Assembly: GCF_013408535.1 (NCBI RefSeq)
Contig: NZ_JACBZA010000001.1
Location: forward strand, 1,548,850-1,572,849
Direction of reading: 5' to 3'
Length of the DNA: 24,000 nt
Origin: Actinopolymorpha cephalotaxi
GTDB lineage: Bacteria; Actinomycetota; Actinomycetes; Propionibacteriales; Actinopolymorphaceae
Below, in pieces: positions 1 to 24,000 of this stretch. The notes under the pieces are model-generated. The model saw only the letters and a list, made by a program, of their open reading frames with translations, did not search any database and was not told where the DNA came from. How positions within the stretch are numbered: position 1 is the stretch's first letter; each line of letters starts with the position of its first letter. The position numbers and the translations under genes are program-made.

Positions 1-85
1 GCGCTTGGCCATGGTCGGCTGCTGGGTCCTTCCTCAAGGTCTGCTGGGCCATGCCGGGTCGGCTGCCCCGGCACGGGTGGTTGCG

Positions 86-1030
86 TCAGGCGGACGGCGC
101 CGGCTGCTCCCGGGACTCCAGCGCCTGGCGGTAGAGCCGGCCGGCGCGGTAGGAGGAGCGGACGAGCGGTCCGGACATCACTCCCGCAAAGCCTAGTCCA
201 CTCGCCTCCTCGGAGAGTTCGACGAACTCCTCCGGCTTCACCCAGCGCTCGACCGGGTGGTGGCGCACGGAGGGGCGGAGGTACTGCGTGATCGTCAGCA
301 ACTCGCAGCCGGCGTCCACCAGGTCGCGCATCGCCGCGCTGATCTCGTGGCGTTCCTCGCCCATGCCCAGGATGAGGTTGGACTTGGTGACCAGGCCGTA
401 CTCCCTGGCCTGCCGGATGACGTCCAGCGAGCGTTCGTACCGGAAACCGGGGCGGATCCGCTTGAAGATCCGGGGCACGGTCTCGACGTTGTGGGCCAGC
501 ACCTCCGGCCGGGAGTCGAACACCTCGCGCAGCAGGTCGGGCTTGCCGTTGAAGTCCGGGATGAGGTTTTCCACCCCGGTGTCGGGGTTGAGCTCGTGGA
601 TGACGCGCACCGTCTCGGCGTACAGCCAGGCACCGCCGTCGGGCAGGTCGTCGCGGGCGACGCCGGTGATCGTGGCGTAGCGCAGGCCCATCTGGCGGAC
701 GCTCTCGGCCACCCGGCGCGGCTCGTCACGGTCCAGGTCGGCCGGCTTGCCGGTGTCGATCTGGCAGAAGTCGCACCGCCGGGTGCACTGGTCGCCGCCG
801 ATGAGGAAGGTCGCCTCGCGGTCCTCCCAACACTCGTAGATGTTGGGACAGCCCGCCTCCTGACACACCGTGTGCAGCCCCTCACGTTTGACCAGTGAGC
901 GGAGCTCGGTGTACTCCGGACCCATCCGGGCCCGGGTCTTGATCCATTCGGGCTTCTTCTCGATCGGTGTCCGGCTGTTGCGCGCTTCGAGCCGCAGCAG
1001 CTTTCGTCCGTCAGGGGCCAGCGCAGTCAC
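86..1030 (-). CDS. lipA: Lipoyl synthase (radical SAM)
   Basis: 314-aa ORF with a GTG start. Carries the auxiliary-cluster Cys motif [12 protein letters not shown] and the radical-SAM motif CTRRCDFC (CxxxCxxC). Resembles lipoyl synthases end to end and has strong G/C third-position bias. Confidence 0.95.
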
Positions 1031-1133
1031 CCCCTCAGCGTACGGTGCGGTGGCGAGTCGTCCGGAAGTGCGTGCGTACGCCGCCCTCCCGTGCCCCGGG
1101 TTTGCCGCTCGGGGTTAGGTTGTGCGCGTGTCT

Positions 1134-1715
1134 ATGTGTGTAGTCATCGCCTCGGGCAATCCGGTCAAGCGCCGCGCCACTCTCGAAGCAGTCAAGGTCG
1201 CCCTGGGTCAGGACGAGGTGGACGCCGTCACGGTGGACGTCGCCTCGGGAGTGCCGCAGCAGCCGGTCGGCGACGAGGAGACCCTGCGCGGTGCCCGTAA
1301 CCGCGCCGAGGCCGCCCGTCAGGACCGCCCGGACGCCAACCTGTGGGTCGGGGTCGAGGGCGGCGTGATCGAACGCGACGGCGCCCTGGACTGCATGGCC
1401 TGGATCGTCGTCCTCGGCCGCCGCGGGCCCGACGGTCCGGTTATCCGGGGCGAAAGCCGGACCGCGACGTTCGCCCTCCCCGCGGAGATCGCCGACCGGG
1501 TTCGCGCGGGTGTGGAGCTCGGCACCGCCACCGACGACGTACTGGGCGGAACCGACACCAAGTCCACGACCGGGACGGTCGGCCCGCTCACCGGCGGTGT
1601 CATCGACCGGGTGGCGTTCTACGCCCACGCGCTGGTGCTGGCGATGGTGCCGTTCCGCAACGTCGACCTGACGTTCCCGTCGGCGGAGCCGGTGCTCGGC
1701 GGACGCCCGGAGTAG
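1134..1715 (+). CDS. yjjX: Inosine/xanthosine triphosphatase, YjjX (DUF84) family
   Basis: The product of ORF 1122-1715 matches E. coli YjjX along its length as I recall it (VVIASGNPVK, SGVPQQPVGDEETLRGARNRA, FYAHALVLAMVPF). ATG 1134 gives the family-typical N-terminus MCVVIASGNP. GTG 1122 and GTG 1128 are alternative starts. Confidence 0.82.
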   Translation: MCVVIASGNPVKRRATLEAVKVALGQDEVDAVTVDVASGVPQQPVGDEETLRGARNRAEAARQDRPDANLWVGVEGGVIERDGALDCMAWIVVLGRRGPDGPVIRGESRTATFALPAEIADRVRAGVELGTATDDVLGGTDTKSTTGTVGPLTGGVIDRVAFYAHALVLAMVPFRNVDLTFPSAEPVLGGRPE

Positions 1716-1718
1716 TCC

Positions 1719-2378
1719 TCAGGCCACCTGGCCGGCCACCGGAGCCAGCGCCTCGGTGAGCCGGCGTTCGACGGAGTCGAGCACGTCTGCCACCCCCACC
1801 GGCCGGCCCAGCTCGACCGACAGCGAGGTCGTGCCCGCGTCGGTGATGCCACAGGGTACGAAACGGTCGTACGCCGACAGGTCGCAGTCGCAGTTGAGCG
1901 CGAACCCGTGCATGGTTACGCCCTGGGCGACCCGCAGCCCGATGGCGGCGATCTTGCGGTCGGGGCCGCGTTCGTCGGCTCGCACCCACACCCCGCTGCG
2001 GCCCTCGATCCGGTCCGTGTGGACACCCGCGTCGGCGCAGACCGCGATCAGCGCGTCCTCGAGCCGGCGGACGAACGCCACCACGTCGATCGGCTCGGTC
2101 AGCCGCACGATCGGGTAGCCGACCAGCTGACCGGGACCGTGCCAGGTGAGCTTGCCGCCGCGGTCCACGTCGATGACGGGGGTACCGTCGACCGGGCGCT
2201 CGTGCGGCTCGGTCCGCTTGCCGGCGGTGAAGACCGCCTCGTGCTCCAGCAGAAGCACCGTGTCGGGGGCCTGGCCGGCGACGCGCGCGGCATGCACCTC
2301 GCGCTGACGTGCCCAGGCGGTGGTGTAGTCGACCGCGTCCGGCCCGAAGCCGGCCCGGACGAACCGCGGGGAACCCAT
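1719..2378 (-). CDS. lipB: Octanoyltransferase (lipoyl(octanoyl) transferase)
   Basis: 219-aa ORF with LipB motifs [20 protein letters not shown] and FVPCGI (catalytic Cys region). Its stop lies 3 nt from the convergent yjjX stop. Confidence 0.93.
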
Positions 2379-2472
2379 GCCCGCAGCTTAGAACGCTCCC
2401 GGATCCCCGCCGTGGAACGGGTCTCGCCGCGACGCGCTCCCGACTCGATCACCATGGAATCATTGGCCCACT

Positions 2473-4092
2473 ATGCAGGGTGACTTCCACGTCGACGGAT
2501 ACGACATCGAGGGGTTGCTGGGCGCCGGACCGGCGGGTGAGGTCTGGCTGGCCCGGGAGCCGGCCTCGGGTGCACAGGCGGCCCTGAAGCGGGTCCGTCC
2601 CCGGGACACCGCCGCGCAGGAGGAGGCCGGCCGGATCGTCTCCGCGCTGGAGCCCCTGGACCACCCGCACCTGCTGCGGATCCGGGAGATGCTGCCGTAC
2701 GAGCGTGAGGTGGTGTTCGTCCTCGACTACGCCGAGGGCGGCAGCCTCGGCCAGCTGCTGCTGGCCCGGCCGGCGCTCGACCCCGGTGAGGTCGTCACGG
2801 TGGCGACCGCCATGGCCGGCGCGCTGGAAGCGGTGCACCGGCGCGGCATCGTGCACGGGGACGTGACGCCGGAGAACGTACTCTTCACCGCCGACGCCCG
2901 CCCGCTGCTCGCCGACGCCGGGCTGCTGCGACTCGTGGAGGGCGGCGAGGCTGGCACCGTCGGCTACTCCGACCCGGCTGGCCACGACGGCACGCCGCCG
3001 ACGCCGGCCGGTGACGTCTACGGGCTGGCCGCCGTCTGCTACACCGCGCTGACCGGGGCGACACCGGAGACCGGGGTCGGCCGCCGCCCGCTGCACCAGA
3101 TGGCGCCGGGGGTTCCGCCGGCGCTGGCGCACATCGTCGAGGCCGGCCTGCAGGCCCGGCCCTCACAGCGCCCGGCGATGGCGCAGTTCGGCGCCCAGCT
3201 CGCCGCGGCCTGCCCGACCTCGCCGGTCCGCTTCCCGTCCGGTTCGGGTGGCGGAGACTCCGCGCCGTTCGGTCCGAACCTCGGGCCCGGCACCGAGTCC
3301 GGCACCGACTTGGGCAGCGACTCCGGCACGCGGGGCGGATGGGATCCGGCACGGGGGAGCGGGACCCGGCCGCGCGCAGCCGGGCCGACCCCGCCACCGG
3401 ACTTCCCGAGCGCGTACGGCGACACCGGCGCGGCGCCCGCGGAAGCGGGCCACGCGCCGGCGGCCGAGGCGACGGACTCGGAAGACTCCGAGGACACCGA
3501 GGACACCGAAGGCGTCGACGAGGCCAGGCGTTCGGGCCGCCGGCGGCTGCTCCTGCTGGCCGGTGTTCCGGTGCTGCTGGTGGTGGTCGCGGTCTCCGGC
3601 GTACTCGGCTGGCGGGCCGTCCGCGAGCCCGCCGCCGATCCCACACCGACCTCGACCATGGCGGCCATGTCGCCGGCTGAGGCCCGGTGGGCGAAGGTGC
3701 TGGACGACCTCGACGTACGCCGGGCCAGGGCCTGGAAGGAGTGGAAACCCGCACTGCTCAACCAGGTCTACACGCCAGGCTCCGTCCCGATGAACGACGA
3801 CCTCACCAGGCTGCGGAAGTACGAGCAGGGTGGCGTCACCAGCGTGGACGGTCTTCGTACGCCGATCCGTTCCCTGCATGTGGTGTCGCAGGGCTCGGAC
3901 CGCGTGGTCGTGGACGCCGAGAGCCAGCTGCAGCGCTACCGCATCCAGATCGACGGCAACTACTATCCGCGCGACGGCGAGCCACCGAGGCGTTTCCGCA
4001 TCACCCTCGAACGCTCCGGCACCGACGGCGGCTGGCTGATCGCCGCGAGCAGGGAGATCGCCGGGACGACGCCGGCCGAGCCGTCCCGCTAG
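2473..4092 (+). CDS. Membrane-spanning Hanks-type Ser/Thr kinase-like protein with atypical catalytic loop (paralogue 1)
   Basis: 539 aa. Kinase-fold motifs: G-loop LGAGPAGEVW, beta3 AALK (K39), catalytic loop HGDVTPEN at 128-135 (canonical HRDLKPxN, so Arg->Gly and Lys->Thr), DAG for DFG at 148-150, GTVGYSDPA instead of GT..Y.APE, and DVYGLAAVCYTALTG (subdomain IX). These are followed by a Pro/Gly-rich linker, an acidic run DSEDSEDTEDTE, an RRSGRRR cluster plus one TM helix (about aa 358-380), and an extracytoplasmic C-domain of about 130 aa. Confidence 0.85.
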   Translation: MQGDFHVDGYDIEGLLGAGPAGEVWLAREPASGAQAALKRVRPRDTAAQEEAGRIVSALEPLDHPHLLRIREMLPYEREVVFVLDYAEGGSLGQLLLARPALDPGEVVTVATAMAGALEAVHRRGIVHGDVTPENVLFTADARPLLADAGLLRLVEGGEAGTVGYSDPAGHDGTPPTPAGDVYGLAAVCYTALTGATPETGVGRRPLHQMAPGVPPALAHIVEAGLQARPSQRPAMAQFGAQLAAACPTSPVRFPSGSGGGDSAPFGPNLGPGTESGTDLGSDSGTRGGWDPARGSGTRPRAAGPTPPPDFPSAYGDTGAAPAEAGHAPAAEATDSEDSEDTEDTEGVDEARRSGRRRLLLLAGVPVLLVVVAVSGVLGWRAVREPAADPTPTSTMAAMSPAEARWAKVLDDLDVRRARAWKEWKPALLNQVYTPGSVPMNDDLTRLRKYEQGGVTSVDGLRTPIRSLHVVSQGSDRVVVDAESQLQRYRIQIDGNYYPRDGEPPRRFRITLERSGTDGGWLIAASREIAGTTPAEPSR

Positions 4093-4110
4093 GGTTTCGG
4101 CCTCCGGCGA

Positions 4111-4209
4111 GACCGTTCGAGACCGTTCGAGACCGTTCGACAAGCGACACCGTTCGAGGCTGTTCGACGAGCGACACCGTCCGACGACGACACCGTTCAG
4201 ACCGTACGA
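4111..4209. repeat. Phased 10-bp direct-repeat array in the spacer between the two kinase paralogues
   Basis: gaccgttcga occurs three times in perfect tandem (4111-4140). Degenerate copies of the core ACCGTTCGA follow: caccgttcgag, gctgttcgacg, caccgtccgacg, caccgttcag, accgtacgag. The array lies in the 126-bp non-coding spacer between the upstream stop (ends 4092) and the downstream SD GAGAGG (4208-4213). Confidence 0.85.
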
Positions 4210-4218
4210 GAGGCGACC

Positions 4219-5844
4219 ATGGGGGCGCAGTTTCGCGTTCAGGGGTACGACCTGGGTGCGCTGATCAGCGCGAGCGCCACCGGCGAGGTGTGGGAGGCCC
4301 ACCGCCACGGCACCGGTGACCACGTTGCCCTGCGGCGGATCCGCCCCCGCACACCGGACGCACGGGAGGACGTACGCCGGTTGGCGGCCGTCCTCGCCAT
4401 GATCGGCCATCCGCACCTGGTGCGGGTGCACGAGGCGCTGCCCCTCGGGGACGAGGTCGTCTGGGTGCTGGACCACGCCGACGGCGGCAGCCTCGACCAG
4501 CTCCTGCACGGGCGCGGCCAGCTGGATCCCGGTGAGGTGGTCACCACGGCCGCACCGGTGGCCGAGGCACTGGCCGCGGCGCACGAGCGCGGGCTCCTGC
4601 ACGGCGACGTGACTCCGGAGGCGATCCTCTACACCGCCGAGGGGCGGCCCCTGCTCACCGACGTGGGCGTTCTCGCGCTGGTCGAGGGCGGCGAGAGTCT
4701 CGGCACGCACGGCTACACCGATCCCGACGGCCCGCCCGGACCCGCGACCACCCCGGCCGGGGACGTCTACGGGCTGGCCGCGGTCTGCTACACCGCGCTG
4801 ACCGGGGTGGTCCCGCGGCCGGGCCAGGCCCGCCCGCCGCTGGCCGAGGCCGTGCCCGACGCACCACCCGGCCTGCTGCACGCCGTCGGAGCGGGACTTC
4901 AGCCGGTGGCTGCTCGCCGGCCCACCGCCGCGCAGTTCGCCGACCTCCTCTACGCCGCGTGCCCGCCGGCGCCGGTGCGCTTCCCGGTCGGGCTGGTACT
5001 CACCGACGCCGACCTCGCGGCGATGACCGGCGCCTCCCCGGCTCCGGAAGCCCCTGCTGCCACCCCGGAGGACGGATCGCCTCCGGCGAGCCCGACCGCC
5101 GAGCGCACCTCGGCTGATCCGGGTGAGTTCACCGTGCCCGGTGTACCCGGCGGCCCGGACGGCGACCTGGATCTGGACCTGGACGACGAAGACGACGAAC
5201 GCCGCTCACGGATTCGCGTGATCGCCGCCGCGGCGGCCGTGGTGGTGCTGGTCGCCGGCGCGGTCGTCGGCGGGATCGCCTGGGCGAAGCGTTCCGACAA
5301 CGCTCCGGACGCCGGGCGGACGGCGGCGCCGAGCACCTCGCCGACGGCCCCGGCCGCGCCCGAGACTCCGGCCCCGAGCGCGACGAGCCGTCCCACGGCG
5401 AAGCCCACGCCGACGCTGAACAGGTCCGCCACGCCGCGGATTCCACCCGGCCCGGCCGGCGCGGAGGCCAGGTGGCGAAAGGTGCTCGCCACCCTGGACG
5501 CGCGCCGCGCGCAGGCGTACGCCACGAACGACCCGGCAGTGCTCGCGGGCGTCTACTACCCGGCCGGCTCCGACCTGGCTGCCGACGACCGCACCGAGAT
5601 CGACAAGTGCGTGCGCGCGGGCTGCCATCTGGAGGGCCTGCGGTTCGCGGTCCGGACGCTGCACGTCGACAGCGAACGCCCTGACCGGGCGGTGCTCCGG
5701 GTCGTCGACCAGTTGCAGGCGTACTCCGTGGTGTCCGACGACGGGGAACGAGTGCCCCGACCGGCCGGTGAGCCGAAGAACCGCCGGATCACGCTCGTAC
5801 GGACCGGCCAGGGCTGGCTGATCTCCCGGATAGAGGAGCGCTGA
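4219..5844 (+). CDS. Membrane-spanning Hanks-kinase-like protein, probable pseudokinase (paralogue 2)
   Basis: 541 aa, collinear with the upstream paralogue. G-loop degenerate (ISASATGEVW). The beta3 Lys is replaced by Arg (VALRR, position 39). The catalytic loop is HGDVTPEA, so both the Lys and the Mg-binding Asn are lost. DVG replaces DFG, and YTDPD replaces Y.APE. An acidic run DGDLDLDLDDEDDE, an RRSRIR cluster and one TM helix (about aa 333-355) precede a Pro/Ala/Thr-rich spacer and a C-domain related to that of paralogue 1. SD GAGAGG lies 5 nt upstream of the ATG. Confidence 0.85.
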   Translation: MGAQFRVQGYDLGALISASATGEVWEAHRHGTGDHVALRRIRPRTPDAREDVRRLAAVLAMIGHPHLVRVHEALPLGDEVVWVLDHADGGSLDQLLHGRGQLDPGEVVTTAAPVAEALAAAHERGLLHGDVTPEAILYTAEGRPLLTDVGVLALVEGGESLGTHGYTDPDGPPGPATTPAGDVYGLAAVCYTALTGVVPRPGQARPPLAEAVPDAPPGLLHAVGAGLQPVAARRPTAAQFADLLYAACPPAPVRFPVGLVLTDADLAAMTGASPAPEAPAATPEDGSPPASPTAERTSADPGEFTVPGVPGGPDGDLDLDLDDEDDERRSRIRVIAAAAAVVVLVAGAVVGGIAWAKRSDNAPDAGRTAAPSTSPTAPAAPETPAPSATSRPTAKPTPTLNRSATPRIPPGPAGAEARWRKVLATLDARRAQAYATNDPAVLAGVYYPAGSDLAADDRTEIDKCVRAGCHLEGLRFAVRTLHVDSERPDRAVLRVVDQLQAYSVVSDDGERVPRPAGEPKNRRITLVRTGQGWLISRIEER

Positions 5845-5877
5845 CCCGGCGCGTCGCAGCAGCGGATCGGCCCGGCC

Positions 5878-6771
5878 TCAACGGTGCAGCGCCCTGTCCA
5901 CCAGTGAGGAGACGTCGGGTGCGGCGAAGGTGAACCCCGCGTCCAGCAGCCGGCGCGGCACCAGCCGGACGCTGCCGAGCATCTCCGCGGAGAACTCCCC
6001 GAGCGCCGTGCGCAGCGCCACCGCGGGCACCGGCAGCAGCGTCGGCCGGCGCAGGGCCGCGCCGAGCACCTTGGTGAACTCGGCGTTGGTCGTGGGCTCG
6101 GGGATGGTGAGGTTGTACGGGCCGCGCGCGTCCGCTCGGCCGACCAGGAACCGCACGGCCGACAGCCAGTCGTCCAGCGCGATCATCGGGAGGTACTGCC
6201 GGCCCGATCCGAGCCGGCCGCCCGCACCGAGCCGGAACTGCAGCTCCATCACCTTGAACGCCCCGCCGGAACGGTCGAACACCGGTGACGTACGCAGGTG
6301 CACGACCCGGACGCCGGCGCGTTCGGCGGGATCGGTGGCCGCCTCCCAGTCGCGGCACAGCTCGGCGAGGAAGCCGTCGCCGGGAGGTGAGTCCTCGTCC
6401 AGCAGCAGGTCGCCGCGGTCCTTGCCGTAGTAGCCGGTGGCGCTCCCGGAGACGAACACCGGCGGCTCGGGCAGGTCGGCCAGCGCCCGGGCGAGCGTCG
6501 AGGTGGTGGCGAGCCGGCTGGTCCGGATCGTCTGCCGGTAGGACGGCGTCCACGGCACCCGGCCGATGCTGGCCCCGGCGAGGTTGACCACCGCGTCGGC
6601 GCCGGCGAGCACCTCGGCGTCGACCTGGCCCCGGTCGGGGTCCCACTGTGCCTGGTCCGCGGCCTGCGGCGGCCGGCGTACCAGCTGGGTCACCTCGTGC
6701 CCCTCGCCGGTGAGCCGCGTACGCAGCGCCTGTCCGAGGAACCCCGACGCACCCGCCAGAACGAATCTCAT
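5878..6771 (-). CDS. TIGR01777-family (YfcH-like, epimerase-fold with DUF1731) oxidoreductase
   Basis: Rossmann N-terminus MRFVLAGASGFLGQ when started at ATG 6771; the ORF-track start 6813 adds 14 aa before the GxxGxxG. Family-typical SGSATGYYG, GGRLGSGRQY.P.I.LDDW and TNAEF motifs. Occupies the same position relative to E2 and lipB as Rv2216, as I recall it. Confidence 0.85.
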   Translation of the reverse strand: MRFVLAGASGFLGQALRTRLTGEGHEVTQLVRRPPQAADQAQWDPDRGQVDAEVLAGADAVVNLAGASIGRVPWTPSYRQTIRTSRLATTSTLARALADLPEPPVFVSGSATGYYGKDRGDLLLDEDSPPGDGFLAELCRDWEAATDPAERAGVRVVHLRTSPVFDRSGGAFKVMELQFRLGAGGRLGSGRQYLPMIALDDWLSAVRFLVGRADARGPYNLTIPEPTTNAEFTKVLGAALRRPTLLPVPAVALRTALGEFSAEMLGSVRLVPRRLLDAGFTFAAPDVSSLVDRALHR

Positions 6772-6874
6772 GCGGCCAGCATGCCCTGGGAGGCGGCCCG
6801 CATGCTCAGCCAAGATCAGGTCCCGGACAGCTCGCAGTTGGCTCGGGGCTGGCTCGGGCAGGTTCAGGACGCGC

Positions 6875-6911
6875 GTCGGCCCGTCCCCGGAGAGTCCGGG
6901 AACGGGCCGAC
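6875..6911 (-). terminator. Strong stem-loop downstream of sucB (candidate intrinsic terminator)
   Basis: The minus-strand RNA reads GUCGGCCCGU-U-CCCGG / ACUCU / CCGGG-G-ACGGGCCGAC, giving 15 Watson-Crick bp. The single internal mismatch is a U.G wobble only on the minus-strand transcript (it is C/A on the plus strand). The loop is 5 nt, and the hairpin begins about 65 nt after the sucB stop. There is no U-tract. Confidence 0.5.
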
Positions 6912-6975
6912 AGGTGTCCTTGCCGGATCTGGTTCAGTCGTCACGAACCGAACGCGGGGACCGTGCGCGGAGAAC

Positions 6976-8781
6976 TCAGCTGCTGAACTCCGCGGCCACG
7001 CTGCCGTCCTCCAGCCGGGTCTTGACCGCGACCAGGAACCTCGCGGCGTCCGCCCCGTCGATCAGCCGGTGGTCGTAGCTCAGCGCGAGGTAGACCATGT
7101 GCCGGATGGCGATGGTCTCCCCGAGCGGGGTGTCGACCACGACCGGCCGCTTCACCACCGAGCCGGTGCCCAGGATGGCGACCTGCGGCTGAAAGAAGAT
7201 CGGCGTGTCGAACAACGCGCCCCGGCTGCCGGTGTTGGTGATGGTGAACGTGCCGCCGGAGATCTCGTTCGGCGTGATCTTGTTGGTACGGGTGCGCTCG
7301 GCCAGGTCGGTGATCCGCTTGGCGAGCCCGGTGACGTTGAGGTCACCGGCGTCGTGGATGACCGGCACCATCAGCCCGCGCTCGGTGTCGACCGCGATCA
7401 CGAGGTTCTCGTTGGCGTGGTAGGTCACCTCGCCCTTGTCCAGGTCCAGGCTGGCGTTGAGCTTCGGGTGCTCCTTGAGTGCCTCCAGCGCCGCCTTGGC
7501 GAAGAACGGCAGGAAGGACAGCTTGATGCCCTCCCGCTGCTGGAAGCCGCGCTTGGCCCGGTCACGGATCCGGGCGATGGCCGTCACGTCGACCTCGACC
7601 ACCGTGGTGAGCTGGGCGGTGTTCTGCAGCGACTCGTGCACCCGCTGGGCGATCACCTTGCGGGGCCGGCTGAGCTTCTCGGTCGTGCCGCGCAGCGGGC
7701 TGGGCTGGGCCGGCGCGGACTGGACGGCCGGCGCCGCACCGGGCAGGCCCTCGGCGGACTCCGCCTGCTGGCTGGTGGCCTTCTCCGCCTCCTGCCGGGC
7801 CTTCGCCGCGTCCAGCACGTCCTGCTTGCGGATGCGCCCGCCGACGCCGGTGCCGGACACCGAGGACAGGTCGACCTGGTGCTCGGCCGCCAGCTTGCGT
7901 ACCAGCGGAGTGACGTACGCCGCCGATCCCTCGTCGGTGGCGGCCGGCTTCTGCGCCGCGGGGCGGGCCGGCTCCTGGCGGGCCGCCGGCTGCTCGGGCT
8001 CACGCCTCGGCTCGGGCTTGGCCTCAGGCTTCGGCTCGGCCTTCTGCTCCGGCTTCGGCTCCGGCTCGGCCTTCTGGGCCGGCTTCTCCTCGGCCTGCTC
8101 CGGCTCGGTGGGCTTCGGCGCGGCGTGCCGGGGGGCCGCCGCGGCACCGCTGGAGATCACACCGAGTTCGGCGCCGACCTCGACGGTCTCGTCCTCGGCG
8201 ACGGTGATCTGCACCAGGGTGCCGGCGCTCGGGGCCGGGATCTCGGTGTCCACCTTGTCGGTGGAGACCTCCAGCAGCGGCTCGTCGACCTCGACCTTGT
8301 CGCCGACCTGCTTCAGCCAGCGGGTGACGGTGCCCTCGGTGACGCTCTCGCCGAGCGCGGGCAGGGTGACCGAGGTGCCCTCGGCGGACCCGCCGTCCGA
8401 GGCGTTCGCGGACGCCGGGGCGGGCTCCTCCTGCTCCTGCGCGGCCGCGTCCTCCGCCGGCTCCTCCTCCTGAGCGGGTTCCTGCTCGGACTCCTGCTCG
8501 GCCTGGGCGGAGTCGTCCGCGCCGCCGTCCTCGGCCTGTTCGCCCTCCGAACCGATGACGGCGAGTTCGGCGCCGACCTCGACGGTCTCGTCCTCACCGA
8601 CGGTGATCTGCAGCAGGACGCCGGCACTCGGCGCGGGAATCTCGGTGTCGACCTTGTCCGTGGAGACCTCGAGCAGCGGCTCGTCAGCCTGGACGGTTTC
8701 GCCCACCTGCTTCAGCCACCGCGTGACAGTTCCCTCGGTGACGCTCTCCCCTAGGGCGGGAAGGGTGACGGAGACCGGCAT
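6976..8781 (-). CDS. sucB: Dihydrolipoamide acyl(succinyl)transferase, E2 component with two lipoyl domains
   Basis: 601 aa. Contains two lipoyl domains (both [21 protein letters not shown]...[19 protein letters not shown]), Ala/Pro/Glu-rich linkers, a peripheral-subunit-binding segment ([34 protein letters not shown]) and a catalytic domain with [16 protein letters not shown]. Confidence 0.95.
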
Positions 8782-8833
8782 GCTTGCTCCTTGTCGTGGT
8801 TATTCCGAACCTGGGCCTTGGGGATGAGGCGCC

Positions 8834-10225
8834 TCAGCCGTGCACGTGCAGCGGCTTTCCGGCGAGGGCCAGGTGAGCCTCGCCGATCGCTTCGCTCTGG
8901 GTCGGGTGCATGTGGACCAGCTGGGCGACCTCCTCGGGGAACGCCTCCCAGTTGTAGATCAGTTGGGCCTCGCCGACGAGTTCGCCGACCCGGGCACCCA
9001 CCATGTGGATGCCGACGACCGGGCCGTTCTTGGCCCGGACCACCTTCACGAAGCCCTGCGTCTTCAGGATCTGGCTCTTGGGGTTGCCGGCCAGGTCGTA
9101 GGTGAACGTCTCGATCCCGTCCGCCCCGTGCTTCTCCTTGGCCGCGGCCTCGGTGAGGCCCATCGACGCCACCTCGGGGTCACAGTAGGTCACCCGTGGG
9201 ATGCCGGTCTCGTCGATCACCGGCGGGTCGAGCCCCGCGATGTCCTCGGCGACGAAGATGCCCTGCTGGAAGCCGCGGTGGGCCAACTGCAGGCCGAACA
9301 CGATGTCGCCGGCCGCGCGTACGCCCGGAACGCTGGTGCGCAGCCGCTCGTCGACGCGGACGAACCCGCGGTCCAGCTCCACACCCACGTCCTCGTAGCC
9401 GAGGTCGGCGGTGGACGGGCCGCGGCCCACGGCGACGAGGAGTAGCTCGGCGTCGTAGGTCTCACCGGACTCGACGGTCAGGCGTACACCCTGGTCGGTG
9501 TGTTCGACGCTCTTGTAGGGCGTGTTGGTCTTGTAGGTGATGCCGCGCTTGCGGAAGCCGCGTTCGACGGCCTTGGAACAGGCCTCGTCCTCGGCGGCCA
9601 GTAGCCGGGGGAGTGCCTCGATGATCGTCACGTCGGCGCCGAAGGAACGCCAGACGCTGGCGAACTCGACCCCGATCACGCCGCCGCCGAGCACGATGAC
9701 CGAGGACGGAACGTCGGTGAGCTGCAGGGCGTGCTCACTGGTGAGGACGCGCTCGCCGTCGACGTCGAGGCCGGGCAGGGTGCGGGAGTAGGACCCGGTG
9801 GACAGCAGGATGTTCGGTGCTTCGTACCTCGTGCCGTTGACCTGGACGGCGTTCGGCGCGACCAGCCGGCCCGCGCCCTCGACGACCGTGACGCCACGGG
9901 CCTTGAGGAGTCCGCCGACGCCGCGGAACGCGCGGTTGACGACGCCGTCCTTGTATTTGTTGACCCCCGCCATGTCGACGCCCTCGAACGTCGAGCGGAT
10001 GCCGAAGTCGGCGCCGTCGCGGGCGTTGTCGGCGATCTCGGCGGCGTGCAGCAGCGCCTTGGTGGGGATGCAGCCGCGGTGCAGGCAGGTGCCGCCGAGC
10101 TTGTCCTTCTCCACCAGCGCGACCCGCAGGCCGAGCTCGGCCGCGCGCAGTGCGCACGCGTACCCGCCGCTGCCTCCGCCAAGGATCACAAGGTCGAACG
10201 AGGTGCCGGCGTCGTTGTCCGCCAC
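8834..10225 (-). CDS. lpd: Dihydrolipoyl dehydrogenase (E3)
   Basis: The ORF track gives 8834-10333. GTG 10225 is preceded by GGAGGA (10230-10235, complement) at 4-nt spacing. It yields (M)ADNDAGTSFDLVILGGGSGGY, the usual Lpd N-terminus. Also present: FAD motif GGGSGG, redox disulfide CLHRGC, and C-terminal HPTQSE. Confidence 0.93.
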   Translation of the reverse strand: MADNDAGTSFDLVILGGGSGGYACALRAAELGLRVALVEKDKLGGTCLHRGCIPTKALLHAAEIADNARDGADFGIRSTFEGVDMAGVNKYKDGVVNRAFRGVGGLLKARGVTVVEGAGRLVAPNAVQVNGTRYEAPNILLSTGSYSRTLPGLDVDGERVLTSEHALQLTDVPSSVIVLGGGVIGVEFASVWRSFGADVTIIEALPRLLAAEDEACSKAVERGFRKRGITYKTNTPYKSVEHTDQGVRLTVESGETYDAELLLVAVGRGPSTADLGYEDVGVELDRGFVRVDERLRTSVPGVRAAGDIVFGLQLAHRGFQQGIFVAEDIAGLDPPVIDETGIPRVTYCDPEVASMGLTEAAAKEKHGADGIETFTYDLAGNPKSQILKTQGFVKVVRAKNGPVVGIHMVGARVGELVGEAQLIYNWEAFPEEVAQLVHMHPTQSEAIGEAHLALAGKPLHVHG

Positions 10226-10251
10226 GGGTTCCTCCGTGCCGTTGATCGAAC

Positions 10252-10308
10252 CTGACTGAACTGACTGCGTACTGACTGCGTACTGACTGGGTGTCGACGG
10301 TGTCGACG
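10252..10308. repeat. Short tandem repeats in the lpd 5' leader/promoter region
   Basis: CTGACTG occurs at 10252, 10261, 10272 and 10283 (spacing 9/11/11 bp; the two central units ctgactgcgta are identical). It is followed directly by GTGTCGACG x2 (10291-10308). The repeats lie upstream of the SD-supported lpd start. Confidence 0.8.
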
Positions 10309-10579
10309 GCCCCGGGCCGGCGGGAACCGGCACGGGGTCGTCACGCCACCGTCATCTTTCCACCCTCGGCGCCCAAGTGCCCAAAGGGTCCGTCCCGGCC
10401 GCGTCGGCGTGGTAGCCGGACCGGCGAATCGTGCGGATTCGTACGGGCTTGGGGGTGTCTGTGACCGGGTAGAGGTCGCTCGTCGCCAGGGTGGAGTCCG
10501 GGCCTTCCGGACGCCCGGAACCTGCGGCACACTTCGTGCGTTCGATCGACAAGTCAGCTCGGCTGCGAAGGAGGTCGCG

Positions 10580-10948
10580 ATGCCGCGATGGTTCCGGCGG
10601 CGCGCCGACTCGGCGCCTGCCCGCGGCCGGGGATCCGGTGCGAGCGAGGACGTCGCCCACCTGACGGAGTTCGCCCGCACCCGCCGCGGGGTGGAGGGCT
10701 TCGTCGAGCCGCGGACGACCGTGACGGAGACCACCCTGCTGCTGGTCGCCGACGACGGGGAGTGGACCCGGCGCCGGGTGCCCGACGCCGCGAGGGCGCA
10801 CGAGTTCGCCAACCGGCTCGGCATCCCCAGCTACGACGCGCAGGTGGTCGGCTACCCCCAGCGCATGCGCGCCTGGAACACCCGGCGCGCGGCCGCCGAG
10901 AAGCAGGCGAAGTCCCTGGGGCCGACCGCTCCCGGCGAGGTGGGCTGA
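10580..10948 (+). CDS. Conserved hypothetical protein (122 aa)
   Basis: ATG 10580 is preceded by GAAGGAGG (10567-10574). GC3 bias is strong, and the N-terminus is basic (MPRWFRRR). I cannot assign a family. The part of ORF 10409-10948 upstream of this ATG looks non-coding. Confidence 0.65.
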   Translation: MPRWFRRRADSAPARGRGSGASEDVAHLTEFARTRRGVEGFVEPRTTVTETTLLLVADDGEWTRRRVPDAARAHEFANRLGIPSYDAQVVGYPQRMRAWNTRRAAAEKQAKSLGPTAPGEVG

Positions 10949-11013
10949 CCCACCCCACCGAGAGCGGTTCGTGCCTCGGGCGTTCGGGCCGGGTGTGCTC
11001 CGGCTCGGCCGGG

Positions 11014-12525
11014 CTACAGCTCGCCCACGGCGGCGGCCTCGGCCAGGCCGACCAGCGTGCGCACGCCGCTGCCCGTCCCGCCGACGGGGGTGTAGCCCCA
11101 CGCGGCGCTGTCGTTGTACGACGGACCGGCGATGTCCAGGTGCGCCCACCGGATCCCCTCGCCGACGAACTCGTTCAGGAAGCTCGCGGCCACCAGGGCA
11201 CCCCCCAGCCGGCCGCGGGAGACGTTGGCGAGGTCGGCGACCTTGGAGTCCAGGCTCTCCCTGGTGCCCTCGGGGATGGGCAGCGGCCAGCCCTCCTCAC
11301 CGGCCCGGCCGGCGGTCTGGCGTACGAACGAGTTGAAGTCCTCGTCGTTGCCCATGATCCCGAACGTCCGGCCGCCGAGCGCGACCACGCAGGCGCCGGT
11401 GAGGGTGGCCACGTCGACGATGACGTCGGGCTTGTCCTCGCTGGCCCGGGCGATCGCGTCGGCCAGGACGAGCCGGCCCTCGGCGTCGGTGTTGAGCACC
11501 TCCACCGTCTTGCCGCCGTAGATGGTCAGCACGTCGGAGGGCCGCTGGGCGGACCCGGACGGCATGTTCTCCGCCATCGGTGCCCAGGCCGTCACCGCGA
11601 CCGGGAGCTGCAGGTCGGCGATCGCGGTGACCGCCGCGAGCACCGCCGCCGCACCGGCCATGTCGCTCTTCATGGTGAGCATGCCCTCGTTGGGCTTGAG
11701 GGAGATGCCGCCGGTGTCGAAGGTGATTCCCTTGCCGACGAAGACCAGGTGCTTCTTGGCGCGGGCCGGCTTGTAGCTCAGCCGGACGACCCGCGGGTCG
11801 CGTTCGGAGCCCTGGCCGACGCCGAGGGTTCCGCCGTACCCCTTGGCCTCCATCGCCTTGCGGTCGAGCACCTCGACGGTGAGCCCGGCCCGCTTGCCGG
11901 CCGCCTTCGCCTCGTCGGCGAACACCTCGGGGTAGAGGTCGGAGGGTGCGGTGTTGACCCAGTCGCGGGTGAGGTTGACCGCCGCCGCCACTGCCTCGGC
12001 TCGCGTCAACGCGGCCTTGACAGCCTTGTCGCGTACCTTGCCGGTCAGCACGGTGACCGCGGAGATCGGCGCCGGCCGCTTGTCGGCGTTGGTGCGGTAA
12101 CGGTCGAAGGCGTACGACCCGAGCAGTGCGCCCTCGGCGAGCGCGCCGACACTCTCGGCCGCGCCGTCGCCCACCGCGAAGGCCACGGTCTCCGCCTTGC
12201 CGGCCAGCCGGCGTACGACGGCGCCGGCGGCCCGGCGCAGCGCCTCGGCCGCGGGCTCGTCACCGCCCAGCCCGACCGCCGCGACCACGGCGGCGTCCAC
12301 GCCGTCGGGGGAGGGGAGCAGCGTCACCTCCTCCGCCTTGCCCTTCGCGCCGAGCGCGGTGAGGGTCGCGGCGAGCCGGCCGCCGAACGCCTTGTCGAGT
12401 TCGCGCGCTCCGGAGTCGAGCGTCACTTCCCGGTCACCGGGCGACACGCCGACGACCAGCGCGTCCACCTTCACCGAGGGGGCGGACGCCTTGCGGACGG
12501 AGATGCTCGGACTTTTCACACTCAC
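11014..12525 (-). CDS. pepA: Leucyl aminopeptidase (peptidase M17)
   Basis: The M17 part of the chimeric track ORF 11014-13824 starts at GTG 12525, with SD GAGGAG at 12535-12540 (complement). Motifs VGKGITFDTGGISLKP and NTDAEGRLVLADA are present. The 503-aa length is typical. Confidence 0.92.
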   Translation of the reverse strand: MSVKSPSISVRKASAPSVKVDALVVGVSPGDREVTLDSGARELDKAFGGRLAATLTALGAKGKAEEVTLLPSPDGVDAAVVAAVGLGGDEPAAEALRRAAGAVVRRLAGKAETVAFAVGDGAAESVGALAEGALLGSYAFDRYRTNADKRPAPISAVTVLTGKVRDKAVKAALTRAEAVAAAVNLTRDWVNTAPSDLYPEVFADEAKAAGKRAGLTVEVLDRKAMEAKGYGGTLGVGQGSERDPRVVRLSYKPARAKKHLVFVGKGITFDTGGISLKPNEGMLTMKSDMAGAAAVLAAVTAIADLQLPVAVTAWAPMAENMPSGSAQRPSDVLTIYGGKTVEVLNTDAEGRLVLADAIARASEDKPDVIVDVATLTGACVVALGGRTFGIMGNDEDFNSFVRQTAGRAGEEGWPLPIPEGTRESLDSKVADLANVSRGRLGGALVAASFLNEFVGEGIRWAHLDIAGPSYNDSAAWGYTPVGGTGSGVRTLVGLAEAAAVGEL

Positions 12526-12657
12526 GCTTGATCTCTCCTCGTTGCCGATTCGTCGCGGATATCGTGCGGGGGAACGGATGTGAGAACTTCGAAACGCCTG
12601 TCCGGCGGATGCTACGCCGTGGGTCCCCCAGGGATCCGGTTCGGTAGGTTCGCGGTC

Positions 12658-13752
12658 ATGAAACGTTCGCCGCTGCACGACCGGCACCAGGCCCTGGGCG
12701 CGAAGTTCGCGGAGTTCGGCGGCTGGGAGATGCCGCTGGAGTACGCCGGAGGAGGCGTGCTGCGCGAGCACGCGGCGGTGCGGTCCGGCGCCGGCGTCTT
12801 CGACGTGAGCCATCTCGGCAAGGCGAGGGTCAGCGGACCGGGCGCGGCGGACTACGTCGACTCCACCCTGAGCAACTCCCTGGCCAGGATCGAGCCGGGC
12901 AAGGCGCAGTACACCCTGTGCTGCGACGACGCGACCGGCGGTGTCGTGGACGACCTGATCGCCTACCTGCGCGGACCGGACGAGGTGTTCCTCGTGCCGA
13001 ACGCCGCCAACTGCGCCGAGGTCGTCCGCCGGCTGGCCGCCCAGGCGCCGGACGGGGTGGAGGTCGTCGACCTGCACGAGGAGTTCGTGGTGCTCGCCGT
13101 CCAGGGACCGCGCAGCGACGACGTCCTCGCCGCCGCCGGGCTGCCGACCGGGCACGGGTACATGTCCTTCGTCCAGGCCGACTGGCAGGGGGCGCCGGTC
13201 ACCGTCTGCCGTACCGGCTACACCGGCGAACGCGGGTACGAACTGGTGGCGCCGGCGCACGCGGGGACGGCCCTGTGGGACGCGATCCTCGCCGCCGGGC
13301 AGGCGTACGACATCGCGGCCTGCGGACTCGGCGCCCGCGACACGCTGCGCACCGAGATGGGCTACCCCCTGCACGGGCAGGACATCTCCCTCGACATCAC
13401 CCCGGTGCAGGCCCGCCTCGGCTGGGCCGTCGGCTGGAAGAAGCCGGCGTTCTGGGGCCGGTCGGTGCTGTCGGCGGAGCGCGCCGCCGGGCCCAGCCGG
13501 CGGCTGCTCGGACTGGAGGCGGCCGGGCGGGGGATTCCCCGGCCGGGCATGTCCGTGGTCGACGCCGACGGTTCGCCGGTGGGCGTGGTGACCAGCGGGA
13601 CGTTCTCCCCGACCCGGCGGGTGGGGGTCGGGCTGGCGCTGCTGGACGCCGGGGTGAGCGAGGGCTCGGAGGTCGCGGTCGACGTACGCGGCCGGCGGGA
13701 GGCGTTCACGGTCCGCCGCCCGCCCTTCGTAGAGGCCTCGCCCACGTCCTGA
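12658..13752 (+). CDS. gcvT: Glycine cleavage system aminomethyltransferase (T protein)
   Basis: ATG 12658 gives [29 protein letters not shown], a typical GcvT N-terminus. Also present: [10 protein letters not shown] and [11 protein letters not shown]. Length 364 aa. Confidence 0.93.
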
Positions 13753-13786
13753 GTTCGCCGGCATCGGCCGCATCCGGCGGCCGCGC

Positions 13787-14530
13787 TCAGCCCGATACGT
13801 CCACAGCCTCGCCGAACGTGCCACCGGCGCGGAGCGTGGCGATCAGCTCAAGTACGCCGGTCCGGCCGCCGTGGGAGCTTGCCCAGCGGCTCACCACACA
13901 GGCGGCCTGCCGGTACGGCTGGTCCGTGCCGCCCTTGACCGCGGCGGCCCACTTCTCCGTGACGATCGGCAGGGCCTTCCGATAGGGCAGGCGGCATCGG
14001 TCCGCTTCGGACGAGGGCTTCAGGTAGCGGGAGTCGCCCGAGACCAGCACGGCCAGTCCTTCGTCGAACCAGTGCGGCACATCTGCGCGCGTCCTGCCCA
14101 GCCGTTCGTGGAACTCCACGTGGGACAGCTCGTGGGTGGCGATGGTGCGGTTTGCACCGGCGGGTGCGAGCATCAGGGCCGAGGTACCGAACGCCTTTCC
14201 CCTCTCACTGCCACCACCGATCCGCCGGTAGCACGCCGCAGTGCTACAGATCAGCACTCGCGGACGCGTCTTCAGGTCGCCGTAGAACGCGGCGATGTCG
14301 CTTTCCGCCTCATCGACAATTCGCCGGTACGCCGTGTCGCGTCGGTCGGTGTAGATGTCACCGCCCAGTCCAAAGAGCCCGTAGCACCGCGGGCACAGCG
14401 TCGCCGCGATCGCCGGTCGGGTCGCGGCCACCAGCCCGGCGGACACCAGCACGAAGACCACCACCATCCCGGCCACGACCCGCCATCGCCGCCTGCTGTT
14501 CAGGTCGTCGTCTCCGCCTGCCTGGCGCAC
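13787..14530 (-). CDS. Membrane-anchored HExxH (gluzincin-like) metallopeptidase, Cys-rich
   Basis: HELSHVEFHE followed 14 residues later by WFDEGLA, which resembles the M1/MA-clan pattern HExxH...E (third ligand) with WL.EG.A. An N-terminal RRRWR cluster plus a TM helix predicts an extracytoplasmic catalytic domain with 7 Cys, including CPRC. I prefer GTG 14530, which has AGGAGG at 14536-14541 (complement) at 5-nt spacing, over the track start 14581. Confidence 0.68.
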   Translation of the reverse strand: MRQAGGDDDLNSRRRWRVVAGMVVVFVLVSAGLVAATRPAIAATLCPRCYGLFGLGGDIYTDRRDTAYRRIVDEAESDIAAFYGDLKTRPRVLICSTAACYRRIGGGSERGKAFGTSALMLAPAGANRTIATHELSHVEFHERLGRTRADVPHWFDEGLAVLVSGDSRYLKPSSEADRCRLPYRKALPIVTEKWAAAVKGGTDQPYRQAACVVSRWASSHGGRTGVLELIATLRAGGTFGEAVDVSG

Positions 14531-14658
14531 GTCGGCCTCCTGTCCTTCCCGGGGTCCGCCCCCGTGATCATGCGGGATCACCTGTGATCAACGCGGGCCT
14601 TCCGGTCGAGGTTTCGGGGACGACCCGTGTCCCTGGGTGCCCCCCGGGACAGTCGCGG

Positions 14659-14681
14659 TTATCGCGTTTTCGAGATAGCGT
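14659..14681 (+). promoter_or_regulatory. Imperfect palindrome (candidate operator) overlapping a -10-like TAGCGT just upstream of the XRE gene
   Basis: TTATCGCG-TTTT-CGAGATAG (14659-14678) matches at 6 of 8 positions between arms and is AT-rich for this genome. TAGCGT (14676-14681, TAnnnT type) ends 7 nt before ATG 14689. There is no SD, which is compatible with a leaderless transcript. Confidence 0.33.
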
Positions 14682-14688
14682 TTCCGGT

Positions 14689-14994
14689 ATGGCGAACGAG
14701 CCCTCCCGGGCCTCCGCGGACTCCTCGGACTCCGCTGCCGGGGACGACGACCTGCCGGTGATGCCCGGTTTCCGGGAGATGGCGCTGCGGCGGCGGGCCC
14801 TGGCCGAGTCGCTGGTCGACCTGCGCCGCCGGTCCGGGCTGTCGCAGACTCAGGTGGCCGCCCGGATGGGTACGTCCCAGTCGGCGGTCGCCCGGCTGGA
14901 GGCCGGTGAGGCCGACGTACGCCTGTCCACCCTGGAGCGTTACGCCGCCGCCGTCGGTCACCGGCTCGACGTCCGGCTCGGCGGTGACACGTGA
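14689..14994 (+). CDS. XRE-family helix-turn-helix transcriptional regulator
   Basis: 101 aa. HTH core LRRRSGLSQTQVAARMGTSQSAVARLEAGEADVRLSTLERYAAAVGHRLDVRL is preceded by a Ser/Asp-rich tail. The ORF-track entry 14152-14994 is over-extended at the 5' end, where it runs antisense to the peptidase gene. Confidence 0.8.
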   Translation: MANEPSRASADSSDSAAGDDDLPVMPGFREMALRRRALAESLVDLRRRSGLSQTQVAARMGTSQSAVARLEAGEADVRLSTLERYAAAVGHRLDVRLGGDT

Positions 14995-14997
14995 CGC

Positions 14998-15051
14998 CTG
15001 ACCTGTACCGCTGACCGCTGATCGGCAACCGCTGACCGGCAGCCCCTGACC
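14998..15051. repeat. CTGACC repeats in the XRE / ClpP-like spacer
   Basis: CTGACC occurs at 14998, 15011, 15032 and 15046, plus CTGATC at 15018. The extended unit CCGCTGACCG recurs. The repeats fill most of the 77-bp spacer ahead of SD GGAGGAG (15060-15066). Confidence 0.7.
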
Positions 15052-15071
15052 GACAACCCGGAGGAGCCGTC

Positions 15072-15635
15072 ATGACCGACGACCGGGCGACGACCTTCGA
15101 CTCCTACGTCGCCGAGCAGTTGTTCCAGCGCCGGGTCGTGCTGGCCCGGGGCTTCCTCGACGAGGAGCACGCGACCCGTACGGCTGCCCAGCTGCTGACC
15201 CTGGAGGCGCTGGCGCCCGACCCGATCCAGCTGCACCTGTCCTGCCCGGACGGCACGCTGGCCGCCGCGCTCAGCCTGGCCGACACGGTGCGGGTCCTGC
15301 GCGCCGAGCTCACCGCGGTCGCGGTCGGTGAGGTGAACGGCCCGGCGGTCGGGGCGTTCGCGGCGGCGCCGGTGCGGGTCGCCTACCCACACGCGCGGTT
15401 CCTGCTGGCCGAGCCGAAGGCGTCCGAGCGCAGCGGCACCGCCTCCGAGGTGGACACCTACGCCCAGGAGTACCTCCGGCAGCGCGACGACCTGGTGGAC
15501 CTGCTGGCGGAGGCGACCGGGCGGCAGGCCGAGTCGGTCGCCGCCGACCTGCGCGCGGGCCGGTTCCTCACCGCCGAGGAGGCGGTCGGCTACGGCCTCG
15601 CCCAGCGGGTGGCCTCGGGGCGTTCCGTCCGCTGA
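15072..15635 (+). CDS. ClpP-fold protein lacking the catalytic Ser-His-Asp triad (pseudo-protease)
   Basis: 187 aa with ClpP-like blocks throughout: LSCPDG (for INSPGG), VGAFAAA, RVAYPHARFLLAEP (for R..LP.SR.MIHQP) and FLTAEEAVGYGLAQRV (for F.SA.EA..YGL.D.V). By hand alignment the triad positions read Ala92 (Ser), Ala113 (His) and Gly163 (Asp). SD GGAGGAG lies 5 nt upstream. Confidence 0.78.
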   Translation: MTDDRATTFDSYVAEQLFQRRVVLARGFLDEEHATRTAAQLLTLEALAPDPIQLHLSCPDGTLAAALSLADTVRVLRAELTAVAVGEVNGPAVGAFAAAPVRVAYPHARFLLAEPKASERSGTASEVDTYAQEYLRQRDDLVDLLAEATGRQAESVAADLRAGRFLTAEEAVGYGLAQRVASGRSVR

Positions 15636-16504
15636 GCCGGCGGCGCTGCGAGGTCCACCGGCGCCGCAGAGTCCACCGGCGCCGCAGAGTCCACCGGCGC
15701 CGCGAAGTCCACCGGTGCCTCGAACGCCGCCCGCCTGGCCGCCCGGCGCAGCGTGCCGAGCACCACCCGGCCGGCGAGCAGGATCAGGACGGCGTTCACC
15801 ACACCGCGTACGAAGTCCCACCCGAACGACGTGGTGACGTAGAACGCCGCGTAGTGGCGGAGGTTGGTGAGCACCGGCTCGCCCGCGGCGTAGCTCATCC
15901 CGGCCGGCAGCGAGGTCGAGAAGGGCCAGAACGACAGGTTCAGCAGCGCGCCGTACGCGAAGCCCGCCACGCCCGCGTACCCCGCGAGCAGCATCCGCTC
16001 GGCCCGGCCGGAAGCGTGCGGCAGGAGACCGGCAGCCAGCCCGACCCAGGCCAGGCCGACCATCTGGAACGGCAGCCACGGCCCCACGCCGCCGGTGGCG
16101 AGCCCGCTGGCCAGGATCATCACCGAACCCAGCGCGAACCCGAACCCCGCGCCGAACACCCGGGCGGCCAGGATCACCAGGAAGAGCGTCGGTTCGAACC
16201 CTCCGGTGCCCGGACTGAGTGCCCGCAGCGCGGTCCCGGCCGCGGCCAGCACGCCCAGCATGGCGACCGCCTTGGCATCCATGCCGCCCTCGGTCAGCTC
16301 GGCCAGCACGACCGCGATGACGAGGGGAAGCAGGACGAGGAAGAGGTACGGCGCGTTCGGGCCGGCGCCGCCAGCCGCGTCACCGGCTCCGGTCAGGAAC
16401 GGCCAGCCGAACCCCAGCACGCCGGCCAGGCCTGCCGCGGCGAGGGCCGCGACCGACCTGGGCCGCAGCCGGACGACCTCGGACCGCCCGGACCGTTCGG
16501 TCAC
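15590..16504 (-). CDS. ECF-transporter substrate-capture (S) component, multi-pass membrane protein
   Basis: GTG 16504 overlaps the upstream ATPase stop in a GTGA junction. The 304-aa product has about 6-7 hydrophobic helices and is the last gene of the ECF operon. The track entry 15590-16969 is over-extended at the 5' end. The C-terminal tail carries the (A)APVD(S/F/L)A x4 repeat, and its last 46 nt overlap the convergent ClpP-like gene. Confidence 0.72.
   Translation of the reverse strand: MTERSGRSEVVRLRPRSVAALAAAGLAGVLGFGWPFLTGAGDAAGGAGPNAPYLFLVLLPLVIAVVLAELTEGGMDAKAVAMLGVLAAAGTALRALSPGTGGFEPTLFLVILAARVFGAGFGFALGSVMILASGLATGGVGPWLPFQMVGLAWVGLAAGLLPHASGRAERMLLAGYAGVAGFAYGALLNLSFWPFSTSLPAGMSYAAGEPVLTNLRHYAAFYVTTSFGWDFVRGVVNAVLILLAGRVVLGTLRRAARRAAFEAPVDFAAPVDSAAPVDSAAPVDLAAPPAQRTERPEATRWARP
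15653..15724. repeat. 18-bp tandem repeat x4 (coding, C-terminal tail of the S component)
   Basis: Units are gtccaccggcgccgcaga (15653-15670 and 15671-15688, identical), gtccaccggcgccgcgaa (15689-15706) and gtccaccggtgcctcgaa (15707-15724). On the minus strand they encode APVDF-AAPVDS-AAPVDS-AAPVDL. Confidence 0.9.
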
Positions 16505-18210
16505 GACGCGGGTTCCAGCGCGGCCGCCACGTCGGTGACAGTGAGCCAGGGCTGAGGCCGCAGGATCTTCGCCACCTGCGGGGCGAACGTCGGCGACGCC
16601 GACACCACCGAACCCACCGGCCCGTCGGCGACCACCTCCCCGTCGGCGAGCACGACGACCCGGGTGGCCACCTCCGCGACGAGTTCGACGTCGTGAGTGG
16701 CGAACACCACGCCGTGCCCGGCGTCGGCGAGGTCCCGGACGATCCGCGTCAACCGCGCCTTGGCGGTGTAGTCCAGGCCGCGGGTGGGCTCGTCCAGGAG
16801 CAGCAGCGGTGGCTGCCCGGTGAGCACGACGGCCAGCGCCAGGCACAGCCGCTGCCCCTCGGACAGGTCGCGGGGATGACGGTTCGGGGGTACGCCGGGC
16901 GCCAGCCGCTCCAGCAGCCGGGCACAGCTCCCGGCCGGTGCGTCGAAGTCCCGATCGGCCTGGCCGCACTCCTGCGCCACCGTTTCCGCGTACAGCAGGC
17001 TGCCCGGATCCTGCGGCACCAGCCCGACCGCCCGGGCGATCGCGCGCGGCTTGGCGGTGGCCGGGTCCACCGTGCCCACCGGGTCCGCCCGGCCGACCCG
17101 GACCGTGCCCGCCACCGGACGCACCAGCCCCACCAGTGAGCCGAGCAACGTGGACTTGCCCGCGCCGTTGCGGCCCATCAGCGCGACCACCTCGCCGGCC
17201 GCGACGTCGAGGGTGAGGTCGCGCACCGCCGGCGGCTGCGCGGATCGGCGGCCGCCGTACCGGACGGTCAGCTCGTGCACCGTCGCCACCGTCCTCACCG
17301 GGTCGGTCGTGTCCACCGTGTCCACCGTGTCAACCGAGCGCCGGCCGTTCGAGACAGGCTTTCGGGGTACGCCGGTCCGCACCGGCGGGCGCATCGGCGC
17401 GAGACGTTCGCGCAGTGGACCGGCCATCCGCCGGGCGTCCCGGACGCTGAGGGGGAGCGGGTCCCACCCGGCGAGCCGGCCGAGCGCGACCACCGGCGGC
17501 GCGACCGAGGAACGGGCCATCATCTGCGCGGGTGGGCCGACCTCCAGCGCGTCGCCGGTCCCGCGGACCAGCACCACCCGGTCGGCGTACTGCACCACGC
17601 GCTCGAGCCGGTGCTCGGCCAGCAGCACCGTCACCCCGAGGTCGTGCACCAGCCGCTGGAGGGCGGCGAGCACCTCCTCGGCGGCCTGCGGGTCCAGCGC
17701 CGACGTCGGCTCGTCCAGCACCAGGATCCGGGGATGGGTGGTGAGGACCGCGCCGATCGCGACCCGCTGCTGCTGCCCGCCGGACAGCGAGGCGATCGGC
17801 CGCCCGCGTACGCCGGCCAGGCCGAGCAGGTCGAGGGTCTCCTCCACGCGGGTACGCATCACGTCCGGCGGCAGCCCCAGCGACTCCATGCCGTACGCCA
17901 GTTCGTCTTCCACCGTGTCGGTGACGAACCCGGCGAGGGGATCCTGCCCGACCACACCCACCACGTCGGCGAGGTCACGTGGCCGGTGGGTGCGGGTGTC
18001 CCGGCCGTCGACGAGGACGCGGCCGGCCATCGTCCCGCCGGTGAAGTGCGGCACCAGCCCGTTGACCGCCCGCAGCAGCGTGCTCTTGCCGGCGCCGGTC
18101 TGCCCGACGACCAGGCACAGCTCGCCCTCGGCGACCTCGAACGTGACGTCCTGCAGGACCGGCGACGCGGCGCCGGGATAGCGCACGGTCACCGACTCGA
18201 ACCTGATCAC
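16501..18210 (-). CDS. ECF-type ABC transporter, fused duplicated ATPase (EcfA-EcfA')
   Basis: 569 aa from GTG 18210, which has SD GGAGG upstream and a GTGA overlap with the EcfT stop. It contains two ABC cassettes. Cassette 1: Walker A GQTGAGKST, signature LSGGQQQR, Walker B ILVLDEPTS. Cassette 2: Walker A GRNGAGKST, signature LSEGQRLC, Walker B LLLLDEPTRG. The track ORF 16501-19302 is over-extended at the 5' end. Confidence 0.92.
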   Translation of the reverse strand: MIRFESVTVRYPGAASPVLQDVTFEVAEGELCLVVGQTGAGKSTLLRAVNGLVPHFTGGTMAGRVLVDGRDTRTHRPRDLADVVGVVGQDPLAGFVTDTVEDELAYGMESLGLPPDVMRTRVEETLDLLGLAGVRGRPIASLSGGQQQRVAIGAVLTTHPRILVLDEPTSALDPQAAEEVLAALQRLVHDLGVTVLLAEHRLERVVQYADRVVLVRGTGDALEVGPPAQMMARSSVAPPVVALGRLAGWDPLPLSVRDARRMAGPLRERLAPMRPPVRTGVPRKPVSNGRRSVDTVDTVDTTDPVRTVATVHELTVRYGGRRSAQPPAVRDLTLDVAAGEVVALMGRNGAGKSTLLGSLVGLVRPVAGTVRVGRADPVGTVDPATAKPRAIARAVGLVPQDPGSLLYAETVAQECGQADRDFDAPAGSCARLLERLAPGVPPNRHPRDLSEGQRLCLALAVVLTGQPPLLLLDEPTRGLDYTAKARLTRIVRDLADAGHGVVFATHDVELVAEVATRVVVLADGEVVADGPVGSVVSASPTFAPQVAKILRPQPWLTVTDVAAALEPAS

Positions 18211-19352
18211 GCGAGCACCTCCGAGGACGGGTCGGACGAGCCTGCCGATCCCGATGAACCGGTCACTGGCAGCGGCGGCGGTGAGCACCAGGCGGGCAGC
18301 AGGCCCAGCAGGGCACCGATCGTGGGCAGCACCGGCAGGCCGGGCAAAGTCAGGGGAGAGGCGGACACGACGACGTCGGGTACGCCGGTGGACGCGGCCC
18401 AGGTGAACGCCGCGGCGACGGCCACGCCGCTGGCCGCGACCAGCCACTCCGGCAGCGCCCACGGGTCGGGGCGGTACCTCGTGCGCACGGCCCGCCGCCC
18501 GGCCAGCGCCAGGCCGGCCACCGCGGCCGCGCCGCCGGCCACCAGCATCGGCACGCCGAACAACGGCCCGCCGTCGGCGGCGAGCAGGCCGTAGGCGCCC
18601 GCGCACAGACCGACCAGGCCGCCGAGGACGAGGACCGCGGTCACCGTCCGGGTGGCCCGCGGCACCTGACCCACCCGGCCGTACCCTCGCGAGTCCATCG
18701 CCGCGGCCAGCGCCAGCGAGCGTTCCAGCGCACCCTCCAGCAAAGGAACGGCGGTGGCGCGCAGCGAACGCAGGCCCCGGTCGGCCCGGCCGCGCAGCCT
18801 GCGTGCCGCCCGGGCCCGCGCGGCGTCCCCGACCAGCTGGGGCGCGAACGTCATCGCGACCACCACGGCCACGCCGAGCTCGTACAGCGCACCCGGCATC
18901 GCGGCCAGCAGCCGCTTGGGGTTGGCCAGCGCGTTCGCGGCGCCGATGCAGGCGAGGACGGCGGCCAGCCGGAGCCCGTCGTACGCCGCGGACGCCAGCG
19001 CCTCGGCGGTCACCGCACCGCCGATTCGGATCCCCTCCAGCCAGCCGGGCAGCGGCACCTGGGGCAACGTGAGGAGCACGGTCCGCCCGGTCACCGCCGC
19101 GCCGAACAGCGACTGGAAGACCACCCGGATCGCGATCACCACCAGCCCGAGCCGCAGGAACGCGCCATAGGACCGTGCCCACGGCGCGGACGTACGACGA
19201 GCCGCCACCACGTAGCCGGCGACGGCGAGCACCAGCACCAGCAGGAGCGGGTTCGTGGTGCGGCTGGCCGCCGTCGCCAGGCCGAGCGCCCACAGCCACC
19301 ACGCACCCGGGTGGAGGGTGCGCGGCAGCGAGGGACGGTGGACGGCGCGCAT
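18207..19352 (-). CDS. ecfT: ECF transporter transmembrane (T) component, CbiQ/EcfT family
   Basis: ATG 19352 lies 4 nt after the upstream stop. The product is polytopic and has the two coupling-helix Ala-Arg-Gly type motifs (ARAARRLRGR and AAAMDSRGYG). At 381 aa it is long for the family. Confidence 0.82.
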   Translation of the reverse strand: MRAVHRPSLPRTLHPGAWWLWALGLATAASRTTNPLLLVLVLAVAGYVVAARRTSAPWARSYGAFLRLGLVVIAIRVVFQSLFGAAVTGRTVLLTLPQVPLPGWLEGIRIGGAVTAEALASAAYDGLRLAAVLACIGAANALANPKRLLAAMPGALYELGVAVVVAMTFAPQLVGDAARARAARRLRGRADRGLRSLRATAVPLLEGALERSLALAAAMDSRGYGRVGQVPRATRTVTAVLVLGGLVGLCAGAYGLLAADGGPLFGVPMLVAGGAAAVAGLALAGRRAVRTRYRPDPWALPEWLVAASGVAVAAAFTWAASTGVPDVVVSASPLTLPGLPVLPTIGALLGLLPAWCSPPPLPVTGSSGSAGSSDPSSEVLA

Positions 19353-19356
19353 CGGC

Positions 19357-20139
19357 TCAGGCGCCCTGGTCGGCGTTCCGCTGGCTGCGCAGGAACAGCA
19401 GCCCGCCGCCCAGCAGGACGACGAGGACCGCCACCACCGGGAGGACCGGCAGCCCGCCGGAGCCCGCGTCGACGGCCCGATCGCCGGCGCCTTCGCGGGG
19501 TTCACCGGCGCCGGCCTTCTTTCCGCCCGCCTTGGCCTCGGCGTGAACCGCGGGCAACGCCAGCGCGACGGTCGGCTCCGGCGAGGCGACCGCCGGCTCC
19601 TTCTTCACCGGGTCGCCGCAGCCACTGGAGGGGAAGCCGTCGATCCCGCAGATCATGCTCTTCTGGTCGCGGACGTCGGCGACGGCGGCGAGCACCTGCG
19701 CGGAGTTCGCCTTGGCGTCCACGAGCGCGCACGCGCCCCGGGGCTTCGCGGGGGACTGCCCGCCGGGCGCCTCGTCGGCCAGGCCGTAGTCGAGGACGAC
19801 GCCGACCCGCTTCTTTCCGGCCTGGGCCTTGGTGTCACCGCAGAGCTCGGCGAAGTCGGCGGCCGCCCGCGGCAGCCGGGGCGGCGACTTCTCACCCGAC
19901 ACCGCGAACCGCCAGCCGTCGACGGCGCCGTCCTTCGGGGTGACCGAGCCGGGGCCGACCGAGGCCATCTTCCAGGCGTGGTCGGTCCACTGGAAGAAGC
20001 CCCAGTAGCGGTACGCGGACGCCTGCGCGACCCCGGCGCCGAGGGTCGTGGCGAGCAGGCCGGCGGCCAGCACGGTCGCCAGGGTGGTCAGGACGATGGC
20101 CGCGGCAGAACGCCGGGCCTTCGACGGGGCGAGCCTCAT
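19357..20139 (-). CDS. Exported, C-terminally membrane-anchored protein; resembles the SCO2322 family found with actinobacterial ECF modules
   Basis: Signal peptide (MRLAPSKARRS...GAGVAQA/SA), a mature domain starting YRYWGFFQW, a Pro/Ala/Lys-rich spacer, and a C-terminal hydrophobic helix with a basic tail (LLFLRSQRN). SD GAGGGA lies 5 nt upstream of ATG 20139. The family name is from memory. Confidence 0.68.
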   Translation of the reverse strand: MRLAPSKARRSAAAIVLTTLATVLAAGLLATTLGAGVAQASAYRYWGFFQWTDHAWKMASVGPGSVTPKDGAVDGWRFAVSGEKSPPRLPRAAADFAELCGDTKAQAGKKRVGVVLDYGLADEAPGGQSPAKPRGACALVDAKANSAQVLAAVADVRDQKSMICGIDGFPSSGCGDPVKKEPAVASPEPTVALALPAVHAEAKAGGKKAGAGEPREGAGDRAVDAGSGGLPVLPVVAVLVVLLGGGLLFLRSQRNADQGA

Positions 20140-20303
20140 TCGGGTCCCTCTTTCTCATGGTGCGGTCACGGCCAAGGGAACCGGGACCACACATGAGAAC
20201 GCCCCCGGCTACGTGCGGCGTGGAACGCCGGTAGCCGAGGGCAGGGCTCGGGTGCGTGACCCGCGCTCCGCCCGCAGACCTCGACGGGAGTCGTGGAGCC
20301 GGT

Positions 20304-20486
20304 CGTCGTCGGCAGGTGCTCCGGCTCGCCGCGGGCACCCGGTGAGTTCGTACGATCTCGGCTCGACGGCGGGTCGGGCCAGGTCGTGCGGACCTGCGGG
20401 CACGCGGCCTACGGTTGCGGGTCAGCGCCGGATTCGGACCGGCTTTCCCTGCGTGCGGAAACCCGGGTGGGTCCCGCCCGACGACG
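20304..20486 (-). promoter_or_regulatory. Cobalamin (B12) riboswitch aptamer
   Basis: The minus-strand RNA carries the conserved core AGGGAAAGCCGGUCCGAAUCCGGCGCUGACCCGCAACCGUAGG (20450->20408). The B12 box is GAGCCGGAGCACCUGCC (20327->20311). A 9-bp closing helix pairs CGUCGUCGG (20486->20478) with CCGACGACG (20312->20304). A P3-like hairpin GCGGGACCC-ACCC-GGGUUUCCGC sits just 5' of the GGGAA. The roughly 183-nt size is typical, and the aptamer ends 164 nt upstream of the first ECF-operon gene. Confidence 0.8.
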
Positions 20487-20499
20487 TCGTGCAGGACGG

Positions 20500-20528
20500 A
20501 CGCTCTCACGGCCGCCCCGGGAAGTCAA
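20500..20528 (-). promoter_or_regulatory. Candidate housekeeping-type promoter for the riboswitch/ECF operon
   Basis: On the minus strand, TTGACT (20528->20523) is followed by 14 nt and then TGA-GAGCGT (20508->20500), an extended -10 with the conserved A2 and T6. The predicted TSS is about 7 nt upstream of the aptamer closing helix. This is a pattern match only. Confidence 0.3.
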
Positions 20529-20712
20529 AGATGTCCCGAACCCGGCGAGACGTTCCGGTGCGAGGCGCCTATGCCAGGTCTGTGTCGAGTCGGGTGCCGG
20601 GCCTGGGCCGGGCCTGGTGTCGGGCCGACCGGCCCGGCCGCGCGACCGGCACCGGCCGTGCCCGACCGAGCCGACCACGACAGGCCCCGGGAAACCTCTA
20701 AGCTCGGCTTTC

Positions 20713-20922
20713 ATGACCTGGACGTGGCGACTCGAAGATTCCGAGGGCAACCCCGTGGACGCCGGCGAGCTCGCCCGCAGCGAGTTCCCGTCGCAGAGCG
20801 ACGCGGAGAGCTGGATCGGTGAAACCTGGCGCGAACTCGCCGGAAGCGGTGTCGACCGGGTGACGCTGCTCGAAGCCGGGCGCGAGGTCTACGGCCCGAT
20901 GAGCCTGCACCCCGCCGACTGA
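20713..20922 (+). CDS. Small conserved hypothetical protein (69 aa)
   Basis: MTWTWRLEDSEGNPV...AESWIGETWRELAGSGVDRVTLLEAGREVYGPMSL. GC3 bias is strong. The in-frame upstream extension (track ORF 20293-20922) is Arg-rich and non-protein-like. No clear SD. Confidence 0.62.
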   Translation: MTWTWRLEDSEGNPVDAGELARSEFPSQSDAESWIGETWRELAGSGVDRVTLLEAGREVYGPMSLHPAD

Positions 20923-20977
20923 GCTGAACGACCGGCCCGGACGGCCCGACCGTCCGGGCGGTCGCAGGTCGTGCCGC

Positions 20978-21580
20978 CTAGGCGGAGATCTTCTCCCCGC
21001 CGGGCTTGACCTGCGGCTTGGGCATCCGCAGCCGCCGGATCTGGGTCGAGCGCATGATGCCGTACGACAGTGCGCCGCGGTGGCTCTCATTGGGGAACTG
21101 CTCCCGCAGCCCCTTCTTCAGCCGCCGTCCCAACAGCACCAGGTCCAGCGGCACGATGATGATCGCCACCAGCCAGAGGTAGGTCGCCACCACGCGTACC
21201 TGCGGCATCGGCAACGTCATGAAGATGAAGATGACCAGGAAGTACGGCAGGAGGTACTCCGCCGGGGTGCGGCGCGAGTCGACGTAGTCGCGGACGAACC
21301 TGCGGACCGGTCCCTTGTCCCGCGCCGGGAGGTAGCGCTCGTCGCCGGTGGCCATCGCCTGCTGCATCCTGGCCCGCTCGGAACGGGACTTCTCCCGCTG
21401 CTGGCGGATCGCCTCTTTGCGGTCGCGCGGCGCGCTGACCCGGGTCTTGCGGGCCTGCTCTGCCTCACGGCGCTTGGGCGTGGGGCGTCCCTTGCCGCCG
21501 GAGCCGCCGGTCTTCTCGGACGGCGTCGGCTCGGTGGCCGTCTCGGCGGGGGCCTCGGTTGTCGTATGGCGTCGGAACAC
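20978..21580 (-). CDS. DUF3043-family membrane protein
   Basis: 200 aa from GTG 21580 (GTG 21586 is an alternative). The N-terminal half is basic (KRREAEQARK...RDRKEAIRQQREKSR) and is followed by two TM helices (YLLPYFLVIFIFMTL and VATYLWLVAIIIVPLDLVLL). The track ORF 20978-21976 is over-extended at the 5' end. Confidence 0.78.
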   Translation of the reverse strand: MFRRHTTTEAPAETATEPTPSEKTGGSGGKGRPTPKRREAEQARKTRVSAPRDRKEAIRQQREKSRSERARMQQAMATGDERYLPARDKGPVRRFVRDYVDSRRTPAEYLLPYFLVIFIFMTLPMPQVRVVATYLWLVAIIIVPLDLVLLGRRLKKGLREQFPNESHRGALSYGIMRSTQIRRLRMPKPQVKPGGEKISA

Positions 21581-21757
21581 GCCCACAGAGTAACGGTCCG
21601 GCAAATCCGCGCCCCAGCCCGGCCCGGGAGGTGACCGGCGTGGTCCGCGACCGGATCCGCCCGCGAACCCGACCCGCGTCTCCATCGGCGCCGCCACGCG
21701 CGAACCGCCACGGAAACCGCCCGGAAATACCGCCGGAAACGGCTGAAACGCTCCGCC

Positions 21758-21786
21758 GGGAACTCCGTGAGTTCGCCGCTCGTCTA
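21758..21786 (+). promoter_or_regulatory. ECF-sigma-type promoter candidate upstream of pspA
   Basis: GGGAAC (21758-21763), 17 nt, then CGTCTA (21781-21786) fits the generic ECF pattern AAC-N16/17-CGT. An overlapping TGAAAC (21744-21749)-N16-CGTGA also fits. The site is about 140 nt upstream of the pspA ATG. Confidence 0.35.
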
Positions 21787-21926
21787 GGGGAAATGTCCGG
21801 GGGAGGTGGGGTCGCCCTTGTACGTTCGTCGGCATAGGGTGAACCCACACACGACGCCGTCCCGTGCCATCCGCGGCAGGGAGGCACGACCGGCTTTCTG
21901 TGAGACGAAGGGGGCGGCCGACCTCG

Positions 21927-22751
21927 ATGGGTATTCTCAACCGCTTCGCGATGATCTTCCGCGCGAAGGCCAACAAGGCGATGGACCGCGCCGAAGACCC
22001 GCGCGAGACGCTCGACTACTCCTACACGAAGCAGCTGGAGATGCTCCAGAAGGTCCGGCGTGGTGTGGCTGACGTCGCGACCAGCCGCAAGCGGCTCGAG
22101 CTGCAGATGAACCAGCTCAACCAGCAGTCGAACAAGCTCAAGGACCAGGCGCAGAAGGCGTTGTCGATGGGCCGGGAGGACCTCGCTCGCGAGGCGCTGA
22201 CCCGCCGGTCCGGGGTCGAGCAGCAGGTGTCCGACCTCAGCACGCAGCACGCCACGCTGCAGGGCGAGGAGGAGAAGCTCACCCTCGCGGCGCAGCGCCT
22301 GCAGACCAAGGTCGAGGCGTTCCGCACCAAGAAGGAAACCATCAAGGCCACCTACACCGCGGCCGAGGCGCAGACCCGCGTCGGCGAGGCGTTCACCGGG
22401 ATCTCCGAGGAGATGGGCGACGTCAACATGGCCGTGCAGCGGGCCGAGGACAAGACGGCCGAGCTGCAGGCCCGTTCCGGTGCGATCGACGAGCTGTTGG
22501 CCTCCGGCGCGCTGGACGACGTCACCGGCACCAGCAAGGACGACATCTCCCTGGAGCTGGAGCGGATGGCGTCCGGCAACGACGTCGAGAGCGAGCTGGC
22601 CGCGATGAAGGCCCAGCTCGGTGGGGGCTCGGCACCGGCCCGCGAGATCGAGGGCCAGGCCACCCCGGGCGAGCAGGCATCGCCGTCCGCGACGCAGCAG
22701 TCCGCCCAGCCCGCACCGGACCAGCCGCAAAGGCAGGGTGAGGGATCGTGA
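21927..22751 (+). CDS. pspA: PspA/IM30-family envelope-stress protein
   Basis: ATG 21927 gives MGILNRFAMIFRAKANKAMDRAEDPRETLDYSY, a typical PspA N-terminus. The body has a coiled-coil composition and ends in a Gln/Pro-rich tail. Length 274 aa. Confidence 0.92.
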   Translation: MGILNRFAMIFRAKANKAMDRAEDPRETLDYSYTKQLEMLQKVRRGVADVATSRKRLELQMNQLNQQSNKLKDQAQKALSMGREDLAREALTRRSGVEQQVSDLSTQHATLQGEEEKLTLAAQRLQTKVEAFRTKKETIKATYTAAEAQTRVGEAFTGISEEMGDVNMAVQRAEDKTAELQARSGAIDELLASGALDDVTGTSKDDISLELERMASGNDVESELAAMKAQLGGGSAPAREIEGQATPGEQASPSATQQSAQPAPDQPQRQGEGS

Positions 22752-23026
22752 TCGTTCGCATCCTCGGCGAGGGGCAGCTTCGGGTACCCAACGAGCACCT
22801 CGACGCACTGAACGAGCTCGACGCGCGGCTGGAAGCCGCGGTCAACGCCGGGGACGAGGAAGGTTTCCGGGGAGCGCTGACCGCTCTCCTCGACCAGGTA
22901 CGCACGGTGGGCACGAAGCTGCCGGACGACTCGCTGGAGGAGTCCGACCTGTTCCTCCCGCCGGAGGACGCCACGGTCGACGAGGTGAAGGAGCTTCTGG
23001 GGGAGGAAGGCCTCATCCCCGGATAG
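22748..23026 (+). CDS. pspAA: PspA-associated protein (PspAA family)
   Basis: The GTG start overlaps the pspA stop in a GTGA junction. The 92-aa acidic protein MIVRILGEGQ...LPPEDATVDEVKELLGEEGLIPG matches my memory of PspAA proteins encoded next to actinobacterial pspA genes. Confidence 0.72.
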   Translation: MIVRILGEGQLRVPNEHLDALNELDARLEAAVNAGDEEGFRGALTALLDQVRTVGTKLPDDSLEESDLFLPPEDATVDEVKELLGEEGLIPG

Positions 23027-23070
23027 ATCGGACGGTTTCGCACCGACCCGACCAACAGCAGGTGAGTGAG

Positions 23071-23130
23071 CTCATACGCCACACGCGCGAGCGCCGGGAA
23101 CATTCCGGTGCTCGCGCGTCGTCGTATGAG
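23071..23130 (+). terminator. Long imperfect hairpin between pspAA and htpX (terminator/attenuator or operator candidate)
   Basis: Three stem segments pair: CTCATACG (23071-78) with CGTATGAG (23123-30), ACGCGCGAGC (23083-92) with GCTCGCGCGT (23110-19), and CCGG (23094-97) with CCGG (23105-08). The loop is 7 nt and the total is about 22-25 bp. There is no U-tract. The hairpin ends 10 nt before the htpX SD AAGGAG (23140-23145). Confidence 0.45.
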
Positions 23131-23156
23131 TGACCCTTCAAGGAGCGGTGAAACAC

Positions 23157-24000
23157 ATGGCTCGCACACGATTCCAACCCGACCGGGGCCTCACCTCGCG
23201 GATGGTCCTGGTCATGTTCCTGCTCGGCCTGCTGTACGTCGCGGCTGTCGGCGGGCTCATCGCCGCCGGGCTGAACTTCGCCTGGGTGATCATCATCGCC
23301 GGCGGGTTCCTGCTGGCACAGTGGTTCTTCTCCGACAAGATCGCGCTGGCCGCGATGGGCGCCCGCGAAGTCTCACCGGACGAGGCGCCCGAGCTGCACG
23401 CGGTGATCGACCGGCTGTGCGCGCTCGCCGACATGCCCAAGCCGCGGGTGGCCATAGCGGACACCGACATGCCGAACGCCTTCGCCACCGGCCGCAACCC
23501 GAACAAGGCCGTGTTGTGTGTCACCACGGGCATCATGCGCCGACTGACCCGGACCGAGCTGGAGGGAGTGCTCGCCCACGAGCTGTCCCACGTCGCCCAC
23601 CGCGACGTCGCGGTGATGACCATCGCGTCGTTCCTCGGTGTGCTCGCCGGTCTGGTCGCCCGGTTCGGGATGTACTCCGGCATGGGCCGCGGCAGCAGGG
23701 ACAACAACGCCGCGATGGTGTTCGCGGTGGTCTGGCTGACCAGCATCGCGGTCTACGTGATCAGCTTCCTGCTCACCCGGGCGCTGTCCCGCTACCGCGA
23801 GTTCGCCGCCGACCGGGCCGGTGCCTACCTCACCGGCAACCCCTCCGAGCTGGCTTCCGCCCTCACCAAGATCTCCGGCGACATCGCCCAGATCCCGACC
23901 CGGGACCTGCGCAGGTCGCAGCCGGCCCAGGCGTTCTTCTTCGCCCCGGCCGCGGTCGGCAAGTCGCTGGGCAAGCTGCTGTCCACCCACCCGACGACCG
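23157..24000 (+). CDS. htpX: Zinc metalloprotease HtpX (peptidase M48), 3'-partial at window end
   Basis: This gene is absent from the ORF track because there is no stop inside the window. My own translation from ATG 23157 reads MARTRFQPDRGLTSRMVLVMFLLGLLYV...NAFATGRNPNKAVLCVTTGIMRRLTRTELEGVLAHELSHVAHRDV...REFAADRAGA...LLSTHPTT. It is open to position 24000 and has the HELSH motif, TM helices and a C-terminal THP. The two minus-strand track ORFs here (23138-23746 and 23373-23990) are antisense artefacts. Confidence 0.92.
   Translation, partial: MARTRFQPDRGLTSRMVLVMFLLGLLYVAAVGGLIAAGLNFAWVIIIAGGFLLAQWFFSDKIALAAMGAREVSPDEAPELHAVIDRLCALADMPKPRVAIADTDMPNAFATGRNPNKAVLCVTTGIMRRLTRTELEGVLAHELSHVAHRDVAVMTIASFLGVLAGLVARFGMYSGMGRGSRDNNAAMVFAVVWLTSIAVYVISFLLTRALSRYREFAADRAGAYLTGNPSELASALTKISGDIAQIPTRDLRRSQPAQAFFFAPAAVGKSLGKLLSTHPTT

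What the first reader, a model, noticed from the sequence alone, without database searches (positions are those of the whole stretch)
2473..5844. Tandem paralogous transmembrane kinase-like genes: one atypical kinase plus a more decayed pseudokinase, each with an unassigned extracytoplasmic domain
Two adjacent same-strand genes (539 and 541 aa) are collinear. The diagnostic residues fall at identical positions in both: beta3 position 39, catalytic loop 128-135, and DxG 148-150. The 18-residue block PAGDVYGLAAVCYTALTG is identical between them. Both read HGDVTPE where Hanks kinases have HRDLKPxN, so the catalytic-loop Lys is Thr in both, and both lack the APE Glu (YSDPA / YTDPD). Copy 1 keeps the G-loop GAGPAG, Lys39, Asp130, Asn135 and Asp148. 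Copy 2 additionally has SASATG for the G-loop, Arg39 for the ATP-anchoring Lys, and Ala135 for the Mg-binding Asn. Both share the same architecture: an acidic patch, an Arg cluster, one TM helix, and an alpha+beta-looking ectodomain of about 130 aa (ARW.KVL..LD.RRA.A ... GWLI). I cannot place that ectodomain in a named family; an NTF2/SnoaL-like fold is only a guess. The pair sits between lipB and the E2/E3 genes, a position that holds no such genes in the mycobacterial synteny I remember. A kinase/pseudokinase heteropair acting as a transmembrane sensor is a reasonable hypothesis.
Basis: partly seen in the sequence, partly recalled or inferred. Interest (0 to 1): 0.7.

Follow-up and report, generated by a model that had tools for sequence, protein, structure and literature searches.

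The report
Tandem non-RD receptor kinase-like paralogues
Two neighbouring genes in Actinopolymorpha cephalotaxi are duplicated copies of a widespread but unstudied actinobacterial membrane receptor (unusual kinase-like domain inside, NTF2-like sensor outside); one copy has lost more catalytic residues yet is still strongly conserved, so the pair shows how bacterial pseudokinases evolve.

Summary
Two collinear same-strand genes (539 and 541 aa) are paralogues, and the residue mapping holds.

The interpretation needs re-framing.
- HGD for HRD, Thr for the catalytic-loop Lys, D-x-G for DFG and DP for APE are not decay. They are hallmarks of an old orthologous group.
- All 68 fetched loci with this catalytic loop lie beside lipB and/or the epimerase-E2-lpd genes, across many actinobacterial orders. 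None of the 15 loci holding only canonical HRD-K kinases does.
- Single-copy members keep Lys39, the alphaC Glu, Asp130, Asn135 and Asp148.

In Actinopolymorphaceae the gene duplicated into two or three tandem copies.
- Every copy, including copy 1, lost the alphaC Glu.
- The copy 2 lineage lost Asn135 straight after duplication. It lost Lys39 only recently.
- Copy 2 is under purifying selection (kinase-like domain dN/dS 0.13-0.24) and gained a Cys-x4-Cys pair in its ectodomain.
- The window's lineage lost a third, more decayed copy.

The ectodomain models at pLDDT 97 as an NTF2-like fold closest to the ARC6/PARC6 intermembrane-space domains. No Pfam family covers it.

A ligand-driven hetero-oligomeric receptor is plausible but untested. 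I found no description of the family in the papers read. I rate it a new variant of a known kind, of moderate interest.

The parts
2473..4092 (+). Copy 1 gene (539 aa): kinase-like domain, disordered linker, acidic patch, Arg cluster, TM helix, NTF2-like ectodomain
   Evidence: ORF; Pkinase 1.4e-25; orthologues P0001-P0018 at 49-75% identity (52-75% among those matched over at least 86% of the query), all in Actinopolymorphaceae
2494..3237 (+). Copy 1 kinase-like domain (aa 8-255). It has GAGPAG, K39, I55 in place of the alphaC Glu, HGDVTPEN (D130, T132, N135), DAG (D148), and YSDPA in place of APE
   Evidence: Alignments to PknI and PknA; motif tables; AF2 model pLDDT 90.4 with a complete bilobal fold; best TM-score among the 50 listed matches 0.78, to PknA 4ow8
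3466..3546 (+). Copy 1 juxtamembrane acidic patch (aa 332-350, EATDSEDSEDTEDTEGVDE) followed by the Arg cluster RRSGRRR (aa 352-358)
   Evidence: Read directly from the sequence. The acidic patch is enriched in the duplicated Actinopolymorphaceae copies (median 6.5 acidic residues against 2 in single-copy orthologues). The Arg cluster is family-wide
3547..3609 (+). Copy 1 transmembrane helix (aa 359-379). The Arg cluster on its N-terminal side places the C-terminal domain outside the cell (positive-inside rule, an inference)
   Evidence: Best 21-aa hydropathy window, mean Kyte-Doolittle 2.67
3670..4065 (+). Copy 1 NTF2-like ectodomain (aa 400-531)
   Evidence: AF2 model pLDDT 97.3, pTM 0.90; Foldseek best hits ARC6 and PARC6 IMS domains, TM 0.62-0.66, E 5e-5; profile finds 4030 cluster representatives
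4093..4218 (+). 126-nt spacer between the copies. It carries an array of 6 copies (4 exact, 2 with one mismatch), plus further degenerate units, of (G)ACCGTTCGA(G) at 4108-4209 and an RBS-like GAGAGGC before the ATG. No terminator-like site, so the genes are probably co-transcribed
   Evidence: The array is not conserved in orthologous spacers
4219..5844 (+). Copy 2 gene (541 aa), same architecture. It is identical to the Actinopolymorpha cephalotaxi protein P0036
4240..4983 (+). Copy 2 kinase-like domain (aa 8-255). It has SASATG, R39, L55 in place of the alphaC Glu, HGDVTPEA (D130, T132, A135), DVG (D148), and YTDPD
   Evidence: dN/dS 0.13 (vs L007) and 0.24 (vs A. pittospori)
5158..5280 (+). 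Copy 2 acidic patch (aa 314-327, DGDLDLDLDDEDDE), Arg cluster RRSRIR (aa 328-333) and TM helix (aa 334-354)
5446..5841 (+). Copy 2 NTF2-like ectodomain (aa 410-541), which follows a Pro/Ala/Thr-rich extracytoplasmic linker
   Evidence: 42% identity to the copy 1 ectodomain by BLASTP, 46% in alignment A1; dN/dS 0.19-0.28
5608..5625 (+). Copy-2-lineage-specific Cys464-x4-Cys469 pair in the ectodomain (DKCVRAGCH). By alignment it maps to the end of helix 3 and the start of strand 1 of the copy 1 model
   Evidence: Present in all 10 copy-2-lineage sequences in the alignment, the window's included (8 distinct genomes or contigs, Tenggerimyces among them). Absent from all copy 1, upstream-copy and single-copy orthologues (mapping)
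1719..2378 (-). lipB (octanoyltransferase), transcribed divergently from copy 1. It is the conserved left-hand neighbour
   Evidence: tblastn 55-95% identity in 58 of the fetched loci; Pfam LplA-B_cat on the homologous genes
5878..6813 (-). Epimerase/DUF1731 gene (Rv2216-like), convergent with copy 2. It is the conserved right-hand neighbour and is followed by E2 (6976..8781) and lpd (8834..10333)

Best explanation
SHOWN. The two genes are tandem paralogues of an old, unnamed actinobacterial orthologous group of bitopic membrane proteins. From N to C terminus each protein has a cytoplasmic Hanks-type kinase fold, a disordered linker, a basic cluster, one TM helix and an NTF2-like domain. The basic cluster places the NTF2-like domain outside the cell. 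The kinase fold has a family-specific non-RD catalytic loop, HGD-x-(S/T)-P-x-N, with D-x-G for DFG and DP for APE. The gene sits at a fixed site between lipB and the epimerase-E2-lpd genes.

In Actinopolymorphaceae the gene duplicated before the Actinopolymorpha/Tenggerimyces split. A second duplication, from the copy 1 lineage, produced a third upstream copy. The window's lineage later lost that third copy.

Catalytic residues were lost stepwise. The alphaC Glu went in all copies. The Mg-binding Asn went in the copy 2 lineage. In close relatives of this genome, copy 2 also lost the beta3 Lys and the G-loop glycines. All domains remain under purifying selection.

INFERRED. The proteins work as receptors. 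The NTF2-like cone binds an extracytoplasmic ligand or a partner's peptide tail and drives oligomerisation, as in ARC6/PARC6. The co-transcribed copies form hetero-oligomers. In these, copy 1 (K39, D130, N135 and D148 retained) keeps nucleotide binding and perhaps weak phosphotransfer. Copy 2 acts as a non-catalytic allosteric or scaffolding partner with its own ectodomain specificity, possibly gated by a disulfide.
For: Paralogy and residue mapping.

Family hallmarks and synteny: all 68 loci with the HG-type loop have lipB, epimerase, E2 or lpd in their flanks, and none of the 15 HRD-K-only loci does. In 57 single-copy orthologues K39 is kept in 53, the alphaC Glu in 50, D130 in 55, N135 in 53 and D148 in 56; position 132 is S or T in 50, A in 6 and G in 1, never K.

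Coupling of the two domains: nearly all full-length hits of the ectodomain profile carry the HG-type loop.

Folds.

Duplication history: NJ bootstrap 100% for all Actinopolymorphaceae copies, 100% for copy 2 plus Tenggerimyces copy 2, and 96% for the upstream copy plus copy 1. Three-copy arrays occur in L001, L008, L009 and L010, and two-copy arrays in the window, L007, L002 and L013.

Selection: copy 2 kinase-like domain dN/dS 0.13-0.24 and ectodomain 0.19-0.28.

Co-expression: gaps of 10-142 nt between copies, a conserved RBS-like piece and no terminator-like site.

Co-occurrence: copy 2 is never found without copy 1 in complete loci.

[quoted passage not shown] Copy 2 has a lineage-specific C-x4-C.
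Against: No interaction, nucleotide-binding or activity test could be run, and no multimer prediction was available.

Copy 1 lacks the alphaC Glu, the catalytic-loop Lys and the APE Glu, so it may be inactive too.

A sister Actinopolymorphaceae lineage (L006, P0051-P0060) has one copy only. That copy has lost the catalytic Asp (HGAVTPEN, DTA), so the family can evidently function without an active partner encoded next to it.

Arrays of three copies, and loss of the third, show that the stoichiometry is not fixed.

The ectodomains have diverged more than the kinase-like domains (42% against 56% identity). That fits independent ligand specificities as well as it fits heterodimerisation.

Synteny with lipB and E2 may be plain vertical inheritance. 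The genes are not in one operon with their neighbours: they are divergent from lipB and convergent with the epimerase gene.
Confidence: 0.45

Rival explanations
1. Independent receptors. After duplication the copies diverged in ligand specificity, and each works as a homo-oligomer as the single-copy ancestor does. The tandem arrangement is only the footprint of duplication.
For: The ectodomains diverged more than the kinase-like domains: 42% against 56% identity, with paralogue ectodomain dN/dS 0.74. Copy 2 has its own C-x4-C. Copy number varies between 1, 2 and 3, and the window's lineage lost the upstream copy.
Against: Copy 2 lacks the Mg-binding Asn in every orthologue. In this genome it also lacks the beta3 Lys and the G-loop glycines, so a catalytic output of its own is unlikely. 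Copy 2 never occurs without copy 1, and the gap is only 10 nt in Tenggerimyces.
Confidence: 0.3
2. All Actinopolymorphaceae copies, copy 1 included, are non-catalytic. The family signals by ligand-controlled scaffolding, for example by being phosphorylated on its Ser/Thr-rich linker by other kinases and recruiting partners, as the MviN pseudokinase domain does. No phosphotransfer of its own is involved.
For: The alphaC Glu is lost in every Actinopolymorphaceae copy. The sole copy in the L006 lineage has HGA in place of HGD. HGA, HGN, HGE and HGG variants recur across the wider family, so catalysis is repeatedly dispensable. The MviN precedent is described in PMC12599244.
Against: Copy 1 orthologues conserve GxGxxG, K39, D130, N135 and D148 without exception. 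Without a nucleotide-dependent function, that conservation is hard to explain. Single-copy orthologues keep the full set, alphaC Glu included.
Confidence: 0.25
3. Small-molecule (APH/choline-kinase-like) kinases. The HGD...N loop without the catalytic-loop Lys resembles the HGDxxxxN motif of aminoglycoside phosphotransferases, which I recall from my own knowledge.
For: Weak sub-threshold Pfam hits of copy 1 to APH (E 0.014) and ABC1 (E 0.048).
Against: Sequence and fold are Hanks-type. Pkinase scores 90.7 bits. The best PDB relatives are PknI, PknA and PknB at 1e-19 to 1e-20. The model superposes on PknA at TM 0.78, and all 50 top fold matches are protein kinases. The alphaF block and the GT-x-GY P+1-like segment are present.
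Confidence: 0.03
4. Copy 2 is a decaying duplicate on its way to becoming a pseudogene.
For: It has lost more canonical residues than copy 1.
Against: The ORF is intact. It has been conserved since before the Actinopolymorpha/Tenggerimyces split. dN/dS is 0.13-0.24 in the kinase-like domain and 0.19-0.28 in the ectodomain. It has gained a conserved lineage-specific motif.
Confidence: 0.02

Closest known systems
Mycobacterium tuberculosis PknI (kinase domain PDB 5m06-5m09, 5xka)
   Same: It is the best solved relative of copy 1 by sequence (E 1e-20). It is a bitopic actinobacterial Hanks-type kinase with a short activation segment and a non-Lys residue at the catalytic-loop Lys position (the chains read H-x-DVNPAN).
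   Different: The deposited chains read HNDVNPAN and HADVNPAN. That wild-type PknI keeps the HRD Arg is my own knowledge. PknI keeps the alphaC Glu. From my own knowledge it is not at the lipB-E2 locus. Its solved extracellular domain did not appear among the top 50 fold matches of this ectodomain.
PknA/PknB-type receptor Ser/Thr kinases of Actinobacteria
   Same: The architecture is the same: kinase, juxtamembrane linker, one TM helix and an extracellular sensor. They give the best fold superposition (PknA 4ow8, TM 0.78) and are the best sequence relatives of copy 2.
   Different: They are canonical HRD-x-K-x-x-N, DFG and APE kinases with an alphaC Glu and activation-loop Thr phosphorylation, and they carry PASTA or other sensors. 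Here the loop is non-RD, there is no catalytic-loop Lys, copy 1 has no Ser or Thr between D-x-G and the GT motif, and the sensor is NTF2-like.
ARC6/PARC6 intermembrane-space domains (PDB 5had, 5d9r, 5u9o, 6jzn)
   Same: They are the closest solved folds to the ectodomain (TM 0.62-0.66, E 5e-5 to 4e-4). Like this domain, each is the C-terminal NTF2-like domain of a bitopic membrane protein and faces the extracytoplasmic compartment. In PARC6, a partner's C-terminal tail inserts into the pocket and induces dimerisation, and a disulfide gates the interaction (PMC9945983).
   Different: Sequence identity is only 13-16%. There is no Pfam-level match. The cytoplasmic module is different (a J-like/FtsZ-binding region rather than a kinase). 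No partner peptide is known here.
Bacterial pseudokinase families ActPs1, ActPs2 and ActPs3/MviN (O'Boyle et al., PMC12599244)
   Same: They are actinobacterial Hanks-derived domains with degraded catalytic motifs, often followed by a C-terminal TM helix. ActPs2 has a beta3 Lys-to-Arg change like copy 2. MviN shows scaffold-type signalling.
   Different: ActPs1 and ActPs3 have lost all three catalytic motifs. ActPs2 has HRD Asp changed to Asn, a DFG deletion, and insertions of 32 aa and about 250 aa. Copy 2 keeps D130 and D148 and has no such insertions. Neither that review nor the bSTK atlas text mentions NTF2, HGD or tandem pairs.
Kinase-TM-extracellular NTF2-like architectures (DUF3828/DUF4878/DUF3887; Eberhardt et al. 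2013, PMC3924330)
   Same: The general design is the same: an extracellular non-enzymatic NTF2-like ligand-binding domain linked through a membrane span to an intracellular Ser/Thr kinase domain.
   Different: Those are different NTF2 families, and none of the three DUFs is among the 25 Pfam families listed. They are not tied to a non-RD kinase type, to the lipB-E2 locus or to tandem paralogues.
Eukaryotic non-RD receptor kinases with co-receptors, and kinase/pseudokinase receptor pairs such as HER2/HER3 (own knowledge)
   Same: This is a functional analogy only: non-RD or catalytically impaired receptor subunits that signal through hetero-oligomers with a more competent partner.
   Different: There is no homology beyond the kinase superfamily, and the analogy is untested here.

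Membership tests
Hanks-type (eukaryotic-like) protein kinase superfamily, Pfam PF00069 | Profile match above the curated gathering score | tested here: met
   90.7 bits (copy 1) and 74.7 bits (copy 2) against a cut-off of 31.7. Only profile positions 1 to about 200 of 263 are covered.
Hanks-type (eukaryotic-like) protein kinase superfamily, Pfam PF00069 | Bilobal kinase fold with alphaC, alphaE, alphaF and alphaH-I | tested here: met
   Copy 1 aa 1-258: AF2 pLDDT 90.4, pTM 0.90. Foldseek gives PknA 4ow8 TM 0.78, and all top hits are protein kinases. The alphaG helix is reduced. Copy 2 is inferred by 56% identity.
Catalytically canonical Ser/Thr kinase | beta3 Lys (VAIK) | tested here: inconclusive
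   Copy 1 has K39 (met). Copy 2 has R39 (not met). Other copy 2 orthologues still have Lys.
Catalytically canonical Ser/Thr kinase | alphaC Glu that pairs with the beta3 Lys | tested here: not met
   I55 in copy 1 and L55 in copy 2. The residue is Glu (RREA) in 50 of 57 single-copy orthologues.
Catalytically canonical Ser/Thr kinase | HRD-x-K-x-x-N catalytic loop (Arg, Asp, Lys, Asn) | tested here: not met
   Both copies have G129 for Arg and T132 for Lys, and D130 is present in both. N135 is present in copy 1 and is Ala in copy 2.
Catalytically canonical Ser/Thr kinase | DFG Asp and APE Glu | tested here: inconclusive
   D148 is present in both copies (DAG and DVG, with the Phe lost). The APE Glu is absent in both (SDPA and TDPD).
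Catalytically canonical Ser/Thr kinase | Phosphotransfer or ATP binding | not testable with these tools
   Needs biochemistry.
Pseudokinase by the catalytic-triad criterion (lacks at least one of beta3 Lys, HRD Asp, DFG Asp) | Loss of at least one triad residue | tested here: inconclusive
   Copy 2 meets it (K39R). Copy 1 does not, because it keeps all three. Copy 2 orthologues outside the close clade keep the triad but lack Asn135.
ActPs2 pseudokinase family (PMC12599244) | beta3 Arg plus HRD Asp-to-Asn, DFG deletion and large insertions after beta3 and in the activation loop | tested here: not met
   Copy 2 shares only the beta3 Arg. D130 and D148 are present and there are no insertions (one search compared).
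NTF2-like superfamily | alpha+beta cone fold: three helices packed on a curved 5-7-stranded sheet | tested here: met
   Model pLDDT 97.3. Foldseek probability is 1.00 to ARC6, PARC6, Tim44-C, RsgI9 NTF2, the CaMKII hub and SnoaL-type structures, among others. Weak sequence hits to DUF4440 (4 of 45 members), SnoaL_3 (2 of 45) and TcaA NTF2 (2 of 45).
ARC6-like IMS domain | Sequence-profile membership | tested here: not met
   Neither ectodomain gives any Pfam hit even at E up to 10. The ARC6-like model is not among the 25 families listed for the 45 members scanned. The relation is by fold only.
ARC6-like IMS domain | Binding of a partner's C-terminal peptide in the pocket, with induced dimerisation | not testable with these tools
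   No multimer prediction or coordinates were available.
lipB-adjacent HGD/NTF2 receptor kinase-like orthologous group (defined here) | HG(D)-x-(S/T/A)-P catalytic loop, one TM helix, this NTF2-like ectodomain, and a location between lipB and epimerase/E2/lpd | tested here: met
   Both window copies have all four features. 68 of 68 HG-type loci are syntenic. The ectodomain profile recovers HG-type kinases almost exclusively.

The most novel reading that the evidence does not exclude
The single-copy ancestor is a conserved actinobacterial transmembrane sensor that is functionally coupled to the lipoate-dependent 2-oxoacid dehydrogenase genes it always sits beside. For example, it could report an extracytoplasmic or cell-envelope cue to E2/Lpd, to lipoylation, or to a GarA/OdhI-type regulator. 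In Actinopolymorphaceae it has evolved into an obligate hetero-oligomer of two or three progressively 'dead' kinase-like subunits. These would signal mainly by ligand-induced assembly, with disulfide gating in copy 2, rather than by phosphotransfer.
Probability: 0.12. Interest if true: 0.75.

Novelty: new variant of a known kind. Interest (0 to 1): 0.5.

Why it matters
[quoted passage not shown] This locus offers a natural series within one orthologous group:
- single-copy proteins with an intact catalytic set;
- a sole-copy lineage that has lost the catalytic Asp;
- two- and three-copy arrays with graded loss of the alphaC Glu, Asn135, Lys39 and the G-loop glycines.

All of these are under purifying selection and sit at one fixed chromosomal site. 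That makes the question 'what does a kinase fold do once catalysis is dispensable?' directly testable with paired constructs.

The work also defines a large family with no Pfam model: a non-RD kinase plus an ARC6-like NTF2 ectodomain, with at least 4030 clusters at 50% identity. Its invariant position beside lipB, E2 and lpd is a lead for a possible link between envelope sensing and central metabolism.

Tried and rejected
- Ectodomain family assignment. Pfam at E up to 10 on both ectodomains gave nothing, and NCBIfam on the full-length proteins gave only one marginal hit (Rv0361_Cterm, E 0.36) over the TM region. A profile search of PDB sequences found only chance matches.
- Genome scan. The ectodomain alignment A1 was too divergent for the search for related loci, so the kinase alignment A2 was used instead.
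- Stand-alone TM+NTF2 proteins. The short hits in the profile search looked like them, but the two I checked lie 170-190 nt from the edges of 1.0-1.7 kb contigs. They are most simply truncated gene calls and were not accepted as evidence.
- Spacer repeat as a regulatory site. The (G)ACCGTTCGA(G) array is absent from orthologous spacers, and across the whole window the motif is not enriched beyond chance (11 matches against 7.2 expected). I rejected it as part of the system.
- Gene conversion in the identical 18-aa block. 52 of 54 nt are identical (dS 0.14 against 0.72 across the domain). But the block is equally conserved in orthologues of both copies, so selection explains it. A short conversion tract remains possible.
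- APH-like small-molecule kinase. Rejected by fold and sequence.
- Published pseudokinase families ActPs1-3, GLW, CP1, DYD and DLHK. The ActPs1-3 and GLW descriptions do not fit. I did not read the CP1, DYD and DLHK sections in full; a term search of the whole review found no mention of NTF2, HGD or tandem pairs. The atlas supplement was not held, so I could not see which atlas family, if any, these proteins fall in.
- First tree attempt. It timed out and was redone with a fast distance method.

Full report
**1. Observation**

The two ORFs are exactly as described: 2473..4092(+) of 539 aa and 4219..5844(+) of 541 aa. They lie in DNA of about 74% G+C. Copy 2 is identical to a protein of Actinopolymorpha cephalotaxi, P0036, which identifies the source organism.

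BLASTP between the copies gives 56% identity over residues 1-258 (E 3e-83). It gives 42% over the C-terminal domain (E 3e-21). Both match Pfam Pkinase well above threshold, but only up to about profile position 200 of 263.

Alignments to solved kinases (PknI for copy 1; PknA and PknB for copy 2) confirm the residue mapping:

| Motif | Copy 1 | Copy 2 |
|---|---|---|
| G-loop | GAGPAG | SASATG |
| beta3 position 39 | Lys | Arg |
| Catalytic loop 128-135 | HGDVTPEN | HGDVTPEA |
| DFG position 148-150 | DAG | DVG |
| APE position | SDPA | TDPD |

- The identical 18-residue block is real. It is offset by one residue in copy 2.
- Each protein has an acidic patch, then an Arg cluster, then one strongly hydrophobic 21-residue segment.
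- One thing was missed. The alphaC Glu that anchors the beta3 Lys is Ile55 in copy 1 and Leu55 in copy 2.

**2. The ectodomain**

Neither ectodomain hits any Pfam model, even at E up to 10. No PDB sequence is related to the family profile.

I built a 45-sequence alignment (A1). With it, AlphaFold2 gives a model with pLDDT 97.3 and pTM 0.90: three helices followed by a curved sheet.

Foldseek against the PDB places the model in the NTF2-like superfamily:
- The best matches are the intermembrane-space domains of ARC6 and PARC6 (TM 0.62-0.66).
- Next come Tim44-C, the NTF2 domain of the anti-sigma factor RsgI9, the CaMKII hub and SnoaL-type proteins.
- A few family members hit DUF4440, SnoaL_3 or TcaA-NTF2 weakly.

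A profile search of 1.84 billion representative proteins finds 4030 members at E up to 1e-3 and 2716 at E up to 1e-10. Nearly every full-length hit carries an HG(D/A/N/E)-x-(S/T)-P catalytic loop. Only one of the 150 listed has HRDLKPSN. The short hits that I checked are truncated gene calls at contig edges.

**3. The kinase-like domain**

With alignment A2, copy 1 residues 1-258 model at pLDDT 90.4 as a complete bilobal kinase. The activation segment is short and the alphaG helix is reduced. The model superposes best on M. tuberculosis PknA (TM 0.78), and every one of the 50 listed hits is a protein kinase. This excludes an APH-like small-molecule kinase, despite the HGD...N loop.

**4. What the family is**

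A scan of species-representative genomes with A2 returned 79 loci. I then ran tblastn with the window's neighbouring proteins and tabulated the motifs. The result is a perfect partition:

| Catalytic loop type | Loci | With lipB/epimerase/E2/lpd in the flanks |
|---|---|---|
| HG-type | 68 | 68 |
| HRD-x-K only | 15 | 0 |
| HRD-K kinase plus a degenerate second copy | 2 | 0 |

The syntenic loci come from these groups:
- Actinopolymorphaceae, Frankiales, Geodermatophilus, and Mycobacteriales and Pseudonocardiales MAGs;
- Kineococcus, Jiangellales and Acidothermaceae;
- Micrococcales and relatives (Micrococcus terreus, Arthrobacter, Tersicoccus, Nesterenkonia, Yaniella, Kribbia);
- an Acidimicrobiales MAG.

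Contig look-ups with precomputed Pfam annotation show the same gene order. It runs lipA, (NTPase), lipB, kinase-like gene(s), epimerase/DUF1731, E2, lpd, then M17 peptidase and gcvT.

In the 57 single-copy orthologues outside Actinopolymorphaceae:

| Residue | State | Count |
|---|---|---|
| Position 39 | Lys | 53/57 |
| alphaC, position 55 | Glu | 50/57 |
| Position 129 | Gly | 55/57 |
| Position 130 | Asp | 55/57 |
| Position 132 | Ser or Thr (never Lys) | 50/57 |
| Position 135 | Asn | 53/57 |
| Position 148 | Asp | 56/57 |

So non-RD, no catalytic-loop Lys, D-L-G and DP-for-APE are ancestral hallmarks of a conserved protein that may well bind nucleotide. They are not decay specific to this pair.

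A search with an outgroup member found 984 relatives at E up to 1e-10, all with generic names only.

**5. What happened in Actinopolymorphaceae**

The motif tables and a bootstrapped NJ tree give this order of events:
- (a) The alphaC Glu was lost in the common ancestor. It is absent from every copy and from the single-copy sister lineage L006/P0051-P0060. That sister lineage has additionally lost the catalytic Asp (HGAVTPEN, DTA).
- (b) A first duplication took place before the Actinopolymorpha/Tenggerimyces split (copy 2 clade 100% bootstrap). The copy 2 lineage then lost Asn135 at once (now Ala, His or Thr) and gained a Cys-x4-Cys pair in the ectodomain. The pair is present in all copy-2-lineage sequences and in no other family member.
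- (c) A second duplication from the copy 1 lineage (96% bootstrap) produced an upstream copy. It is found in A. pittospori, A. alba, A. sp. B11F2 and two metagenomic contigs. It is the most degraded copy: His, Gln or Arg at position 39, HGDLSPDH or HGALTPET-type loops, and DFG changed to SGL or DIG.
- (d) The window's clade nests beside three-copy A. pittospori, so it lost that upstream copy.
- (e) K39R and loss of the G-loop glycines in copy 2 are recent. They are confined to A. cephalotaxi, A. rutila, A. singaporensis and close MAGs.

The juxtamembrane acidic patch is enriched in the duplicated copies. The median is 6.5 acidic residues against 2 in single-copy orthologues, and each window protein has 12.

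**6. Selection and expression**

Nei-Gojobori dN/dS, window genes against L007 and against A. pittospori:

| Domain | Copy 1 | Copy 2 |
|---|---|---|
| Kinase-like | 0.27 and 0.21 | 0.13 and 0.24 |
| Ectodomain | 0.49 and 0.28 | 0.19 and 0.28 |
| Linker | 0.41-0.48 | 0.46-0.53 |

Copy 2 is therefore a maintained protein and not a decaying gene.

Spacers between the copies are 10-142 nt (195 nt between the upstream copy and copy 1 of A. alba), with a conserved RBS-like element. No terminator-like or sigma-70-like sites were found. This suggests co-transcription, which is an inference.

The window's 126-nt spacer contains a species-specific array of (G)ACCGTTCGA(G) units. The array is not conserved elsewhere.

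**7. Mechanism**

Shown: the architecture, the folds, the evolutionary history, the selection and the synteny.

Inferred: a receptor whose NTF2-like cone binds a ligand or a partner's tail and controls oligomerisation. The closest structural relatives do exactly this. In PARC6, insertion of the PDV1 tail induces dimerisation, and an intramolecular disulfide gates it (PMC9945983).

I think a hetero-oligomer is the most likely arrangement. Copy 1 would retain nucleotide binding and perhaps weak catalysis. Copy 2 would be an allosteric or scaffolding subunit. I give the whole statement a confidence of 0.45, and the heteropair step itself is less certain than that.

Two rivals are serious:
- Independent receptors with diverged ligand specificity.
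- Wholly non-catalytic scaffolding, for which the sole-copy HGA lineage is the strongest argument.

The link to lipB, E2 and lpd is an association only. The genes are divergent from lipB and convergent with the epimerase gene, so vertical inheritance of an old insertion site would be enough to explain the synteny.

**8. Comparison with what is known**

- Kinase-TM-extracellular NTF2 designs are known in general, but for other NTF2 families (PMC3924330).
- The 2025 review of bacterial pseudokinase families and the bSTK atlas preprint describe ActPs1-3, GLW, CP1, DYD and DLHK. The families I read in detail (ActPs1-3 and GLW) do not fit. Neither text mentions NTF2, HGD or tandem pairs.
- I could not check the atlas supplementary tables, so the group may already be an unnamed or unremarked atlas family.

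**9. Verdict**

The pair is a lineage-specific tandem expansion, with graded catalytic loss under purifying selection, of a large receptor family for which I found no published description. The family combines a non-RD kinase-like domain with an ARC6-like NTF2 ectodomain and sits at a fixed site beside lipB, E2 and lpd. I rate it a new variant of a known kind, with interest 0.5.

**Caveats**
- dS estimates at high G+C are rough.
- The tree is NJ on Kimura-corrected distances.
- The kinase model used only 15 sequences.

Noticed in passing
window 4093-4218 (array 4108-4209): The copy 1 to copy 2 spacer is built of (G)ACCGTTCGA(G) units: 4 exact and 2 one-mismatch matches, plus further degenerate copies (TRF period 10, 3.3 copies at 100% match; period 27, 2.5 copies). 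The closest MAG (L007) has only a trace, and other Actinopolymorpha spacers lack it. It looks like a recent local expansion and not a conserved regulatory site.
   Followed up: yes
window 5608-5625 (copy 2 aa 464-469): A Cys-x4-Cys pair in the ectodomain is conserved in all 10 copy-2-lineage sequences in the alignment (the window's included) and is absent from every other family member. It may form an extracytoplasmic disulfide. PARC6, the closest fold, is gated by a disulfide.
   Followed up: partly
loci L008 (A. pittospori), L009 (A. alba), L010 (A. sp. B11F2), L001, L011: A third, upstream paralogue lies between lipB and the copy 1 orthologue. It has His, Gln or Arg at the beta3 Lys position and degraded catalytic and DFG motifs. 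The window's lineage has lost it; only 94 nt separate lipB from copy 1 here.
   Followed up: yes
locus L006 and proteins P0051-P0060 (Actinopolymorphaceae MAGs): This sister lineage has a single copy in the same slot, and its catalytic Asp is replaced (HGAVTPEN, DFG changed to DTA). A sole-copy pseudokinase argues that catalysis is dispensable for the family's function.
   Followed up: partly
window 3466-3522 and 5158-5199: The juxtamembrane acidic patches (12 Asp/Glu in the 29 residues upstream of the Arg cluster in each window protein) are a trait of the duplicated Actinopolymorphaceae copies. The median is 6.5 against 2 in single-copy orthologues. Their function is unknown.
   Followed up: partly
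window 3004-3057 and 4753-4806 (the identical 18-aa block): 52 of 54 nucleotides are identical between the paralogues (block dS 0.14 against 0.72 across the domain). This could be a short gene-conversion tract, or strong constraint combined with codon bias. The block is the alphaF helix and is conserved in orthologues of both copies.
   Followed up: partly
window 1122-1715 (+): A 197-aa NTPase_I-T-type (inosine/xanthosine triphosphatase-like) gene lies between lipA and lipB. tblastn found it only in the Actinopolymorphaceae loci. In the other loci no such gene was found between or near lipA and lipB.
   Followed up: partly
window 11017-13824 (-) and 16504-19302 (-): These are very long ORFs whose Pfam domains start far inside: M17 peptidase from residue 457 of 936, and a double ABC_tran from residue 383 of 933. 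The true starts are probably internal. The antisense 647-aa ORF at 10588..12531 has no Pfam hit and is probably spurious. gcvT (12580..13752), an HTH_3 protein (14152..14994) and a DUF3043 protein (20978..21976) are also present.
   Followed up: partly
locus L086 (1.7-kb metagenomic contig): A truncated TM+NTF2 gene call is followed after 11 nt by another gene on the same strand that runs to the contig end. This resembles the tightly packed tandem arrangement seen in Tenggerimyces (10-nt gap).
   Followed up: no

Follow-up and report, generated by a model that had tools for sequence, protein, structure and literature searches.

An XRE-type regulator paired with a ClpP homologue lacking the catalytic triad forms a conserved actinobacterial cassette

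Introduction

We identified in Actinopolymorpha cephalotaxi a two-gene locus that encodes a small XRE-type regulator and, directly downstream, a ClpP homologue in which the entire Ser-His-Asp triad is missing (hereafter pseudo-ClpP). The window, a 24-kb stretch of DNA to which all coordinates refer, contains a single copy of the regulator's candidate operator. The locus is best explained as a reduced version of a cassette conserved in actinobacteria, in which the XRE protein is the dedicated partner of the pseudo-ClpP. The full-text literature searched, which most subscription journals lie outside, contained no description of the pseudo-ClpP family or of its pairing with an XRE protein.

Results

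The XRE and pseudo-ClpP genes are syntenic across Actinopolymorphaceae

Both open reading frames were present where an earlier reading of the sequence alone had placed them, separated by 77 bp (Table 1). This spacer is unusually long for the cassette; that of A. rutila is shorter, and A. pittospori has almost none. The same reading had assigned the pair to an accessory block, a description that we could not uphold. A. rutila, A. pittospori, A. alba and related MAGs share the order gcvT-XRE-deadClpP-ECF, and the pair, being syntenic across Actinopolymorphaceae, is therefore not accessory; the sole window-specific insertion in the block is an HExxH gene (13787-14581). Among the loci compared, no third conserved cassette gene was found, and a HATPase_c_2 gene lies upstream of the cassette only in two related loci (L004 and L033). 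The neighbourhoods examined contained no biosynthetic cluster.

Table 1. Features of the XRE–pseudo-ClpP locus in the window.
Feature	Coordinates	Strand	Details
Candidate palindromic operator TATCGCGTTTTCGAGATA	14660-14677	.	Family consensus TATCTC-N6-GAGATA
-10-like hexamer TAGCGT (TANNNT)	14676-14681	+	Offset common to distant loci
XRE/HigA-like HTH regulator	14689-14994	+	101 aa; PF01381 42.7 bits, PF13560 40.4 bits
Intergenic spacer XRE–pseudo-ClpP	14995-15071	+	77 bp; carries the tandem duplication and the Shine-Dalgarno
Local tandem duplication ACCGCTGAYCGGCA in spacer	15007-15041	+	Repeats D3 and D4
Shine-Dalgarno GGAGGAG of the ClpP-like gene	15060-15066	+	Read from the sequence
Pseudo-ClpP, dead ClpP homologue	15072-15635	+	187 aa; PF00574 100.7 bits, profile 9-180 of 182
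Triad position Ser -> Gly90	15339-15341	+	GEVN[G]PAVG
Triad position His -> Ala113	15408-15410	+	RFLL[A]EP
Triad position Asp -> Gly163	15558-15560	+	DLRA[G]RF

Pseudo-ClpP retains the ClpP fold but lacks the catalytic triad

The AF2 model of pseudo-ClpP has a pLDDT of 91.9, and its top Foldseek match is M. tuberculosis ClpP1P2 (6vgq_A; TM 0.89, rmsd 1.7). Alignments to solved ClpPs are full-length, with E-values of 1e-24 and lower. Both the PF00574 profile and structure superposition, the checks that had been proposed for this protein, supported a ClpP fold, and alignment to E. coli ClpP showed that none of the three triad residues is retained. In the E. coli ClpP reference used for this alignment, Ser111, His136 and Asp185 stood at the expected precursor positions of the triad.

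The sequence-only reading had given the substitutions as Ala, Ala and Gly. His to Ala and Asp to Gly were confirmed, whereas Ser to Ala is obtained in one register only: MAFFT and two of three phmmer alignments place Gly90 in the Ser column, the remaining phmmer alignment reaches Ala92 through a 2-residue gap, and the family favours Gly, which occupies this column in 191 of 196 members. Because the segment around Gly90/Ala92 contains no Ser at all, the conclusion that the triad is dead does not depend on the register. With Gly90 (or Ala92), Ala113 and Gly163 at the triad positions, the protein cannot act as a Ser-His-Asp protease, in agreement with the central claim of that reading.

Pseudo-ClpP also misses the NCBIfam ClpP cut-offs, scoring 114 versus 228 bits for the best model (NF009205) and 87.5 versus 308.6 bits for TIGR00493. 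Assignment as a phage prohead protease was rejected, the NCBIfam phage ClpP-like models reaching only 28-30 bits versus 114 for cellular ClpP. A defence system was rejected as well: PADLOC returned no match for the ClpP-like protein and generic HTH matches only for XRE.

Triad loss is shared by a family under purifying selection

A profile search over 1.84 billion proteins gave 336 matches at E <= 1e-30, so that the family comprises at least 336 clusters at 50% identity. The triad is missing in the window protein and its 47 close homologues, as well as in all but two of the best 150 representative proteins of these 336 matches. Across about 190 sequence clusters, Ser is replaced by Gly in 97% and Asp by Gly in 73%, while His is replaced by any residue. 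The dN/dS of pseudo-ClpP is 0.25-0.39. The shared loss and the purifying selection answer the question, raised from the sequence alone, of whether orthologues also lack the triad, and they exclude recent decay. All named members belong to Actinomycetota as far as sampled. The family profile is about equidistant from all solved ClpPs (118-140 bits), and descent from actinobacterial ClpP1 or ClpP2 is thus unsupported either way.

The losses extend beyond the active site. E. coli ClpP positions 5-13 and 16-22, the N-terminal axial loops, are deleted; the E. coli pocket residues Y60/Y62/F82/F112/L114/L189 are replaced by variable polar or small residues in the family (Q53/H55/V75 at positions 60/62/82 in the window protein); and the inter-ring Arg170 sensor is lost, position 170 being variable. 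Otherwise preserved, the handle is shortened by about 6 residues, and in about 40% of the members the N-terminus is extended by a Pro-rich stretch of 35-90 aa. In Streptomyces ClpP2, for which the pocket residues have been defined, Tyr-to-Val pocket mutants abolish ATPase docking (PMC9765437). The corresponding docking positions are naturally His55 and Val75 in the window protein. Judging from these losses, pseudo-ClpP is very probably unable to dock ClpX/ClpC or to bind ADEP. Stacking on real ClpP rings appears uncertain because of the shorter handle and the missing inter-ring sensor.

The XRE protein is a HigA-like regulator with an invariant N-terminal motif

The XRE protein consists of a disordered acidic/Ser-rich N-terminus, an invariant LPxxPGFREMAxRR motif (residues 22-35) and a four-helix HTH core; in its AF2 model, residues 1-18 are disordered and the PGF caps a long helix (28-49). 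Among solved structures, those of M. tuberculosis HigA3 and HigA2 and of S. pneumoniae HigA are nearest, at 35-42 bits. The protein ends in ...LGGDT, and the C-termini of its orthologues are unconserved, with no conserved Ala-Ala. Orthologues of 61-95% identity occur in Actinopolymorphaceae, Streptosporangiales, Micromonosporaceae and Acidimicrobiales, and the family numbers 6857 clusters (90% identity) at E <= 1e-15. XRE, with a dN/dS of 0.21-0.37, is the more conserved of the two proteins: in the same distant loci its identity is 66-73%, versus 42-46% for pseudo-ClpP.

XRE and pseudo-ClpP are near-obligately linked

The functional tie between XRE and the ClpP-like gene that had been suspected from their arrangement was supported by near-obligate downstream linkage and by gene overlaps. 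Pseudo-ClpP lies directly downstream on the same strand in 65 of 66 XRE-orthologue loci from soil metagenomes, and among 70 pairs the two genes overlap by 4 bp in at least 40, by 8 bp in 4 and by 1 bp in another 4. At least three in-frame XRE-linker-pseudoClpP fusions were found (P0082, on 6 contigs, L065 and L105), and fusions with long flexible linkers occur. Pseudo-ClpP also occurs intact without XRE in Thermasporomyces, in 17 Dactylosporangium/Micromonosporaceae loci and in L035, and one MAG (L006) has kept a pseudo-ClpP of 92% identity next to an XRE gene deleted except for its last ~45-60 nt. Its survival without XRE implies that pseudo-ClpP has a role for which XRE is not needed.

A conserved palindrome overlaps the putative XRE promoter

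The XRE start codon is preceded, at a distance of 11 nt, by a palindrome that is the sole match in the window at <=1 mismatch, where 0.00 were expected (100 shuffles). A. rutila, A. pittospori, A. alba and three further loci (L009, L011 and L012) have it as a perfect palindrome, and it recurs in the distant loci L004, L031 and L033, with the 11-nt offset in the loci read by eye. Among metagenome loci, 62 of 80 carry it (<=2 mismatches) within ~150 nt upstream of the XRE match. TATCTC-N6-GAGATA is the putative binding site of the XRE protein.

Overlapping the palindrome in its right arm, the -10-like hexamer TAGCGT stops 7 nt short of the XRE ATG, and a TANNNT hexamer stands at the same offset in L004 (TACTTT), L031 (TATCCT), L033 (TACCGT) and L030 (TAGCGT). 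No Shine-Dalgarno precedes the ATG in the sequence. Such a spacing implies, by analogy with known actinobacterial promoter geometry, that the XRE mRNA is probably leaderless. A scan for sigma-70 promoters and terminators with an E. coli-type consensus found nothing in this high-GC region.

An active clpP diverges from the cassette in Acidimicrobiales

In 21 of 58 loci, those of Acidimicrobiales, a ClpP gene with intact Ser/His/Asp and a full N-terminal loop diverges from the same intergenic region. This shared region, which contains the palindrome, is short (55-87 bp in L116 and L117). The divergent protein is a 'classical' ClpP, and its assignment as ClpP2-like was ruled out. No clpP adjoins the pair in the Actinopolymorpha window, and most cassette loci have no dedicated clpP partner nearby. 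The divergent coupling of a triad-intact clpP makes a link between the cassette and real Clp genes plausible; for Actinopolymorpha, a link to Clp activity would follow through guilt by association in another order.

Discussion

We propose that the cassette consists of an autoregulated XRE protein and a non-catalytic ClpP-fold binding partner, which together couple the state of the Clp system to transcription. A HigA-like XRE repressor, made from a probably leaderless mRNA, would bind the palindrome that overlaps its own -10 element and thereby autoregulate the bicistronic operon. The second gene would supply a ClpP-fold protein that hydrolyses no peptides and serves as a binding module associating with XRE, an association that we propose because the two proteins are co-translated and, in some lineages, covalently fused. 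Pseudo-ClpP may also associate with genuine ClpP rings; in either case, the cassette and any divergent active clpP beside it would be transcribed according to the state of the Clp protease. We hold this model tentatively, with slightly less than even confidence in it as a whole. A heptameric ring tethered to a dimeric HTH would be an odd geometry, pseudo-ClpP is kept without XRE in several lineages, and the window has no adjacent clpP, so that the Clp link rests on another order; all three points speak against the model.

Instead of a protease subunit, pseudo-ClpP might be one half of a split transcription factor, providing sensing or oligomerisation: a protease mimic used as a feedback sensor. 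The ClpP-shaped module would bind XRE, possibly via the invariant N-terminal LPxxPGF motif, would sense the assembly or occupancy of real ClpP rings or Clp-derived peptides, and would set clp expression accordingly. This idea is rather doubtful; if true, it would reveal a previously unknown clpP regulator in Acidimicrobiia and other Actinomycetota. The LPxxPGF motif resembles the [L/I]GF loops by which ClpX/ClpC dock on ClpP.

A comparison with the ClgR/PopR regulators of the clpP1P2/clpP3P4 genes in Streptomyces, Corynebacterium and Mycobacterium, drawn in the sequence-only reading, is borne out by the layout: there, too, a small XRE-type HTH protein is associated with clpP-family genes, and in Acidimicrobiales XRE adjoins a catalytic clpP. 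The parallel fails in the molecular details. ClgR and PopR recognize GTTCGC-N5-GCG and TCTGCC-N3-GGCAGA, respectively, and regulators of this type carry a C-terminal Ala-Ala degron that makes them Clp substrates (PMC9775585). In contrast, the XRE cassette has a TATCTC-N6-GAGATA element and XRE no conserved C-terminal Ala-Ala. Moreover, ClgR and PopR are activators, whereas the position of the operator predicts that XRE is a repressor; the downstream gene is a dead ClpP instead of an active pair, and the nearest solved relatives of the HTH are HigA antitoxins.

The Clp cores of cyanobacteria and plastids are known to contain non-catalytic ClpR subunits. Pseudo-ClpP resembles the ClpR of cyanobacteria, plastids and apicoplasts in that it has the ClpP fold but no longer the triad, is maintained by selection and occurs alongside catalytic ClpPs, although ClpR is defined by co-assembly with ClpP and the likeness is drawn from sequence and predicted fold. 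Pseudo-ClpP could thus be a structural subunit that co-assembles with ClpP1/ClpP2, in mixed rings or as one ring of the double ring, and tunes or inhibits the protease, while XRE would act as a transcription factor only and make no contact with it. Preservation of the fold, including the handle, under purifying selection, persistence of pseudo-ClpP without XRE in several lineages and the active clpP next to the cassette in Acidimicrobiales are all consistent with such a role. We nevertheless consider it a serious possibility that is, on balance, unlikely. Unlike ClpR, pseudo-ClpP has lost the axial loops, the pocket aromatics and the inter-ring Arg, is confined to Actinomycetota as far as sampled, and is the cargo of a dedicated XRE regulator, to which it is sometimes fused. 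The shortened handle, the frequent Pro-rich extensions and the rarity of a dedicated clpP partner nearby also fit a ring subunit poorly, and the HTH fusions and the widespread 4-bp overlaps suggest that it partners XRE physically. ClpP1 of Listeria monocytogenes, whose structures 6sfx_A and 4jcq_A are among the top profile matches (~134 bits), is likewise a ClpP paralogue with a defective triad and depends on a second ClpP. However, Listeria ClpP1 has an incomplete triad, keeps Ser and His and regains activity in a ClpP1/ClpP2 heterocomplex, whereas pseudo-ClpP lacks all three residues.

The similarity of XRE to M. tuberculosis HigA antitoxins raises the alternative of a type II toxin-antitoxin-like pair, in which the dead ClpP would poison the essential ClpP1P2 core in a dominant-negative manner and XRE would be the antitoxin and autorepressor. 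XRE shares with HigA2/HigA3 of M. tuberculosis and HigA of S. pneumoniae the closest solved HTH, the small size, a two-gene operon with overlapping genes and, presumably, autoregulation; the regulator-first operon with 4-bp overlaps and a palindromic operator would suit such a pair, and in mycobacteria, ClpP active-site mutants have a dominant-negative effect when overproduced. But the partner of XRE is not a RelE/ParE-fold toxin, the regulator gene comes first, unlike in HigA systems, and the invariant LPxxPGFREMAxRR motif lies before the HTH, outside the best profile alignments to solved HigA. L006, Thermasporomyces, Dactylosporangium and L035 keep an intact 'toxin' but no 'antitoxin', while XRE is hardly ever found alone (65 of 66 loci have the partner), an asymmetry in the wrong direction. 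Synteny is stable over the whole family, neither patchy nor mobile, the ClpP-like protein has no PADLOC match, and fusions with long flexible linkers exist. We therefore consider a toxin-antitoxin function improbable. More improbable still is that pseudo-ClpP acts as a decoy or sponge, sequestering Clp ATPases, adaptors or antibiotics of the ADEP type that hit the hydrophobic pocket of ClpP, an option that the sequence-only reading had raised for the ATPases and adaptors. A ClpP-shaped protein without activity would be apt for this purpose, and an extra ClpP reportedly confers ADEP self-resistance in Streptomyces. However, the pocket is unconserved, with His55 and Val75 naturally at the docking positions, the N-terminal loops that contact the ATPase are deleted, and no biosynthetic cluster is nearby in the loci examined. 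Engineered pocket mutants equivalent to pseudo-ClpP lose ATPase binding (PMC9765437). Finally, the possibility of an annotation artefact or of a pseudogene decaying in this strain alone, for which the missing triad and nothing else speaks, can be practically dismissed, since the ORF is intact with a good Shine-Dalgarno and a confident predicted fold, hundreds of homologous clusters have the same substitutions and dN/dS is well below 1.

Public databases label all pseudo-ClpPs 'ATP-dependent Clp protease proteolytic subunit' and all XRE clusters just 'helix-turn-helix protein'. The identification of a dead ClpP corrects this systematic annotation error and, if true, uncovers a large unannotated family of dead ClpP homologues. 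Cultured hosts in which the cassette can be tested include Actinopolymorpha rutila DSM 18448, A. pittospori DSM 45354, Nonomuraea soli and Phytohabitans aurantiacus. Actinomycetota depend on ClpP1P2 for viability, and the enzyme has been validated as a target of antibiotics (ADEPs, bortezomib, beta-lactones). The cassette, widespread and unstudied in actinobacteria, probably tunes this essential protease system; if so, it would represent a new layer of Clp control, in which a pseudo-enzyme has been recruited to regulate or sense its catalytic relative.

Pseudo-ClpP is a conserved family that has lost more than its triad

The high-GC, actinobacterial DNA of the window encodes an XRE-type HTH protein followed by a ClpP-like protein (see table). 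The latter aligned end to end with solved ClpPs, and its confident AF2 model (pLDDT 91.9) superposed on ClpP of M. tuberculosis, Thermus, Neisseria and E. coli with TM scores of 0.83-0.89. It falls far under every curated NCBIfam ClpP cut-off (114 versus 228 bits). Alignments place Gly90 (Ala92 in one alternative register), Ala113 and Gly163 in the triad columns, confirming the sequence-only reading that all three catalytic residues are replaced.

A word-indexed search returned 47 triad-less homologues (hereafter pseudo-ClpP), with eight canonical ClpPs ranking beneath them. When 1.84 billion representative proteins were searched with a profile, 336 matched at E ≤ 1e-30, and the triad was missing in all but two multi-domain oddities among the best 150. 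Among 196 sequences without the triad, Gly fills the Ser column in 191 and the Asp column in 143, while the His column shows no constraint (S, R, T, A, C and others). The dN/dS of the window protein against its orthologues was 0.25-0.39. The check proposed by the sequence-only reading, whether orthologues also lack the triad, is answered positively, and triad-less ClpP is a family and not an accident.

Column-by-column comparison with canonical ClpP revealed further losses in the family: the axial N-terminal loop is deleted (E. coli residues 5-13 and 16-22), the handle is ~6 residues shorter, the inter-ring Arg170 position is variable, and the pocket positions Y60/Y62/F82/F112/L114/L189 are unconserved (Q53/H55/V75 in the window). 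In Streptomyces ClpP2, Tyr→Val at the residues equivalent to 62 and 82 abolishes docking of ClpX, ClpC1 and ClpC2 (PMC9765437). An N-terminal extension of 35-90 aa (21-41% Pro) occurs in ~40% of members and is absent from the window protein. Two proteins, P0157 (363 aa) and P0127 (470 aa), join a ClpP-like domain retaining His and Asp to a second, triad-less ClpP domain; in P0157, Ser is replaced by Ala in the former.

XRE is tied to pseudo-ClpP, but not the reverse

The window XRE protein shares 91% identity with its counterpart in Actinopolymorpha rutila and 99%, across 74% of its length, with the one in A. singaporensis. Directly 5' of the ClpP-like gene, an XRE orthologue is present in A. 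pittospori, A. rutila, A. alba and three MAGs, as well as in a Streptosporangiaceae MAG and three metagenome contigs; outside Actinopolymorphaceae, the neighbourhoods of these loci are unrelated. The pair is also present in cultured Nonomuraea soli and Phytohabitans aurantiacus. A metagenome scan yielded >541 XRE relatives; among the best 80, 66 had at least 400 bp downstream, and in 65 of these the next gene, on the same strand, encodes a triad-less ClpP homologue. Of 70 pairs, 40 have a start codon that overlaps the XRE stop by 4 bp; the overlap is 8 bp in four pairs and 1 bp in another four. The 77-bp gap and shared strand noted by the sequence-only reading match the window sequence; the gap results from a local tandem duplication, most relatives having the 4-bp overlap.

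Moreover, in three proteins XRE and pseudo-ClpP are fused through long, collagen-like linkers (PGxPG). The fusion P0082 is ~50% identical to the other two, and fusions span at least two lineages. The PGF tripeptide, which caps a long N-terminal helix, is among the invariant XRE residues; the corresponding motif of P0082 is degenerate (EPLRQMA). In the same distant loci, XRE is far better conserved (66-73% identity) than pseudo-ClpP (42-46%). XRE is a dedicated partner of pseudo-ClpP.

XRE is missing beside pseudo-ClpP in Thermasporomyces, in 17 Dactylosporangium/Micromonosporaceae loci and in locus L035. The Dactylosporangium loci (L013-L029) have neither XRE nor palindrome; their solitary pseudo-ClpP is 198 aa long with a short Pro-containing N-terminus, and a divergent gene precedes it (see table). 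In the MAG locus L006, the ClpP-like gene is intact and its product shares 92% identity with the window protein. Here a deletion has removed the operator and most of XRE, leaving its last ~45-60 nt directly after the gcvT stop, and the ClpP-like gene is now presumably read through from gcvT. XRE almost never occurs without pseudo-ClpP, whereas the reverse does occur. This pattern is that of an effector whose dedicated regulator is dispensable, and the opposite of that expected for a toxin with its antitoxin.

A conserved palindrome precedes XRE

Alignment of Actinopolymorpha loci revealed an AT-rich island just upstream of the XRE start, consisting of the palindrome TATCTC-N6-GAGATA, which ends 11 nt before the start codon. 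Within the window it occurs only once, against 0.00 matches expected by chance; it is perfect in six related loci and recognisable in three distant ones (L004, L031, L033). Allowing at most two mismatches, 62 of 80 metagenome loci have it no more than ~150 nt upstream of the XRE match. The right arm overlaps a TANNNT hexamer ending 7 nt before the window XRE ATG, and no Shine-Dalgarno precedes this ATG, suggesting a leaderless transcript with an operator over the -10 element. XRE would therefore repress its own transcription.

Of 58 loci whose upstream sequence is long enough, 21 have a clpP gene transcribed divergently from XRE. Its product retains Ser/His/Asp, a complete N-terminal loop and a Tyr at position 62. 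Identity among these ClpPs is 80-93% over very many sequences from soil, those with names coming from Acidimicrobiales MAGs, and they are closer to classical single ClpPs than to actinobacterial ClpP1 or ClpP2. In L116 and L117, the order is clpP (+), 55-87 bp, XRE (-), pseudo-ClpP (-), with the palindrome inside the shared intergenic region. The triad-intact ClpP of this cassette is very highly conserved, with motifs GMGMSAAAM and IMIHQG[ST]A. Several such loci have a second, overlapping half-site (GAGATAyCATAynnGAGGTA).

The pair is syntenic in Actinopolymorpha

Upstream of the pair lie core metabolic genes (lipA, lipB, two Ser/Thr kinases, epimerase, 2-oxoacid dehydrogenase E2 and E3, pepA, gcvT), and downstream an ECF-type transporter and DUF3043. 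The order gcvT-XRE-pseudoClpP-ECF is shared by A. rutila, A. pittospori, A. alba and related MAGs, so the pair does not belong to an accessory block, as had been proposed. Only the HExxH-like gene, whose sole Pfam match is a weak Peptidase_MA_2, is an insertion: its ~900-bp block is missing from A. rutila, A. pittospori and related MAGs and is thus specific to the window genome, between gcvT and the XRE promoter. The convergent membrane protein gene and the 3' end of the ClpP-like gene share 46 bp, as they do in A. pittospori; tandem repeats in the former encode C-terminal APVD[SFL]A repeats.

Features of the window and of related loci
Feature	Locus	Position	Strand	Description
Ser/Thr protein kinase genes, adjacent	window	2473-4092 and 4219-5844	+	~540 aa each; between lipB and epimerase/E2/E3 genes
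Inserted block	window	13753-14655		
HExxH-like membrane protein	window	13787-14581	-	264 aa, N-terminal TM segment, motif HELSHVEFHE
Palindrome (candidate operator)	window	14660-14677		one mismatch
XRE gene	window	14689-14994	+	101 aa, HTH_3/HTH_31 match
Tandem duplication	window	15007-15041		ACCGCTGAYCGGCA, plus partial third copy
ClpP-like gene	window	15072-15635	+	187 aa, PF00574 100.7 bits over almost entire profile
Convergent ORF	window	15590-16969	-	probably ECF transporter substrate component
18-nt tandem repeats	window	15640-15715		three to four copies (GTCCACCGGCGCCGCAGA)
Region of the deletion	L006	4890-5000		from gcvT stop into XRE gene
Divergent gene before pseudo-ClpP	L014 (Dactylosporangium)	4237-5205	-	product CheX/CheC-like by eye
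Fusion	L065	2983-4185		in-frame XRE, Pro/Gly-rich linker, pseudo-ClpP
Fusion	L105	2971-4056		in-frame XRE, Pro/Gly-rich linker, pseudo-ClpP
Fusion	P0082			third XRE-pseudo-ClpP fusion; six contigs; JGI name ClpP/XRE protein
Three-gene cassette	L116; L117; also L045, L053, L066, others	L116 6076-7639; L117 6044-7639		Acidimicrobiales-type

Discussion

The best-supported reading, which we hold tentatively and at somewhat less than even probability, is that an autoregulated XRE repressor controls an operon with a non-catalytic ClpP-fold partner. Pseudo-ClpP would work by binding XRE, genuine ClpP rings or both, and this binding may tie Clp status to transcription. It is rather less likely that pseudo-ClpP is a ClpR-like core subunit with XRE only as its regulator. 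As a conserved dead ClpP, pseudo-ClpP resembles ClpR; however, ring and loop features are lost, and some proteins fuse pseudo-ClpP to XRE.

The XRE HTH is HigA-like, yet a toxin-antitoxin pair is improbable, given the stable synteny and the retention of pseudo-ClpP without XRE but hardly the reverse. Loss of pocket and loops makes a decoy for an ATPase or ADEP more improbable still, and a pseudogene is ruled out by selection and family size. The ClgR/PopR parallel drawn by the sequence-only reading holds for layout but not for operator or degron, both of which were tested and do not match.

The pair is a real, conserved feature: the core observation of that reading stands, and its interpretation does so in part. 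A full-text literature search of incomplete coverage found no description of the family or of its XRE pairing, which is absence of evidence only. Taken together, the finding widens from one locus to an XRE-pseudoClpP cassette that is widespread and whose operator is conserved, with an active clpP attached in one order.

Follow-up and report, generated by a model that had tools for sequence, protein, structure and literature searches.

An unusually expanded but genuine vitamin-B12 riboswitch heads a four-gene importer operon in Actinopolymorpha cephalotaxi, and this importer operon is common to hundreds of actinobacterial species. The locus lies on the minus strand of the window, the whole stretch of 24,000 nucleotides that was analysed. 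The encoded proteins make up an ECF transporter, and their operon shows deep conservation and repeated fusion to cobU-cobS. As a complete explanation, it appears rather likely that a promoter and the minus-strand riboswitch serve a dedicated ECF importer that is expressed at low cobalamin and takes up a corrinoid.

The sequence features reported in the preliminary description were all recovered at their coordinates, and its protein assignments hold, from the SCO2322-family protein, the T component and the two ABC_tran domains to the fold of the S component. The four genes are separated by a 4-nt gap and then two 4-nt stop/start overlaps. Independent gene calls on a public contig agree on boundaries and packing (260, 381 and 569 aa, followed by the S gene), and the order is kept in orthologues. 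The features, all on the minus strand, are as follows; R1 denotes a family-specific covariance model built from orthologues.

20500..20528 (-): candidate promoter, with -35 TTGACT (20528-20523), a 17-nt spacer and -10-like GAGCGT (20505-20500)
20304..20486 (-): cobalamin-riboswitch aptamer, 183 nt (sequence, MFE fold, local RF00174 match, R1, covariation)
20486-20478 with 20312-20304 (-): P1, 9 bp, CGUCGUCGG paired with CCGACGACG
~20477-20455 (-): P2 hairpin
20451-20448 with 20316-20313 (-): P3
20408..20450 (-): aptamer core AGGGAAAGCCGGUCCGAAUCCGGCGCUGACCCGCAACCGUAGG, read 20450->20408 (leader alignment and RF00174 positions 51-79)
20443-20427 and 20424-20416 (-): P4 and P5/L5
20414-20412 with 20323-20321 (-): base of P6
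20408-20403 with 20333-20328 (-): P6
20334..20402 (-): lineage-specific expansion of the P6 hairpin, 69 nt
20311..20327 (-): B12 box GAGCCGGAGCACCUGCC, read 20327->20311
20265..20300 (-): post-aptamer hairpin, outer helix GCUCC (20299-20295) with GGAGC (20269-20265)
20140..20264 (-): remaining expression platform, two very stable hairpins followed by the Shine-Dalgarno sequence
19357..20139 (-): exported SCO2322-family protein, 260 aa (NF040672, precomputed PF28005, alignments, AF2 model)
18207..19352 (-): ECF T component (EcfT), 381 aa (PF02361, solved EcfT chains)
16501..18210 (-): fused double ATPase (EcfA-EcfA'), 569 aa (two PF00005 domains)
15590..16504 (-): ECF S component, 304 aa (homologue names, PF12822, AF2/Foldseek)

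Identity of the cobalamin riboswitch

The hallmarks of RF00174 (clan CL00101) are all found here, namely the core GGGAA, the GCCGGU...CCGGC hairpin, GCUGACCCGCAAC and the B12 box, together with the P1/P3/P4/P5/P6 architecture. The core, B12 box and 9-bp closing helix are present as first placed, and P1 is recovered by the MFE fold. P3 joins CCUG of the B12 box to CAGG of the core through pairs that covary (CG/AU/GC/UG), and the core is mostly invariant across 58 aligned leaders. In contrast to other RF00174 members, the actinobacterial lineage is compact and its P6 is mostly a plain hairpin lacking the usual peripheral extension; compact orthologues carry a short P6 hairpin only, with ~20-60 nt between core and B12 box. 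The window copy differs again by adding the P2 hairpin and the 69-nt P6 expansion, and in the window and its sister locus L001 the core-to-box distance reaches 87 nt, against 20-60 nt elsewhere. This expansion appears as a 65-nt insertion in the cmsearch alignment to R1, and its apical part differs even between the window and L001. Visual inspection of the window's P6 arm did not reveal the typical class-I peripheral motif.

These additions, the P2 hairpin and the P6 insertion, are probably the cause of a low Rfam score. A significant RF00174 match had been predicted at about 20300-20490, and the riboswitch reading had been staked on it. In the event, cmscan of the window gave no match at the gathering score (31.5), and relaxing the filters yielded nothing beyond a local match of 19 bits, in which 20416-20443 aligns with model positions 51-79. 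Because the window copy carries lineage-specific insertions, this yardstick was too strict, and the orthologues still uphold the riboswitch identity: the gathering score is passed, as full-length matches, by 6 of the 16 orthologous leaders tested. Furthermore, R1 yields a single match in the window (20467-20296, 61.2 bits, E ~2e-17), which is far beyond chance, with a score near the bottom of the family.

The suggested survey of orthologous SCO2322/ECF operons for the same leader recovered the B12 element in 74 of 80 species, as one aptamer copy per locus, upstream of the operon and co-oriented with it; two Kribbella species have the operon without a riboswitch. P1, P3, P4 and P6 covary in the orthologues. 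In 39 compact leaders, an explicit P1/P3/P4/P5/P6 structure gave 87.1% paired cells, whereas slid registers reached no more than 45.7%; double-change cells numbered 139, versus 57.8 in shuffles (0/500). Extending the comparison to 75 model-aligned leaders gave 91.4% paired cells and 319 double-change cells versus 106. Altogether, the conservation at 74 of 80 loci, the Rfam passes and the covariation identify the window RNA as a cobalamin-riboswitch homologue, structured and conserved, and they back the original proposal that such an element heads a dedicated ECF importer.

The ECF components and their exported partner

The large sizes first noted for the S and T components hold, and both are family features. 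The T component matches CbiQ/EcfT (PF02361) at 25.8 bits, just above the cut-off, and solved EcfT chains at E 0.007-0.014. It consists of an EcfT/CbiQ core (residues 13-226) and a C-terminal extension with ~4 extra hydrophobic segments, which is conserved in the 74 subject sequences of the search (loci plus window). Within the double ATPase, ECF_ATPase_2 and ECF_ATPase_1 rank best among NCBIfam models, although neither reaches its equivalog cut-off, and cbiO TIGR01166 scores above its own. The S component comprises ~7 helices, and its disordered C-terminal tail contains AAPVDS-like tandem repeats. Its homologues are named ECF S component, 28 of 46 members match PF12822, and the top Foldseek matches of its AF2 model are ECF S components (4huq_S, RibU, FolT, BioY, ThiT, NikM).

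The first gene product matches the SCO2322 family (NF040672) at 175 bits. Its 260 residues are laid out as a signal peptide, a beta-rich globular domain of ~150 aa with four invariant Cys in alignments, a low-complexity linker and a C-terminal TM anchor, and the AF2 model of the domain has pLDDT >94. Comparison with solved folds and known domains returned no structural relative, and profile, sequence and Foldseek searches gave no link to the transcobalamin beta-domain (SLBB/DUF4430) or to any corrinoid binder. Since neither fold nor sequence connects SCO2322 to corrinoid-binding domains, a role in corrinoid capture is purely what we infer; tethered on the external side of the membrane, the protein probably assists substrate capture or delivery.

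An exported partner is less unprecedented than was first held. It was an overstatement that ECF transporters do without extracytoplasmic partners: surface-anchored transcobalamin-like proteins were predicted in CbiO/CbiQ-type operons of Firmicutes for B12 scavenging (Burroughs et al. 2007, PMC1796856), and two distinct exported proteins, one alpha-like and one beta-like, are encoded beside the ECF set in L. sakei lsa1836-1840 (bioRxiv 10.1101/864751). These SLBB and alpha/alpha-toroid proteins, predicted scavengers of B12 or its precursors, share with SCO2322 a signal peptide, a C-terminal anchor and ECF T/A neighbours (PMC1796856; bioRxiv 10.1101/864751). In Streptomycetaceae, an exported alpha/alpha-toroid protein (SCO2321 family) is inserted between riboswitch and SCO2322, and the Streptomyces SCO2321-SCO2322 pair mirrors the layout of a toroid plus a second exported protein predicted in Firmicutes (PMC1796856; bioRxiv 10.1101/864751). 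However, SCO2322 has no detectable SLBB/DUF4430 relationship, the toroid protein is absent from the window, and in actinobacteria the system is under a riboswitch and in many cases joined to cobU-cobS. No SCO2321-SCO2322 fusion occurs among the best 150 family representatives.

Alternatively, SCO2322 might be a structural, assembly or cell-envelope subunit, docked for example to the additional TM helices found in EcfT, and make no contact with the ligand. This alternative is the most probable of those considered, though still less likely than not. It is consistent with the lack of similarity to any ligand-binding domain and with the high affinity with which ECF S components alone bind substrate (PMC5997447); in addition, SCO2322 could have its membrane partner in the family-specific T extension, which occurs together with it. 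Against it stand the strict conservation of SCO2322 as the first gene after the riboswitch, its translational coupling to the alpha/alpha-toroid protein in Streptomyces, and the prediction that analogues of the exported-partner layout bind B12 (PMC1796856).

Substrate of the importer

A corrinoid, cobalamin and/or cobinamide, is most likely what the importer carries. In 33 of the 80 species, spread over several families, cobU, usually with cobS, lies 3' of the S gene on the same strand (at most 120 nt away in 27 of the 33); for instance, in Terrabacter lapilli the operon continues into cobU-cobS with overlapping stop/start codons. This run into cobinamide-salvage genes favours a corrinoid over cobalt, but it is suggestive rather than decisive, because cobalt transporters are also riboswitch-controlled and cobU/cobS act in late de novo steps. 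The 24-kb window itself contains no cobU/cobS or other B12 gene. The preliminary description had proposed a B12-repressed system for uptake of corrinoids or their precursors; the comparative riboswitch, ECF and cobU-cobS evidence supports this central proposal of a probable corrinoid importer. The description as a whole holds in part, since its RF00174 check failed and its partner claim was too strong.

A precedent among ECF-type ABC importers is ECF-CbrT of Lactobacillus delbrueckii, which imports both cobalamin and cobinamide and whose role was first predicted via genomic context (PMC5997447). CbrT is a small S component that shares a general (group II) ECF module and has no exported partner, whereas the actinobacterial operon encodes a module of its own, starts with the gene for an exported protein, and combines a T component lengthened by additional TM segments with an S component of ~270-300 aa that has no sequence relationship to CbrT. 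No specific similarity of the S component to CbrT or BtuM was detected. In B12-auxotrophic acI Actinobacteria, ECF genes behind cobalamin riboswitches were likewise read as B12 importers, in a one-sentence genome annotation (Kang et al. 2017, PMC5301498).

The same architecture could instead serve cobalt or another metal for B12 synthesis, with SCO2322 as a metal-handling subunit like CbiN or NikK/NikL, which we consider unlikely. Cobalt importers are commonly under cobalamin riboswitches, CbiMNQO being often controlled in this way, and Streptomyces is one of many hosts that make B12. CbiMNQO and NikMNQO, too, have an ECF module of their own and additional small subunits that face the outside (CbiN, NikK or NikL), but SCO2322 differs from CbiN or NikL in its 150-aa globular exported domain. 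The T and ATPase components match CbiQ and cbiO, yet these are generic names for ECF modules; of the Foldseek matches, the metal-type NikM (4m5b) gives the longest alignment, yet CbiM/NikM models match none of the S-family proteins. cobU/cobS take part in de novo synthesis as well, but the operon is repeatedly fused to precisely this nucleotide-loop pair and not to genes for a chelatase or for early cbi steps. The four invariant cysteines are compatible with metal handling, but in an exported actinobacterial protein they would more simply form two disulfides. Cobalt transport is listed among riboswitch-linked functions in Actinobacteria (PMC9600381), whereas the alpha/alpha-toroid partner SCO2321 has a known corrinoid-binding, not metal-binding, architecture (PMC1796856).

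Expression platform and proposed regulation

The element at 20500..20528 is a putative promoter, with a transcript start predicted a few nt 5' of P1. A scan with the E. coli consensus found no promoter; TTGAC(A/G/T) and a GTGGGA(C/G)NGT-like element recur at the same spacing in most orthologous leaders. The post-aptamer hairpin, with inner stem CCCG/CGGG and loop UCGAGGUCUG, is a candidate P13/L13-like regulatory hairpin, and a pattern search found the GGCUCC...[CGNGG loop]...GGAGNC module 3' of the aptamer in ~50 loci. In a departure from RF00174, the Shine-Dalgarno sequence lies 40-110 nt further downstream and not inside this hairpin; in the window it is AAGAGGGA at 20152-20145, 5 nt 5' of the ATG at 20139. 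The platform at 20140..20264 folds with a z-score of -3.9, a scan found no intrinsic terminator in it, and constrained folding with the aptamer closed or open gave equal Shine-Dalgarno accessibility.

In the proposed mechanism, the 573-bp spacer holds a probable promoter and then the riboswitch (aptamer 20486-20304), a member of the compact actinobacterial lineage of RF00174 that has gained its P2 hairpin and P6 expansion in Actinopolymorpha. It heads a dedicated (group-I-like) importer of SCO2322 protein, T component, fused A-A' ATPase and S component. At high intracellular cobalamin, the aptamer would bind cobalamin and operon expression fall, through translation and/or Rho-dependent termination; at low cobalamin, the importer would be made, its membrane S component binding the corrinoid and the usual ECF toppling mechanism presumably moving it.

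That the P2/P6 insertions have disabled the riboswitch, leaving a decaying relic and an operon that is constitutive or otherwise controlled, is very improbable. The sub-threshold Rfam score, the low rank by R1, the large, fast-evolving P6 insertion and the complete loss of the element in two Kribbella species would fit such decay. However, the insertions sit where cobalamin riboswitches tolerate variable hairpins, P1, P3, P4 and the base of P6 have kept all their pairs, the window keeps (by definition) all columns invariant across the 58 aligned leaders, the post-aptamer hairpin is retained, and sister locus L001 has the same architecture. Least probable of all is another tetrapyrrole or cofactor such as haem, with the riboswitch merely coupling the transporter to B12 status: the S fold alone is silent on substrate and the similar L. 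sakei operon with transcobalamin-like alpha/beta proteins was argued to import haem (bioRxiv 10.1101/864751), but B12 riboswitch control and the cobU-cobS fusion have no obvious logic for haem, and ECF-CbrT refuses hemin (PMC5997447).

A cobalamin riboswitch in the operon leader

Judged from its sequence, the RNA of the spacer ahead of the ECF operon (20140-20712) is a real cobalamin riboswitch and a divergent member of a well-known family. Both motifs reported in the preliminary description were recovered on the minus strand, namely the core AGGGAAAGCCGGUCCGAAUCCGGCGCUGACCCGCAACCGUAGG at 20450 to 20408 and the B12 box GAGCCGGAGCACCUGCC at 20327 to 20311, together with a perfect 9-bp closing helix that pairs 20486-20478 with 20312-20304 and also appears in the MFE fold. 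Helices P1, P3, P4 and P6 of the window aptamer consist entirely of canonical pairs, and the core and B12 box are conserved, every column invariant in 58 aligned leaders being kept by definition. The Rfam match anticipated in the same description did not materialize: the whole window lacks a match to the cobalamin riboswitch model RF00174 at the gathering score (31.5 bits), and permissive filters yielded no more than a local match of 28 nt (19 bits; model positions 51-79). Compared with the family consensus, the window carries an extra P2 hairpin between P1 and P3 and a 69-nt expansion of P6 (20402-20334), the apical part of which is unlike even that of the sister MAG (L001). These P2 and P6 insertions probably explain the sub-threshold score.

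Orthologous leaders were collected with a profile of the SCO2322-family protein, the exported product of the first operon gene. Relatives were found in at least 592 species-representative genomes, and 80 loci were kept from Intrasporangiaceae/Dermatophilaceae, Kribbellaceae, Nocardioidaceae, Jiangellaceae, Streptomycetaceae and others. In about 40 loci, an nhmmer search with the window leader identified homologous sequence directly upstream of the gene, and a motif search for the core and B12 box was positive in about 72. In addition, 6 of 16 orthologous loci passed the RF00174 gathering score (32-43 bits) with full-length compact aptamers of about 130 nt. The Rfam threshold was dropped as sole arbiter, since the window fails it, yet orthologues homologous to the window element pass.

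The helices P1, P3, P4 and P6 are backed by compensatory changes. An explicit structure (P1, P3, P4, P5, the P6 base and the P6 hairpin) was written on an alignment of 39 compact leaders, in which 87.1% of cells were paired, against at most 45.7% in any slid register. Compensatory changes affected 16 of the 26 pairs, and 139 cells were changed on both sides versus 57.8 in shuffles, a value reached by none of 500 shuffles. A covariance model seeded with this alignment (R1) gave a single full-length match in the window at 20467-20296 (minus strand; 61.2 bits, E about 2e-17), which includes a 65-nt insertion in the P6 loop. Across the 80 loci, R1 found one match each in 74, always upstream and co-oriented, and these include the loci that pass RF00174 (L023, L014, L040, L060, L017 and L007). 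The six negative loci include one without upstream sequence (L005), two without transporter genes (L039 and L042), and those of two Kribbella species (L030 and L038), where the operon is present and the riboswitch absent. On the model-based alignment of 75 leaders, which leans towards the model, 91.4% of cells were paired, 18 of 26 pairs showed double changes, and 319 cells were changed on both sides versus 106 in shuffles. An earlier combination of raw MAFFT alignment and RNAalifold on full leaders had misaligned P1 and P6 and so recovered no more than P3, P4 and two conserved contacts, and it was replaced by the trimmed seed and covariance model. The window element is a real riboswitch overlooked by curated thresholds, probably owing to lineage-specific insertions, which calls for caution in threshold-based annotation.

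At the opposite extreme of size, ultra-minimal leaders of about 90 nt occur in Streptomyces (L055 3509-3598, L057 3520-3610 and L060 3522-3609). These have no P6 hairpin and pass from CAACCGU through 2-5 nt into the B12 box; their R1 scores are nevertheless 70-74 bits, and L060 exceeds the RF00174 threshold. On the strand opposite the window aptamer, 20437-20543 (plus strand) has a weak match to ncrMT1302, an sRNA family of mycobacteria (15 bits, E 4.4; gathering score 45), which is almost certainly noise from GC-rich complementary sequence.

Promoter and expression platform

Four further elements of the leader frame the aptamer.

Candidate regulatory elements of the leader
20528-20523, minus strand: -35-like TTGACT of a candidate promoter, with TTGAC(N) kept there in most orthologues
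20505-20500, minus strand: candidate -10-like GAGCGT (A2/T6), just upstream of P1
20300-20265, minus strand: post-aptamer hairpin, its pattern conserved in about 50 loci
20152-20145, minus strand: Shine-Dalgarno (SD) sequence AAGAGGGA, 5 nt before the ATG

The two upstream elements are regarded as a candidate promoter only, because a scan of the spacer with the E. coli sigma-70 consensus reported no promoter. The post-aptamer hairpin follows the pattern GGCUCC, 6-10 nt, an inner stem with a CGNGG-initiated loop, and GGAGNC, and in the window it is followed by two very stable hairpins (z = -3.9). Many orthologues contain an explicit CCUCCUC...GAGGAGG sequestor hairpin, and no intrinsic terminator was found in the window spacer.

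By analogy with other cobalamin riboswitches, B12 is assumed to repress the operon, and the switch could act via translation, Rho-dependent termination or a tertiary contact. A relay of alternative pairings from the B12-box GAGCC through GGCUC, GGAGNC and the anti-SD CCUCC to the SD was rejected as an equilibrium mechanism. Constrained partition-function folding of the window left SD accessibility unchanged (0.33 with the aptamer closed versus 0.36 open), and across 21 orthologues the means were 0.23 and 0.25, with a shift in only two. As for a possible kissing contact between L5 and the CGNGG loop, L5 is nearly invariant and thus carries no covariation signal.

The transporter genes and their likely substrate

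The riboswitch is followed by four genes, the order of which is kept in essentially all loci.

Genes of the operon, in order of transcription
19357-20139, minus strand: gene 1, SCO2322-family protein (NF040672, 175 bits; PF28005)
18207-19352, minus strand: gene 2, EcfT/CbiQ-type T component (PF02361, 25.8 bits against a cut-off of 25)
16501-18210, minus strand: gene 3, fused double ECF-type ATPase (two PF00005 domains)
15590-16504, minus strand: gene 4, ECF S component (homologue names, PF12822 in the family, Foldseek)

Independent gene calls on a public contig that encodes the same protein agree with the boundaries and tight packing first described for these genes, giving products of 260, 381 and 569 aa ahead of the S gene and overlaps of 4 nt. 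The gene 1 product is 100% identical to a protein of Actinopolymorpha cephalotaxi (P0001; Propionibacteriales). The T component resembles solved EcfT chains at E 0.007-0.014, and PF02361 is unmarked in its orthologues. Beyond the EcfT/CbiQ core it bears a C-terminal extension of about 150 residues (about 231-381; 18207-18662, minus strand) with about four hydrophobic segments, a family trait kept in 74 subject sequences of the search and co-occurring with SCO2322. The ATPase scores above the cut-off of TIGR01166 (cbiO); its top NCBIfam matches, ECF_ATPase_2 and ECF_ATPase_1, fall below the respective equivalog thresholds owing to its fused or divergent nature. PF12822 matches 28 of 46 members of the S-component family, and the AF2 model of the window protein (pLDDT 80) retrieved ECF S components as top Foldseek matches (probability 1.0, target-normalised TM 0.65-0.70). 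With a T component, two ATPase domains and the S fold all present, the operon is predicted from sequence and structural models to encode a dedicated-module ECF-type ABC importer.

The S component begins with a basic cytoplasmic stretch and is larger than solved ones because of an extra N-terminal helix and a disordered, repeat-containing tail. This tail (residues about 261-304; 15590-15720, minus strand), which accounts for part of the unusual length, is modelled with low confidence and is proline/alanine-rich, with tandem AAPVDS-like repeats FEAPVDFAAPVDSAAPVDSAAPVDLAAPP. Several Actinopolymorphaceae encode two paralogous S components (P0057/P0083 in A. alba, P0060/P0085 in A. pittospori and P0063/P0100 in Flindersiella), about 72% and 64% identical to the window protein, a hint that either a second system of this kind or a shared module is encoded elsewhere in those genomes.

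No specific similarity links the S component to CbrT, BtuM or CbiM/NikM, so its substrate has to be read from context. Searches with the single sequence and with a profile matched no solved S component, none of its Foldseek matches was described as CbrT or BtuM, and 4m5b, which appeared among these matches, reflects the S fold in general. The window holds no other B12-related genes. In Terrabacter lapilli, the operon runs on into cobU and cobS with overlapping stop and start codons (L084 14343-15792), and cobU-cobS directly follows the S gene in 33 of the 80 loci, which represent several families (e.g., L003 9306-10704 and L025 9084-10429), with cobU no more than 120 nt from the S gene in 27 of the 33. 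The taxa with both genes appended include Terrabacter, Kribbella, Intrasporangium, Pedococcus, Nocardioidaceae and others; the arrangement is absent from the window and from Streptomycetaceae. The nucleotide loop is built by CobU and CobS, and imported cobinamide requires both enzymes for its conversion to cobalamin. Corrinoid import is thus the most likely function of the operon, a reading that we consider probable. The main rival, that cobalt is imported, appears fairly improbable: the CbiM/NikM family models matched neither the window S component nor any of 46 homologues. Precedents for corrinoid import exist, as ECF-CbrT imports both cobalamin and cobinamide (PMC5997447), and cobalamin riboswitches precede an ECF module in B12-auxotrophic acI Actinobacteria (PMC5301498).

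The preliminary description is thereby confirmed in its sequence observation, while its interpretation as a B12-controlled corrinoid ECF importer with an exported capture partner is supported in part. To our knowledge, the route of B12 uptake is not known for most Actinomycetota. Mycobacteria take up B12 via BacA/Rv1819c and are reported to be without ECF-type components (2025 review, PMC12713380). The present operon occurs in at least 592 species-representative genomes, and the SCO2322 family numbers about 1,850 clusters at 50% identity. Control by a B12 riboswitch and repeated fusion with cobU-cobS make this operon a concrete and testable candidate for the missing corrinoid importer of Actinomycetota. 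Both B12-riboswitch-linked ECF importers and exported B12-binding partners have already been predicted. New relative to the literature found are the breadth and constancy of a five-part system (riboswitch, SCO2322, extended T, fused ATPase and large S) and the recurrent fusion of the operon with cobU-cobS. The literature searched contains no mention of SCO2322-2325, an earlier listing in Rodionov et al. 2009 being possible, and the sole paper there that mentions SCO2321 is unrelated to B12 transport.

The exported protein and the operon surroundings

The SCO2322-family protein consists of a signal peptide, a beta-rich domain (about 150 aa) that holds four invariant cysteines, a linker of low complexity and a TM anchor at the C-terminus. 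Foldseek gave no PDB match for its AF2 model (domain pLDDT >94; best E 2.9), and its profile matched nothing relevant in the PDB or Pfam; relative to the literature found, the modelled fold is apparently novel. Another exported protein with a C-terminal anchor, SCO2321 (NF053823; L060 3706-4932, L058 3541-4845, L082 8748-10001 and 21 other loci), is encoded first behind the riboswitch in Streptomycetaceae and one Motilibacteraceae MAG; it is translationally coupled to SCO2322, its stop overlapping the SCO2322 start. The window has no SCO2321 homologue. SCO2321 is an alpha/alpha-toroid protein, and its profile matches squalene-hopene cyclases and prenyltransferase beta subunits. A sequence relationship to transcobalamin was rejected, as the profile misses transcobalamin, intrinsic factor and haptocorrin and only the general toroid fold class is shared. 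A search for SCO2321-SCO2322 fusions of the Rosetta-stone kind found none in the best 150 of about 1,850 family representatives (lengths 170-442 aa).

An exported partner had initially been taken as foreign to ECF transporters, a premise that was overstated because two published cases resemble this layout. Surface-anchored transcobalamin-like SLBB domains, often with an alpha/alpha-toroid, were predicted in CbiO/CbiQ-type operons of Gram-positive bacteria without B12 synthesis (Burroughs et al., 2007; PMC1796856), and L. sakei lsa1836-1840 encodes separate alpha-like and beta-like exported proteins, for which the authors argue haem (bioRxiv 10.1101/864751). Like the transcobalamin-like surface proteins, SCO2322 is exported and anchored beside CbiO/CbiQ-type genes, with a toroid partner in Streptomycetaceae. 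SCO2322 is not itself demonstrably an SLBB protein, as neither sequence profile nor fold detected a beta-grasp SLBB (DUF4430) domain in it. It may be a capture factor, a delivery adaptor or a structural subunit, and the system offers a test case for ECF transporters using an extracytoplasmic partner. More tentatively, SCO2322, joined by SCO2321 in Streptomycetaceae, could form a structurally unprecedented, membrane-tethered corrinoid-capture module that feeds the enlarged ECF S/T pair, a possible but doubtful reading. If it holds, ECF transporters, defined as free of substrate-binding proteins (SBPs), would have evolved an SBP-like partner, and many soil Actinomycetota would salvage B12/cobinamide chiefly through the SCO2322 system.

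Adjoining the operon, a 69-aa ORF (MTWTWRLEDSEGNPVD...; 20713-20922, plus strand) without a Pfam or NCBIfam match has homologues beside the operon in 43 fetched loci, at 50-70% identity and usually divergent. The Kribbella copies instead run in the direction of the operon and stop about 14 nt short of the riboswitch; those of L030 and L038, where the riboswitch is absent, directly adjoin the SCO2322 gene. At the other end, a ClpP-like ORF (PF00574, E 1e-28; 15072-15635, plus strand) is convergent with the operon and shares about 45 nt with the end of the S gene; cobU-cobS occupies the syntenic place in Terrabacter. Below it lie two minus-strand ORFs (14588-15073 and 13787-14581) that matched no family. 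Actinopolymorpha and Terrabacter (L084) share a DUF3043 protein upstream (window 20978-21976, minus strand) and a glycine-cleavage T protein downstream on the opposite strand (window 12580-13752, plus strand), and this shared flanking synteny puts the operon in a conserved neighbourhood of the core chromosome, not on a mobile island.
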